In this document: in pieces, positions 1-45,705 of the stretch | Position numbering within the stretch: the first letter of the stretch is position 1 | Layout of the letters: every line of letters starts with the position of its first letter | Origin: an uncultured Alphaproteobacteria bacterium | GTDB taxonomy: Bacteria > Pseudomonadota > Alphaproteobacteria > Rs-D84 | Reading direction: 5' to 3' | NCBI GenBank assembly: GCA_947168075.1 | Contig: CAMVKK010000002.1 | Coordinates: 1 to 45,705, forward strand | Length of the DNA stretch: 45,705 bases | The notes under the pieces: model-generated | What the model saw: only the letters and a program-made list of their open reading frames with translations | Told to the model about the DNA's origin: nothing | Databases searched by the model: none | Position numbers and translations under genes: made by a program

Positions 1-126
1 GCGGCACCGGATTTTGCAAATCAAATGTTTTATTACACATACACGGACGGCCTGCAAAGAAAGGTAACCGTATCGGTAAATAATGACGTCCAGAACGTGT
101 TAAAGCAATTAGAGTTATGTCCATAA
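1..126 (+). CDS. 3' end of an unidentified CDS (partial, enters from the left edge)
   Basis: Frame +1 is open from base 1 to TAA at 124-126 (..YYTYTDGLQRKVTVSVNNDVQNVLKQLELCP*). A hairpin/T-tract terminator follows. Too short to assign. Confidence 0.3.
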   Translation, partial: AAPDFANQMFYYTYTDGLQRKVTVSVNNDVQNVLKQLELCP

Positions 127-141
127 GCAAAAATCAGAAAA

Positions 142-163
142 ACGCCCCACGGGGCGTTTTTTT
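142..163 (+). terminator. rho-independent terminator of the left-edge gene
   Basis: ACGCCCC-AC-GGGGCGT stem followed by T7. Confidence 0.6.
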
Positions 164-316
164 AATCCCCTTCGCGTGGTGAAGGGGAGACGGATGGAAA
201 AGTTCCCCTCCAACGGAGGGGTGGCACGCAGTGACGGGGTGGTCTTGTAAAAACAAATTACCAGGATTCAAAAGACCATCTCCCGGCTACGCCGTACTCC
301 TCCACAGGAGAAGAAC

Positions 317-346
317 TTAAAACCCCGCCACAGTGCTGTGGCGGGG
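317..346 (-). terminator. rho-independent terminator ending the Cys-rich B-C operon
   Basis: The minus strand reads CCCCGCCACA-GCAC-TGTGGCGGGG followed by TTTTAA, 27 nt after the stop at 373. Confidence 0.6.
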
Positions 347-372
347 TAAAATCGAACGAACGGGGATTATTG

Positions 373-1161
373 TTAAACACCCGAATTATTTCTGTTCATC
401 ATATTTTGCGATTTGGTGACATCAGCGTTTCCTAATCTTATCAAGTTCCGCAAACTATTCAAACAATCTCTGAAATTCTGTCTTGTTGAAATGGTGCTAG
501 ATTTCTTACAAAAATCTTTTACCTTTTCTTTGTCGCAGACTTTTGTATCACAAGTATCAATAACCAGCGCATAGTCATTAGCCAATTGTTTCTTTAATTC
601 CGACGTTACATTTTCACCATTGTTTGAACTGTTGTATATGGTGTTCGCATTTGCATGCAAACATTCATACACCTTGGCTGGTGTTAATTCATTATTGCAA
701 TTGCTAACGCCGGCAATGAATATATTTCTGTCGCTGCTGCGGAATTGGGTTGACGACGACCCGGTTGAAACACCCGAATAGGATGAACCGCCCGTGTCAC
801 CATCCGCGCCGGCGGCCATTAATTTGGTTGTCAAAACCGCCTTTTCCAATTGCGTTTTAAAGCGTTTTAATGTCGCGTCCAGGTATTCATACTGCTTATA
901 CATCTGTTGCGTCATTACGGTCGATTTTAATGCAACCACGTCGCGCATTAATTGTTTATCGGATTCGGTCGATGGATTTTCAACCTCGCCTATGTTATAG
1001 ACATGTGTCGAACACAGCGCGATTTCCGGATTAATACGGTCGTTACTATCCTTGCCACAGCCATTATCCGTTGTCGCCGCAAACGCCGGCACAGCCAGCA
1101 ATGCCGCCACACTTACTGCGCCAAGTAATTTACCGTTAAAGATGTTTTTATTGTTTTTCAT
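373..1161 (-). CDS. secreted Cys-rich protein C (262 aa), unknown family
   Basis: ORF track gives 373..1182. I prefer the ATG at 1161 because it overlaps the upstream stop as ATGA and gives a Sec signal peptide (MKNNKNIFNGKLLGAVSVAALLAVPAFA|ATT). There are 8 Cys in the mature part. I recognised no family. Confidence 0.75.
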   Translation of the reverse strand: MKNNKNIFNGKLLGAVSVAALLAVPAFAATTDNGCGKDSNDRINPEIALCSTHVYNIGEVENPSTESDKQLMRDVVALKSTVMTQQMYKQYEYLDATLKRFKTQLEKAVLTTKLMAAGADGDTGGSSYSGVSTGSSSTQFRSSDRNIFIAGVSNCNNELTPAKVYECLHANANTIYNSSNNGENVTSELKKQLANDYALVIDTCDTKVCDKEKVKDFCKKSSTISTRQNFRDCLNSLRNLIRLGNADVTKSQNMMNRNNSGV

Positions 1162-2990
1162 TTTCCTATCGCTTTCGAACATTTCAAAAAGTCTCTGGCC
1201 GCACTACAATCGCATATACCGTTAACAAGTATTCCACCACCCAAAATTTCACATTGTGTTCTTTTGACATTATCAACAACAGATTTTGTATTGTTATTAA
1301 AATCATCGACCATCTGCTCATCCAATCTTTTTTCTTGTGTTATCGACATTGGGTTATTTATCGCCTGTGACAGTTGCGTTTTAAGATTGTTCGATAATTG
1401 TGTTGTGGCTTGGTTATCATACCCATTTGCCACAGGCATTTCATCTGTCACTTCTTTTACAGCAAACGAATTATCAACACACACCTTGGCTGGCAAAGTC
1501 TTTAAAGAAACGATTTTTTCCAAATCCGCCAGCGATTTTTGATTAACCGCACAGAATTTTATTCCATCATCCTTTGGTGTTGTGGCTTTTCCGCCCAAAC
1601 GACCCGCGCCATAAACACTTGGTGCATCTTGTTCAATAATACGTTGCAGGGTTTCTATATCAATACTCGCGCCCTTTTTACGGTTACGGAACAGCGCGGA
1701 TGTTTCCAACATATCGGACATACAGCCAACACGAATCATATTCAATTCGCCGTCTTCAGGATTCAACCAATTATAGCGCACTGCTTCCCCATCGGGAATC
1801 AACCCCAACGGCTGGCATCCACCATCGGATACGGGAATAATTTTACCAATAGTACATTCCGCACCACCAACCACAGTGCCACCACCCGATATGTATCGAC
1901 CATCAGGATCTCTCTTACAATTGTCTGTAGTATAACGAAAATCTTTAACTTTGCCATCAGAATCTTTGTCGCACATATAACGTCCCCAAACATTGCAGGA
2001 ATCGTTAAGCATCATATAAATATCGGTAATATCAACCCCAACAGATTGCGCCAAAATTAATGCGTCATACACTTCGTCCAAAACATTGTCATATGGTTCA
2101 AAGAAATCCATCGCTTTCTGTTTAAAGGTTTTTACGCGCCTTGGCCCGGTGCAATTATTCCCCTTGCTGTCACAGCCCGCATATTCAAACACATCGGTCA
2201 TTGTGGTTTTTAACGCCTTCATTTGTGTTTCGGCGTTTTCAATTGCCGACATTATTTGCCCGGTAATCTGTTCCCGCGCCAAAATATCCGCCGACACACC
2301 GTTTTGTGCAGCAATCTGTTGCGCGGTGGTTAATGCGTTTGCCGCCACCACCTGGGCATCATTTAATTCGGTACCGGTTGTGGTATTATCAACGGTCGTT
2401 GCGCGTGCGGTTGTTGCCTCTGCAATGGCCTGGGCGGTTAACTGTTTTTGTTCTTCCAGTGCGGTTTGCAATTGTGCAACGGTTTCGGCATTTTGTGCCG
2501 CCATTTGCGATTGCATTTGCTGCATTTGCTGTTGCATTTGTGCCATTTGCTGTGCGCTTTGTGCGGCGGCGGCATTTGCCGCGGCGGCCTGGGCCGCGTT
2601 GGATTTAGCCGTGCTCTGTGCCACCAGTTGCGCCGAAATATAGTCCACCAAATCATCGCCATATTGCACGCAAGCCTCGTTCGAACGGACACAGCCCGCA
2701 ACAATGGTCGCCGTTACATCCATATCCACGCACCCGCCATTGGCGCACTTTGGTTGTGCACAGCGCAAAACAATTGCATTGCAATTACCAAAGTCCGCCA
2801 CCGGCATATCAACCGCATCCACGCCCGAACGCACGTTCATCAACGAATTCCAGTTATTATTATTTGTCGCACCCGACCCGCCATTGTACGCGGTCAGGTT
2901 ATTTCCACGCGTAGACGGCACAGGCGCAGAATCCGCGCCAAACGGCACCAATGCCAATGCCAACAATAAAAATCTGGCTATTGATTTCAT
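1158..2990 (-). CDS. secreted Cys-rich protein B (610 aa) with a Q/A/M-rich coiled-coil-like segment, unknown family
   Basis: ORF track gives 1158..3035. The internal ATG at 2990 gives a signal peptide (MKSIARFLLLALALVPFGADSAP) and is preceded by GGAAAGAGAGAA. The longer start would run through the predicted promoter. About 20 Cys, including CNAIVLRCAQPKCANGGC. Confidence 0.75.
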   Translation of the reverse strand: MKSIARFLLLALALVPFGADSAPVPSTRGNNLTAYNGGSGATNNNNWNSLMNVRSGVDAVDMPVADFGNCNAIVLRCAQPKCANGGCVDMDVTATIVAGCVRSNEACVQYGDDLVDYISAQLVAQSTAKSNAAQAAAANAAAAQSAQQMAQMQQQMQQMQSQMAAQNAETVAQLQTALEEQKQLTAQAIAEATTARATTVDNTTTGTELNDAQVVAANALTTAQQIAAQNGVSADILAREQITGQIMSAIENAETQMKALKTTMTDVFEYAGCDSKGNNCTGPRRVKTFKQKAMDFFEPYDNVLDEVYDALILAQSVGVDITDIYMMLNDSCNVWGRYMCDKDSDGKVKDFRYTTDNCKRDPDGRYISGGGTVVGGAECTIGKIIPVSDGGCQPLGLIPDGEAVRYNWLNPEDGELNMIRVGCMSDMLETSALFRNRKKGASIDIETLQRIIEQDAPSVYGAGRLGGKATTPKDDGIKFCAVNQKSLADLEKIVSLKTLPAKVCVDNSFAVKEVTDEMPVANGYDNQATTQLSNNLKTQLSQAINNPMSITQEKRLDEQMVDDFNNNTKSVVDNVKRTQCEILGGGILVNGICDCSAARDFLKCSKAIGK

Positions 2991-3006
2991 TTCTCTCTTT
3001 CCATTA

Positions 3007-3035
3007 ATTTTATCACAAAAAACACCGGGTGGCAA
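3007..3035 (-). promoter_or_regulatory. candidate sigma-70 promoter for the B-C operon
   Basis: The minus strand reads TTGCCA (3035-3030), a 17 nt spacer, then TAAAAT (3012-3007), about 17 nt upstream of ATG 2990. Upstream lie two 11-bp direct repeats ACTAACCACTA (3074-3064 and 3054-3044). Confidence 0.4.
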
Positions 3036-3151
3036 GGGGAGATTAGTGGTTAGTGTTAGTGGGTAGTGGTTAGTAAAACCGTCGCAATCGCGACGGTTTT
3101 CCCCTGCCCCCTTGTGGGGCGGGACAGACCGAATTTCTGGAATTTGTGCAC

Positions 3152-3175
3152 AAAAAACCGCCCGAACGGGCGGTT
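3152..3175 (-). terminator. rho-independent terminator after Cys-rich protein A
   Basis: The minus strand reads AACCGCCCG..CGGGCGGTT followed by TTTTTT, about 20 nt after the stop at 3196. A second bidirectional hairpin ACCGTCGC-AATC-GCGACGGT lies at 3078-3097. Confidence 0.6.
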
Positions 3176-3195
3176 TTATTTATTCGCTTTGGCTA

Positions 3196-6100
3196 TTATT
3201 CCAAAGATGTTGTGATAATGTCGCCATAGTTACCGGCTTCGTCCCCACCGATATAGCATGTGATATGACGGCCGACATTATTCATCCATTCCTGCTGTTC
3301 AGCGGTGAAATTAGTACGGTTTTGTTCCTTTAATATTTGCGCCGTTGTAACACCACCAATAGCACTGGTCAGCCCCGCACCAGTAATATCAACCATTGCG
3401 CGACCACCACCATTGTTCCAGAAGTTTTTATCTTCCTGGGCTTGCGACGGCTGTTGCGACAACTTATTAGACATATCCACACAGTCGTTATACACAGACA
3501 TTACCGCATTAGAAACTTTTGTACTATTTGCCGCTGTTTGTGGACTTGTAAGAACAGAATCCACTGTCACGAGTTTCGCACCTTCTTGACTATTTACTGT
3601 TCGTTGCACATACGACACCAAATCAGCCGTTTTTACTTGCATATCTGTCAACTGGTCACCTGAACAACTTGAAGATGTGCAAGCTTCTGCCGCTCGTCTG
3701 GCTTTGGTTGCCATATCCATACAAGTAGTGTAAACCTGCTGCTTGCTATTCGTGTTCATTTTTGTATTGTTCTTATTTTGTGTTGTCTTTAACAATCCGC
3801 CCAAACCGGTTTGAGATTGCAAAAGGTCTGTACCAACACCACCGGCGATCGCGGACAGTACCGACGCACCCGCGACACCCCACTTTTGGGCATTGGTCAA
3901 ATTACCATTTTTGGACGTACCAAGTTTTTCCGCTGCGACTTCTTCGGACAATGCGACCAAATCCTTTTCCGGAATCCATGAACCGCATGTGAACGAATCG
4001 CCAACCGCAAAGTACGCCGTGGTCCACGATTTGTTACGCATTGCTTCCTGAATCTTTTTATCATCCGATTGCAATGTTACACGCACGCGACAGAACGACC
4101 CATACAAATCGTTACTGGCCTCGAACTGTGATGGTTTCAAACCGTTTACATTATACGCCGCAGGAACCTTTCTTGACGCTTTTAATTTAGCCCACATAAA
4201 TGTAGAACCCAAATCACGGTTGCTTAAAATACCACCCGCGCTGTTTGCCGCCAAACACATATTCTGTTCAGCAGTCAATTTTGCATTATATGTTGCCTGG
4301 GCCTCTTTTTCGATATCAACCATAACCTGTTGCAACAATGTTTCGGCTTCGTTATTCAAAACATAGTCCGAATATGGCACATATTCCTTATCGTCATACA
4401 CGCACCCATTGGAATCAACGGTGTCGCACGGTGCTAAATCATTTTTATTGCATCCTTTGTTACTTGCGACATCATCATCCGATGGATGGCACATACCTGT
4501 TTCAACATCACTCTCTGTTTTGGCTATATCAACCACTTTGGTCGAATTTGCATCCAACCAAGCATCACGAACGCTGCTATTTGTTCCCCAATTGCCGTAA
4601 TCGCTGGACTTTGCCTTGGCGGTTTGTATTGCCAAGTGTTCTTCGCAAGACGATGCGTTTTTAACAGTATCCAGACACAGACCGATAACAATGTTATTAT
4701 CCAACACGCCACCCATCTTGTTCATAGACTTATCAAAACTGCCGCCCAAATCACCGGTATTGTACGTACCCGAAATAATATCGGTACGGTTGCGATAGCA
4801 ATTTGTATAGTCCGAACCACACATTGATTTGATACAACCCTTTGCCACATTTTCACAAGATTTACGCATTTGTGCAATTGCCGCATCATTATAATTTGTT
4901 GCCAGCGCAGAATTCAACGCCGCGACAACACCAATCGCATCAATTTCCGCCCCATTGTCATATTCCGGGAACAAAACATCAAACGCATCGCGGTTTATAT
5001 ATGAATAAGAATATACACCGGATGAATTTGGATTTGCCGCCGCATATTTACAATACAAATCTGTATTAACAATTGTTGCGCAACCGTTTTTTATTTCATT
5101 ATATGTTTCTTCGCCATTGATACTTTTTTCGGTACCACTTTTAAACACCTGGCTGTAACATGCGGAACCAACACCACCACCACAAACACGCATTGCGCAT
5201 GATTTGATTGTGTCGGTGCATTTCTGCTTTGCCTTGACATCAAACTTATCAACCAAATCCGCAATCTTGGCCCGCATAGATGGGTTCATACGCGCTTCGT
5301 ATGCCAATTCAAACACATCGTCTTGGTTCAACGGGTCACGCAACTGTGCGTTCGTTGGCATCTTGCCATCACCAAGGAATGTCGCATAACAGTATTTGTT
5401 TGCCCCGATTGTTGCAAGGCAAGCATCCTGGACATAACCACGAATTGATTTTTTGTTAATTTCACTTAATTGATTCGTTGTAGAACCCGCCAGTTGTTTC
5501 AATGCTTCTGTTTGTTCATCGGACGTTTTATCCTGGGTTCCCAAAATCGCCGTGGCATATTCAGCCAAAACAGCACGAACAGACCCATCGGTGTCGTTGC
5601 CCTCAAAACATCTGTACGGATTTTGTGAACACGCACCCAGAATACACTGGTCAATGGTTTTATAGCATGTGTTAACCGCATTTGTTGCCGCCAATGCCGC
5701 ACCTTCGGCAATCATTTCACCGATACGACTTTTTTCCGACGGTTTTGCCGTACGACTTGACGAACCAAGTAATTCAATTACACCTTCGGATTGGCAACGC
5801 GCCAATATAGAATCACAGGATACGCGCTGTTTACGAAAATCGGTATCTGTGGTGCAAAGTTCGAAATCTTCGCCACAAACGGAATCCCGCCGCAGACACG
5901 ATGTAACACGGCGAACACAGGTTGATGTATCATACTTGTTATTAATTGCCGCCGCGGTTATCATTTGACCCAGAACACTGCCGTCCGTTGGGTATGTGTA
6001 ATCGGTGATTTCGCCATATGTATTCTTGGTTACGCCCGATGCCAACGCCGAAACAGTTGATGTTCCAAACAGACTTTCCACACCCGCCGACGAACATTGC

Positions 6101-6414
6101 GCCAATGTGCCCAGACAGTTTGGCATTTTACCGTGGAACAAGACCTTGGTCGTGCATTCCTCAAAATTTTCGCCACAGGCATCCGCACCACGAATACACT
6201 CGTTGTACGCATCAATACATTCGGCATTTGCCAACAATGCGGACGATGTCGTTGTGCCGGTTGTCGTGGAACTGGCGGTCGATGTTTTTACGACCATGGT
6301 CGGCATACGCGATGACGCGGTCGTCACAATTCCGGGCCGCGCAGTCGCCGCATATGATGCCGGCATAGCGCACAAAAGCGCCATTAAACCAACTGTTTTA
6401 TGAAAGAAATGCAT
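3196..6414 (-). CDS. large secreted Cys-rich repeat protein A (1072 aa), unknown family
   Basis: ORF track gives 3196..6423 with a GTG start. The ATG at 6414 has a GGAG 8 nt upstream. Signal peptide MHFFHKTVGLMALLCAMPASYA|A, then an S/T-rich linker. About 42 Cys in recurring spacings, and two Gly-zipper-like segments near the C-terminus (WGVAGASVLSAIAGGVGTDLL; MVDITGAGLTSAIGGVTT). Confidence 0.8.
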   Translation of the reverse strand: MHFFHKTVGLMALLCAMPASYAATARPGIVTTASSRMPTMVVKTSTASSTTTGTTTSSALLANAECIDAYNECIRGADACGENFEECTTKVLFHGKMPNCLGTLAQCSSAGVESLFGTSTVSALASGVTKNTYGEITDYTYPTDGSVLGQMITAAAINNKYDTSTCVRRVTSCLRRDSVCGEDFELCTTDTDFRKQRVSCDSILARCQSEGVIELLGSSSRTAKPSEKSRIGEMIAEGAALAATNAVNTCYKTIDQCILGACSQNPYRCFEGNDTDGSVRAVLAEYATAILGTQDKTSDEQTEALKQLAGSTTNQLSEINKKSIRGYVQDACLATIGANKYCYATFLGDGKMPTNAQLRDPLNQDDVFELAYEARMNPSMRAKIADLVDKFDVKAKQKCTDTIKSCAMRVCGGGVGSACYSQVFKSGTEKSINGEETYNEIKNGCATIVNTDLYCKYAAANPNSSGVYSYSYINRDAFDVLFPEYDNGAEIDAIGVVAALNSALATNYNDAAIAQMRKSCENVAKGCIKSMCGSDYTNCYRNRTDIISGTYNTGDLGGSFDKSMNKMGGVLDNNIVIGLCLDTVKNASSCEEHLAIQTAKAKSSDYGNWGTNSSVRDAWLDANSTKVVDIAKTESDVETGMCHPSDDDVASNKGCNKNDLAPCDTVDSNGCVYDDKEYVPYSDYVLNNEAETLLQQVMVDIEKEAQATYNAKLTAEQNMCLAANSAGGILSNRDLGSTFMWAKLKASRKVPAAYNVNGLKPSQFEASNDLYGSFCRVRVTLQSDDKKIQEAMRNKSWTTAYFAVGDSFTCGSWIPEKDLVALSEEVAAEKLGTSKNGNLTNAQKWGVAGASVLSAIAGGVGTDLLQSQTGLGGLLKTTQNKNNTKMNTNSKQQVYTTCMDMATKARRAAEACTSSSCSGDQLTDMQVKTADLVSYVQRTVNSQEGAKLVTVDSVLTSPQTAANSTKVSNAVMSVYNDCVDMSNKLSQQPSQAQEDKNFWNNGGGRAMVDITGAGLTSAIGGVTTAQILKEQNRTNFTAEQQEWMNNVGRHITCYIGGDEAGNYGDIITTSLE

Positions 6415-6497
6415 TTGTCTCACTCCATTATTTTTATTTTATTATATCATATTTTCGGATTTAGACAAACGAAAAAGTGCGTTTTTTGAAATGTTTT

Positions 6498-7451
6498 TTA
6501 TACCGATTCCAATAAATATTTTAATTCCGCCATATCGTCCGGCAACGGTGCACGGAAATGCATTTTTTCGCCCGTCACGGGGTGGGTAAATTCCAGTACC
6601 TCGGCATGCAACATTTGACCATTATGCGTTTTAAGGAAATCCAACAAATCCGCATTCTTGACCGACCCCAACCGCGTGGACGCACGACCATAGACCGTAT
6701 CACATAAAACCGGAAAACCATGCGCCGATAAATGCACGCGAATCTGGTGCGTGCGCCCCGTCAACAGCGTACAGCGAAACGCCGATACCCCCGCCCGTGG
6801 CCAAGTATCCATTACCGCGACCAATGTAGTTGCGGGTTTGCCCCCGCTCTTTACCATACTCATCTTTTGGCGATTACGGGACGACCGCGCAATATTGCCT
6901 GTAATTGTTGCGCTTTCCCAGTTTGGAACACCCCACACAAACGCAACATATTTTCGCGTCAAATCGTGCGCCATAAAAGTTTTTACCAAACCGTGATATG
7001 CGGCATCAGACTTTGCAAAAACCATAACGCCACTGGTATCCTTGTCCAAACGATGCACCACCCCCGGTCGCGTTGTGCCACCGGCGGACGCCAACGGGGT
7101 ATGTGCCAAAATGTTTTGAACCAATGTCCCGGTTTTGTTCCCAGCGGACGGATACATAACAACCCCGCGCGGCTTGTTAATCACAATAATATCGTCATCT
7201 TCGTACAAAATATCTAAATCAAAATCGGTTGAAATATTGTCCGCCGCAATGGTTGTCGCGGGTGCATCCGGTATTTCGACAATCAATTCATCGCCCATAC
7301 GAACTTTATCCGAAAAGCGCACCGGCGCACCATTGCGAGTTACGGAAAATTTCTGAATTTCACTGCGTGAAAAATCGGGCATAGCGCCGACCAAGAACTT
7401 ATCGACACGAACGCCCGCATTTAATTCATCAACAACAAATTCACGAATCAC
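6498..7451 (-). CDS. rluD: 23S rRNA pseudouridine synthase, RluA/RluD family
   Basis: S4-like N-terminus (VRVDKFL), catalytic HRLDKDTSG and GRTHQIRVHL motifs, 317 aa, GTG start. Confidence 0.85.
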   Translation of the reverse strand: MIREFVVDELNAGVRVDKFLVGAMPDFSRSEIQKFSVTRNGAPVRFSDKVRMGDELIVEIPDAPATTIAADNISTDFDLDILYEDDDIIVINKPRGVVMYPSAGNKTGTLVQNILAHTPLASAGGTTRPGVVHRLDKDTSGVMVFAKSDAAYHGLVKTFMAHDLTRKYVAFVWGVPNWESATITGNIARSSRNRQKMSMVKSGGKPATTLVAVMDTWPRAGVSAFRCTLLTGRTHQIRVHLSAHGFPVLCDTVYGRASTRLGSVKNADLLDFLKTHNGQMLHAEVLEFTHPVTGEKMHFRAPLPDDMAELKYLLESV

Positions 7452-7459
7452 GAAAACAC

Positions 7460-7933
7460 CTATTTATATTCAGACCAATCTTTGCCTTTTTGGCACCTGG
7501 ACAAATCAATCGTTAAATCACGACCATCGGCATCAACCGGGCATGTCAGCATTCCTGTCCCCGCCGCTTGGTCTGCATCACGCGCGGCGTTGCGCCATGA
7601 AAAGTTAATCGTTTCCGGTGGGTATACACACGCAATGTGTAATTCGCCATCATGTTTGTTATTCGGCCCCAACCAGACCCGCACGCCATACCCCAATCCA
7701 TAGCACGGGAACCCGTCCAGGTAATATAAAACCAACCCTTTATTCCCAATCAATTTAGAATCCGGCTTGAAATGACCATTGTATTCGTTCAGTAACAGGC
7801 CGGTTAATGCCTGCCAATCTGTACTGGTGGAAAAAACGCTGACCCGCGGGGTCGGCGGTGGTGCCGGTGGCGTATCAGCAATCGCCCCAAAAGCACTCAG
7901 AATAATAGCAAACGCAACCAGTGTTTTTTTCAT
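7460..7933 (-). CDS. small secreted protein (157 aa), unknown function
   Basis: Signal peptide MKKTLVAFAIILSAFGAIA|D, a Pro-rich stretch (PPAPPPTP) and 4 Cys. Its start overlaps the upstream stop (TAATG). Confidence 0.65.
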   Translation of the reverse strand: MKKTLVAFAIILSAFGAIADTPPAPPPTPRVSVFSTSTDWQALTGLLLNEYNGHFKPDSKLIGNKGLVLYYLDGFPCYGLGYGVRVWLGPNNKHDGELHIACVYPPETINFSWRNAARDADQAAGTGMLTCPVDADGRDLTIDLSRCQKGKDWSEYK

Positions 7934-8442
7934 TACTTATCCCCCGTTTGTAATTCAACCGTTATTTTTTTGACCCCATCAGTCGGCGTAGTGAGCATAT
8001 GATTAAATTCAACCGATGCGCCCGATTCAACCAGTGTTGCCGATGGCATAAATTTCTGCCGCGCGATTTCACGACCCGCCGCATCACGCGACACAACGAT
8101 TAAGTCCGGCACACCATATATTTCCGTTGACTGATTAATAATCGCGCCACGAACCGCAAAGCGTGGCACGCCACTATTATCGACAACGGTCTTTATTTCC
8201 GTTAATTGCGCAATAATTGGTTCCCGATTTGCGTTTTTGATTTTAGATTGCACCACCACTGCGGTTGCAAATACCGCCGCCGAAAGCAATGCACAAAGGG
8301 ACGCAATAAACACCATCCATGCACCACGCCGCGATGGGGTCGCAACCGTCCAAACATGACCACACACAGCACATTTAACCGGCGCAGTCGGTGTTTTATC
8401 CACCGAATATTCTGTTTTGCAAAAATCACATTTTATTTTCAT
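7933..8442 (-). CDS. MJ0042-type zinc-ribbon membrane protein, ZitP-like (Zn ribbon, TM, DUF3426-like C-terminus)
   Basis: The N-terminus MKIKCDFCKTEYSV..VKCAVCGHVWTV has two CxxC pairs. A single TM follows (WMVFIASLCALLSAAVFATAVVV), then a roughly 100 aa periplasmic domain. The architecture matches Caulobacter ZitP as I remember it. Confidence 0.65.
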   Translation of the reverse strand: MKIKCDFCKTEYSVDKTPTAPVKCAVCGHVWTVATPSRRGAWMVFIASLCALLSAAVFATAVVVQSKIKNANREPIIAQLTEIKTVVDNSGVPRFAVRGAIINQSTEIYGVPDLIVVSRDAAGREIARQKFMPSATLVESGASVEFNHMLTTPTDGVKKITVELQTGDK

Positions 8443-8464
8443 AACACTTTACCTATACCACAAA

Positions 8465-9781
8465 TTATTCCAAATTCAATAGTCGATATTTCGCACGCAC
8501 CTTTGTCTGAATTTCGTTAATCGCGTTCATAAAGTCCGCCGCCGTTGCGTTTTTATTTGCAGCAACCGAACCAAACACCTGGGTTGCGATGGTTGACGAT
8601 GAAGATTCTTTTTTGGAAATCAATGGTGCCATTCGATTTAGTTCCGCCAATGACATATCTGCAAATTGCGCCGTACCATTTTTCAAATCCCAAAAGAAAT
8701 TGGAATTTTTAGAATCTTCTATTTTATTACGCACGACCAAACGCGGTGTAATAGAACCGCTGAATCCAACAGTTGTAAAAAGTGCAGAAATGCGCCCACC
8801 CGTCATATCCAAAGCCTGATTAACACTAAGCACAGCAACTTTTTCATCACTGGAAACAGACATACCCGACAATTCCAAATTTGTTACCCATAAATTCGCC
8901 GTATTAAAGTTGGAAAATTTTCCTAAATCAGATAATGTTAGTGCGCCCGCAATTTCCATATTCTTTGAATCAGACGACAACGACCCAACACAAGTTGCGT
9001 TTTTTGTTTCAAATGCGCTGTCTATGGTGGTGCGATTATTAAACACGACCTTGTTCGCGGCAATATCTATTGATTGAAAAATTTCGTCAAAACCCGCCGA
9101 TTTTACATCAAACCGCGTTGCATTAATTATATCGTGTCCGCCCAGACTTAACCCGCTTAACATTGTTGCATCGTCCGGCGAATCCGAAGGAACCCGCCAA
9201 AGATATAACGCATTATCGCGATTAACAGATGTTGTTCCGACAATTCCATTTGTCGCTTCTATTCCCAAATCAATGGTATCGGTATGCCACGCACCAAATG
9301 TACCGTATGCGTGTGTGCCTTCGACAAAGCCCATATCACTGCCGCCGGCGGCAACAATTTCACGTGTCCGCATTGGGGATATAGAATCGTCAGACATAAT
9401 AACCACACCCTGTAATGTCGCCTGGCCGGTGGCATCGGACGATTTTAAAATACGCAACTGATATTTATCTGCGTGTTCTGAAACGATTGCATCTGGCACC
9501 CCATATTCCGACAAATCACCAATTTCAACGCGTATAATAGATTTTCCCGCAACATTAAGCAATTTATCACGATTCATCACAATATATCGTTCCAATGCAT
9601 TTTGCACATCCTGCATCTGGCGCGCGACTGCAATATTTTCCACACGCATAATAGAATCTTGCTGATACCTGAACAAGAACGGCAACACCACCGAAACGAT
9701 AGCAACACTCATCAGCAATTCAACCAACATTCCACCACGTTGTAATGCACGATTTTCAAAAATGCGACTTTTAAAAACCAT
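8465..9781 (-). CDS. oversized type-IV-pilin-like protein P3 (438 aa)
   Basis: ORF track gives 8465..9823. The ATG at 9781 is preceded by G9. The N-terminus MVFKSRIFENRALQRG|GMLVELLMSVAIVSVVLPFLF is prepilin-type: a leader ending in G, Glu at +5, and a hydrophobic helix. It shares a central motif with P1 and P2. Confidence 0.7.
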   Translation of the reverse strand: MVFKSRIFENRALQRGGMLVELLMSVAIVSVVLPFLFRYQQDSIMRVENIAVARQMQDVQNALERYIVMNRDKLLNVAGKSIIRVEIGDLSEYGVPDAIVSEHADKYQLRILKSSDATGQATLQGVVIMSDDSISPMRTREIVAAGGSDMGFVEGTHAYGTFGAWHTDTIDLGIEATNGIVGTTSVNRDNALYLWRVPSDSPDDATMLSGLSLGGHDIINATRFDVKSAGFDEIFQSIDIAANKVVFNNRTTIDSAFETKNATCVGSLSSDSKNMEIAGALTLSDLGKFSNFNTANLWVTNLELSGMSVSSDEKVAVLSVNQALDMTGGRISALFTTVGFSGSITPRLVVRNKIEDSKNSNFFWDLKNGTAQFADMSLAELNRMAPLISKKESSSSTIATQVFGSVAANKNATAADFMNAINEIQTKVRAKYRLLNLE

Positions 9782-10988
9782 TCCCCCCCCCGATATTTTG
9801 TGGAACATATGTTTGCCAATCACTGGTCATCAGTGCACCAAATTCTGTCTTGCTCGGTATTGCCGGCATTTGCGCGCGCGATAACACCAACGCAGTAAAA
9901 TTTGGTGGTGTTAATGACGGGAAAGACCAATTACCAAACTTGATTGGTGCATCGGTGGACATCATTAATTCACCAGATACAGTTAAACCCGCATCTTCGT
10001 AAAACATTATTTCGTTGCTTGTTAAAAACGGCGTATAAACAGAACCAGTCTTTATACCAACAAATCCACTTATTGTGCGTGCGCCACTGGATTTAAGATT
10101 AAAGTTCCGCGCAACATTTACCGACTTTGTTACGGTGGCACGGTCAGCAATTACACGCCCAGATGTCGTATATGTCGTTCCGTTTAATTTGTCGGCATAG
10201 ATATTTCGAAAACCCATGATATCGCCCGTTACACGCAACGAATCAATCGAAACATTTCCGCCAGTCATATTTGCGCCGTTGGTAAAATACACACTTTGCG
10301 CGACCAGATCTTCTGATTTAACAAATGTTGCCGTTGCATCCTGGATTCGTGTCGCAGATGCTGAAACGCCACCAACATCAAACACGTCATTTCCACCCAT
10401 ATTTAAATCGCGCATCATTACATTCAAATCGTCATCCCCGGACGAACCGCGATGTAAATATTTTGTATTATCTTCGCCAAACACACTGCGTGATATACGA
10501 TATATCAAATCACCGACATAAAAGTCCGGGGCACTTACCGCCCAAGTGCGACCGTATGCAACACCGTCCGCACCAACAACAGCGGCATCTTCGCCAATAT
10601 GATGTGCGATACTGGCGGTTCTTAAATTATGCGCATTTATATCAAATGCCAAATAAACATCAGTTATTGTTGTTCCACGCACAGAATATTTATCAATAAA
10701 CCCCGCGTGTGCATCCGTAGCAATCAATTCTAATTCTTCGTCCGTCATACGAATTTGTGCAACATCGGGCCATTCGTCCTGGTTCAGACGAATAAAATTC
10801 AGAACATTACCGCGTAATTCTGTAATTTTATGCGCGGTTGCCATATCGTTAATATTGCGATTCGTTTCTGATATCTGGGAATAAACCAATGGTGCCGCTA
10901 TGGCAACAATAGCCATGGAAAGCAGCACCTCTAACACACTGGCGCCACGATTTAATTCATCAAAAATTTTTGTTTTAATTGCAACCAC
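9771..10988 (-). CDS. oversized type-IV-pilin-like protein P2 (405 aa)
   Basis: GTG start overlapping the P1 stop by 14 nt. N-terminus MVAIKTKIFDELNRG|ASVLEVLLSMAIVAIAAPLVY with Glu at +5. Central motif YLHRGSSGDDDLNVMMRDLNMGGNDVFDV, followed by a G/N/T/V-rich beta-strand-like region. Confidence 0.7.
   Translation of the reverse strand: MVAIKTKIFDELNRGASVLEVLLSMAIVAIAAPLVYSQISETNRNINDMATAHKITELRGNVLNFIRLNQDEWPDVAQIRMTDEELELIATDAHAGFIDKYSVRGTTITDVYLAFDINAHNLRTASIAHHIGEDAAVVGADGVAYGRTWAVSAPDFYVGDLIYRISRSVFGEDNTKYLHRGSSGDDDLNVMMRDLNMGGNDVFDVGGVSASATRIQDATATFVKSEDLVAQSVYFTNGANMTGGNVSIDSLRVTGDIMGFRNIYADKLNGTTYTTSGRVIADRATVTKSVNVARNFNLKSSGARTISGFVGIKTGSVYTPFLTSNEIMFYEDAGLTVSGELMMSTDAPIKFGNWSFPSLTPPNFTALVLSRAQMPAIPSKTEFGALMTSDWQTYVPQNIGGGNGF
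9783..9791 (-). repeat. G9 homopolymer (C9 on the + strand) at the P2/P3 junction
   Basis: Counted directly: ttCCCCCCCCCgat. Confidence 0.9.
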
Positions 10989-12333
10989 TTTTTCCCGCCA
11001 ACAAACATTGTTTTATATCTATTCTTTTTTCCAAACGTTGCCAGTACACATATTGGCATATTATGTACTGCGACAGCGATTTTTGGTTATACACACCATT
11101 TAACGATGATATAATTGAACGACAATCAACAGTATTTGAATTGCTGTCTGATGGTCGCGCCAAAATTTCAAACGTACTGTTATCAATTGTCGCAACATAT
11201 GCATCTGGCAACAAAGATGTTCCACTGGGGCGAATATCCAAAACAACCGCCCCCGTCAACCCCCGCGACAATGCATCAGATGTCTGGTCCCGCAATGTTA
11301 TATTTGATGCATAAATCACATTAGTATCGATACCACTGTTGCTGCTATATTCCAGACTGTTCGAATTAATATACACATCTTGACCACGCGAAGCGTTTAT
11401 AAAAGAATTAACATCCAACCGTTCAACACCGAAATTAATTTTATCGGTAACAACATTGCCACGAATATTCCAATTTGCAGGTCCCGTAAAACTGGTTCGA
11501 CCCGCAGTCATAGAAAAATCATAAACGGCGGCATTATTTGTCGTTATACTGCCTGCATCGCCGTACGCAGATATTGTTTTTCCAAAAACATTTCCGACAA
11601 TCAACGCCCCACGGGTAAGCGACAAGGCACTTTCACCAGTTTGCGATTGAAATATAGCCTTGTCTGCAACAATAACAGAAATGGTATTTCGTACCTTTCG
11701 CCCAGATTCGACACCGTTGATAGTTAAAATTCCAAGTTCTGCACCATCAAATTCACCACGGCGTGCAGATACCCGGCCGGCATTAGAAAATTCAAAATTT
11801 CCCATATCTAAATCAACCAAAAACGCCCCTGAATCAACATCAACTTCGTTACGGCGAACAACATCAGAATAAATGTTATCTAAAACAATGCCAACCTGGA
11901 CATCATTGTCGCCGCCATCCGCAGCATAGAACCCAATACGCCGTATCAATTCTGTGCGTTTAAGTTCATCCAAATTTCCACCACGCAAATCCAGATATGC
12001 AGAAACAGATTCAAAATCTTTGTTTATAACCAACGATATGTCCTGTCCCAGTGCGGTTTTGGGGACAAAACCCAACGGTAATCCATACGGTTCCAATGTA
12101 TCTGAAAAAGATTTGCCCGATATTATTGTTTGTTCATACGGTAATTTATGTGCATTTTCGCGAATATAAATCCGCGCCGCGGTGGTGGCATTATCAATCT
12201 GTCGTGTGGTTGAATACATTAACGCATCATTTTCGCGGTCCAGTAATTTTATTGCAACAAACGGGATAAACGCGAACAGCAATGTCAGCGATAACAATGC
12301 CTGTAACAGAAAATTTCCGCGTTGATTGTACAA
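10975..12333 (-). CDS. oversized type-IV-pilin-like protein P1 (452 aa)
   Basis: TTG start with a strong SD (AGGAGGG, 7 nt upstream). N-terminus MYNQRG|NFLLQALLSLTLLFAFIPFV with Gln at +5. There is a Cys cluster at the C-terminus. Confidence 0.7.
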   Translation of the reverse strand: MYNQRGNFLLQALLSLTLLFAFIPFVAIKLLDRENDALMYSTTRQIDNATTAARIYIRENAHKLPYEQTIISGKSFSDTLEPYGLPLGFVPKTALGQDISLVINKDFESVSAYLDLRGGNLDELKRTELIRRIGFYAADGGDNDVQVGIVLDNIYSDVVRRNEVDVDSGAFLVDLDMGNFEFSNAGRVSARRGEFDGAELGILTINGVESGRKVRNTISVIVADKAIFQSQTGESALSLTRGALIVGNVFGKTISAYGDAGSITTNNAAVYDFSMTAGRTSFTGPANWNIRGNVVTDKINFGVERLDVNSFINASRGQDVYINSNSLEYSSNSGIDTNVIYASNITLRDQTSDALSRGLTGAVVLDIRPSGTSLLPDAYVATIDNSTFEILARPSDSNSNTVDCRSIISSLNGVYNQKSLSQYIICQYVYWQRLEKRIDIKQCLLAGKSGCN

Positions 12334-12356
12334 AAAAAATCCCTCCTACGGTTCCA

Positions 12357-12385
12357 AGAATAGCAATTGAAAAAAAATATTGCAA
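12357..12385 (-). promoter_or_regulatory. candidate sigma-70 promoter for the P1-P2-P3 operon
   Basis: The minus strand reads TTGCAA (12385-12380), a 17 nt spacer, then TATTCT (12362-12357), just upstream of the AGGAGGG SD. Confidence 0.3.
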
Positions 12386-12478
12386 TCAGTTTTAAGATAC
12401 ATTAACATTGTCTATGTTTAAAGTGTGGATGGCAAAAAATCCACAGAGATAATTTTCCTTTGTATAAAAAGAAAGAAC

Positions 12479-12775
12479 ATGCAAAACAAAAAAAATCAAA
12501 CGTCTAATGTTGGGCAAATGATTCAGCGCTGTCATAAATGGCGCCAGAAAAGAAAACAATACATTGACCAGGCGCGTCAAACGTCCGATGAAATTGAACG
12601 CGAACGTTTATTGCAATCGGCGGAACATTACGGTCGTATTGTTAATGCAGAACAGGAAAAAATTGATTCGTCCCGTGGAACAAACGAAAAAATTCCGGAT
12701 GTTGTGCCGGAAACCACGGATAATTCTGATGATGAAGAAATTCCATTGCCAGACTTTATCGAAAACCTTAAATAA
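12479..12775 (+). CDS. DUF4167-like small basic/acidic protein (98 aa)
   Basis: ORF track gives 12425..12775; I prefer ATG 12479. A basic N-terminus (MQNKKNQTSN..), then ..YIDQARQTSDEIERERLLQSAEHYGRIV, which resembles the AENYxQHAEHYxR core of alphaproteobacterial DUF4167 proteins (from memory), and an acidic tail. Confidence 0.55.
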   Translation: MQNKKNQTSNVGQMIQRCHKWRQKRKQYIDQARQTSDEIERERLLQSAEHYGRIVNAEQEKIDSSRGTNEKIPDVVPETTDNSDDEEIPLPDFIENLK

Positions 12776-12849
12776 TCGTAACATACGATATATTTGTTGT
12801 TGAAATTTGAATGCGGTTTGCTATCCTTGCCACAAAAGGAAATTTTAGC

Positions 12850-14391
12850 ATGGATAATAGTTACACTGTTTTAGCCCGTAAATACCGCAGCCAGGATTTT
12901 GATTCCCTTATTGGCCAGGATGTTTTGGTCAAAACACTTACCACTGCGATTAATACGGGGCGTATTGCGCATGCGTATATTTTTACCGGAATTCGTGGAA
13001 CTGGAAAAACCAGTACCGCCCGTATTTTGGCCAAGGCTTTGAACTGTCTGTCATCTGACCGTCCAACGGCAAAGCCGTGTGGTGTATGTGAAAATTGTCG
13101 TGCAATTGCCGCCGGGCAACATATTGACGTATTGGAAATTGACGCTGCGTCACATACGGGCGTTGATAACATGCGTGAAATACTGGACGCGGTTCAGTAT
13201 CGTCCAACCAATGGCCGGTACAAGGTTTATATTATTGACGAAGTCCACATGTTATCACAAAGCGCATTTAATGCGTTGCTTAAAACATTAGAAGAACCAC
13301 CTGCACATGTAATTTTCATATTGGCAACCACCGAAATACGAAAAGTTCCTGTAACGATTCTGTCGCGGTGCCAACGTTTTGATTTGGTTCGTGTTCCTGT
13401 TGATACATTAAAGAAACACTTTGCATGGATAGCAGACCAAGAAAAAATCGAATTATCCGATGGTGCAAATGAATTATTGGCGCGTGCGGCGGATGGTTCT
13501 GTTCGTGATGGATTATCATTACTGGACCAGGCAATTGCACAAACCGGTGGTCATGTTGACGAAGCGTCCGTATTAAACATGCTTAAACGCGCCGATCGTG
13601 GTGTTGTTATGGATATTATGGAAACTGTTTTAAGTGGCGACACCGCAACCGCACTGGAAAAGGTGGATAATATTTATAATAACGGTGCCGATTTATCTAT
13701 GTTATTGACCGATATGATGGAATGGACACATTGGGCGACCCGTATGCATCCATCTGTTCGTGGTGGTGATGTTATGACCGCACCATATACCGCGGATCAG
13801 CGCACCAAGATTCGTGAAATTGATTCACACGTAACATTAAACACTCTTTCCCGCATATGGCAGGTTATGGTGGCATCCGTCCCTGAAATGGCGGCAACTG
13901 GAAACCCAAAACAATGTTTTGATATGTTAATCGTGCGTTTGATGCACATTGCAGAAATGCCATCTGTTGCGGAAATTTTAAAAAAGCAACCGTCTGCACC
14001 GGTGGCAACACCGATTGAAAAAACCGCACCCGCAATGCCGGCACCAAAAACTGTAAAAATAACATCAGCAACAGAATTAGCATCTGAATTACAATCGTCA
14101 CGGGAAATTTTGCTGTACACATATTATACGAATAATATCGAAGTTTCTGATTTTGCGGACGGTAACATAAAATATTTTGATCGCGGAACAGATGCCGAAT
14201 TTGCGCAAAAATTAACCAAATGGTTAAATGAAAAGACGGGTCACGCGTGGACATTGGTTTGCGAAGAAAAATCTGAAAGCGTTCACACTGTATCCGAACA
14301 GAAACGCGAAGAATTGGAATCAGATCCATTAATTGCCGATGCAATGAGCCTGTTCGAAGGGGCTGAAATTATCGGTTCAACTAAAAAGTAA
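12850..14391 (+). CDS. dnaX: DNA polymerase III subunit tau/gamma
   Basis: ORF track gives 12811..14391. ATG 12850 has an AAGGAA SD. Walker A GIRGTGKTSTARILAKALNC, Zn module CGVCENCRAI, DEVHML, SRCQRF. Confidence 0.93.
   Translation: MDNSYTVLARKYRSQDFDSLIGQDVLVKTLTTAINTGRIAHAYIFTGIRGTGKTSTARILAKALNCLSSDRPTAKPCGVCENCRAIAAGQHIDVLEIDAASHTGVDNMREILDAVQYRPTNGRYKVYIIDEVHMLSQSAFNALLKTLEEPPAHVIFILATTEIRKVPVTILSRCQRFDLVRVPVDTLKKHFAWIADQEKIELSDGANELLARAADGSVRDGLSLLDQAIAQTGGHVDEASVLNMLKRADRGVVMDIMETVLSGDTATALEKVDNIYNNGADLSMLLTDMMEWTHWATRMHPSVRGGDVMTAPYTADQRTKIREIDSHVTLNTLSRIWQVMVASVPEMAATGNPKQCFDMLIVRLMHIAEMPSVAEILKKQPSAPVATPIEKTAPAMPAPKTVKITSATELASELQSSREILLYTYYTNNIEVSDFADGNIKYFDRGTDAEFAQKLTKWLNEKTGHAWTLVCEEKSESVHTVSEQKREELESDPLIADAMSLFEGAEIIGSTKK
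13980..13986 (+). promoter_or_regulatory. candidate -1 programmed frameshift heptamer A_AAA_AAG in dnaX
   Basis: The zero frame reads ttA AAA AAG caa (..ILKKQ..). The -1 frame then reads GCA ACC GTC TGC ACC GGT GGC AAC ACC GAT TGA, with the stop at 14016-14018. Confidence 0.35.
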
Positions 14392-14411
14392 AAAATCGGG
14401 GGGAAAGAAAG

Positions 14412-14870
14412 ATGAGACAAGAATCTGGACGTTCACTAATCGAAATTATTGGCGTATTGGCAATTGGTGCCATTATGTCGGTTGCAGCAATTAAGATGTA
14501 CGGACAAATTCGTACGACACAAACGCGCACAATTGTATCCAGTGAATTAGAACAATTGGTAAAAAATGTAAAATTGCTTACGGGGGCGCGTGGTTCATAT
14601 GCGGGGGTTTCCGTTGATTATCTGGTCAAAGCGGGCGCGTTAAAATCACCCCGCGCACCAATTGGTGGTGACGGATGGTCGGTCCAGCCCAGTTTTGATG
14701 AAAAAACTTTTTCTATTAATTTAGTTGAACTGTCATCTGGCGAATGTGAATATTTCGCAATAAAGAAACAACCATGGGCAACAACCATTTTAATTAATGG
14801 CACAGAATTGAACGGCACATCAAATTGCTTTTCAACAAACACGAACCAGGTTTCTTTTATAGTGGAATAA
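14412..14870 (+). CDS. type IV pilin / pseudopilin (152 aa)
   Basis: MRQESG|RSLIEIIGVLAIGAIMSVAAIKMY has a 6-aa leader, Glu at +5 and a hydrophobic alpha1-N. A single C-terminal Cys pair (C112, C139) is typical of the pilin D-region. The SD is GGGGGGAAAG. Confidence 0.8.
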   Translation: MRQESGRSLIEIIGVLAIGAIMSVAAIKMYGQIRTTQTRTIVSSELEQLVKNVKLLTGARGSYAGVSVDYLVKAGALKSPRAPIGGDGWSVQPSFDEKTFSINLVELSSGECEYFAIKKQPWATTILINGTELNGTSNCFSTNTNQVSFIVE

Positions 14871-14871
14871 A

Positions 14872-15555
14872 TTGAAAATAATAAAATTCATTTTTCCAAT
14901 TATTGCATATTGCACACTTGTCGGGTGCATGTCGTATCACAGTCCAGAACGCACCACTTGGCCAAATTATCTGCGTGGTGCCAGTTTTACAGATATGACC
15001 GAAACATCACGCGTTGCAAAAAAGCCCGTACTGATGGGGGCGGGCGGACGCGTTATCAGCCAAACTGTGGACGGTGGCACAAAATCAGAATACGGAGACA
15101 AAGTTGCAAATGAAAACGCGTTGGCTTTGGCATATATGTCTGAATTGGAATATAAATTATACGATGCGCTACGCAAACCCGGCATTTCGGTCCAGCGCGC
15201 CGGCACAGATGTAGTTATTATTCTGGTACGCGATGCCATTATGGAATTAAATGTTGCCGATATATCTGCTGATGGTGCCGACACATTAAAAATTATTTCA
15301 AAAATACTTAATAAATATGATGCCACATTTATCGAGATCGCAGGTTACACCGATGCTATGCGTGACAAACACGCATCCGCGGCATTATCAAACGATATGG
15401 CATCACGCACCGCGGTATATTTAACCCAGCATGGAATTATTCCACAACGGCTTTTTATTGTCGGTCGTGGTGCGGCACGCCCCATCGCAGCCCAGGATGA
15501 CATAGGTCGTCTGACTAATCGCCGTGTTGAAATTCGGGTTGCCCCCGTGCGATAA
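14872..15555 (+). CDS. OmpA/MotB-domain lipoprotein (peptidoglycan-binding)
   Basis: TTG start 1 nt after the pilin stop. Lipobox LVG|C. The C-terminal OmpA-like domain reads ..IEIAGYTDA....NRRVEIRV. Confidence 0.8.
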   Translation: MKIIKFIFPIIAYCTLVGCMSYHSPERTTWPNYLRGASFTDMTETSRVAKKPVLMGAGGRVISQTVDGGTKSEYGDKVANENALALAYMSELEYKLYDALRKPGISVQRAGTDVVIILVRDAIMELNVADISADGADTLKIISKILNKYDATFIEIAGYTDAMRDKHASAALSNDMASRTAVYLTQHGIIPQRLFIVGRGAARPIAAQDDIGRLTNRRVEIRVAPVR

Positions 15556-15626
15556 ATATTGCATAAAAATCCCCTTTATTTTTGTTTTTTTTATTGCTAT
15601 TCTTGGCCTGAACAAAAATAAAAGGA

Positions 15627-16295
15627 ATGAAAATGGTTCAAACAAAAGAAAATTCATCAACAAAAAGTTATGTAAAAACTGGTATCATTGCGGCAATTGT
15701 CGTGGTGGTTGCAATTTTATGCATTTGGATTGGCACCGCTATTCGTGGCGGCGATGGTGTATCCGTTGATCGCGCGTTGGAAAATGTTTCGACCAATGCA
15801 GTAACGGGGGCTGATTTGCGTATGGCGGTTGTCCGTATGGACGCGATTCAAAACGATGCCCGCGTGTTACAGGATTTACGCAAACAACGTGAATCTTATG
15901 AATCCAGATTGCGTGACGAATTGACCGCACAACAGAAAAAGTTGGAAAAAGAAAAGGCGGAAATTGAAAAGTCCCAAGATGTTCTGTCGCGTGATGCGTT
16001 ACAGCGCCGTGTCGTGGACTATCAAAATCGTGTAACACAATTGCAACGCGATTTGAATGAACGCGCACAAAGTGTCGAAGAATCTTTCCAAAAATCTTTG
16101 GCTGAAATCCAGGCAAAACATTTGGACCCGATTATCGAAGGCATCATTGCAAAGAAAAATCTGTCGTTGGTAATTGATGGCCGTTTTGCGCGTATGGGTG
16201 CAAATGTTACCGATTTGGACATCACAGACGAAGTTGTCACCGCTTTGGATAAAAAAGTGTCCAAGGTTAAAATGGCAACACCAAAAGGTTTCTAA
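15627..16295 (+). CDS. skp: OmpH/Skp-family periplasmic chaperone
   Basis: An N-terminal anchor/signal, then a long charged coiled coil (QQKKLEKEKAEIEKSQ..) with Skp-like ends. It sits upstream of lpxD-fabZ. The start could be ATG 15633. Confidence 0.8.
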   Translation: MKMVQTKENSSTKSYVKTGIIAAIVVVVAILCIWIGTAIRGGDGVSVDRALENVSTNAVTGADLRMAVVRMDAIQNDARVLQDLRKQRESYESRLRDELTAQQKKLEKEKAEIEKSQDVLSRDALQRRVVDYQNRVTQLQRDLNERAQSVEESFQKSLAEIQAKHLDPIIEGIIAKKNLSLVIDGRFARMGANVTDLDITDEVVTALDKKVSKVKMATPKGF

Positions 16296-16319
16296 TCCTA
16301 TCATTACAAAAATAAAAGG

Positions 16320-16348
16320 AACACCCCGATTTGGGGTGTTTCTTGTTT
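16320..16348 (+). terminator. rho-independent terminator after skp
   Basis: AACACCCC-GATT-GGGGTGTT followed by TCTTGTTT. Confidence 0.6.
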
Positions 16349-16396
16349 ATGCAATATTTTCTTTTATTTTAATTTTTCATTGTCTATAATCGGGTT

Positions 16397-17455
16397 ATGT
16401 TAAATATAATTAAATCTTTATTTATGCCGGCTGCTACAAAAATGACCGCCGGCGAATTAGCCGACAAATTCGGATTGGAATTACGCGGCGATAAAAATAC
16501 AATTGTACACGGTGTTGCACCAATTGCGGATGCAAAGCCTGGACAGTTGGCATTCTATTCAACCGAACAGAACAGTGCGGCATTTAAAATTTTGCCGATT
16601 TCTGTGCTGGAAAACACACGTGCTTCGGTAATTTTGGTGCAACCAGAAATGGCGAAACATGCGCCCGCGGATCGCACACTGCTTATTACCGATACACCAC
16701 GCGGATTTATTGTCAAAATATTGGGCGAAATATATCGCGAAAAACCACGTTTCGGTATCAGCCACGATGCACATATTGACCGCGGTGTGTTTTTCCGCAA
16801 AAAAAGCACTGTCTATGTCGGTCCTTTTGCAATAATTGAACGTGGCGCGGTTATTGAACCTGATGTTAAGATTTATCCAAATGCATTTATCGGACGTAAT
16901 GTAACATTGGGACGCGGAACCGTTGTGCAATCGGGCGCACATATTGAAAACGCCACAATTGGTGCGGACTGTGTTATAAATGCCAATGCAGTTATCGGCA
17001 AAGATGGATTTGGTTATACACGCCAAGATGGTCATAATATATTTATCCCGCATGTTGGCCGCGTGGTAATTGGCAACCGTGTTTCCGTTGGGGCGAACAC
17101 GTGTATTGATCGTGGGGCAATGACCGACACAAAAATCGGTGATGGAACTAAAATTGATAATCTGTGCCAAATTGCGCACGGTGTTGTGGTTGGGTCTGAA
17201 TGTTTTCTGGCGGCGGGGGTCGGATTGGCGGGCGGTACCGTTGTTGGCGACCGCACATTACTGGGCGGCCATGTCGGCGTTTCGAACGGTGTTCATATCG
17301 GTAATGATGTCGAAGTTGGCGCACAATCCGGTGTAATGCGTAATATACCGGATAATGATCGCCAGATTGGTTTCCCGGCATCTTCGGGGACGGAATTCCT
17401 GCGCCTTTACGCATGGGTCAAAAGTAACTATAAAAAATCAACGGATAAAAAATGA
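16397..17455 (+). CDS. lpxD: UDP-3-O-acylglucosamine N-acyltransferase
   Basis: LpxD-type N-terminus (..LADKFGLELRGD..) followed by long hexapeptide (LbH) repeats. The true start may be ATG 16442. Confidence 0.9.
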   Translation: MLNIIKSLFMPAATKMTAGELADKFGLELRGDKNTIVHGVAPIADAKPGQLAFYSTEQNSAAFKILPISVLENTRASVILVQPEMAKHAPADRTLLITDTPRGFIVKILGEIYREKPRFGISHDAHIDRGVFFRKKSTVYVGPFAIIERGAVIEPDVKIYPNAFIGRNVTLGRGTVVQSGAHIENATIGADCVINANAVIGKDGFGYTRQDGHNIFIPHVGRVVIGNRVSVGANTCIDRGAMTDTKIGDGTKIDNLCQIAHGVVVGSECFLAAGVGLAGGTVVGDRTLLGGHVGVSNGVHIGNDVEVGAQSGVMRNIPDNDRQIGFPASSGTEFLRLYAWVKSNYKKSTDKK

Positions 17456-17889
17456 TGGACGCAAAGGGTATAGAATCGGTTATTCCACATCGTGGCAATA
17501 TGCGCATGGTGGACGAAATCCGTGAATTCACGGACGAGCATGCCATTGGTATCAAATATGTCCGCGATGACGAATTCTGGTGTGCGGGTCATTTTCCTGG
17601 TAAACCAATTATGCCTGGGGTTCTGCAAATAGAGGCACTGGCCCAGACTGCATGTTTTTTGGCATTAAAGCATTTACATTTGGATAATGGCAAAACATTG
17701 GGCTATTTTACCACAATGGAACGGATTAAGTTTTCACACATGGTGAAACCTGGTGACACACTGGAATTACATGTTGATTTAATAATGCATAAAATGCGGC
17801 TTTATAAGTTCCATGGAATCGCAATGGTTGACGGTCAAAAAGTGGCCGAGGCTACATTTACCGCGGTCATGGACAATCGCAACCAATAA
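17452..17889 (+). CDS. fabZ: 3-hydroxyacyl-ACP dehydratase
   Basis: HFPGKPIMPGVLQIEALAQ hot-dog motif, 145 aa. The start overlaps the lpxD stop. Confidence 0.93.
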   Translation: MMDAKGIESVIPHRGNMRMVDEIREFTDEHAIGIKYVRDDEFWCAGHFPGKPIMPGVLQIEALAQTACFLALKHLHLDNGKTLGYFTTMERIKFSHMVKPGDTLELHVDLIMHKMRLYKFHGIAMVDGQKVAEATFTAVMDNRNQ

Positions 17890-17934
17890 AAAACTGGACA
17901 GATTAAAAAAAATACTTTAATATCTGTGCACATT

Positions 17935-18011
17935 GGGTGTTTAGCTCAGTTGGCTAGAGCATCTGCTTTACACGCAGAGGGTCAGGAGTTCAAGTCTCTT
18001 AACACCCACCA
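17935..18011 (+). tRNA. tRNA-Val (anticodon TAC)
   Basis: Cloverleaf read by hand: acceptor GGGTGTT/AACACCC, D arm GCTC-AGTTGGCTA-GAGC, anticodon arm TCTGC-TTTACAC-GCAGA, T arm AGGAG-TTCAAGT-CTCTT, discriminator A, encoded CCA. Confidence 0.9.
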
Positions 18012-18083
18012 TCCATCTTCTTATTGCTCTGTCGCGATTGATACAATCAGACAGAGCAATATGATTTTAATCGCAAATAGTTT

Positions 18084-18812
18084 TTACAAAATTTTTATCA
18101 GCGCATCTACGAAACCCGGAATGGTATTAACGTGTTGAAAATTGTGATTTATCCCTACAATATGTGTTTTGTTATTATAAACGCATTCATATTTTTCAGA
18201 TTTGCTGTTTATCGGCAATTTAATGGGGGTCGTCGTAAACTGTATATTCAACGCGGTTTCCAATGCCTCTTTTACGGCTTTTCCATTTACATAAATTACA
18301 TCAAAATCAGAATTATCCAGAACGAATTTTAAATATGACGCATACTCGCGAACAAGCGCATTTTTGGTTGAATCCGACAATTTTCGCCACTTTTGTTTTG
18401 TTGCCCATGGGGTTATATCCAAATGAACCAATGTTCCTTCGTAATACGACGCGTCATATTTACGTTTCATAAAACCACTCATACCATTTTTATTAGATAT
18501 GCTGCCGAACCACGCCTTGTATGGATTATTTTGGAAATAATCAATGCAACTGTCATACACTTCACACGCTTCAAATTCCGACAGGGCGGACGTATCAGAC
18601 GGACACCCCGGCAACCAATCCCTGTCCACAAGGCGCTTTTGGGTATTTCTGAACTCTTTGTCGCTGGGGTTCAGGCTAAGTGTGGCAATCTTGGCATTTT
18701 CGATATCACCAAAAAAGCAAATTGGCACAGAACGCGTAACTACGTCATTTCCCACTGGTATCGGTTTTTTAATAAATTCTATAATTTTATTTTTCACAAT
18801 TGTTTTTGTCAT
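18084..18812 (-). CDS. hypothetical protein (242 aa)
   Basis: ORF track gives 18084..18890. The ATG at 18812 has GCAGGGG upstream. No signal peptide and no family recognised. Confidence 0.55.
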   Translation of the reverse strand: MTKTIVKNKIIEFIKKPIPVGNDVVTRSVPICFFGDIENAKIATLSLNPSDKEFRNTQKRLVDRDWLPGCPSDTSALSEFEACEVYDSCIDYFQNNPYKAWFGSISNKNGMSGFMKRKYDASYYEGTLVHLDITPWATKQKWRKLSDSTKNALVREYASYLKFVLDNSDFDVIYVNGKAVKEALETALNIQFTTTPIKLPINSKSEKYECVYNNKTHIVGINHNFQHVNTIPGFVDALIKIL

Positions 18813-18871
18813 TTTAACGACCCCTGCATCAACCGAAAAATTATAGCATACGTCATGCGAACCTGCAACAT

Positions 18872-19183
18872 TTATGCCCCCATCATACACATATTTGTTT
18901 CTCGCAATAATCCAGGATCGGAAATACCACGCACAACCAAGCGAATTATTTCGTTCAATACCGCGTGATTTGCATTGTGCTTTTTGGTTACCGGGTCATT
19001 AAACATCGATTCGTTACCGTCATAGTATGTATAGTGGTGGCGAATATAGGCGACTTTTTGTTCTGGGGCCAATTCATCATTGTCCAGAATTTTGTATATC
19101 GAGCATTTGCCCAGTTTTGCCGCCATACGCTTTGCGTTTTTAGTGTCCATCATTCGGTCATAATTTTGTCTGCGATATGTCAT
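18872..19183 (-). CDS. hypothetical protein (103 aa)
   Basis: ATG with an AAGGA SD 7 nt upstream. No family recognised. Confidence 0.5.
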   Translation of the reverse strand: MTYRRQNYDRMMDTKNAKRMAAKLGKCSIYKILDNDELAPEQKVAYIRHHYTYYDGNESMFNDPVTKKHNANHAVLNEIIRLVVRGISDPGLLRETNMCMMGA

Positions 19184-19326
19184 TTTTTATCCTTTTGGTT
19201 TTGTTTACATTCCTATTGTGGGGCGAACCTTGGACAAAAATGGTCCAATATAAAAATTCATATTTTTTCTTTGTTGTGTTTTATATTTTTTTTGGCTAAC
19301 CTTTCATCCGGACAAAAGGAGAAAAA

Positions 19327-19971
19327 ATGAAAAAAGCATTACCTATTTTATTAGCCGGCGCATTACTCGCGGGCTGCACAACAAATCCATATACCGGCGA
19401 AAGACAAACATCCAAGACCGTTTGGGGCACCGGCCTGGGGGCGGCGGCAGGTGCTGCAACGGGCGCATTGGTGGACAAAAACCACGGTCGTGGCGCATTA
19501 ATTGGCGCGGCAGCGGGCGCGGCCGTTGGTGGCGGTGTTGGTTATTACCTGGACACACAAGAGGCCGAATTACGTGCCGAATTAGAATCAACCGGTGTTC
19601 GCGTTGTTCGTGATTCCGACAGCATCCGTTTAGTTATGCCGGGCAATATCACATTCCAATCTGATTCCGCAGATATTAACGCTGGATTCTATCCGACATT
19701 GAATTCTGTTGCGAAAGTGTTAAAGAAATACAGCAATTCAACCGTTATGGTTATGGGTTACACAGACAGCACAGGTTCCGTTGATTATAACCAACAATTA
19801 TCACAAAGACGCGCACAATCGGTTGCATCATATTTGATTGGCCAAGGTGTAAAGTCTTCGCGGTTCGAAGTTATGGGCATGGGCATTTCCAACCCGATTG
19901 CATCAAATTCAACCGCGGCGGGCCGTCAACAGAATCGCCGTGTTGAAATCAAAATTATTCCAAATAAATAA
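19327..19971 (+). CDS. OmpA-family lipoprotein with glycine-zipper N-domain (YiaD-like)
   Basis: Lipobox LLAG|C, Gly-zipper GLGAAAGAATGALV..GAAAGAAVGGGVG, and an OmpA C-terminal domain (..VMGYTDSTGS..NRRVEIKI). Confidence 0.85.
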   Translation: MKKALPILLAGALLAGCTTNPYTGERQTSKTVWGTGLGAAAGAATGALVDKNHGRGALIGAAAGAAVGGGVGYYLDTQEAELRAELESTGVRVVRDSDSIRLVMPGNITFQSDSADINAGFYPTLNSVAKVLKKYSNSTVMVMGYTDSTGSVDYNQQLSQRRAQSVASYLIGQGVKSSRFEVMGMGISNPIASNSTAAGRQQNRRVEIKIIPNK

Positions 19972-19990
19972 TTTATGATTCAAAAACAAA

Positions 19991-20010
19991 AAACCGCCAA
20001 ATGGCGGTTT
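19991..20010. terminator. bidirectional terminator hairpin between convergent genes
   Basis: AAACCGCC-AAAT-GGCGGTTT flanked by an A-run and a T-run. Confidence 0.6.
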
Positions 20011-20014
20011 TTGT

Positions 20015-20767
20015 TTAGTATTGATTTTGTTTCAACAACCAATTTTCCGCATTTAAAATATATTGGCGCGCACGTGTAATATCAAATTTATCATCGGTCT
20101 TTAATTTACCTTCGGCATCAATCCAGATATCATCACGCGGATATTCCTGGACCGCTGATATTTTTGATAAATTCGATTTAACATTTTCCGGGGACAAACC
20201 ACCCGAATAACCCTGGGGGATTTTCGGAAACACCGGGTCTTGCCATCCATCTGGCGAAATGCCGCGTCCACCCGATGCATCGTAAAGCAGCGAAAACATT
20301 ACAGGTGTATGATAAAATAATTGGTTGGCTATATGCTTGGTATTTGTATTATATTGCAAAATAAAATCATGATCAGGATTGTTTCCAATTAAACATGCCA
20401 ACGCAAAAACATCTGCCTTTTTCGCCGTATCCGCCGGTATATTTAATTGCCAACGTTTAATCAGCATTTTATCGCCATTACGAACATAAAAAAATTCCAT
20501 CAGTTCACTGGGCATTTTCCCTGTACGGCAAATTTCATCACACCATTCACGATTTATATGAACCGCCAAATTTATATCGTGTTTATCGCGTTGAACATAT
20601 TGCACCAATTCACGAAACCATTCGTTACGTGGCATACCACGTGACATTTTTGATGGATGCGCCTGGACAGCGATTTCGGCACGTGGTGATATTTTAGCCA
20701 ATTTAACAATATCATGAATATCGTTGAATTCACGCGGATCCGAACAAGTTATGTATTTAAGATTCAT
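20015..20767 (-). CDS. TrpF-like (phosphoribosylanthranilate isomerase-like) TIM-barrel protein
   Basis: The C-terminal half, LLYDASGGRGISPDGW...GYSGGLSPENV...WIDAEGKL, follows the TrpF pattern LLD..GG.G..fdW...aGGL.peNV...giD..sG. The start overlaps the rlmN stop (ATGA). Confidence 0.5.
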   Translation of the reverse strand: MNLKYITCSDPREFNDIHDIVKLAKISPRAEIAVQAHPSKMSRGMPRNEWFRELVQYVQRDKHDINLAVHINREWCDEICRTGKMPSELMEFFYVRNGDKMLIKRWQLNIPADTAKKADVFALACLIGNNPDHDFILQYNTNTKHIANQLFYHTPVMFSLLYDASGGRGISPDGWQDPVFPKIPQGYSGGLSPENVKSNLSKISAVQEYPRDDIWIDAEGKLKTDDKFDITRARQYILNAENWLLKQNQY

Positions 20768-21867
20768 TTTTCTTCCTTTTTGTGTTTAAGGCGCAACTGT
20801 CCACATGCTGAACCGATGTCGGTTCCCCTCTCTCGCCGAATGCGCGTATGAATACCATTTTTAATTAAAACATCCTGGAACCGATGAACAGCATTACCAG
20901 ATGGCGATGCAAAATCCCGTTCATCAACCGCATTCCACGGAATAAGATTTACCATGCAATTTTTGCCACGCAAAAGTTCTGATAACTTTTCCGCGTATTC
21001 TGGTGTTGCGTTATAAATCACCGTTTCGCCATTTTCATTATGTTTACCCAGTAAAATATATTCAATCATCAACTGGCGATTATGCAGATTTGTAAATTCA
21101 TCAGCCGCCGCTAACACTTCACTTAATTTATATTTGTTATTAATTGGCATTATTTGCGATCGTAATTCATCCGTTGGCGCGTGCAAAGATATCGCCAGGT
21201 TGATTGGACGACCCCACTCTATTAATCGCCGTATACCCGGCACAATACCACATGTGGAAAGTGTTATTCTGCGCCATCCGATTCCCATATCAACATTTGC
21301 GCGTTCCATAAACCCGATTACATTTTCGACATTTTGTAATGGTTCGCCAGTTCCCATAATTACAATATGCGAAACATCGTTGTTGTTTGCATCACCATTT
21401 GGGCGAATTGATTTTTCATTTGTGCTGTTACGCAACGTCCATTGTGCGATTAATATTTGTGCAAATATTTCGTTTACTGTTAAATTGCGTTTAAGTCCCA
21501 AAAGCGTACTGGCACAAAACTTACACCCCATTGCACATCCCGCCTGGGAACTGACACAGACACTGTTGCCATAACTGGTGCGCATCAACACGCATTCGAT
21601 TTGTTCGCCGTCCATCAATTCCAACAAAAACTTAGTCGTCTGACCATCACCAGATTCCAACTTTTTTGTAATGCGTACTGGTAAAGTTTGTGCTTTATCA
21701 TCTAATTCCGCGCGCAATTTTTCCGGCAAATTTTTCATAGATGCAAAATCAGGCGCACCACGATTTATCCAATCACGAATCTGTTTTGCCCGGAACCGGG
21801 GCTGTCCCATATCGGTTATGAACTTTTCCAATTCAGCATCTGTAAAATCAAAAAGTATTTGTTTCAT
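20764..21867 (-). CDS. rlmN: 23S rRNA/tRNA A2503 methyltransferase (radical SAM)
   Basis: N-terminus ..QPRFRAKQIRDWI.., radical-SAM CAMGCKFC, and C-terminal GSACGQL. Confidence 0.92.
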   Translation of the reverse strand: MKQILFDFTDAELEKFITDMGQPRFRAKQIRDWINRGAPDFASMKNLPEKLRAELDDKAQTLPVRITKKLESGDGQTTKFLLELMDGEQIECVLMRTSYGNSVCVSSQAGCAMGCKFCASTLLGLKRNLTVNEIFAQILIAQWTLRNSTNEKSIRPNGDANNNDVSHIVIMGTGEPLQNVENVIGFMERANVDMGIGWRRITLSTCGIVPGIRRLIEWGRPINLAISLHAPTDELRSQIMPINNKYKLSEVLAAADEFTNLHNRQLMIEYILLGKHNENGETVIYNATPEYAEKLSELLRGKNCMVNLIPWNAVDERDFASPSGNAVHRFQDVLIKNGIHTRIRRERGTDIGSACGQLRLKHKKEEK

Positions 21868-22685
21868 AATTTATATCTGTCGTCATTTATAACCACAACC
21901 GCTTTGCGGCGCAATTGTTTTAATTGTTGGTCTGCAACGAACATCGCCTGTTTATATTGCGCATTCTGCTTAATCATATCATCTAATTTACCGTATTCAG
22001 ATGTCTTTTTTGTGTTGCATACCAATAATACAGATTCATCAACCCGTGGCGACCAGGTTAGTATCGGCAAACCAATCACACGATTGCGAATTTCAGGTGA
22101 TAATTCGTACTGCTTTGCGACAAATTTTTGTGGTACCCCACCCAAATTTTCCGCCATTTCAATCGCGGCATCACAATTTTTTGGTTTGGTTAATTTTGAT
22201 GCGACATCTGCCGGTATATCGGTCAAACGAACAATTGTCATTTCAATCGGTAATCCTTGATCCCGCGCAATATCGTTTTTCATTGCATTAACATCATCTT
22301 TTGTAACATCAATTGTCGGCAAAATTGTTCGTGCCACAACAACCTGCCATGCGATGCCCGCTTTTATCGCCGTCAACGCCATTGCGCGTTCAGATTCGGA
22401 TAACCCCGTTAAATTCATCCGTTTTAATTCGTTTGCTGCATCTGCATCAGTTGGTTTCACGCCAAAATTCGCTGCATAATTTAACTTAACAGAATCATCG
22501 ATTATGTTTTGTAAAGCCTTGCGCCGATTATCTGTGGAAACATTGCCTTCGCGCGCCATCAATTTTGTTCGTGCAGTTATATCTGTATCAGTAATCGGTG
22601 TACCGTTGACAGTCGCGACAACCGTTGCACCAAACGATGGCAACACACAAAAACAGCACACAAAAAGCATTAATAATTTTTTCAT
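21864..22685 (-). CDS. SurA-N-domain periplasmic chaperone (no obvious parvulin domain)
   Basis: Signal peptide, then VATVNGTPITDTDI.. resembling the SurA N-terminus. Lies immediately downstream of lptD. 273 aa. Confidence 0.6.
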   Translation of the reverse strand: MKKLLMLFVCCFCVLPSFGATVVATVNGTPITDTDITARTKLMAREGNVSTDNRRKALQNIIDDSVKLNYAANFGVKPTDADAANELKRMNLTGLSESERAMALTAIKAGIAWQVVVARTILPTIDVTKDDVNAMKNDIARDQGLPIEMTIVRLTDIPADVASKLTKPKNCDAAIEMAENLGGVPQKFVAKQYELSPEIRNRVIGLPILTWSPRVDESVLLVCNTKKTSEYGKLDDMIKQNAQYKQAMFVADQQLKQLRRKAVVVINDDRYKL

Positions 22686-22706
22686 GAAACGTTACTCCTT
22701 TTGCCT

Positions 22707-24719
22707 TTAATATTTTTGTCCTTCGATACTTATACCGAATCTGAATTGGAAAATAGTATTTCCCTGATAATCTTCACGAACCGCATTATCACGCCGATAC
22801 CCAAACGATAAATAATAACACGGATGATTATAAAACAGTGTTCCAGAATGACGCAAAAATGTATCTTCGGTCCAATTATAAATTGCATCAAACCGTACTG
22901 ACCAACGGTCAGTTAAACGAAAACCAAGTCCAGCCATTGCTTCATTAATATCCGGTGCCAATGTTTGTGCATCTAAAAATTGACGCGCCCAAATATGGCC
23001 AATTGTAAAATAATTAGCAGCACTTCCAATAACCGCAGATGTTTCCGCATGGCGCAAATTTAAACTGTCGCGATCAAAACGAAAACGACTTGAAATATCC
23101 AACCAATCGGAATTATTAAACCCGACACGTCCGACATAATCCGAACCGTTTTTATGAAACCCACTGTTTAAATCAGTCGCAGCGCGATCTGTAAAATCAT
23201 GTGATTGCCCCAAAAATATTTCGACTGTGCGACCATCGTTATTAAATGCCGACCAGCGCACCCCATAATCTGCGAATGTTCCATTTTCCCACAAATCATA
23301 TCCAGCAAATCGATTGTTTGAAAACAGAACAGTATCAGATAAAAATGTACCCGCAGAATCACTGCTTAAAGCGAATTGGTCATCATCAGTTCTGCGCATC
23401 ATTGTCAATCGCGCACGCGGTTCAATTGTTTGCGACCAACCCGCCCCCGGCTTTACAAAAGGCAATCCCCATTCAACATATCCGTTCGGCAAAAACCGAT
23501 TTTTTAATCCAGAAAACTTATCGCCATCAACCATATCGGTATTATGAAAATTATACACATCATAACGCGCCGCAATTGATGCCGTTAAACGATTGCCACC
23601 CCATAATGTCCACGGCGATGTTATACGCGATTCACCGACCATACGTTGGGACGATGTTCCTTTGTCAACAACACTTAACACATCACCCGACAAAGTCATA
23701 TATGTTTCCGCAAATAATGGCGAAGTTTGATACACACCACGAATATTCGGTAAAATATTACCACTGGGGACGGTTCCCATCCAACCATCGCTACGCAGTT
23801 CCTGGAACACATGCGTGTCGGCAACAACATATCCAGATTGACCGAATATTTCCACTTTGGCCCCGGAATCCAAATACGGTTGATCTTCATAAAATCCATA
23901 TTTCTGCAAATATGTTTTATCAGATGCACGTGCGATAAAAACACTTGCACGTGCGTATTCGCCCATTTCGATAATGTCGTCATTAAAGATATGCCAACGA
24001 TCATCACCGGCGCGATTATGCGTATACGACCCACGGGTTCTGTATTCAGAATGTGCCAAGTTCAACCGATGTTCCAACTGGATTAATGGATTTTCTTTGG
24101 TCAAATAAGAAAGTGTTAATGTCGCATCGTGGGTATCAGAAAAAGAAACATACACCGGCAAATTTATCTGGGTTCCCATTTTATTTGTTGATTGCAAACT
24201 GGGGGTCAAAAGACCGCTTTTATGTTTAACGCCGGGATCAGGCATAGTATAGTACGGAAAATACAACACTGGTATATCATAAATATCAAACACCATATTA
24301 TGAAAACTTAACATACGATCGGACATATCATGCACTATCTTGGACGCGCTTATTTCCCATGCATTACCATAATCATCACAATTTGCACATGCCGTGAACA
24401 TAGCCTTTTTTGCGATTGTTTCATCACCGTTGCGCGTTATGTTATTTGATTCGATATACACATGCTGACCCAGCCATATTTTTACATCGTCACCCGATAA
24501 CTGTTCGCCACGGCTGGACAGGTACGAATCTTGCAATGTCATACGCGACCCGGCGGCATTTGTGATTTCGGTTTTACCCTTGGTCTTTATGGTGCCTGTT
24601 TTGACATCATATTCTATTTTTTCTGATTTAATTGTCTTTGGCGAATGAACATCCAGCGCATCGGTCGCAAAAGCCGAAACGACAATAAATACTGGCAAAA
24701 ATGCAATCAATTTTTTCAT
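22707..24719 (-). CDS. lptD: LPS-assembly outer-membrane protein LptD
   Basis: 670 aa with a signal peptide, an OstA-like N-domain, a large aromatic-rich beta-barrel, and an lptF/G-lptD-surA context. Confidence 0.85.
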   Translation of the reverse strand: MKKLIAFLPVFIVVSAFATDALDVHSPKTIKSEKIEYDVKTGTIKTKGKTEITNAAGSRMTLQDSYLSSRGEQLSGDDVKIWLGQHVYIESNNITRNGDETIAKKAMFTACANCDDYGNAWEISASKIVHDMSDRMLSFHNMVFDIYDIPVLYFPYYTMPDPGVKHKSGLLTPSLQSTNKMGTQINLPVYVSFSDTHDATLTLSYLTKENPLIQLEHRLNLAHSEYRTRGSYTHNRAGDDRWHIFNDDIIEMGEYARASVFIARASDKTYLQKYGFYEDQPYLDSGAKVEIFGQSGYVVADTHVFQELRSDGWMGTVPSGNILPNIRGVYQTSPLFAETYMTLSGDVLSVVDKGTSSQRMVGESRITSPWTLWGGNRLTASIAARYDVYNFHNTDMVDGDKFSGLKNRFLPNGYVEWGLPFVKPGAGWSQTIEPRARLTMMRRTDDDQFALSSDSAGTFLSDTVLFSNNRFAGYDLWENGTFADYGVRWSAFNNDGRTVEIFLGQSHDFTDRAATDLNSGFHKNGSDYVGRVGFNNSDWLDISSRFRFDRDSLNLRHAETSAVIGSAANYFTIGHIWARQFLDAQTLAPDINEAMAGLGFRLTDRWSVRFDAIYNWTEDTFLRHSGTLFYNHPCYYLSFGYRRDNAVREDYQGNTIFQFRFGISIEGQKY

Positions 24720-24722
24720 ATT

Positions 24723-25781
24723 TTACTTTCTGCACAATGCGAATACCATCAATGCCAAAGTTAGCCCGACACCCAATGCCAATATACCCAAATCAGTCAA
24801 ACTGGTCATCATATTCATTGCCGACATAAATATCGCCATAACAATCGCCATTGCCAAAACAGCCAAAGCAGGCGCGAAACTGGCGCGGCGGCGCAACAAA
24901 GATGACCGCAACAATATTGCCAAGCATAATGCCGCCAAAATGATATTCATTAATGGTTCCAAAAATCGCGTTGCCAGTTCGGTTAACGCATTTCGATGCC
25001 GTTTTGCAGTTGGCGAATCAAATATATCACGCAACAATTGTCCTGTTGAAACGCTGCGCACACGATACGAATTCATACCACCACGATCAGATACATTTAA
25101 ATCCATATCAAACGTGTCAAATGTTCCAGAAACCATCATATCGCCCCGCCCCTGGATAGAACCATTTGACATAACGATGGAAAGCCCACGCGTTGTAGCG
25201 ACCAATTTGCCCTTTTCCGCGAAAATAACCATTTCAGATTGTTTATTACGCATATCGGAAAGCATTACCTGGGACAAATCATAACCAGAAACCTTATCCA
25301 CATACACGACCAATCCAGATGCCAATTCAGTAAATGCTGATTCCTGTAATTTAAGATGCGCCAATCCATATCGCAAATTCCACTGCAAATCATAGAACCG
25401 TGTCTGGGTTGACGGCACAACAAATATACTTAACCCCAAATGTATTAATGTCATAATTATCGCAAAAGCCATTGCTGGGCGCGCAATTTGTCGCGGCGAC
25501 AGTCCAGTTGACGCCATAACGGTAACTTCGTTATCAGAAATCAATTTATTATACACAAAAATAATCGCGATAAATGTTACAAATGGAATGATAATTGATA
25601 TGATAAACGGTATCATCAACGCAGTCAGGCCAAAGAAACTGCTTATCTTGACCCCGTAATTAAGGACGAATTTCATCATGGACATTATTTGCACCATCCA
25701 TGCCAAACCCGCCAAAACCGCCAACAACATGATAAAAATCATCACCAATTGGCGCGAAAAATAACGATTTATGATACTCAT
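24723..25781 (-). CDS. LPS export ABC permease, LptF/LptG (YjgP/YjgQ) family
   Basis: N-terminus MSIINRYFSRQL.., 6 TM segments with a large periplasmic loop, adjacent to lptD. I cannot tell F from G. Confidence 0.8.
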   Translation of the reverse strand: MSIINRYFSRQLVMIFIMLLAVLAGLAWMVQIMSMMKFVLNYGVKISSFFGLTALMIPFIISIIIPFVTFIAIIFVYNKLISDNEVTVMASTGLSPRQIARPAMAFAIIMTLIHLGLSIFVVPSTQTRFYDLQWNLRYGLAHLKLQESAFTELASGLVVYVDKVSGYDLSQVMLSDMRNKQSEMVIFAEKGKLVATTRGLSIVMSNGSIQGRGDMMVSGTFDTFDMDLNVSDRGGMNSYRVRSVSTGQLLRDIFDSPTAKRHRNALTELATRFLEPLMNIILAALCLAILLRSSLLRRRASFAPALAVLAMAIVMAIFMSAMNMMTSLTDLGILALGVGLTLALMVFALCRK

Positions 25782-25823
25782 ACATCACAGTATAAAACGC
25801 ATCCGCCCAGGTGTCAAATATAT

Positions 25824-25926
25824 CAGAGTTCAAAGTGCAAAGTTCAAAATACAAATACTGTGTGCCGGCATCCGTCGGCACAGCTTTATTATATTTTAAC
25901 TCTTTGAACTCTGAGCTTTGCACTTT
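25824..25926. repeat. palindromic intergenic repeat, copy 1
   Basis: AGTTCAAAGTGCAAAGTTCAAAATA..GTGTGCCGGCATCCGTCGGCAC..CTTTATTATATTTTAAC..TTTGAACTC, a nested palindrome. It matches copy 2 at 30021. Confidence 0.75.
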
Positions 25927-26053
25927 TTGCTTGCTTTTTCCCGATTCGTGCTTAATAATAAGCCTGTTCTTAAAAGTAAAAGTTTTAGGGGCGGGGTTGA
26001 AGAACCCCGCTCTTTCAGTAAGAAAGACACATTAACACCGAAGGAGATATATA

Positions 26054-27592
26054 ATGTCTTTTGAATCTATGCCACGTCAGGATTTGTTATTGGCCATCGA
26101 CTCGCTGGCCCAGGAAAAGCAGATTGATCGTGAAATCGTTATTGAATCATTAGAAGCGGCCATTGCAAAAATCGCCAAACACAAATATGGCGAAGAATTT
26201 AATATCGTTGCAAATATTGACCGTAAAAATGGTGCTATTCACGTCAAACGTTTGTTTACAGTTATTGAATCACCTGAATCCGCCGGCGAAGATTATGATG
26301 CCAGCACAATGTTAACCGTGTCTGCGGCGAAAAAATACGCAAAAAATCCATCTGTGGGTGATGTGGTCGAAGATCCTTTACCGGAACCAGAATTTGGTCG
26401 TATGGCATTTCAAACGGCAAAACAAATTATGACTGCGCGTGTTCGCGATGCAGAAAAAGGCCGCCAATACGAAGAATTCAAAGACAATATTGGTGATATC
26501 GTATCGGGTGTTGTTAAACATATCGAATTCGGCAATGTATTTGTTGATATTAATGGCAAAGCCGAAGGCTATATTAAAAGTTCTGAATTAATACCTGGCG
26601 AAAGACTTGGTGTTGGTGACCGTGTCCGCGCATTGATTATGGATGTTACACGTTCTAATACGGGACCACAAATCTTTTTAACCCGTACGCACCCGCTGTT
26701 TATGGAAAAATTGTTTGTCCAAGAAGTGCCGGAAATATACGAAGGTTTGATTAAAATCAAATCTGTGGCACGCGCACCGGGTTCACATGCAAAAATCGCG
26801 GTTGAAACATCTGACCCGTCTATTGACGCGGTTGGTATGACCGTTGGGATTAAGGGTACGCGTATTCAGCCGGTTATTAACGAATGCCACGGCGAAAAAA
26901 TCGATGTTATTTTGTATTCTGATGACCCGGCTGTATTTGTCGTTAATGCAATTCAACCAGCCAAGGTGGCAAAAATCATCGTTGACGAAGATACACGCAC
27001 CGCAGCGGTTGTCGTTACCGAAGATCAACAATCCCTGGCCATTGGTCGCCGCGGTCAAAATGTCCGTCTTGCGTCACAATTAACGGGCTGGAACATTGAT
27101 GTTATGAACGAAGCCGAAGAACAAGAACGTCGTGCCAAAGAATTCAAAGAAAAGACAGAACTGTTTATCACAGGATTGGATGTCGATGAAATGATTGCAC
27201 ACCTGCTGATTACCGAAGGTTTCCGTACAATCGAAGAAGTTGCATTTGTGGATGCTTCTGAATTGGAATCAATCGAAGGGTTCAACCCAGAATTGGCAGC
27301 GGAATTACAAAAACGTGCCAAGGATTATTTGGCCAAGGTTGAACAAGACTATATCGAAAACGGCCACAAATTGGGCATGTCCGACGATTTGTTAAAATTT
27401 GATTTTATCAAACGTCCAATCATCATGAAACTTGGTGAAAACGGGATTAAATCGCTGGAAGACTTGGCTGATCTGTCGTCTGACGAATTAGTCGAAATCT
27501 TGGGTGAAGACACCATGAGTGAACGTCTGGCTGGTCGTGTTATTATGAAAGCACGCGAATTGGCATACAATATAGCGGTGGACAACGAATAA
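26054..27592 (+). CDS. nusA: transcription termination/antitermination factor NusA
   Basis: N-terminal domain, S1 and two KH domains (..IGRRGQNVRLASQLTGW..), plus a C-terminal acidic HhH repeat region. 512 aa, directly upstream of infB. Confidence 0.95.
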   Translation: MSFESMPRQDLLLAIDSLAQEKQIDREIVIESLEAAIAKIAKHKYGEEFNIVANIDRKNGAIHVKRLFTVIESPESAGEDYDASTMLTVSAAKKYAKNPSVGDVVEDPLPEPEFGRMAFQTAKQIMTARVRDAEKGRQYEEFKDNIGDIVSGVVKHIEFGNVFVDINGKAEGYIKSSELIPGERLGVGDRVRALIMDVTRSNTGPQIFLTRTHPLFMEKLFVQEVPEIYEGLIKIKSVARAPGSHAKIAVETSDPSIDAVGMTVGIKGTRIQPVINECHGEKIDVILYSDDPAVFVVNAIQPAKVAKIIVDEDTRTAAVVVTEDQQSLAIGRRGQNVRLASQLTGWNIDVMNEAEEQERRAKEFKEKTELFITGLDVDEMIAHLLITEGFRTIEEVAFVDASELESIEGFNPELAAELQKRAKDYLAKVEQDYIENGHKLGMSDDLLKFDFIKRPIIMKLGENGIKSLEDLADLSSDELVEILGEDTMSERLAGRVIMKARELAYNIAVDNE

Positions 27593-27634
27593 GGCGGTGC
27601 ACACTCTGAAACTCTAAAAAATCGGAGGTTTTTA

Positions 27635-30019
27635 ATGGCGACATTAACACTTGGAAAATCTGTAACGATTGACGCAGTACAAAGTAAAAAGGGCGATTCT
27701 GTTTTTGTGGAACGCCGCCGGCGCATTGTTGCCCCGGGCAGCAAGGAATTACGTGATGAACCGTCTAAACCTGTTCAAGCGCATAATGCCGCCGATGAAA
27801 AGTTACGTGCAGTATTAGAGGCCGCACGTGCACGCGAAGAAGAACGCAAAGCACGCGAAGCCGCCGAAGAAGCGGCGCGTGCCGCGCGCGAGGCCGAAAT
27901 AGCACGCGAAGCCGACGAGTATGATCGTGTCAAAATGCAATTGGCGGCGCGCGAAAATAGCGCGGACACATCCGACGTAGAGGAAAAAAAGCCAACTGTC
28001 GATAATTCCAAGAAAGCGCAAAATAGTAATTATAATCGCAATCGTGGCAACCAAAATCGTGCTGATATGGATGATGATCGTCCGCAAAAAAATAATTTCA
28101 AAAAAGACTTTAAAAAATCGGGCAAAATTTCTATTCACGATATTGTTATTGGTGGCGAAGACGATGATGATGAAATCGGTATTCGTGGTGCAAATCGCCG
28201 CCGGTCCGAAGCGTCATTAAAACGTTTCCGCGAAAAAGCGCGTGCTATATTTAACGCGCCGCAAAAGGTCGCACACGAAGTTACAATCGGTGAAACAATT
28301 ACCGTTAAAGACTTGGCTGCGGCTATGGCGGAAAAGGTCGGTAATGTTATTAAAAAGTTAATGGAAATGGGTATGATGGCGTCCGTCAATCAATCCATCG
28401 ATGCCGATACAGCCGAATTAATCGCGGGCGAATTTGGCGCAACCGTTAAACGCGTTGTGGTAAAGCCGTATGCCGAACAACTGGAACGGCAACCCGACCC
28501 AGAAAAATTACAGCCGCGTCCGCCGGTGGTTACCGTTGTGGGACATGTTGACCATGGTAAAACATCACTTTTGGACGCGTTCCGCAATGCAAATGTCGCG
28601 GCGGGCGAAGCGGGCGGTATTACCCAGCATGTTTCCGCATACGAAGTTAAATCTAAATCTGGTCCGATGATAACTTTCCTGGATACGCCGGGTCACGAAA
28701 CATTTACCGCAATGCGCGCACGTGGTGCACAAATGGCGGATATTGTCGTGTTGGTGGTTGCGGCAAATGATTCTATTATGCCACAAACAATAGAGGCTAT
28801 TAACCATATTCGTGCAGCCAAGGTGCCATTTATCGTTGCGATTAACAAAATCGATTTACCCGAAGCAAACCCGGGGCGCGTAAAAACAGACTTGCTGCAA
28901 CAGGAAGTCCAGGTCGAAGAAATGGGCGGCGATGTTCAGTGTGTTGAAATTTCCGCTAAAAATAAAATCGGTTTGGATAAGTTGGAAGAAGCGATTTTGC
29001 TTCAGGCCAGCATTATGGATTTAAAAGCGGACCCTGAAATGCCGGCGGTCGCCCATGTGGTAGAGGCGAAAATGGAACGCGGACTGGGCGCGGTTGCAAC
29101 CGTCCTGGTGCGCCAGGGAACATTAAAGATTGGTGATGTATTCGTTGTTGGTGAAACATTTGGACGCGTCCGTGGTTTAATCAATTCAGTTGGCGAACGC
29201 GTTAAATCAATGGGACCGGGCAAACCTGCGATTGTTTTGGGATTGGATTCTGTGCCATTGGCGGGCGATGAATTGCACGTTATGGAAACCGAAGCGCAAA
29301 CCCGCGAAGTCGCCGCGTATCGCGTGCAACAAGCCAAAAATAAAGCCAGCGCAGTTAAACGCTCGTCACTGGAAGAATTGTTTGCAAAACGCGATGCGAC
29401 CAAGAAATTGACATTGCCAATTATCCTGCGCGCCGATGTCCAGGGCAGTGTCGAAGCGATTTCTGATATGTTAAAAGATATTCATTCGGACAAAGCCGCG
29501 GTCGAAGTTCTGTCCGCCGGTGTTGGTCAAATTACCGAAGGCGACATTCGCCTTGCTGCGGCATCAAACGCGGTTATAATTGCGTTTAATGTTCGTGCGG
29601 ATGCGGCGGTGCGTGATATGGCGCGCGGTGCGGGTGTTGATATTCGCTATCACAGTGTTGTGTATCGCATTACCGATGAAATCAAAGAAATCTTGTCTGG
29701 TAAATTGGCACCGGAACGACGCGAAAACTTTATCGGATATGCCGATGTTATTGCACTGTTTACGGTGGGCAAGGGGGTACGTGTTGCCGGTTGTCGCGTA
29801 ACCGAGGGCACGATAAAGAAAGACGCTTTTGTGCGACTTCTGCGTAACAATGTCGTTATTTACGATGGAAAAATCGGCGAATTACGGCGCGAAAAGAACG
29901 AGGTCAAAGAAGTATCCAACGGTGTCGAATTCGGTATGAGTTTTGAAAAATACAACGACCTGAAAGAGGGCGACCGTGTTGAATGCTATGAAGTCCAAGA
30001 AGTTCGGACACAGTTATAA
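27635..30019 (+). CDS. infB: translation initiation factor IF-2
   Basis: G-domain motifs [18 protein letters not shown] and NKID, with a charged E/R/A-rich N-terminal region. Confidence 0.95.
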
Positions 30020-30020
30020 A

Positions 30021-30089
30021 AGTTCAAAGTGGAAAGTTCAAATAATGTGTGCCGGCGAATGCCGGCACTACTTTATTATATTTGAACTT
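30021..30089. repeat. palindromic intergenic repeat, copy 2
   Basis: AGTTCAAAGTGGAAAGTTCAAATAATGTGTGCCGGCGAATGCCGGCACTACTTTATTATATTTGAACTT, in the same orientation as copy 1. It fills the infB/virD4 convergent gap. Confidence 0.75.
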
Positions 30090-32302
30090 TATTCCACAAA
30101 CTCTTTCAATTCGCCGGTGGCGGGGTTATAGACACGCGGTTTCCCTGTATATCCCATAATTTTATGATGTGATGGAATTAAAAATTCCGGCAACGGCGAC
30201 GATTCACCCATTGCCATAAATCCAGCAAGACGAGGATCTTTGAATGCAAATTGCTTATCGGCCTCTATCGGGCGATGGTACCATCCCTGGAATATGACAA
30301 GTTGTTTATCTTCGGACAGTTTCATTATATCCATTGGCGAATATAATAATTCAGAAGATTTTTCATCTTTTTCTTTACCATCGGCCCCTTTGACCGTTTT
30401 TATTTTTATTTTTTCGCCCATCATATCCGAAAACCTTTTGGCTGTGTCGGGGTCATTCTGGCGCATAACAATTTTTGCCGCCGTGGTCGATATAATCGTT
30501 GCGGCCGCATCGGCACCATATTTTTCCTGAATCTGGTGAATATCCTGGCCAATAATCAGGTATGATATCTTTTGTCCACGCCCCAGGTCGGGTCCCTGGA
30601 TCACCGCCTGTAACTTCTGCATCTTGGGCATTTCGTCCAACACAAACAGAACCGGATACGGCCCCATTTTTTTGCCGTCATGTTCGGAATCCGGCGCGTT
30701 TGCCAGCAAAAAGTTTGACATCAATTCGATAAATATGCCGGTAATAGGATTTAATGCCTGGGCATCAACCATATTGATTGATAAATACACCGACACAGGC
30801 TTGATTTTTCCATCCCGCGGGTCAACCATACCGCGCAAATCGGCAAAGTGAAAATCCGAATGGCTTGTCCGATTACGCACAGCCGCATTACGGAAAATCG
30901 CCAATCCAGACATAGCGGTTGATAATATAGACCCGCGTTCCTTGTCCGGCGTATTTGCTAATTGAGTTAATTCCAGAACCGCACGGTGGGAATAGGCATA
31001 TCGGCGCGCCTCGTCCACAGCATTAAGTAATAATTTTTGCATGTTATCTTCCATCATGACCATTTGGTCGCCGGCGCGACGACGTTCCTCCATTTCATTG
31101 GCTATGGAAATTTGTGCCGCGTTTAACCAATCCAAAATCATGGAAAGTGAAGCCTCGCGTCCGACCCAGGCATCGGGTATATTTTCCCATGTTCCAACAT
31201 GAACATAGTTTTCCGCGGTTAATTCCCCGCGTTGCAGGGTTGCCACCGCCGCATAGGCATTTGGATCGTCCATCATAGAAAGATAGTAATCCGACAACAC
31301 CGCCGCATCATCTTTGTTAAATGTTCCTTCTTTCAACCGGGCAAAGAAATAATCATCCGCCTTGGCCCGTTCAACCTTGGACACAATAAAGTGAATCATA
31401 CCCGACAACGCCGCACGACCGGTTATTGTCCAGTGCGGATCCGCCGATGAACTTGTTGTATCCGGCACCAGCACGCTGCAAATTGTATCAATGTACAAAT
31501 CGCGTTGTTCACCACCAAACGGGACATGTTCTGGCGATAACGGATTCCACGATGGATAATAAATGCCACGCGCCGGATCATCCTGACCCGCCCAATTCAA
31601 AATGAACACCGGGCCAATCGTCGAACGATATCCAGACGTACCCTGTTTTAATTCAGGTTTCGGATCATTAATAATCATTGAAACGTTATTACAATCCAAA
31701 ATTGTGGGAATAACCACACCTTGGGTCTTACCGGTTCCCGGGGGCGCAACACACAACGCGGACAGACATTCATTCATCATCAAAGGCTGTTTTTTAAAAT
31801 AACCCAAAACCATCATGAAACCTTTTAACAGGCCCATTTTTTCAATATCTTCCTTATTTGCCTTGCGCGAAGATTTTTCGTCCAATTTATCTTTGTCATT
31901 GGGATTAAATTCAGACACCACGGCACTGTCCGCCATCATGTAATACGCAATTATCGGAAACAGCGGCGCCATACACGCCATATCGGTATACATAAAACAA
32001 CGATATAACCATGATGGTATTTCTGCAACAACGGACATTCCCGCCGTTGAAATCATATTTTGTAAATATATTTTAGTCCACACAGCCGATGCCGGCGACC
32101 AACCATAACGCCACACATGTTCCAGAATAAACGATGCACAAAACGCCAACGCGCAAACAATCCAAATAGACACCACCCAGCGCAATTCCCAGAATATGCG
32201 TGCATACGGTGTGCGTTCGTGTTCTTTGTAAGACGCCGAATTAAAAATATTCAGCCCTTTGCCTTTGCCACCCGCGGATAAAATCTTGAACTGTTCTGCC
32301 AT
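30089..32302 (-). CDS. virD4: type IV secretion coupling protein, VirD4/TraG family
   Basis: N-terminal TM segments, Walker A VAPPGTGKTQGVVIPT, Walker B VLFVLDEMPKM, and the conserved RGQKISYLIIGQDIHQIQEKYG block. 737 aa. Confidence 0.8.
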   Translation of the reverse strand: MAEQFKILSAGGKGKGLNIFNSASYKEHERTPYARIFWELRWVVSIWIVCALAFCASFILEHVWRYGWSPASAVWTKIYLQNMISTAGMSVVAEIPSWLYRCFMYTDMACMAPLFPIIAYYMMADSAVVSEFNPNDKDKLDEKSSRKANKEDIEKMGLLKGFMMVLGYFKKQPLMMNECLSALCVAPPGTGKTQGVVIPTILDCNNVSMIINDPKPELKQGTSGYRSTIGPVFILNWAGQDDPARGIYYPSWNPLSPEHVPFGGEQRDLYIDTICSVLVPDTTSSSADPHWTITGRAALSGMIHFIVSKVERAKADDYFFARLKEGTFNKDDAAVLSDYYLSMMDDPNAYAAVATLQRGELTAENYVHVGTWENIPDAWVGREASLSMILDWLNAAQISIANEMEERRRAGDQMVMMEDNMQKLLLNAVDEARRYAYSHRAVLELTQLANTPDKERGSILSTAMSGLAIFRNAAVRNRTSHSDFHFADLRGMVDPRDGKIKPVSVYLSINMVDAQALNPITGIFIELMSNFLLANAPDSEHDGKKMGPYPVLFVLDEMPKMQKLQAVIQGPDLGRGQKISYLIIGQDIHQIQEKYGADAAATIISTTAAKIVMRQNDPDTAKRFSDMMGEKIKIKTVKGADGKEKDEKSSELLYSPMDIMKLSEDKQLVIFQGWYHRPIEADKQFAFKDPRLAGFMAMGESSPLPEFLIPSHHKIMGYTGKPRVYNPATGELKEFVE

Positions 32303-32360
32303 TGTGTTATGATTATATCAGAAAAAAGCCATTTAATAAATCATAATCGCACTAAAAAAA

Positions 32361-33014
32361 ATGAAAAATATACCAAGAATCTTTGTGGGCGACAATATAA
32401 AACCCGGTATGATAATACCGGCATCACGCGAAGTGGCACACTACCTGAGCCATGTTATGCGAACGCATGACACAATTGTATTTGGTGGCGGACATGAATA
32501 TAACGCGACACTGGATGATGCCGGAAAAAATATTATTGTTGGTGCCGACACGGGGCATGCCGACCCATCGGGCGATATAACGCTTTACTTTGCGCCGATA
32601 AAACGCACCGATGATTTGATTAATATGGCGACTCAGTTGGGGGTGAAAAAACTTGTCCCCGTAATTACAGAACACGCCACCGCACACCATATAAACTGGG
32701 AACGGATGAAAAAAATAGCGATTGAGGCCGCTGAACAATCAAACCGCAACAGTGTTCCGGAAATCGCGACACCGATAAAATTCGCCGACCTTGATTTGTC
32801 GGGTTTTGCTTTTGCCGATGAACGCGCCGCATACGGTGCAAAGTGCGCAAACGCAACAGAAAATAAATCCATACTTGTCGGGCCCGAGGGCGGCTTTTCC
32901 GATACGGAATTTGTCGCACTGGATGCCGCGGGTGCGGTTGGTATATCACTGGGGCAAACAATATTGCGCGCCGAATTGGCGGCGGCAATTGCGGTATCAA
33001 AAGCGACGAAATGA
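32361..33014 (+). CDS. rsmE: 16S rRNA m3U1498 methyltransferase
   Basis: RIF start motif (IPRIFV), and WERMKKIAIEAAEQSNRNSVPEI and LVGPEGGFS..LRAE blocks as in E. coli RsmE. Short at 217 aa. Confidence 0.85.
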   Translation: MKNIPRIFVGDNIKPGMIIPASREVAHYLSHVMRTHDTIVFGGGHEYNATLDDAGKNIIVGADTGHADPSGDITLYFAPIKRTDDLINMATQLGVKKLVPVITEHATAHHINWERMKKIAIEAAEQSNRNSVPEIATPIKFADLDLSGFAFADERAAYGAKCANATENKSILVGPEGGFSDTEFVALDAAGAVGISLGQTILRAELAAAIAVSKATK

Positions 33015-33706
33015 AAACACGAATTGCGAAATTTATTGCTGATTCTGGAATCGCGTCGCGCCGCGCAGCCGAAGATTTAATTGCACGTGGCATGGTTAAA
33101 GTCAATGGCACAAAAATAGATACCCCGGTGTTTTTTGTTGATGAAAATGATGTGGTTGTTGTTAATGGAAAAAAAGTTACGAAAAAGTCGGACACAAAAC
33201 TTTACGCGTTTCATAAGCCGATAAATACCGTTACAACACGCACAGATCCAAATGGTCGCCAAACCATTTACGATGTTTTACCGGCTGAATATAAAAACCT
33301 TAAATACATTGGGCGGCTGGATTATAAAACAACTGGATTGTTGTTAATGACAAACGATGGTGAATTGGCGCGAAAAATGACATTACCATCATCACATATT
33401 CCGCGCACATATATCGCGACAGTCTATGGCGATTTATCAAATTTGGACATTGCGCGGCGTGGCATAACGGTCCGTGGAATAAAATATGCACCGATGAAAA
33501 TTGATGTAATTGACGACAAACATTTGCGCGTTGAAATAGTCGAAGGAAAAAAGAACGAAGTACGCATAGTTTTGGCCGCTGTTGGTGCCCCGGTAAAGAA
33601 ATTGCATCGCATATCGTTTGGAAAAATTGATTTGGGAAATATTCCGGTCGGAAAAATTCGTGAAATAAATCAGAAAACAATTGACCTGATTTTAAAATCT
33701 TTCTAA
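33011..33706 (+). CDS. pseudouridine synthase, RsuA/RluB family
   Basis: S4 domain (IAKFIADSGIASRRAAEDLI) and catalytic GRLDYKTTGLLLMTNDG. The start overlaps the rsmE stop. Confidence 0.85.
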   Translation: MKTRIAKFIADSGIASRRAAEDLIARGMVKVNGTKIDTPVFFVDENDVVVVNGKKVTKKSDTKLYAFHKPINTVTTRTDPNGRQTIYDVLPAEYKNLKYIGRLDYKTTGLLLMTNDGELARKMTLPSSHIPRTYIATVYGDLSNLDIARRGITVRGIKYAPMKIDVIDDKHLRVEIVEGKKNEVRIVLAAVGAPVKKLHRISFGKIDLGNIPVGKIREINQKTIDLILKSF

Positions 33707-33735
33707 GATTGTATTAACAAGGAAGGGAGATTTAC

Positions 33736-34722
33736 ATGAAAAAAACCACCAAAACACACGCAACGAAATCTGTTAACACCGCGAAAACTGCGCCATTGGC
33801 ACGCCCTGCGGTTAAAAAGCAGTATAATCCATGGTCGTTTTCGATTTATGTTTATTGGTTTATAATTTTGTTCTTTATTGCGGCGACTTTTTATATTTTA
33901 GGTCGCAGCCATGGTGTTTTGAATCATCGTGTGCCATTAAATAATTCGGCAAATATTTCCGAAGAAGCATTAATGCAGGCATCTGATTATTACGAAGCCG
34001 GCAAAACAAAATTATTATCCGGTGATGCCGAAGGTGCAATCGAAGATTTAACAACCGCAATTGATGCGGGTAACCCGACCGTTGATATGTATGTTCTGCG
34101 GGGCGAAGCATATATGCAGACCGCAAATTATGCCGGCGCATTGGACGATTTCAATGCCGCACTGGATTTAAATCAGACCAGTTCCGTGGCATATTACGAT
34201 CGTGCGTTGTTAAATATGCGCCTGGAAAATTATGATGCGGCGTTGGCTGACATTAATAATGCGTTGGCGGCGCGGGCAACCACGGACGAAGATATTTTAC
34301 AACTGCGCGATTTATATGCGAAACGCGGTCAATTGAACCTTTGGTTAAAGAATTGGGATGGTGCGATTGCGGACTATACAAATTCGTTGGCGCGTCCGGA
34401 TGGCATTGTTAACCCATCTGTTTATGCAGAACGTGCCGAAGCGTACACAGCTATCGGTGACTATGCATCGGCGATTGCGGACTATTCCGCCGCTGTGCGT
34501 GTAATTTCCGAACAGATTCAGGGCGCAGCCACATCTGATGAACGCGAATTAATGTCATCAAACGCTATGTCGTATTTTGAAAAATCTGCGGCGTTAAATC
34601 TGCAAATGGGTAATACCCAGGCATCGTTAAATGATCTGGAATCGGCACGAACAATTGCAATGGCGTTGAACGATACCGAAACAGTTGAACGTTTGAATAA
34701 TTTAATTGCGGAATTACAATAA
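33736..34722 (+). CDS. membrane-anchored TPR-repeat protein
   Basis: One TM (FSIYVYWFIILFFIAATFYIL), then repeated A..Y..A..D...AL TPR-like units. Confidence 0.7.
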   Translation: MKKTTKTHATKSVNTAKTAPLARPAVKKQYNPWSFSIYVYWFIILFFIAATFYILGRSHGVLNHRVPLNNSANISEEALMQASDYYEAGKTKLLSGDAEGAIEDLTTAIDAGNPTVDMYVLRGEAYMQTANYAGALDDFNAALDLNQTSSVAYYDRALLNMRLENYDAALADINNALAARATTDEDILQLRDLYAKRGQLNLWLKNWDGAIADYTNSLARPDGIVNPSVYAERAEAYTAIGDYASAIADYSAAVRVISEQIQGAATSDERELMSSNAMSYFEKSAALNLQMGNTQASLNDLESARTIAMALNDTETVERLNNLIAELQ

Positions 34723-34743
34723 TACGCAGAATAAATACAAAAA

Positions 34744-34763
34744 ACGCCGGCAAATGCCGGTGT
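34744..34763. terminator. bidirectional terminator hairpin (CCGGC-AAAT-GCCGG family)
   Basis: ACGCCGGC-AAAT-GCCGGTGT flanked by A6 and T6, between convergent genes. Confidence 0.65.
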
Positions 34764-34770
34764 TTTTTAA

Positions 34771-35799
34771 TTAAAATTCTAACCTGATACCAGCCGAAAC
34801 AAATGGTGTTTTTGTTGTTAACCCAACTGAAATCCACCCGTCAACATATTCACTGTATTTATACCGGAATGATCCCAATACAGTGTGATCAACATAGTCG
34901 TCTATATCGTGTTGCCACACCCCAGTATCAGACAATAAATATGTCAAAGACACGCTGTATTTCAACAAATCATAACTGACCCCGGTGCCAATCGCAAAAC
35001 CGTCCGACACAATACCAACCGGATTTTTATCGTATATCACCCGCGAATTAATGCCGAAAATCCAACTGTTATACTGGACATTTACCGCCGCCGACAATTG
35101 CGCCCGCCAATCCGCGGTTACATGCGGCGCATACGCCATTGTATCCATATCGTCCGGCGACATTGTGAACGATGCCCCAAATGAATAAGCCGTTTTTGTT
35201 TTACCATTTGGACGGCGAATTTTAATTCCGCCATCAATCGCGTATTTATATCCGTCTGACAACCCAGATACCGACAAACCGTATTGCGCATCATTTATTT
35301 TTGCCGATACAACATTTAAACGCAACGATGTATCACAATTCGCCAATACAGTATCCGTTATAACCGGACCATGTGGTTTAATTTCTTTATAGAACAATGG
35401 ATGTTCATTTACCCGTAATCCACCGACATCGGGCAATCCCAATCCCAATTTTTCTGCAACACTTTCTGTTATACCAACCTCGACCCGACCATAGTCTTTG
35501 ACCTGGTACAGCGCAAATAAATCGTGCGCATAGTGCTTTTCATCAACACCATGGTCATTAATAGAATATACAAAACCTAATCTGTGAACATCGTTTATAT
35601 CGTATGTCATTTGCCCACGCACAGACCAATCGACAATTTCTGTGGCATTATTTAGCGCAAAGTTCGGCTCTATCAACCCCAGGTTTCCATACCCAGACAC
35701 GCGCGCCCGAAAACCACCATTTTCATATTCAATTGGTTCTGCGAACGCAGATGCAATTGTTGTGGCAAATAATGCAATAGCAAAAAAACTGGTTTTCAT
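34771..35799 (-). CDS. outer-membrane beta-barrel protein (porin-like)
   Basis: Signal peptide MKTSFFAIALFATTIASAFA|E, alternating aromatic/Gly beta-strand pattern, and a C-terminal ..GIRLEF. Confidence 0.7.
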   Translation of the reverse strand: MKTSFFAIALFATTIASAFAEPIEYENGGFRARVSGYGNLGLIEPNFALNNATEIVDWSVRGQMTYDINDVHRLGFVYSINDHGVDEKHYAHDLFALYQVKDYGRVEVGITESVAEKLGLGLPDVGGLRVNEHPLFYKEIKPHGPVITDTVLANCDTSLRLNVVSAKINDAQYGLSVSGLSDGYKYAIDGGIKIRRPNGKTKTAYSFGASFTMSPDDMDTMAYAPHVTADWRAQLSAAVNVQYNSWIFGINSRVIYDKNPVGIVSDGFAIGTGVSYDLLKYSVSLTYLLSDTGVWQHDIDDYVDHTVLGSFRYKYSEYVDGWISVGLTTKTPFVSAGIRLEF

Positions 35800-35802
35800 A
35801 TT

Positions 35803-36711
35803 TTATCCATTAGTCTCTTTCAAAATAGCATCACGCAATTTATTAAATGCCCGTTCTTCGATTTGGCGGACGCGTTCACGTGAAATATTGTATTTTTGTG
35901 CCAACGCTTCCAGCGTTAATGCAGGTTCGGTCAAACGACGGGCCTTTAATATCTCGCGGTCGCGTTCAGGCAACGCCGCCAGGTGTTTTTTTAATAAATC
36001 ATAACCCATACGGCGAATTTCCATTTTTTCAACTGTGTCGGCAATACTTTCGCGACCATCTGACATATTTGATAAAATATCCAACGAATCTTCGTCACCA
36101 CGCATCGGCGCATTAAGCGACACATCACGCGCCGAAACCCGTGTTGCCATGCGTTTAACATCACTTTCCGGCACAGAAAGGTATTCAGCAACCTGTTTAG
36201 TTTGTTCATCGGACATACTGTTGTCCATAATGCCCAGCGCACGTTTTGCCCGCGCCAGATTAAAGAACACGCGTTTCTGGTTCGCCGAAGTCCCGATTTT
36301 TACAATCGACCAATTATTAAGTATGGTTTCGTATATTTCCGCCTTGATCCAGAACATCGCGTATGTAGAAAAACGGAACCCTTTTTCCGGGTCAAATTTC
36401 TGTAAAGCCTGCATCAGTCCCATATTACCACTGGCAATCAATTCGCCCATTGGCACGCCATAATTTTTGAAATCATATGCCACCGACACGACCAGGCGCA
36501 GGTGGCTGGCCACCAATTTTTCGGCGGCGGCACTGTCCCCGCTTTGTGTCCATTTGGTTGCATATTCATATTCTTCTTCGGCGGACAGAACAGGGATTTT
36601 TTGTATTGTTTGGATATATTGCGCCAACCCGTTTTCATCACTGACCCCACGGGCGGCAATGATACTGGTATTTTGTGTTGCCGGTAATGTGTTCTTGATT
36701 TGCTTTTTCAT
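35803..36711 (-). CDS. rpoH: RNA polymerase sigma-32 (heat-shock sigma factor)
   Basis: Region 2 GNMGLMQALQKFDPEKGFRFSTYAMFWI, the RpoH box QKRVFFNLAR, and region 4 LTLEALAQKYNISRERVRQIE. Confidence 0.9.
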   Translation of the reverse strand: MKKQIKNTLPATQNTSIIAARGVSDENGLAQYIQTIQKIPVLSAEEEYEYATKWTQSGDSAAAEKLVASHLRLVVSVAYDFKNYGVPMGELIASGNMGLMQALQKFDPEKGFRFSTYAMFWIKAEIYETILNNWSIVKIGTSANQKRVFFNLARAKRALGIMDNSMSDEQTKQVAEYLSVPESDVKRMATRVSARDVSLNAPMRGDEDSLDILSNMSDGRESIADTVEKMEIRRMGYDLLKKHLAALPERDREILKARRLTEPALTLEALAQKYNISRERVRQIEERAFNKLRDAILKETNG

Positions 36712-36775
36712 AACTTTTATAGTATAGCAATAAAATAAGATTTATCAAGGGGCATAACGACACAGGAGATATCAG

Positions 36776-37438
36776 ATGGCCAATATGTTACAAAGAAATA
36801 AAAATCTAAAACCAAAAGAAAAGAAAACCCGCGAAGAGTATGCCCAAGATGCCCTTTATCGCGAGGTTTGGGAAGAAGTCAACAACGACAAAACAACCGA
36901 ATTTATTAAAAAATATTATCGTCAAATGGTGGCGGCGGCGCTGGTCATCATGATTGCGGTTACCGGGGTCCAGATTGGTATTCGCGAATATCGTGCGCGT
37001 CAAATTGCCCGTGCAATAAATTATGAAACGGCGGTGGAAAATGTCGATGCGACGGCACTTGCGGCGATTGGTGAAAACACATCGGGTGCAACCGCTGATT
37101 TGGCACTGTTCCAATCATACCTGCTGACCAACGATGTCGCAAAAATTGAAAAGTTAGCAAACGATGGCGACACACGTGATTTTCGTGATTTGGCGCGGTT
37201 GCATGTGGTTGGAATTCGTGGCGATGAAATGAGTGCCGCAGATGTTGAAAAATACCTTATGCCACTTAATACAAAATCATCACCGTTTTATTATACTGCG
37301 TGTTTAACCATTGCACAAAAGTATTTGTCGGTGGGCGATAGGGACACGGCGAATAAATGGTTGGATAAAATCATTAACGATAAAAATGCGCCCGCATCTA
37401 TCACCGGTACGGCGCAAATGTTAAGGGCGGGGAAATAA
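36776..37438 (+). CDS. YfgM-like membrane-anchored TPR-like protein
   Basis: A charged N-terminus, a single TM (MVAAALVIMIAVTGVQI), a helical periplasmic domain, and a position directly upstream of a BamB-like gene as in yfgM-bamB. Confidence 0.5.
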   Translation: MANMLQRNKNLKPKEKKTREEYAQDALYREVWEEVNNDKTTEFIKKYYRQMVAAALVIMIAVTGVQIGIREYRARQIARAINYETAVENVDATALAAIGENTSGATADLALFQSYLLTNDVAKIEKLANDGDTRDFRDLARLHVVGIRGDEMSAADVEKYLMPLNTKSSPFYYTACLTIAQKYLSVGDRDTANKWLDKIINDKNAPASITGTAQMLRAGK

Positions 37439-37443
37439 ATCCT

Positions 37444-38175
37444 ATGCGTAATAATGCTGTTTTTTGCGTGTTAATTTGTTTGGCTGCGCTTTCGGCGTGT
37501 GATAAGCACGACCCGATATTGCCTGGTAAACGCACATCGATTTTTGATACGACAACGGTTAAAATGACAGATGAAAAAATCGCATCTTTACCGGACGCGG
37601 CATTTGAAATGGAAAAAACAGATTGCCCGTATACCCAAGATTCGTCCAACACAATATGGGACGGCGACCGTAAAATATTTTCCGGATTTCCAACCAGCAA
37701 TTCTGTTAAAAACGATGCCAAACCTGTATGCAGTGGCAAATACCTTTATGCGGGATTAACGACCGGCGAATTGATAAAGATAAATACATCAAATCGTCAA
37801 ATAGTATGGGTCGCGGACATTTACCGCCCCAGCAATATGACCGGTGGTGCATCGGTGGTTGATATTGTGTCGCCAATTGTGATTCGTGGTGCAAATATCT
37901 ATGTCGGCGGACTGGGTGATGCATTTTGCAAAATAAACGCTGCATCGGGCACAAAAAAGTGGTGTGTGGCACTTAGTACGTCCGAACCATTTGTTATTGC
38001 CGGTGATGTAATTTTCGTTGTTGGCACGGATAATAAATTATATGCCATACGTGACAATGATGGCGCGGCATATTGGACGGCGGAAATACGGAAGCAATCG
38101 ACCCCGAAATATGAAAATGAAATTATCACCGTTGGCCGGGAAAACTTTGACGCATTAACGGGCGAAAAGAAATAA
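37444..38175 (+). CDS. PQQ-like beta-propeller lipoprotein, BamB-like (short, 243 aa)
   Basis: Lipobox LSA|C. Repeated ..G.lyA.d...G...W propeller-blade motifs (KLYAIRDNDGAAYWT; KINAASGTKKWC). Confidence 0.55.
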   Translation: MRNNAVFCVLICLAALSACDKHDPILPGKRTSIFDTTTVKMTDEKIASLPDAAFEMEKTDCPYTQDSSNTIWDGDRKIFSGFPTSNSVKNDAKPVCSGKYLYAGLTTGELIKINTSNRQIVWVADIYRPSNMTGGASVVDIVSPIVIRGANIYVGGLGDAFCKINAASGTKKWCVALSTSEPFVIAGDVIFVVGTDNKLYAIRDNDGAAYWTAEIRKQSTPKYENEIITVGRENFDALTGEKK

Positions 38176-38179
38176 AAAA

Positions 38180-38199
38180 ACACCGGCAAATGCCGGTGT
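38180..38199. terminator. bidirectional terminator hairpin (CCGGC-AAAT-GCCGG family)
   Basis: ACACCGGC-AAAT-GCCGGTGT flanked by A7 and T5. Confidence 0.65.
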
Positions 38200-38201
38200 T
38201 T

Positions 38202-39419
38202 TTATTCGTATCTTAAACTGTCAATCGGGTTTAATTTGGCGGCCTTTAATGCCGGCACAACACCGGACGCCAGTCCCACCACCACCGCAACAGTTACAGA
38301 CAAAATTACCGGCCACAGCGAAAACGGAACATTATATCCCAATATAAATCGCCCCACCCCCTGGGACAATCCAACACCTAAAACCAACCCGGCCATTGAA
38401 CCAATAAATGATATCAAAATGGATTCAGACAAGAATTGAATAATAATCTGTTTTTCGCGCGCACCAATCGCCTTTCGTATACCGATTTCACGTGTGCGTT
38501 CCGCGACCGACACCAACATCATGTTCATAATACCAATTGCACCAACCAATAACGACACCGCCGCAATCGCGATTAGCAATAATTTCAAATACCCGGTCAC
38601 GGTCGTCATTGTTTCCATAATCTGTTTCATATCCATAATTTGAAAATCATCTTCGACCCCGTCTTTCAAATTATGCCGTTCACGCAATATTTCTGTAATT
38701 TGCTCTATCACCATATTATTATCGGCATCCGGATATAATTTTAGTGTAATCATCTGAACCGAATTTGGAAAACGGCTGCCCTGGATTCTTTTTTTAAGTG
38801 TCGATATCGGTATAAGCAGCATATCATCCAACGATCCCATTGCGGAATCGCCCTTGGCCTTGGTTACACCAATAATAGTCAACGGGGTATTTTGCACACG
38901 AATAGTCTGACCAACCGGGTTTTTAGGCATTCCTAATTCTTCGGCTGTTTCTGGTCCGATTACAGCATAGGTTGCCGCATTACGCACGGCGGCAAAGTTA
39001 AAAAATGTACCATATTCAACCTCTATATTCTGAACATCTGTATATCCCGGGTAAACCCCCATCATTGATGTGGATAAATTTTTATTTCCATACACAACCT
39101 GGGCACCACTGGTTTGAACCGGGCTTATCGCCGCGACATCGGGCAATTGCGCAATATATTCTGCATCCTGAATAGTCAATGTTTGCATATTCCCCGTACG
39201 CACGCCACCCATACGCGCAACACCGGCACGAATCATAATGGTATTCGTTCCCAAGGAAGAAAATTGGTCGGTAATCGACTTTTCCACCGTTTCACCGACC
39301 GCAACCATTATCACAACCGCCATAACACCAATAACAATACCCAACACCGTCAGAAACGAACGAATTTTGTTTCCGCTGATTGACAGCCACGATTCTTTTA
39401 AAATGTCGTTAAAGGTCAT
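38202..39419 (-). CDS. macB: MacB/FtsX-type ABC efflux permease
   Basis: N-terminus ..SISGNKIRSFLTVLGIVIGV.., a large periplasmic domain, and a C-terminal FtsX 3-TM bundle. 405 aa. Confidence 0.85.
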   Translation of the reverse strand: MTFNDILKESWLSISGNKIRSFLTVLGIVIGVMAVVIMVAVGETVEKSITDQFSSLGTNTIMIRAGVARMGGVRTGNMQTLTIQDAEYIAQLPDVAAISPVQTSGAQVVYGNKNLSTSMMGVYPGYTDVQNIEVEYGTFFNFAAVRNAATYAVIGPETAEELGMPKNPVGQTIRVQNTPLTIIGVTKAKGDSAMGSLDDMLLIPISTLKKRIQGSRFPNSVQMITLKLYPDADNNMVIEQITEILRERHNLKDGVEDDFQIMDMKQIMETMTTVTGYLKLLLIAIAAVSLLVGAIGIMNMMLVSVAERTREIGIRKAIGAREKQIIIQFLSESILISFIGSMAGLVLGVGLSQGVGRFILGYNVPFSLWPVILSVTVAVVVGLASGVVPALKAAKLNPIDSLRYE

Positions 39420-40165
39420 TTTGCATGCACCTTTTGTTCGGATTTGGTCAAAACAGTTTCTGATTTCGGCACCGGTCCATCATACGCAATATGGCCATCA
39501 TAAATATGAATAATACGGTTTGCATAACTGGCAATATCAAATTCGTGAGTAATCATAACAATCGTAATTCCCAAATCCTTGTTCAATTTATTAAAGAATT
39601 TTAATATCTCGTTACCCATTTTGGAATCCAACGCCCCCGTCGGTTCGTCCGCCAAAATTAATTTAGGGTCACCCGCCAATGCACGCGCGATTGCCACGCG
39701 CTGTTTCATTCCGCCCGACAATTGCGTTGGTAAGTATGTTTCAAACTTTTCCAACCCAACTAATTTTAGCATTTCACGTGCACGACGAATACGGTCATCC
39801 ATAACCAGACCGCGATACATTAACGGCAACATTACGTTGTCCAACACACTGCGTTTAGGCAATAAATTAAAATTCTGAAAAACGAATCCGATAAATTCAT
39901 TACGAACACGCGCCAATTCGTCTGCATTCATTGTCGTAATATCACGACCGTACAATTCATACACACCTGATGTTGCAGAATCCAGCGCACCAATTATATT
40001 CATGCATGTTGACTTACCAGAACCCGATGGTCCCATAATTGCAACAAATTCACCGGCATCAATACTGATATCTATATCAAATAAAACCTGCTGAACACCC
40101 CCTATTTCCAGTGGGAAACTTTTACAGATTTTTTTCATCAAAATAACATTTTCAGTTTTTTTCAT
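39416..40165 (-). CDS. MacB-type ABC transporter ATP-binding protein
   Basis: Walker A GPSGSGKST, signature LSGGMKQR, Walker B LILADEPTGALD. Overlaps the permease start. Confidence 0.9.
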   Translation of the reverse strand: MKKTENVILMKKICKSFPLEIGGVQQVLFDIDISIDAGEFVAIMGPSGSGKSTCMNIIGALDSATSGVYELYGRDITTMNADELARVRNEFIGFVFQNFNLLPKRSVLDNVMLPLMYRGLVMDDRIRRAREMLKLVGLEKFETYLPTQLSGGMKQRVAIARALAGDPKLILADEPTGALDSKMGNEILKFFNKLNKDLGITIVMITHEFDIASYANRIIHIYDGHIAYDGPVPKSETVLTKSEQKVHAK

Positions 40166-40175
40166 AGCCTAATCT

Positions 40176-41405
40176 TTACATTGGTGGACGCCCGCCGCCC
40201 GATCCAGGCGCCCCACCCGGTCGACCATTACCACCCGATTTCTTGGCGGATGCGCCAAATTTGCCGACAACTACTTTATCACCTTCGGCGATATTGTCCG
40301 ATACAATTTCTGTTTCGGTGGCACCAACTAACCCCTTGGTATATTCAACAAATGTTATTTTTCCATCACGCATTATTGCCAAATGGGTCGCTGGGGTTGC
40401 GCCATTTGTTTCAACCCCAAAATTATCAAAATTACGCACCAAAAATGCGGAGTTTTGAACCTTGAAAGTATTGAACCGTTCGTCAACAATAATCGTTACA
40501 AACGCGGTCATCCCCGGCATCAAAGATAAATCACTGTTATCCACCTCTATTACAACGGTATAAACGACAACATTTGATGTTGTTGTCGGCGAAAGGCGAA
40601 TTTGATGCACGCGCCCTTCGAAAGTCTTGGTTGGATACGCATCAACGGTAAATGTAACGCGTTGACCTTCTTTGACAACTCCAATATCCGCTTCGGACAC
40701 AGATGTTTCAATTTGCATTTTTGATAAGTCTTCGGCAATTTCGAAAAGGTCGGGTGTTTGGAACGATGCCGCAACGGTTTGCCCGACATCAACCTTGCGC
40801 GAAATAACGGTGCCGTCAACTGGCGAAGAAATCGTTGCATATCCCAAATTAGTTTTTGCGCGTTCATATTGCGATTGCATACGAACAACTTCCTGTTCGG
40901 CTTGTTCATATGTGGTTTGCGATTGTTCTTTTTCTGCGCGGGAAATAAAGTCAGACGCATACAACATTTTGTTACGTTCATATTCACTTTTTGCATAGTT
41001 GCGTTTTGATTTAGCACTGCTAAGGGCGGCTTCGGCTTCGCGCACCTGGGCCTCTAACACAGACGGTTCAATAGTCAATAAAATATCGCCCTTTTTAACC
41101 TTGGAATTATAGTCCACATATATCGCATCAATTGTACCAGACACCTGCGAGCCAACATTAACGGTATTTACGGGCTGAATTTCACCGGTTGCGCTTACAA
41201 TCTGGCGCATATCGCCACGAATAATTTCAACGGTTGAATATTCCTGTTTGGCTGCCTTTTTAGCCCCACCCCAAATCAAGTGTGCACCAACCGCAGCGAT
41301 TACAATTATTATTATCCACCACTTTTTGCGCCAAATCCACGACCATACACGCCGAATTAATGACGGGCGTTTTACAGCATTTACCACAGGTTCTGTTTGT
41401 GCCAT
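40176..41405 (-). CDS. macA: MacA/HlyD-family periplasmic adaptor
   Basis: N-terminal TM, lipoyl/barrel motifs (VSGTIDAIYVDYNSKVKKGDILLTIEP), a coiled-coil hairpin, and a Gly/Pro-rich tail. Confidence 0.85.
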   Translation of the reverse strand: MAQTEPVVNAVKRPSLIRRVWSWIWRKKWWIIIIVIAAVGAHLIWGGAKKAAKQEYSTVEIIRGDMRQIVSATGEIQPVNTVNVGSQVSGTIDAIYVDYNSKVKKGDILLTIEPSVLEAQVREAEAALSSAKSKRNYAKSEYERNKMLYASDFISRAEKEQSQTTYEQAEQEVVRMQSQYERAKTNLGYATISSPVDGTVISRKVDVGQTVAASFQTPDLFEIAEDLSKMQIETSVSEADIGVVKEGQRVTFTVDAYPTKTFEGRVHQIRLSPTTTSNVVVYTVVIEVDNSDLSLMPGMTAFVTIIVDERFNTFKVQNSAFLVRNFDNFGVETNGATPATHLAIMRDGKITFVEYTKGLVGATETEIVSDNIAEGDKVVVGKFGASAKKSGGNGRPGGAPGSGGGRPPM

Positions 41406-42730
41406 TATTTATTTCCTTTGTTTTCTAATTCAACCTTGATATCACCGATGGCCAGCGCAACCGCCGCACGTTTGATATACAAATCATATTTTGCCGCATT
41501 ATTTTGCTTTTGCGCGTCCAGTAATTCCGATTGCGAAGTTTGCCAATCAAGCATTGTTGCGCGCCCTACTTTATACATACCGCTTGTCACCCGCTCGGAT
41601 TCAGTCGCAGATTTCAACAAAGTTTCCGTCTGGGTCAAAACCGTGCGCGCAGTTTTATAATTTTGATATGCGGTATAAACGTCCAACATAGCCGCATTTG
41701 ACGTGTTGCGTTCCTGCTCTTTTGCACTCTCGTAACTTGCGGTTGCCGAACGTACACCATACAAATTTGCAAAACCTGCGAATATAGGCATAGATGCCCG
41801 AATTCCAATTGAACCACTTATTTGTTGCGAATCGGGGGTAAACACCCCGGACAAATGGTCATCGTTCCACCCCAATTGCCCCGTCAAAGATACAGATGGT
41901 AAATTTTTCAAAAATGCCGAATTACGCCGATTCCACGCGGCATCTTTTTTCGCATTTGCGCGCAGTAAATCAGGGCGTTGTTTTTGTGCAACCGCAATCA
42001 AATCGTCAATGCTTTTCATATCGGTATCACTGCCGTATGTTGATTCCATATCGGCAATAGTGATTTCCTGGTCTGCGGGGAAAGACAGTTGAGTTAACAA
42101 TTTTCCCCGTGCTATTTCACGATTATTTTTTGCACGTTCCAAATCCAAATCACGACTGGCCAATGTGGTTTCCGCCTTTAACACATCGGCGCGTGCAACA
42201 GCACCAGCGGAATATTTTTTCTTGGCCGTATCATGTGCTGTTTGCGCCACATCACGCGCAGATGTCGCACTTTTCACATCAGCATCCGCATTCAATAAAC
42301 CATAGTATGCACCAATTACGCCATATACATAATTTTGCACCGTTTCGTCATAATCAAATCCTGTTGCGCGATATGTTGCAATTGTCGCCGCCATATCGGA
42401 CGAACGTTTTCCGAAATCAAACAATAAATACGATGCAGAAAGTGATGCACCATAACCCCAATTATCCCAATTTTTGTTGTAGTAATCCCGACCGGCACTG
42501 GCATTCAAATTAACAGACGGCAAATAGGCAGAATATGCCGCGTTTTTATCAAAATGTGCCGCCCGCAATGATGCGTATGCAGCGGCGGTCTGGGGGTTCC
42601 GGCACAGTCCCATATCGACAACTTCGGATATAGTCAGCACCCGTTCCGGCACATTTCTCATATTCGCACAGTCATCAGCCGCATATGCGACAGCGGGTAA
42701 AAATCCTAATAAAATCAAAATGTTTTTCAT
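41405..42730 (-). CDS. tolC: TolC-family outer-membrane efflux channel
   Basis: ORF track runs to 42748. ATG 42730 gives the signal peptide MKNILILLGFLPAVAYA|A and has a GAGAGAG SD. Two-repeat TolC architecture, and first gene of the mac operon. Confidence 0.85.
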   Translation of the reverse strand: MKNILILLGFLPAVAYAADDCANMRNVPERVLTISEVVDMGLCRNPQTAAAYASLRAAHFDKNAAYSAYLPSVNLNASAGRDYYNKNWDNWGYGASLSASYLLFDFGKRSSDMAATIATYRATGFDYDETVQNYVYGVIGAYYGLLNADADVKSATSARDVAQTAHDTAKKKYSAGAVARADVLKAETTLASRDLDLERAKNNREIARGKLLTQLSFPADQEITIADMESTYGSDTDMKSIDDLIAVAQKQRPDLLRANAKKDAAWNRRNSAFLKNLPSVSLTGQLGWNDDHLSGVFTPDSQQISGSIGIRASMPIFAGFANLYGVRSATASYESAKEQERNTSNAAMLDVYTAYQNYKTARTVLTQTETLLKSATESERVTSGMYKVGRATMLDWQTSQSELLDAQKQNNAAKYDLYIKRAAVALAIGDIKVELENKGNK

Positions 42731-42823
42731 AAAATCTCTCTCACACAAGGTCTATGGAAATACAATAGCAATTTTTATGTTGAATTACAATATTTTTTTG
42801 TCTAGGATTGGAACACAATTAAA

Positions 42824-42897
42824 GGCCAGGTGGCAGAGTGGTTATGCAGAGGACTGCAAATCCTTGTATGCCGGTTCGATTCCGACCCTGGCCTCCA
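42824..42897 (+). tRNA. tRNA-Cys (anticodon GCA)
   Basis: Acceptor GGCCAGG/CCTGGCC, anticodon loop CTGCAAA, T loop TTCGATT, discriminator U73 (the Cys identity base), encoded CCA. There is one mismatch in the T stem. Confidence 0.85.
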
Positions 42898-42905
42898 TCT
42901 TTATC

Positions 42906-43982
42906 ATGATTGAAACGCTTGTGCTTACCGATTTTCGTAATCATACTATGTGTCGGATTAAAACCCACGGTCGGCACAATGTAATTATTACCGGCCCGAA
43001 CGGTGCTGGAAAAACAGCAATTTTGGAATCTTTGTCTATTTTATCTGGCGATCGTGGCATGCGTGGCGCACAAATGTCGGACATTGCGCGTTTTAATGGC
43101 AATGGTGGTTTTTCTGTGTTTGCAACATTATCCGATGATACAGAATTGACGGTATCATTTGATTCTGGTGACACAAACCGCCATGCGAAAATAGACGGCG
43201 ATAATGCACCATTGGCTGAATTGGCGTCCATGTTACCCATGGTATGGATTACCTCCCGCGAAGACAGATTGTTTGTCGATTCCGCCGCCGACCGGCGTGC
43301 ATTTTTTGACCGATTGGTATCCAGTTTTGATTCCACCCATGTCGGACGTGTTGCACGTTTTTCTAAATTATTATCTGAACGCGCATTTGCATTAAAATCA
43401 GGGCGCGATATGCGTTTGGTTGATGTACTGGATGACCAAATTGCCGCAGTGGCAACCGCAATTGCCGATGCACGTATAAAATATGCCGGTGAATTAAATT
43501 ATTTTCTGAATAATTGTGCGGTATCTGTGTCCGGCATGTTGGAACAAATGCTAATAGACGGTCGCACAGCCGGTGATGTGGAACGTTCATATCGCGAATA
43601 CCTGGCGCATACACGCGAAATTGTTGCCGACAAAATGGTAATTGATGGCGTGCACAAATCGGACTTTGGCGTGTTTAATAAAAAACTCGCCCTGCCCGCG
43701 CATTTGACCAGTACGGGTCAACAAAAAACCGTATTAATGGAATTAATATTGGCACATGCAAAACTTTTACACACACGCACAAATCGTCATCCGTTTATTT
43801 TATTGGACGAAGCGGCGGCACATTTGGACACAGATGCGCGCAAAAAACTGTTCACGGAATTAGGTGAATCTGATGCCCAGGTTTGGGCAACTGGACTGGA
43901 CATTGATATTTTTCGCGATGTGCCAAACGCTGTATTTGTTTCTTGCATGGATGGCGAAATAAGTAATATACTGATTTCGTAA
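42906..43982 (+). CDS. recF: DNA replication/repair protein RecF
   Basis: ORF track starts at 42720 and overlaps the tRNA. The real start is ATG 42906 (MIETLVLTDFRNH). Walker A GPNGAGKTAILESL, signature STGQQKTV, Walker B FILLDE. Confidence 0.9.
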   Translation: MIETLVLTDFRNHTMCRIKTHGRHNVIITGPNGAGKTAILESLSILSGDRGMRGAQMSDIARFNGNGGFSVFATLSDDTELTVSFDSGDTNRHAKIDGDNAPLAELASMLPMVWITSREDRLFVDSAADRRAFFDRLVSSFDSTHVGRVARFSKLLSERAFALKSGRDMRLVDVLDDQIAAVATAIADARIKYAGELNYFLNNCAVSVSGMLEQMLIDGRTAGDVERSYREYLAHTREIVADKMVIDGVHKSDFGVFNKKLALPAHLTSTGQQKTVLMELILAHAKLLHTRTNRHPFILLDEAAAHLDTDARKKLFTELGESDAQVWATGLDIDIFRDVPNAVFVSCMDGEISNILIS

Positions 43983-44461
43983 TGGATATGAAAATGGGTA
44001 AAATAAATTATCAAGAATTATTGGACAACGCACTTAAATCAGTTGTAAAAGAGGCATTAATTTATGCCCAGGTAAACGGCCTGGGGGACGGGACACACTT
44101 TTTCATCACATTTAAAACACGCGATCCGGGGGTTGTTTTGCCGGATTTCTTGCGCATGCGGTACCCGGATATAATGACGATTGTATTGCAGTATTCATAC
44201 AATAACCTGAACGTGTCCGACCGGGAATTTGGCGTGCAATTAACATTTGACGGACGGCCGTTTTTCATTCGCGTGCCGTTTTCCGCACTGGTGGAATTCA
44301 AGGATCCATCGACCGATTTCATTTTATCATTTCATCCAAAATCACCTTCCAACGCACCCGACAACGACATGGAATTGCCGTTGGATGAAAAACCCGGTAC
44401 AGTCCCCGACGATAAACGCATTGTATCCCTGGACGAATTTAGACGCAAAAAGAACCAATAA
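43982..44461 (+). CDS. sspB: ClpXP adaptor SspB, alphaproteobacterial type
   Basis: HFFITFKTRDPGVVLPDFLRMRYPDIMTIVLQ..FGVQLTFDGRPFFIRVPFSALVEFKDPS matches the SspB-alpha core as I remember it. The C-terminal IVSLDEFRRKK resembles a ClpX-binding tail. The start overlaps the recF stop (TAATG). Confidence 0.8.
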   Translation: MDMKMGKINYQELLDNALKSVVKEALIYAQVNGLGDGTHFFITFKTRDPGVVLPDFLRMRYPDIMTIVLQYSYNNLNVSDREFGVQLTFDGRPFFIRVPFSALVEFKDPSTDFILSFHPKSPSNAPDNDMELPLDEKPGTVPDDKRIVSLDEFRRKKNQ

Positions 44462-44463
44462 AA

Positions 44464-44483
44464 ACACCGGCAAATGCCGGTAT
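44464..44483. terminator. bidirectional terminator hairpin (CCGGC-AAAT-GCCGG family)
   Basis: ACACCGGC-AAAT-GCCGGTAT followed by T-runs, between convergent genes. Confidence 0.6.
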
Positions 44484-44485
44484 TT

Positions 44486-44785
44486 TTATTTTTTTTCTAA
44501 TTTTTGGCATTCATTTAATATTATTTTCATGTTGCGCTTAATTTTGTCTATTTCTGCAAATTGTCGCACATTATCGACTTTTTGTTCCAAGAACAATAAA
44601 TGTGTTTTTAATGCATTATATGTTTGCATCAACATTTCATATCTTGTTTCTTTGGGCAAATCAGAAAACATTTTAGAAACAATTTTTTTAATTTCTGCAT
44701 CATTTTTAGACTTGATTTTATGTACAACAACCAAACTTGCACCCAGCAACACACCCGCAATAAATATCACATAAATAAACAACAT
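44486..44785 (-). CDS. small membrane-anchored coiled-coil protein (99 aa), unknown function
   Basis: N-terminal TM MLFIYVIFIAGVLLGASLVVV, then a charged helical region. SD AAGGGGA. Confidence 0.5.
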   Translation of the reverse strand: MLFIYVIFIAGVLLGASLVVVHKIKSKNDAEIKKIVSKMFSDLPKETRYEMLMQTYNALKTHLLFLEQKVDNVRQFAEIDKIKRNMKIILNECQKLEKK

Positions 44786-44801
44786 ATTATCCCCTTGTTA
44801 T

Positions 44802-44831
44802 AAAAATTTAACCGCCAATAGAATTGGCGGT
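44802..44831 (-). terminator. terminator-like hairpin upstream of the small membrane-protein gene
   Basis: The minus strand reads ACCGCCAAT-TCT-ATTGGCGGT followed by TAAATTTTT. It would end a transcript coming from the gpsA side. Confidence 0.45.
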
Positions 44832-45115
44832 CGGGGAGTGGTAAAGACCAAAAATCAAGTCTATTCCCCGACCGTACAACAATCAGGGATGATAACGATG
44901 CAAAAGGCACCGCAAACATCAGATTACGATGCTTTTGCACCGGATTTTTGCAGGCTTACCACAGCCCGAACCCAATTCCCATTGGATTCAATTCCAATTT
45001 TATCATAAATATGAACAAAAGCAAATCGTTATAAATTTTGAAAATAAAAAAGACCTGTAATTCCCGCACGCACAACGTACGCGTGGTCGGTCGGGAACGT
45101 CCCATAGATCGTTTT

Positions 45116-45653
45116 TTATAATTTCATTTTATTGCGCATTTCGCATAACATTTGGGTTGGAACACCCAACCGTTCAGCGCGGGCAATTATGCCACCCAGT
45201 GCCGATATTCCCTCTACTGTACCAACGATTTGTTCACCGCGGGCAATTGCCATACCGCCCGAAAAATTGCGACTGGTTTCCGATGTCGCAGATAAAAACA
45301 AGTCCCCCACCCCACACAAATCCAAAAATGTTTCAACGTGCGCGCCCATCTTTTGCCCAAGTTGTACCACCTCGCCCCAGGCACGCGTGAATATCATTGC
45401 GCGTTCATTTTCACCGGCGGATGCAATAAAATTATATCCCGCAATAAGTGCTACCGCGTTTTTTCCAACACCGCACATTTGTACACCAACAACATCATCA
45501 CTGTCGCTTAAATAAAGTTTGTTAAGTATTTCGTGCCCTGCCCGCCGTGCTATTTCCGTGCCCGCCAAAGTCGACCCGGTGGGAACACCACGCGCAACCT
45601 CGGCTGCGAACTGGGGTCCGGACAGCACACCAAAATCAACACAGTTCGGTAAC
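45116..45653 (-). CDS. gpsA: NAD(P)H-dependent glycerol-3-phosphate dehydrogenase, C-terminal part (truncated by the contig end and adapter)
   Basis: ..VLSGPQFAAEVARGVPT.., KNAVALIAGY, CGVGDLFLSATSETSRNFSGG. The first 14 ORF codons (MVGDWSSDVCSSDL) are translated adapter, not gene. Confidence 0.85.
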
Positions 45654-45705
45654 AGATCGGAAGAGCACACGTCTGAACTCCAGTCACCAACCACAATCGC
45701 GTATG
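45654..45705. other. Illumina TruSeq adapter read-through (assembly or trimming artefact)
   Basis: An exact AGATCGGAAGAGCACACGTCTGAACTCCAGTCAC at 45654-45687, then an 8-nt index-like CAACCACA, then ATCGCGTATG (compare ATCTCGTATG of the adapter tail). Confidence 0.95.

Follow-up and report, generated by a model that had tools for sequence, protein, structure and literature searches.

Exported, cysteine-rich proteins with conserved cores and hypervariable segments in the Candidatus Enterousia lineage

Genes, expression signals and distribution

The window, a stretch of 45,705 nucleotides from an uncultured gut alphaproteobacterium of the Candidatus Enterousia group (order Rs-D84), carries on its minus strand, after rluD, the trio of genes that an earlier note had described there from the letters alone. 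Gene A (3196-6414; this and all features below are on the minus strand) encodes an exported, mainly α-helical orphan protein of 1072 amino acids with 43 cysteines, as read from its ORF and translation. Gene B (1158-2990) encodes 610 amino acids with 20 cysteines and gene C (373-1161) encodes 262 with 8, the start of C overlapping the stop of B in an ATGA, as had been claimed. The start of A is the ATG at 6414, which has a GGAG 8 nt upstream; the GTG at 6423, with which the range given earlier ended, lacks a ribosome-binding site. Between the rluD stop (6498) and this ATG sits a promoter-like site (6441-6468; TTGTCT-16-TATAAT, TG-extended), and the σ70-type candidate proposed for B is also present (3007-3035; TTGCCA-17-TAAAAT, TG-extended), each scoring 10/12 in a consensus scan. 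In agreement with the claim that A has its own terminator, two terminator-like hairpins follow it (3075-3177; arms at 3154-3177 and 3075-3100), both with perfect 11-nt arms and then a T run on the minus strand, and two more follow C (133-347; arms at 322-347, 12 nt and 100% complementary, and at 133-166, 16 nt and 88%).

With its separate promoter-like site and its two hairpins, A appears to be a transcription unit distinct from B-C, and what stands of the proposed co-regulated trio is the translational coupling of B and C. Nor do the genes hold together as a set of three, because B-C lies downstream of A in only 21 of the 51 related loci that have at least 5 kb of sequence downstream of A. 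In most relatives the pair is located away from A; one such place is after rpmH, near gyrA. C directly follows B in all 24 loci carrying both, and B-C fusion proteins occur (P0146, P0155 and P0157), the last of them on independent contigs directly after A. The ATGA overlap, the constant adjacency and the fusions together argue that B and C form a single unit.

Each of the three families is restricted to the Enterousia/Rs-D84 lineage. The homologues of A (>760, all named "hypothetical"), B (>1337) and C (475) come throughout from gut Alphaproteobacteria MAGs; A is encoded by 214 GTDB species, and its profile matches only 264 clusters among 1.84 billion representatives. Sequence and profile searches of Pfam, NCBIfam and the PDB gave no match for A, B or C, and Foldseek searches with the AF2 models of A and B gave none at E ≤ 0.001. 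The three proteins match no known family, as had been suspected, and the models of A and B match no known fold; no β-barrel, lipobox or known sorting signal was found in A, B or C. Genomes in the Candidatus Enterousia group are smaller than 1 Mb, the lineage is without a respiratory chain and standard transporters, and dependence on partner cells has been proposed as its lifestyle (PMC12306168).

Architecture of the three proteins

Signal peptides are found on all three proteins when judged by eye, in line with the earlier note, with AxA cleavage sites in A and C and a non-canonical site in B (P at +1 after ...ADSA). That of A (6346-6414; residues 1-23, ...SYA↓AT) keeps among homologues the consensus MxFFKKTIGFxAVLxxxPAAxA↓ATARPSV and leads into the expected S/T-rich linker (6235-6345; residues 24-60), which is predicted to be disordered (pLDDT <50). 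R36 and P38 of the linker are invariant in the homologue alignment, and its conserved ARPSV...RMPT motif is enriched at the N-termini of proteins of the lineage. Next come two six-cysteine helical modules, M1 (residues 61-160) and M2 (residues 161-228; together 5731-6234), a significant tandem duplication (BLASTP E = 1e-14; hhalign 99%, E = 8e-18) with the pattern C-x6-C-x6-C-x6-C-x12-C-x6-C at 66-107 and 166-207, more fully C-x6-C-x6-CGE.FE.C-x12-C-x6-C. All 12 of their cysteines are invariant, and distant relatives of A have a single module.

The helical region that follows (4615-5730; residues 229-600) contains three C-x6-C-x4-C-x6/7-C units, each then with a C-x9-C pair: 250/257/262/269 with 332/342, 399/406/411/419 with 445/455, and 520/527/532/539 with 580/590. 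Every one of these cysteines is invariant, even at 22-28% identity, and residues 271-330 form a hypervariable insert. The earlier note had seen in the C-x6-C-x4-C-x(3-7)-C strings, confirmed at A250, A399, A520 and B70, a recurring module; the spacing pattern does recur in A and B, but homology between the A and B modules is not supported by profile comparison.

Beyond this region lies a conserved β-rich domain (3925-4524; residues 631-830) with C720, C775 and C810, for which AF2 predicts strands at 637-644, 672-679, 739-744, 773-783 and 799-809, and in which the median identity to the query is 66% over residues 691-830. The two glycine-zipper-like segments reported near the C terminus are indeed there. 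Segment 1 (3814-3882; residues 845-867) has a Kyte-Doolittle peak of 1.49, similar to that of the signal peptide, at a position that is maintained in homologues, of which 77 out of 82 have G-x3-G motifs there; segment 2 (3325-3390; residues 1009-1030) is likewise a hydrophobic peak, at which homologues give weak matches to the Pfam families Gly-zipper_Omp and C19orf12, below the cut-offs. Apart from the signal peptide, no stretch of A or of its homologues has a stronger hydrophobic peak than these two; their hydropathy of 1.0-1.65 falls short of the value usual for transmembrane segments, and AF2 gives low-confidence coil rather than confident helices. They flank a hypervariable domain (3391-3813; residues 868-1008; median identity 13%, length 109-317 residues), predicted to be a helical bundle (888-911, 919-944 and 961-986; pLDDT 64-89) with its own cysteine pairs. 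The protein ends in a predicted β-hairpin motif (3196-3324; residues 1031-1072; W-MN-VGRHI-CYIGG-E-G-YGD), whose residues are invariant or nearly so and include a single cysteine, C1053. The AF2 model as a whole is mostly helical, with a mean pLDDT of 66.9.

In B the signal peptide is followed by apparently Cys-stapled N-terminal helices (residues 66-110), a conserved Q/A-rich coiled coil (111-195), a helical plus α/β core (231-510) and a hypervariable tail (1161-1460; residues 511-610; median identity 8%) built on a four-cysteine module, C-x3-GG-x-W-x3-6-C-x-C-x8-12-C, that is present in zero to three copies in homologues. C consists of a signal peptide, a conserved N-half with a coiled coil (residues 29-120), an S/G linker and a variable, Cys-paired C-half.

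Cysteine parity and mosaic variation

The mature proteins contain 42 (A, with one further cysteine in the signal peptide), 20 (B) and 8 (C) cysteines, matching the numbers first estimated. Cysteine makes up 3.0-4.0% of A, B and C, against <1.5% in most other proteins of the window and 0.45-0.9% in its LptD, TolC and both OmpA-family envelope proteins. The best-conserved residues are the cysteines, which occupy 27 of the 39 invariant columns in an alignment reaching down to 22% identity; conservation of their positions, on which the earlier note had made its reading depend, persists even at 22-28% identity.

In 98% of the homologues of A the mature protein has an even number of cysteines (38/40/42/44), although this and the following percentages overstate the number of independent events, since the sequences counted are not phylogenetically independent. 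The N-part of A has an odd count in 99% of homologues and the C-end exactly one cysteine in 82 of 82, and the hypervariable domain has 2, 4, 6 or 8, even in 99%. Gains of C642 and of C671 coincide (r = 0.96). Among 80 homologues of B, the core has 16 or 18 cysteines and the tail 2-16, with an even count in 100% of cases for both; the N-half of C has two in 109 of 110 homologues and an even number in all, and its C-half an even number in 90%. The i/i+7 spacing on predicted helices and the symmetric spacing of 66/107 and 73/100 fit stapled helix pairs. Hence, even counts that hold domain by domain point to intramolecular disulfides rather than to metal sites or a cross-linked lattice, and the proposed disulfide stabilization of A, B and C is probable, given both this parity and the gain and loss of cysteines in pairs. 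The suggestion of a cross-linked surface layer or matrix finds no such backing, as the counts close per polypeptide and are even per domain, with no sign of free cysteines. The window and the flanks sampled, which amount to a few percent of a genome, showed no Dsb-like gene, and for a gut anaerobe with no respiratory chain (PMC12306168) the usual DsbB-quinone route to disulfides is not obviously available.

Across the three proteins the cores are 66-84% identical, compared with 72-77% for rluD and dnaX and 8-20% for the variable segments. P0122, from a 99%-identical strain, matches B at ∼99% identity as far as residue 461, a sharp breakpoint beyond which the two are unrelated, and in P0242 identity to C is 100% to about residue 160 and then 27%. 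At the DNA level, blocks of 99-100% identity to a near-identical strain alternate within 5.4 kb with blocks of 67-81% and with unalignable ones, such as 1119-1477. Highly identical blocks beside unalignable blocks indicate recombination, and the swapping of variable segments as blocks between near-identical strains points more to diversifying selection than to drift; relaxed constraint could nonetheless explain part of the hypervariability.

Possible roles and relation to known systems

We favor, with moderate confidence, a reading in which A, B and C form a lineage-specific module of Sec-exported, mainly α-helical, disulfide-stapled proteins that displays variable domains, and we infer for it a location in the envelope or at the surface and a biological role there. 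Intramolecular disulfides (19-22 in A, 9-17 in B and 3-4 in C, taken as half of the mature cysteine numbers) would staple the folds, and each protein would combine a strongly conserved core with at least one hypervariable segment that has its own cysteine pairs and is traded between strains by recombination. In A, C1053 would tie the C-terminal β-hairpin back onto the conserved N-terminal body, and the loop closed in this way would present the variable helical bundle between the two Gly-rich arms, which may insert into a membrane. B and C together would combine a conserved core of coiled-coil and globular parts with small, variable Cys-knot ends. The conserved parts would dock to the cell's own envelope, with the variable, protease-resistant, disulfide-locked parts facing outside, toward partner cells, the host, phages or antibodies.

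Proteins exported by type II secretion usually pass through the periplasm as folded, disulfide-bonded intermediates, and A, perhaps with B-C, might similarly be cargo or an accessory of the neighboring type IV pilin-like system formed by P1-P3 and a 152-residue pilin-like protein, acquiring disulfides in the periplasm before a pseudopilus pushes it across the outer membrane, or else be a pilus-borne adhesin. Such a system, compatible with the module that we favor as its route to the surface, is an unlikely candidate. P1-P3 and the 152-residue protein do have prepilin-like N-termini (G↓xxxxE, then a hydrophobic helix), and 70-73 of 80 related loci preserve the order P1-P2-P3-Zn169-X157-rluD-A. 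However, synteny is just as strong for dnaX, which lies on the other strand, so that the conserved order may simply reflect a stable small genome. Moreover, A is cut off from P1-P3 by rluD, a promoter-like site and terminators, P1-P3 are missing from the surroundings of P0494, a distant relative of A, and most relatives have B-C at another location. The window contains no gene for a secretin, an ATPase or a prepilin peptidase, and a published survey does not report type IV pili for Rs-D84 (PMC12306168). A purely periplasmic scaffold that braces the envelope from inside, its variable segments being weakly constrained linkers, would be in keeping with the near-housekeeping conservation of the cores, the coiled coils and long helices, and the lack of a recognizable outer-membrane export signal in A, B and C. 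We judge it rather improbable, because the variable segments are predicted to be folded, as in the bundle of A, keep strictly paired cysteines and are replaced as blocks between nearly identical strains.

The chlamydial proteins OmcB and OmcA are also exported, Cys-rich envelope proteins of a host-dependent bacterium with a disulfide-dependent function (PMC6752827). A comparable cross-linked lattice, hardening a resistant or transmissible cell form, would account for the very high cysteine content of three abundant-looking exported proteins in a host- or partner-dependent lineage (PMC12306168) whose members have other Cys-rich secreted ORFs, but we consider it very unlikely. A, B and C have no similarity to OmcA, OmcB or MOMP, their folds are helical instead of β-rich, and their cysteine counts come out even for each chain and each domain, so that no residue is systematically left unpaired for links between molecules. 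Peptidoglycan synthesis genes (MurG, FtsW and MraY, near the B-C pair of one relative) and rod-shape genes (PMC12306168) are present, and there is no evidence of a developmental cycle; the analogy to resistant stages drawn in the earlier note is thus not sustained. Only a slight chance, the smallest of all, attaches to periplasmic metal- or cluster-binding proteins, for redox or storage, with cysteines as ligands and not cystines. The anaerobic habitat and the want of an obvious oxidant pathway would suit them, and tetrahedral sites are conceivable in principle from groups of four cysteines (C-x6-C-x4-C-x6-C; C...C-x-C...C), yet the proteins show neither CxxC, CxxCH or any other known ligand motif nor a match to a cofactor family, the dominant i/i+7 spacing on helices sets thiols too far apart for one metal, many C-x9-C pairs are isolated, and counts in the variable regions include 2, 6, 10 and 14 besides multiples of 4.

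Parts of the module that we favor have counterparts elsewhere. Gly-x3-Gly-rich helices embed in the diderm outer membrane in SlyB, YfgH, OsmB and the Rickettsia 17-kDa antigen (PF05433, PF13488; bioRxiv 10.64898/2025.12.22.696046). The two Gly-rich segments of A resemble those of these lipoproteins, but A lacks a lipobox and any Pfam match of its own (those of its homologues are sub-threshold), and its segments are split by a folded domain of 109-317 residues instead of a tight turn. Disulfides also staple helix pairs in the Helicobacter Hcp proteins, which are secreted helical repeat proteins with Sel1-like repeats; here, however, there is no Sel1 Pfam match, the Hcp structures solved and deposited in the PDB are matched neither by sequence nor by fold, and repeat lengths and cysteine spacings differ. 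Twin-CX9C (CHCH) proteins, CX3C hairpins and plant α-hairpinins pair two cysteines on one helix face with two on an antiparallel helix, a design to which C-x6-C...C-x6-C in A, such as 66/73 with 100/107, would correspond. The known families are small peptides of eukaryotic mitochondria or of plants, spaced i/i+10 or i/i+4, whereas the bacterial modules have i/i+7 spacing, lie inside proteins of 260-1070 residues and show no homology to them. Flagellin, type IV pilin, Neisseria Opa and the Giardia VSPs, which are also Cys-rich, join conserved assembly parts to hypervariable exposed parts that are diversified by recombination. Despite the absence of homology to these proteins, and of silent cassettes or phase-variation repeats in the window, the putatively surface-exposed A, B and C share their layout of conserved and hypervariable, recombining parts.

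Layout, novelty and nearest known systems

The three genes, called A, B and C, lie on the minus strand downstream of an rluD-type gene (PseudoU_synth_2; 6498-7451, minus), as the earlier note had read them. A (3196-6414) encodes 1072 aa with 43 Cys, one of them in the signal peptide, B (1158-2990) 610 aa with 20 Cys, and C (373-1161) 262 aa with 8 Cys, and these counts agree with those proposed. Cysteine makes up 3.0-4.0% of the three proteins; most other proteins of the window stay below 1.5%, with values of 0.45-0.9% for LptD, TolC and its two OmpA-family proteins. The ATG at 6414 is favored as the start of A by a GGAG upstream and by the N-termini of homologues, which makes the GTG at 6423 unlikely. 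The stop of B and the start of C overlap in ATGA, a promoter-like site with an extended -10 element precedes B (3035..3007, minus) and A is followed by a pair of perfect hairpins, each with a T run (3154-3177 and 3075-3100), in line with the overlap, promoter candidate and terminator of the note; a similar extended -10 site also precedes A (6468..6441, minus), and two hairpins lie 3' of C (322-347 and 133-166). The signal peptides claimed for all three proteins were judged by eye, and the cleavage site of B is non-canonical. The intergenic stretches after C (1-372) and after A (2991-3195) are crowded with short GC-rich palindromes, some imperfect, that exceed the needs of a single terminator. 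The last 162 nt at the low end of the window are 100% identical to strain L087, and the neighboring 600 nt are unalignable.

Every named homologue of A, B or C is a "hypothetical protein." Pfam and NCBIfam gave nothing above noise for the three proteins, Pfam scans of 110 C homologues, distant A relatives, long-tailed B homologues and other Cys-rich ORFs gave noise or sub-threshold glycine-zipper matches only, and PDB sequences compared with the three family profiles gave either no matches or low-complexity Q-rich ones. Helices predominate in the AlphaFold2 models both of A (pLDDT 66.9, with 613 residues reaching at least 70) and of B (pLDDT 65.3), and each model includes a small beta or alpha/beta domain. 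Foldseek returned best E-values of 0.63 (PDB) and 0.028 (BFVD) for the A model and 0.45 (PDB) for the B model, and we rejected these matches as real fold relatives because TM-scores of ∼0.1 reflect generic helices. All three families are new by sequence, and for A and B the fold is new as well, which bears out the impression that no recognized family was involved; disulfide-rich exported proteins with variable domains are an already known general kind. Profile-profile comparison did not connect A, B and C with one another, and of their Cys modules only the duplication of the two N-terminal modules of A (M1/M2) was significant, the 4-Cys modules giving no significant match. An exhaustive HMM search of 1.84 billion representative proteins with the A profile recovered 264 clusters only. 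The most distant full-length relatives (22-28% identity), from MAGs labeled "Alphaproteobacteria" or "Rickettsiales," keep the whole architecture but have a single N-terminal 6-Cys module rather than two. We also rejected A as a phage-borne gene in general: there is one match in IMG/VR (L086) and one distant relative beside phage-like genes. The contig of the distant homologue P0494 (L083) carries T7-type terminase, head-tail connector, lysozyme and capsid genes, plus dnaB, around it.

Against known systems, A, B and C differ in specific ways. Neither OmcB (Chlam_OMP6/DUF11-type repeats) nor the small lipoprotein OmcA has a Pfam or NCBIfam match to them at E ≤ 1, nor do the distant relatives show one. 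For Helicobacter Hcp/Sel1-like proteins there is no PF08238 match, and no Hcp structure appears among the PDB-sequence or Foldseek matches. The absence of an autotransporter barrel or known adhesin repeat, claimed earlier, holds in that Pfam and NCBIfam give no match and the AlphaFold2 models contain no barrel. With the glycine zipper 2TM lipoproteins (SlyB, YfgH, Rick_17kDa_Anti) A shares G-x3-G repeats in hydrophobic segments, but the Pfam Gly-zipper domain is unmatched in A itself, the homologue P0034 reaches only E=0.005 and 17 bits to Gly-zipper_Omp, under the 25-bit cut-off, and A has no equivalent of their lipobox Cys. EGF-like domains have six Cys and a C-x-C-x2-[GP]-[FYW]-x4-8-C signature, unlike the four of the B tail module (C-x3-GG-x-W-...-C-x-C-...-C), and EGF Pfam models found no match in long-tailed B homologues. 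By design, the nearest systems are disulfide-stapled helical proteins (Hcp/Sel1-like, CHCH, alpha-hairpinins); by behavior they are mosaic variable surface proteins and, by one motif, glycine-zipper outer-membrane proteins. The three families belong to none of these groups.

Domain anatomy and probable cysteine pairing

Behind the signal peptide of A (...PASYA/AT) lies a disordered, S/T-rich linker in which an ARPSV...RMPT motif is conserved. Next come two modules of ∼100 aa in tandem (C-x6-C-x6-CGE.FE.C-x12-C-x6-C), whose duplication is supported at E=1e-14 and 99% in hhalign, and then three helical units, in each of which a C-x9-C pair comes after a C-x6-C-x4-C-x6/7-C. A beta-rich domain (aa 631-830), the first of two Gly-rich hydrophobic segments (aa ∼845-867), a hypervariable domain predicted to be a helical bundle and ranging from 109 to 317 aa across homologues, the second such segment (aa ∼1009-1030) and a conserved C-terminal beta-hairpin motif (CYIGG...YGD) complete the protein. 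The linker and the two Gly-zipper-like segments noted by eye are thus both present: the hydropathy peaks coincide with the segments, and G-x3-G plus [GAS]x3[GAS]x3[GAS] occurs in segment 1 of 77/82 homologues and in segment 2 of 51/82. The four C-x6-C-x4-C-x(3-7)-C strings quoted from A and B can likewise be found as given. Cys15 of A is present in 46% of homologues and lies outside any lipobox.

In B, a signal peptide and N-rich linker precede Cys-stapled helices (C70/77/82/87/100/107). Behind these come a Q/A-rich coiled coil of striking conservation, a core with helical and alpha/beta parts, and a hypervariable tail with 0-3 copies of a 4-Cys mini-module (C-x3-GG-x-W-x3-6-C-x-C-x8-12-C). 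In C, the signal peptide is followed by a conserved N-half that includes a coiled coil, and an S/G linker joins this to a variable, Cys-paired C-half.

The linker motif of A (aa 24-41; window 6292-6345) belongs to a pattern, R[MLQVI]P[TV][MLVI], of which 1287 ORFs of the window and related loci contain 81 copies between residues 20 and 90 and two elsewhere. It also marks a Cys-free secreted family of ∼430 aa (for example L081 17227-18510), in which A/RLPVVNL stands directly past the signal peptide, and it could serve this lineage as an N-terminal signal for sorting or processing.

Cysteines are the most conserved residues of A, taking 27 of the 39 invariant columns in an alignment that reaches down to 22% identity, so the conservation of Cys positions on which the earlier reading depended is borne out. 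Mature A homologues have 38, 40, 42 or 44 Cys, an even number in 98%, and extra ones are gained pairwise (C642 with C671, r=0.96); the domain between the Gly-rich arms holds 2, 4, 6 or 8 (even in 99%), and the part N-terminal to it 35 or 37 (odd in 99%), percentages that come from related sequences and overstate the number of independent events. Exactly one Cys lies at the C-terminal end in 82/82 homologues, which, with the odd N-terminal part, would require a bond between C1053 and that part. In B, 16 or 18 Cys lie in the core and 2-16 in the tail, both numbers being even in 80/80 homologues. The N-half of C has 2 in 109/110 homologues and its C-half 4 or 6 (even in 90%, again among related sequences). 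An even-Cys bias of exported proteins is reportedly the accepted genomic signature of oxidative folding (Dutton et al. 2008, PNAS; see also PMC4597128). The dominant i/i+7 spacing places two Cys on one face of a helix, and in the 6-Cys module of A residues 66/107 and 73/100 are arranged symmetrically around the loop between two predicted helices. From four concordant lines, drawn from sequences and models, we infer that the cysteines of A, B and C form intramolecular disulfides. For the C-x6-C-x4-C-x6-C units a simple symmetric nested-hairpin pairing is uncertain, since in the AlphaFold2 prediction a single long helix carries their first three Cys. A search of the window and of 80+ loci, all covering the same small genome region, for Dsb-like CxxC proteins found ComF-like and spurious ORFs only.

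Cysteine-rich envelope proteins might instead be joined to one another, as in a Chlamydia-like disulfide lattice, and the note had suggested a cross-linked surface layer or matrix. The sheer number of cysteines would suit such a structure, but their counts close within chains and within domains, which indirectly favors intramolecular bonds and speaks against a lattice held by intermolecular ones, so that this suggestion is unlikely. The same residues could in principle bind metal; the counts of 2, 6, 10 and 14 found in the variable regions speak against 4-Cys metal sites.

Mosaic variation of the three proteins

Measured by median identity to the proteins of the window, the conserved cores (A 61-270, 76%; B 231-330, 80%; C 29-120, 68%) are comparable with the housekeeping yardstick of rluD and dnaX in the same genomes (∼72-77%), whereas the variable segments fall to 17% (A 271-330), 13% (A 871-1020), 8% (B 511-610) and 19% (C 201-262). 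The change from one regime to the other can be abrupt. The homologue P0122 shares ∼99% identity with B as far as residue 461 and is unrelated beyond it, with its 4-Cys module at another place; P0242 matches C at 100% until residue ∼160 and at 27% beyond; and P0002 matches A at 99-100% over 691-1072, yet at 17% over 271-330. At the DNA level, blocks of 99-100% identity between window 1-5401 and the P0122 contig are interleaved with blocks of 67-81% and with unalignable stretches, which correspond to the B tail and to the C-half of C plus its 3' flank. This block pattern has the look of recombinational exchange between divergent alleles, and the sequence comparison suggests selection for diversity in folded, Cys-paired domains.

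Neighborhood, host lineage and possible role

The 80 loci retrieved come from MAGs of human, ruminant, rodent, rabbit and bird guts, labeled Alphaproteobacteria, "Rickettsiales" or Candidatus Enterousia and including one circular genome of 958,618 bp; in a scan of one genome per GTDB species, relatives of A occur in 214 species. The order dnaX/P1-P2-P3-Zn169-X157-rluD-A, in which P1-P3 are pilin-like genes and Zn169 and X157 two small genes, is kept in 70-74 of the 80 loci, so A is seen to co-occur with P1-P3, but not around the distant A relative P0494, which has neither B-C nor pilin-like neighbors. C follows B in every locus that has both, and three clusters (P0146, P0155, P0157) are B-C fusions that lack the signal peptide of C, the P0157 fusion recurring immediately 3' of A on independent ENA and NCBI contigs; on these grounds B and C form one functional unit. 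Among the 51 loci that extend 5 kb or more downstream of A, just 21 have B-C there; in other relatives B-C lies after rpmH, near gyrA. Of the co-regulated set proposed earlier, the B-C pair therefore stands and the inclusion of A is not supported: judged by its own signals, A appears to be an independent transcription unit tied to B-C and to the pilin-like genes by synteny alone. The A/B junction is an insertion-tolerant spot, since in the circular MAG OZ007020.1 (L034, 13223-14983, minus) a 586-aa ORF is inserted there on the opposite strand. A weak aminoglycoside-phosphotransferase (APH) Pfam match in locus L081 belongs to an unrelated 247-aa gene.

Further secreted Cys-rich ORFs stand beside A in relatives: 383 aa with 25 Cys (L035 674-1825), 709 aa with 31 Cys (L035 1945-4074) and 418-484 aa with 13-14 Cys (L002 14075-15331; L035 13526-14980), none with a Pfam match. 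The 709-aa ORF combines an A-like C-x6-C-x6-CG.D.F..C module (hmmsearch i-E 1.7e-4) with a B-like CxC-rich tail, so that Cys-stapled exported proteins seem to be a habit of the lineage. Between P3 and rluD (7460-8442, minus) there are two small conserved genes, syntenic in 73/80 loci. The product of one is secreted, 157 aa long, has 4 Cys and falls in no family; that of the other (169 aa) begins with a Zn_ribbon_4 and also has a single transmembrane helix and an outer domain. Four type IV (pre)pilin-like N-termini are present in the window (8465-12333, minus, and 14412-14870, plus): RGG/MLVELLMSVAIV in P3, RG/ASVLEVLLSMAIV in P2, RG/NFLLQALLSL in P1, with Q and not E at +5, and SG/RSLIEIIGVLAIG in a fourth protein of 152 aa (Pfam N_methyl E=0.0076). 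At 405-452 aa, P1-P3 are of unusual size for such proteins.

Candidatus Enterousia, widespread in human, ruminant, bird and termite guts, is uncultured and belongs to the order Rs-D84, with genomes below 1 Mb; it has rod-shape and peptidoglycan genes, lacks the TCA cycle, respiratory chain and standard transporters, and has been suggested to depend on a partner (PMC12306168). A, B and C go unmentioned in that paper and in PMC11257099, both on lineage biology, and in an Rs-D84 MAG report (PMC8992543). Apart from the pilin-like proteins and a VirD4-type coupling protein, the window otherwise carries ordinary housekeeping genes of a diderm (dnaX, lpxD, skp, lptD, lptF/G, nusA, infB, bamB, MacAB-TolC).

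Under the mechanism we propose, the proteins would be exported by Sec and folded oxidatively, their helices stapled by many intramolecular cystines into protease-resistant extracytoplasmic proteins for small-genome cells. The conserved cores would bind conserved self components, and the variable Cys-paired domains (the A bundle on its two Gly-rich arms, in a loop shut by the C1053 bond, the mini-module tail of B and the C-half of C) would face a changing outside and be swapped through recombination. The domain between the arms has its own even Cys set and is probably not cytoplasmic, so the arms, if membrane-spanning, should cross the outer membrane; glycine-zipper helices of SlyB and YfgH embed there (bioRxiv 10.64898/2025.12.22.696046). 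For A we rate such spanning as rather unlikely, given arms of low confidence in AlphaFold2 and modest hydropathy. Our fullest reading is improbable as a whole: a disulfide-locked, recombination-diversified display in a fermentative gut alphaproteobacterium of <1 Mb without a respiratory chain, the A bundle held at the surface by two glycine-zipper helices crossing the outer membrane as a non-beta-barrel anchor, B-C as its partner, cystines made by a route independent of respiratory quinones, and attachment to a needed partner organism as the outcome.

Two less likely rivals read the proteins differently. As cargo of a pilus or type II secretion system they would account for the synteny with pilin-like genes in 70-73 of the 80 loci, but this synteny is absent for P0494; the window holds no secretin or ATPase, and type IV pili go unreported for Rs-D84 in a published survey (PMC12306168). 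The other rival is a purely periplasmic scaffold; even as ordinary scaffolds the proteins would leave a clean annotation for three conserved "hypothetical" families.

The finding is robustly real and lineage-defining; it is the function that we infer. In size and conservation A, B and C rank with the foremost of the exported proteins specific to Enterousia, A alone taking 3.2 kb of a ∼0.9-Mb genome. On that account they are leading candidates for its interface with the surroundings and point to the likely contact surface of an uncultured, dependent bacterium. They pose the questions of how an anaerobe without a respiratory chain forms the dozens of structural disulfides that the parity signal predicts, and of whether phages, host IgA or partner specificity select the block-wise swaps in the Cys-paired domains. 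The new families also offer a compact i/i+7 Cys-stapled helical module without a solved structure, of possible interest to protein engineers.

Two observations concern the wider genome and its records. An orphan VirD4/TraG-type T4SS coupling protein (30089-32302, minus; T4SS-DNA_transf E=4e-53) lies between infB and an rsmE-like gene with no other vir genes near it; perhaps the T4SS genes are scattered, like those of Rickettsiales. Under the title "Bacteroides fragilis," a 102-kb contig (L010, CAVGNU010000002.1) carries a complete Enterousia-type locus with dnaX, P1-P3, rluD, A, B and C, and looks like a mislabeled or contaminated public bin.

Follow-up and report, generated by a model that had tools for sequence, protein, structure and literature searches.

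Sequence and profile comparisons indicate that three consecutive genes, P1, P2, and P3, encode unannotated, divergent members of the PilV/Shufflon_N (PF04917) superfamily and that together they constitute an ancient, fixed triplet of chromosomal PilV homologues. The genes lie in a 45,705-nt stretch of alphaproteobacterial DNA (order Rs-D84), here called the window. The comparisons show that the three proteins are homologous to PilV and paralogous to one another, that their prepilin motif is conserved, that the gene order is fixed, and that the trio is linked to genes for a PilS-like pilin and a ZitP-like protein. On balance, we favor the proposal that P1-P3 form the heterotrimeric tip/priming complex of a type IVb-like pilus that attaches to partner cells.

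The three genes overlap on the minus strand, by 14 nt (P1/P2) and 11 nt (P2/P3) as computed from the open reading frame (ORF) coordinates. The P3 ORF called mechanically from GTG 9823 is 452 aa long; because its orthologues measure 435 to 440 aa, in agreement with the downstream ATG, we placed the P3 start at ATG 9781. The ORF coordinates and the sequence itself bear out the positions, starts, overlaps, and Shine-Dalgarno sequence proposed in an initial annotation of this DNA.

Table 1. Features of the trio and its neighborhood in the window
Feature	Coordinates	Strand	Description	Basis
Shine-Dalgarno AGGAGGG	12341..12347	-	7 nt upstream of P1 TTG 12333	read off sequence
P1, first of trio	10975..12333	-	452 aa, TTG start	ORF
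P2, second of trio	9771..10988	-	405 aa, GTG start	ORF
P3, third of trio	8465..9781	-	438 aa from ATG	ORF
ZitP-like bitopic protein	7933..8442	-	169 aa; follows P3 by 23 nt in all loci	83/83 loci
Small secreted protein	7460..7933	-	157 aa; signal peptide, Pro-rich linker, 4 Cys	83/83 loci
RluD-type pseudouridine synthase	6498..7451	-	PF00849 in orthologous loci	83/83 loci
PilS-like type IV(b) pilin	14412..14870	+	152 aa; across divergent promoter, after dnaX	ORF
VirD4-type coupling protein	30089-32302			

The same annotation had read all three N termini as prepilin-type (class III) signal peptides, a reading that conservation and in-register profile matches to solved pilins support. The N termini are MYNQRG↓NFLLQ in P1, where Gln replaces Glu at +5, ..NRG↓ASVLE in P2, and ..QRG↓GMLVE in P3 (arrows, predicted cleavage), and they are kept in about 80 species as ..RG↓NFLLQALLAL, ..RG↓ASxLEVLLxMAI, and ..RG↓(G/S)MLVELL, respectively. 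In an alignment of 79 diverse family members, which takes in 50%-identity cluster representatives, Gly at -1 was the sole invariant column, and Glu +5 and Pro +18 were conserved in at least 90% of the sequences; almost every full-length 50%-cluster representative carried the prepilin motif. Gly-1, Glu+5, and Pro+18 form a pattern that, in established pilin biology, is tied to peptidase cleavage and to subunit-subunit packing in a filament. Invariant positions in the P1 family (941 homologues) are G6, Q11, and four C-terminal cysteines (C404, C426, C443, and C451), while in the P2 family (1,111 homologues) G15 and A16 are invariant and E20 is nearly so; the P3 family numbers 830 homologues. A profile of the N-terminal 70 aa matched solved pilins with Gly-1 and Glu+5 in register (Geobacter PilA-N 9egp, E = 6e-7; 7tgg, E = 1.7e-4). 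AlphaFold models show an extended N-terminal helix of 55 to 56 residues followed by an alpha/beta domain: the P2 model has a helix at 18-72 and beta strands (pLDDT 75-85), and the P3 model (mean pLDDT 74) has a helix at 14-69 and an alpha/beta domain that extends to roughly residue 185 (pLDDT 85-93). Conservation, profile matches, and models thus point to a genuine type IV pilin N terminus in P1-P3.

All-versus-all comparisons placed the paralogy of the three proteins far above chance, as had been suspected, most clearly for P2 and P3 (BLASTP E = 9e-15 over ~367 aa; hhalign 98.4%, E = 1e-14). P1 and P3 matched at E = 4e-6 by BLASTP and at 89%, E = 2e-6 by hhalign over 207 columns, which include the common central motif claimed in the initial annotation, and the P1-P2 match was weak (E = 2e-4). 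The motif itself reads YLHRGSSGDDDLNVMMRDLNMGGNDV in P2 and LYLWRVPSDSPDDATMLSGLSLGGHDIIN in P3, and in the alignment with PilV it pairs FLYRKAVSGHPELNAMSTNLSLGGNDIN of PilV with KYLHRGSSGDDDLNVMMRDLNMGGNDVF of P2. It corresponds to the PilV signature, hydrophobic-Y/L-x-R ... N-x-M ... L-x-hydrophobic-G-G-x-D-I-x-N, which closes the alpha/beta pilin head.

A likeness to the constant region of PilV, which the initial annotation had suggested, proved right in the shared motif, in profile matches, and in a search with PilV itself. By hhalign, the P3 family matched PilV at 96.5% (E = 8.6e-10) and the P2 family at 89.3% (E = 2e-6, 263 columns from Gly-1), and a single plasmid PilV used as a phmmer query retrieved Enterousia P3 orthologues at E values down to 6e-11. 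These profile-profile and single-sequence matches cover 195 to 263 residues beyond the hydrophobic helix. Direct comparison of P1 with PilV by hhalign was not significant (E = 0.022). P1 did match the first-of-trio protein of locus L087 (hhalign 96%, E = 2.5e-9), which itself scores 26.6 bits on Shufflon_N; P1 is tied to PilV through this intermediate protein only. Another family member, P0393, which aligns with the P2/P3 profile along its whole length (E = 2e-61), scored 44 bits on PF04917, above the gathering cutoff of 27.5 bits, and by tblastn it matched genes annotated pilV (E = 1e-5). P1-P3 themselves gave no Pfam or NCBIfam match above cutoff, and the link to PilV rests on profile and intermediate-sequence evidence.

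Beyond the pilin head, each of the three proteins has a C-terminal module of its own that differs from those of its paralogues; these modules are well conserved, not hypervariable, and their grafted parts matched no known domain. The initial annotation had described them as beta-solenoid-like, a description that we do not uphold: sequence periodicity in the C-terminal halves did not exceed that of shuffled controls (z ≤ 2.8, versus z = 5.6 for the 11-residue repeat of PilV), the beta-rich region of the P3 model (residues 224-326, followed by C-terminal helices at 379-434) is predicted with moderate confidence (pLDDT 65-70), and Foldseek searches with the AlphaFold models returned no significant match, to pilins or to other structures.

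Homologues were found in 219 GTDB species. In all 83 Enterousia-type loci, P1-P2-P3 are followed in identical order by the genes for the ZitP-like protein, the small secreted protein, and RluD, and trios of the same order occur outside this set (L084, L085/L086, L087, L092, and L093). Across 76 to 80 species, the median identity to P1-P3 of the window is 56 to 60%, compared with 74 to 79% for the housekeeping neighbors RluD, DnaX, LpxD, and FabZ; P1-P3 are under purifying selection along their full length in a reduced genome. The ZitP-like protein comprises a cytoplasmic MJ0042-type CxxC..CxxC zinc ribbon (Zn_ribbon_4, E = 9.5e-6; MJ0042_CXXC above cutoff), one transmembrane helix (residues 39-57), and a periplasmic DUF3426-like domain, with Zn_ribbon_4 detected in 42/42 orthologues and DUF3426 in 31/42. 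The start of the gene for the 157-aa secreted protein, which had no family match in Pfam or NCBIfam, overlaps the stop of the ZitP-like gene. RluD, the last invariant gene of the co-oriented block, is probably an operon passenger and not a functional part; in the Rickettsiales metagenome-assembled genome locus L084, TruB follows the trio instead. Three large Cys-rich secreted proteins are encoded co-oriented downstream of the trio, and the window also contains a gene for a VirD4-type coupling protein.

On the other side of the trio, next to dnaX in 74 loci, lies the 152-aa pilin gene. Its product begins MRQESG↓RSLIE, has invariant G6, E11, C112, and C139, and itself scores under cutoff on N_methyl (E = 0.0076) and PilS (E = 0.027). 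Among its orthologues, 33/44 match Pfam PilS (best E = 4.8e-5) and 30/44 match N_methyl, and its profile matches in the PDB are pilins only (Geopilin, E = 0.0038; TcpA, E = 0.018); comparison of the family with one plasmid PilS was not significant. We consider this protein the candidate major subunit of the filament.

That assembly machinery is missing nearby, as had been remarked for the surroundings of the trio, holds for the entire 45.7-kb window, in which Pfam scans found no ATPase (PilQ/PilB type), platform protein (PilR/PilC), prepilin peptidase, or secretin, and for 87 related loci of ~21 kb each, in which phmmer searches with plasmid PilM, N, O, P, Q, R, S, T, and U likewise found no ATPase, platform, peptidase, or secretin. 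One explanation is that the lineage lost, or never had, a PilB/C/D/Q-type machine and put the pilin-type anchor to a new use: the trio and the 152-aa pilin would then be uncleaved, inner-membrane-anchored periplasmic or envelope proteins, or would be assembled by another system such as a type IV secretion system (T4SS). The small gene complement (only ~900 per genome), the position of the trio among housekeeping genes in every lineage examined, and the VirD4-type protein fit this explanation, as does the sole comparative paper on Rs-D84, which credits UBA9783 with type IV pili and mentions none for Rs-D84 (PMC12306168). However, absence from ~45 kb of a ~900-kb genome says little, and the silence of a paper is no test. 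Moreover, Gly-1/Glu+5/Pro+18 is the most conserved feature of the family, where decay would be expected in a mere membrane anchor, and genes for a ZitP-like protein of the pilus-biogenesis type and for a PilS-like pilin have been retained beside the trio. We regard this explanation as unlikely.

Somewhat less likely still, in our judgment, is that the trio and the small pilin build a short periplasm-spanning pseudopilus instead of an adhesive surface pilus, either a type II secretion system (T2SS)-like piston for export of the neighboring Cys-rich proteins or a competence pseudopilus that supplies ComEC with DNA as a source of nucleotides. In its favor, the clade lacks nucleotide biosynthesis (PMC12306168), three large Cys-rich secreted proteins are encoded downstream, and in L093, but in that locus only, 6.5 kb separate ComEC from the trio. 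Two family members are publicly annotated as "type II secretion system protein" and "pseudopilin PulG," names that derive from the generic N-terminal motif, and the weak gspI-type match at the N terminus of P2 reached 15.7 bits against a 44-bit cutoff (ComGE, 12 bits). Against it, many loci with the trio lack the downstream Cys-rich genes (65, 30, and 30 of 83), genes for GspD/E/F are absent nearby, and the specific homology is to type IVb PilV/PilS and not to GspH-K or ComG proteins, the links to PilV being much stronger than these matches. Finally, that the pilin resemblance is coincidental and P1-P3 are ordinary bitopic proteins with a signal-anchor helix is very improbable: the lack of direct above-cutoff family matches for the window proteins and of significant Foldseek matches would fit, but the register-exact matches to solved pilins, the PilV matches extending well past the helix, and the P0393 score above the Shufflon_N threshold contradict it.

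In the tip/priming complex that we favor, a prepilin peptidase would cut P1, P2, and P3 after the invariant Gly, and the mature proteins would bundle by their N-terminal helices into a heterotrimeric cap, as gene number and order alone suggest. This cap would be the three-gene counterpart of TcpB, CofB, and PilV, single large minor pilins of type IVb pili for which a tip/priming role has been proposed; it would prime polymerization of the neighboring PilS-like 146-aa pilin and remain on the tip of the resulting thin, type IVb-like pilus, where the C-terminal modules would touch the partner-cell surface. The co-transcribed ZitP-like protein may assist in positioning the apparatus at a pole or in assembling it there, and the assembly machine would be encoded elsewhere in the genome. 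Weighing against this model are the missing assembly genes in the window and the 87 loci, the silence of PMC12306168 on type IV pili in Rs-D84, the lack of above-cutoff family matches and of Foldseek matches to pilins, the nonsignificant comparison with plasmid PilS, and conserved C-terminal modules without the shufflon of the plasmid adhesin. "Candidatus Enterousia" (order Rs-D84) is a partner-dependent gut bacterium with genomes of 0.75 to 1.0 Mb and ~900 genes (PMC12306168). Because its genome is smaller than 1 Mb and a dependence on other cells is presumed, the most likely purpose is attachment, and the trio probably forms an adhesive tip for attaching to other cells. Type IV pili have been proposed as attachment organelles in ectosymbiotic Rickettsiales (PMC9352585), and in the pilus of the IncI2 plasmid TP114, PilS is the major pilin and PilV the minor pilin and adhesin (PMC9045228).

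Several known systems offer comparisons. Caulobacter crescentus ZitP, which is required for Tad pilus biogenesis (PMC5182063), resembles the 169-aa protein in its architecture of zinc ribbon, transmembrane helix, and DUF3426. The co-transcribed protein is about half as long (169 versus 311 aa), and ZitP serves the Tad (type IVc) pilus via CpaM, which is not seen here. Streptococcus sanguinis PilB/PilC, Thermus ComZ, and the T2SS tip pseudopilin GspK join a pilin N-terminal module to an extra functional module, and GspK-type subunits, like P1, lack Glu+5; P1-P3 had no profile match to these families, with gspI, gspJ, and ComGE far under cutoff.

PilV of the conjugative IncI1/IncI2 plasmids R64 and TP114 (PF04917), a large minor pilin that serves as tip adhesin of their type IVb thin pilus, resembles P1-P3 in its prepilin N terminus, where +1 is not Phe, its size (~375 to 490 aa in four PilV genes), its homologous N-terminal 200 to 260 residues including the LYR..ELN.M..L.LGGNDIN motif, and a PilS-like small pilin encoded close by. 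Unlike PilV, a single gene inside a pil operon beside ATPase, platform, peptidase, and secretin genes (cf. L088), P1-P3 are three diverged paralogues on a chromosome among housekeeping genes. They score under the PF04917 threshold, they lack shufflon segments, sfx-like repeats, the Rci recombinase, and the 11-residue repeat after the motif, and their C-terminal parts are unrelated to those of PilV. The trio also resembles Vibrio cholerae TcpB (toxin-coregulated pilus, TCP), which initiates pilus assembly and retraction (PMC5207764), and enterotoxigenic Escherichia coli CofB (CFA/III), both oversized minor pilins of >400 aa with a pilin domain and extra C-terminal domains. No sequence or Foldseek similarity to TcpB or CofB was detected, and, unlike the trio, those systems have one such gene, within the pilus operon. 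CofB and TcpB form homotrimers at the pilus tip and provide a model for the heterotrimer that we propose for P1-P3.

Three consecutive minus-strand genes, P1, P2 and P3, overlap by 14 nt (P1/P2) and 11 nt (P2/P3), and an AGGAGGG sequence lies 7 nt 5' of the P1 start. The start codons were kept as assigned because the orthologue lengths agree with them (P1, about 451 to 452 aa; P2, 400 to 405 aa; P3, 435 to 440 aa). Coordinates, starts, overlaps and the AGGAGGG sequence were all as claimed in the initial annotation, and its view of the three proteins as paralogues was borne out: sequence comparison places their mutual similarity well above chance. P2 and P3 align over ∼367 residues by BLASTP (E 9e-15) and at 98.4% by hhalign (E 1e-14). 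P1 and P3 are related by BLASTP at E 4e-6 and by hhalign at 89% (E 2e-6), over 207 columns with the central motif included, and the similarity of P1 to P2 is weak.

Features of the window discussed in the text
Feature	Position	Strand	Details
P1	10975..12333	-	TTG start; 452 aa
P2	9771..10988	-	GTG start; 405 aa
P3	8465..9781	-	ATG start; 438 aa (mechanical ORF from GTG 9823, 452 aa)
ZitP-like protein	7933..8442	-	169 aa
w157, secreted protein	7460..7933	-	157 aa
DUF4167-like protein	12425..12775	+	
dnaX, PilS-like pilin, OmpA-like lipoprotein	12811..15555	+	
PilS-like pilin	14412..14870	+	152 aa
Cys-rich secreted protein	3196..6423	-	1075 aa
Cys-rich secreted protein	1158..3035	-	625 aa
Cys-rich secreted protein	373..1182	-	269 aa
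VirD4/TraG-type coupling protein	30089..32302	-	
tRNA-Cys	42824..42897	+	
RecF/SMC_N-type ATPase	42720..43982	+	mechanical ORF

The N termini place the trio, as predicted proteins, in the type IV pilin/prepilin superfamily: they carry a class III signal peptide and match pilin N-terminal profiles. Among 79 diverse family members, the sole invariant column is the Gly preceding the predicted cleavage site (Gly-1), and Glu+5 and Pro+18 are each at least 90% conserved. G-x4-E followed by hydrophobic residues occurs in nearly every full-length representative. The +5 residue of P1 is Gln in Enterousia and is Glu in the first-of-trio protein of locus L087. A 70-residue N-terminal profile searched against the PDB matched Geobacter PilA-N structures 9egp (E 6.4e-7) and 7tgg (E 1.7e-4), with Gly-1 and Glu+5 in register, and gave weaker matches to Thermus and other PilA proteins. 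These results uphold the prepilin-type N termini read from the DNA in the initial annotation. Of the profile families named there, solved pilins were recovered in this way; Pfam N_methyl was reached only below threshold (12 of the 79 members, best 17 bits versus a 21.2-bit cut-off), and neither a bactofilin nor a Shufflon_N match was obtained for the trio itself. Nothing in Pfam or NCBIfam scored above cut-off for P1, P2 or P3, and the LrgB, PsiA and Chlorovirus-repeat matches in those scans were dismissed as noise. The full-length P2-family profile retrieved nothing relevant from the PDB, and another full-length profile retrieved only the N-terminal helix of the Geobacter pilin.

Beyond the N terminus, the family relationship leads to PilV, the large minor pilin and tip adhesin of the IncI-type plasmid type IVb thin pilus. 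The window proteins themselves do not match PF04917 (Shufflon_N; gathering threshold, 27.5 bits) at an E value of ≤1. P0393, a family member that aligns over its full length with the P2/P3 profile (E 2e-61), scores above that cut-off (44 bits, E 2.8e-11). Its match pairs residues 44 to 251 with profile positions 13 to 227 and so reaches well past the hydrophobic helix. Lower scores were obtained for another member, P0428 (24 bits), and for the first-of-trio protein of L087 (26.6 bits). In tblastn searches, P0393 matched plasmid genes annotated [quoted passage not shown] (E 1e-5). Four PilV sequences from a tblastn search were aligned as a reference set for hhalign. The P3 family matched this set at 96.5% (E 8.6e-10, 195 columns) and the P2 family at 89.3% (E 2e-6, 263 columns, beginning at the Gly). 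The P1 family gave no significant match and is linked to PilV only through an intermediate, the L087 first-of-trio protein (hhalign 96%, E 2.5e-9). Conversely, phmmer with one Enterobacter PilV found Enterousia P3 orthologues with E values down to 6e-11. The initial annotation had likened the central motif to the PilV constant region, and rightly so: PilV carries LYR..ELN.M..L.LGGNDIN, and the aligned motif reads DFLYRKAVSGHPELNAMSTNLSLGGNDINS in PilV, KYLHRGSSGDDDLNVMMRDLNMGGNDVFD in P2 and LYLWRVPSDSPDDATMLSGLSLGGHDIIN in P3. The homology assignment is solid: P1 to P3 make up a triplicate of large minor pilins of the PilV superfamily, to which genes for a PilS-like pilin and for a ZitP-like protein are linked.

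AlphaFold models were consistent with a common N-terminal architecture for P2 and P3. The P3 model, built on the diverse 79-sequence alignment (mean pLDDT 74), has a helix at residues 14 to 69 followed by an alpha/beta domain to ∼185 (pLDDT 85 to 93), a beta-rich stretch at 224 to 326 (pLDDT 65 to 70) and C-terminal helices at 379 to 434 (pLDDT 80 to 90). In the P2 model the helix spans residues 18 to 72 and the N-terminal 170 residues fold like those of P3; across both models the helix and alpha/beta domain have pLDDT values of 75 to 93. Residues 170 to 405 were left unmodelled (pLDDT <35) in the P2 run, which used 30 close homologues. A profile search found no solved relative of PilV in the PDB. 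Foldseek found no PDB match to either model at an E value of ≤0.001, the best pilin being PilS 1q5f (E 1.3), which leaves a pilin fold for the trio heads plausible rather than demonstrated. The weak top matches (beta-helix OatWY, tapirin and PilS 1q5f) were not taken as evidence.

The C-terminal halves had been described as beta-solenoid-like, a description that was not confirmed. Autocorrelation gave z values of ≤2.8, similar to a non-repeat control region, no Pfam repeat or bactofilin family matched P1 to P3, and the Foldseek beta-helix match had an E value of only ∼0.6. These parts are conserved rather than variable; they are unrelated to those of PilV and match no known domain in Pfam scans.

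Each trio protein has 800 to 1100 homologues in a 90%-identity database, nearly all unnamed or "hypothetical" and sourced to "MAG: Alphaproteobacteria bacterium" from rumen and gut metagenomes. With each GTDB species represented by one genome, the P3 family was found in 219 species; the best 80 are assigned to Candidatus Enterousia or to unnamed Alphaproteobacteria, with ruminants, birds, horses and humans as sources. Conservation of the operon in related genomes, raised as a check in the initial annotation, was clear: the order P1, P2, P3, 169-aa zinc-ribbon protein, w157, RluD is identical in 83/83 Enterousia-type loci, and trios also occur elsewhere. Here the trio is chromosomal and lies between RluD and dnaX. 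The dnaX gene is followed by the PilS-like pilin and an OmpA-like lipoprotein, not by ybaB/recR; this set adjoins the trio block in 74 loci and stays intact where the block is rearranged, as in L035. Non-Enterousia trios (loci L084, L085/L086, L087 [GCA_016936785.1], L092 and L093 [GCA_031260805.1]) encode proteins of 412 to 653 aa in the same a-b-c order within a different housekeeping setting at each locus; in L084, from a "Rickettsiales bacterium" MAG, TruB comes after the trio. This shared order in separate lineages and contexts indicates that the triplication is older than their divergence. Across 76 to 80 species, P1 to P3 have a median identity of 56 to 60% to their counterparts in the window, versus 74 to 79% for the housekeeping neighbors RluD, DnaX, LpxD and FabZ.

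An exhaustive profile search yielded 979 clusters at 50% identity, 305 of them at E ≤1e-10, so that the plasmid-borne PilV/Shufflon_N family now extends to a large, unannotated chromosomal clade whose members are called "hypothetical." Some variants of ∼740 to 1060 aa have only their N-terminal 220 to 300 residues in common with the family, and scans of long variants (523 to 1059 aa) returned no credible Pfam domain and one sub-threshold match. Four proteins of ∼1000 aa on short Logan contigs (P0492, P0495, P0503 and P0507) combine the same prepilin N terminus and PilV-type motif with ∼700 extra residues, including Gly/Thr/Ala-rich repeats and a conserved Cys-/Trp-rich C-terminal domain that has no credible Pfam match.

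Two neighbors of the trio have predicted pilus connections. The 152-aa protein begins MRQESG/RSLIE (slash, predicted cleavage) and has two invariant Cys residues. Among its orthologues, 33/44 match Pfam PilS, a type IVb pilin family (best 4.8e-5), and 30/44 match N_methyl. The best PDB matches of its profile are all pilins, among them TcpA over residues 8 to 124; a direct comparison of the family with one plasmid PilS was not significant. In IncI-type thin pili, PilS is the major and PilV the minor pilin (PMC9045228). The OmpA-like lipoprotein gene starts 1 nt past the pilin stop. The 169-aa protein, directly 3' of P3, has an MJ0042-type CxxC..CxxC zinc ribbon, a transmembrane helix at residues 39 to 57 and a DUF3426 domain, with Zn_ribbon_4 in 42/42 and DUF3426 in 31/42 orthologues. 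This predicted architecture is that of ZitP, namely, an N-terminal zinc ribbon, one transmembrane helix and a periplasmic DUF3426 domain; Caulobacter ZitP is a polar factor whose periplasmic DUF3426 domain is needed for Tad pilus biogenesis (PMC5182063).

Other genes in the window were noted in passing. The w157 gene occurs in 83/83 loci, its ATG overlapping the stop codon of the gene for the ZitP-like protein; it encodes a secreted protein of no known family with a signal peptide, a PPAPPPTP linker and four Cys residues. Co-oriented downstream of the trio/RluD block are three large secreted Cys-rich proteins with Ala/Gln-rich, coiled-coil-like stretches (1075, 625 and 269 aa); of the 83 related loci, 65, 30 and 30, respectively, retain them. 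They have no Pfam or NCBIfam match and may serve the Enterousia symbiont at its surface or for contact. A small, highly charged DUF4167-like protein, kept in 77/83 loci, is encoded divergently from P1 and has the intergenic promoter region in common with the trio. The mechanical ORF of a RecF/SMC_N-type ATPase begins upstream of, and contains, a tRNA-Cys gene; the Pfam match runs from residue 63, so the true start codon must be downstream of the tRNA. The DUF4167, DUF2659, stand-alone VirD4 and Lpt/Lol/Bam genes of the window are consistent with a reduced alphaproteobacterium.

We infer by analogy that a prepilin peptidase would cleave P1 to P3, that the cleaved proteins would form a heterotrimeric cap, and that this cap would prime a thin type IVb-like pilus and remain at its tip, binding a partner cell. 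The model draws on the activities of the large minor pilins that occur singly in type IVb pili, and also on the fixed three-gene order, translational coupling and lifestyle of the organism. CofB and TcpB form trimers at the pilus tip. TcpB also starts pilus assembly and retraction (PMC5207764).

In the main rival explanation, there is no motor and the trio pilins serve in some other way. As the initial annotation had remarked, no assembly machinery lies nearby: neither the 45.7-kb window nor 87 related loci contain a prepilin peptidase, T2SSE ATPase or T2SSF platform, and phmmer searches of all ORFs with plasmid PilM, N, O, P, Q, R, S, T and U returned only PilV matches. Pfam scans of the remaining window genes gave housekeeping functions and VirD4 only, and no polytopic membrane protein able to hide a peptidase or platform was present among the unannotated window ORFs. 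A survey of the group mentions type IV pili for another lineage only, not Rs-D84 (PMC12306168), which is suggestive of their absence rather than a test of it; a literature search on pilins in Rs-D84 found nothing relevant. In the strict form of this explanation, complete Enterousia/Rs-D84 genomes lack the peptidase, T2SSE ATPase, platform and secretin, and one PilS-like and three PilV-like pilins, with Gly-1 and Glu+5 kept, function with no type IV filament machine. We consider this unlikely. Were it so, the pilins would be assembled by a type IV secretion system (T4SS) or an unrecognised motor, or would constitute an envelope or cell-contact complex, held by pilin anchors, in an obligate episymbiont. 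Pilins retained in this way without a type IV filament motor would be a rarity. The ancestor of Rickettsiales is inferred to have had type IV pili, which persist mostly in its early-branching and ectosymbiotic descendants (PMC10847448, PMC9352585); that Rs-D84, another reduced alphaproteobacterial order, has kept them too is therefore plausible.

A stand-alone VirD4/TraG-type T4SS coupling protein is encoded amid housekeeping genes; the rest of a T4SS is not in the window. Such scattered T4SS gene arrangements occur in Rickettsiales.

A second rival, a secretion or DNA-uptake pseudopilus, has a lead for DNA uptake in a ComEC/Rec2 gene ∼6.5 kb upstream of the trio at a single locus (L093, positions 1615 to 3429); no gspD/E/F or other T2SS genes were found near the trio in the window or related loci, and the trio was rejected as T2SS minor pseudopilins GspH/I/J/K (gspI, 15.7 bits versus a 44.35 cut-off; XpsI, 14.6 versus 150).

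According to PMC12306168, Candidatus Enterousia (order Rs-D84) and its relatives are Alphaproteobacteria found widely in the gut and rumen, which are unable to synthesise most metabolites and presumably live at the expense of other cells; Enterousia genomes of 0.75 to 1.0 Mb (∼900 genes) lack most biosynthesis, respiration and flagella, from which the authors inferred an obligate symbiont or parasite. Some 4 kb of a genome of <1 Mb is given to three conserved PilV-like proteins beside a PilS-like pilin and a ZitP-like protein, making the region a concrete candidate for an Enterousia attachment organelle. This candidate would have parallels in the type IV pili that Saccharibacteria require for episymbiosis (PMC12206443) and in those proposed to serve ectosymbiotic Rickettsiales (PMC9352585).

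The trio differs from PilV in several respects. PilV has a shufflon, with alternative C-terminal segments, inverted repeats and the Rci recombinase, whereas positions 7400 to 12500 hold only short, chance-level repeats and Pfam scans of the window found no recombinase or integrase domain. An 11-residue repeat follows the motif in PilV (autocorrelation z 5.6) and has no counterpart in P1 to P3. PilV is encoded at the end of a pil operon (secretin, ATPase, platform, PilS and peptidase) on a conjugative plasmid, as in L088, whereas the trio is chromosomal. Finally, type IVb pili normally use one large minor pilin, whereas the trio suggests a heterotrimeric tip complex. The trio is a chromosomal, shufflon-less, triplicated version of the PilV/Shufflon_N pilins in an ultra-reduced symbiont.
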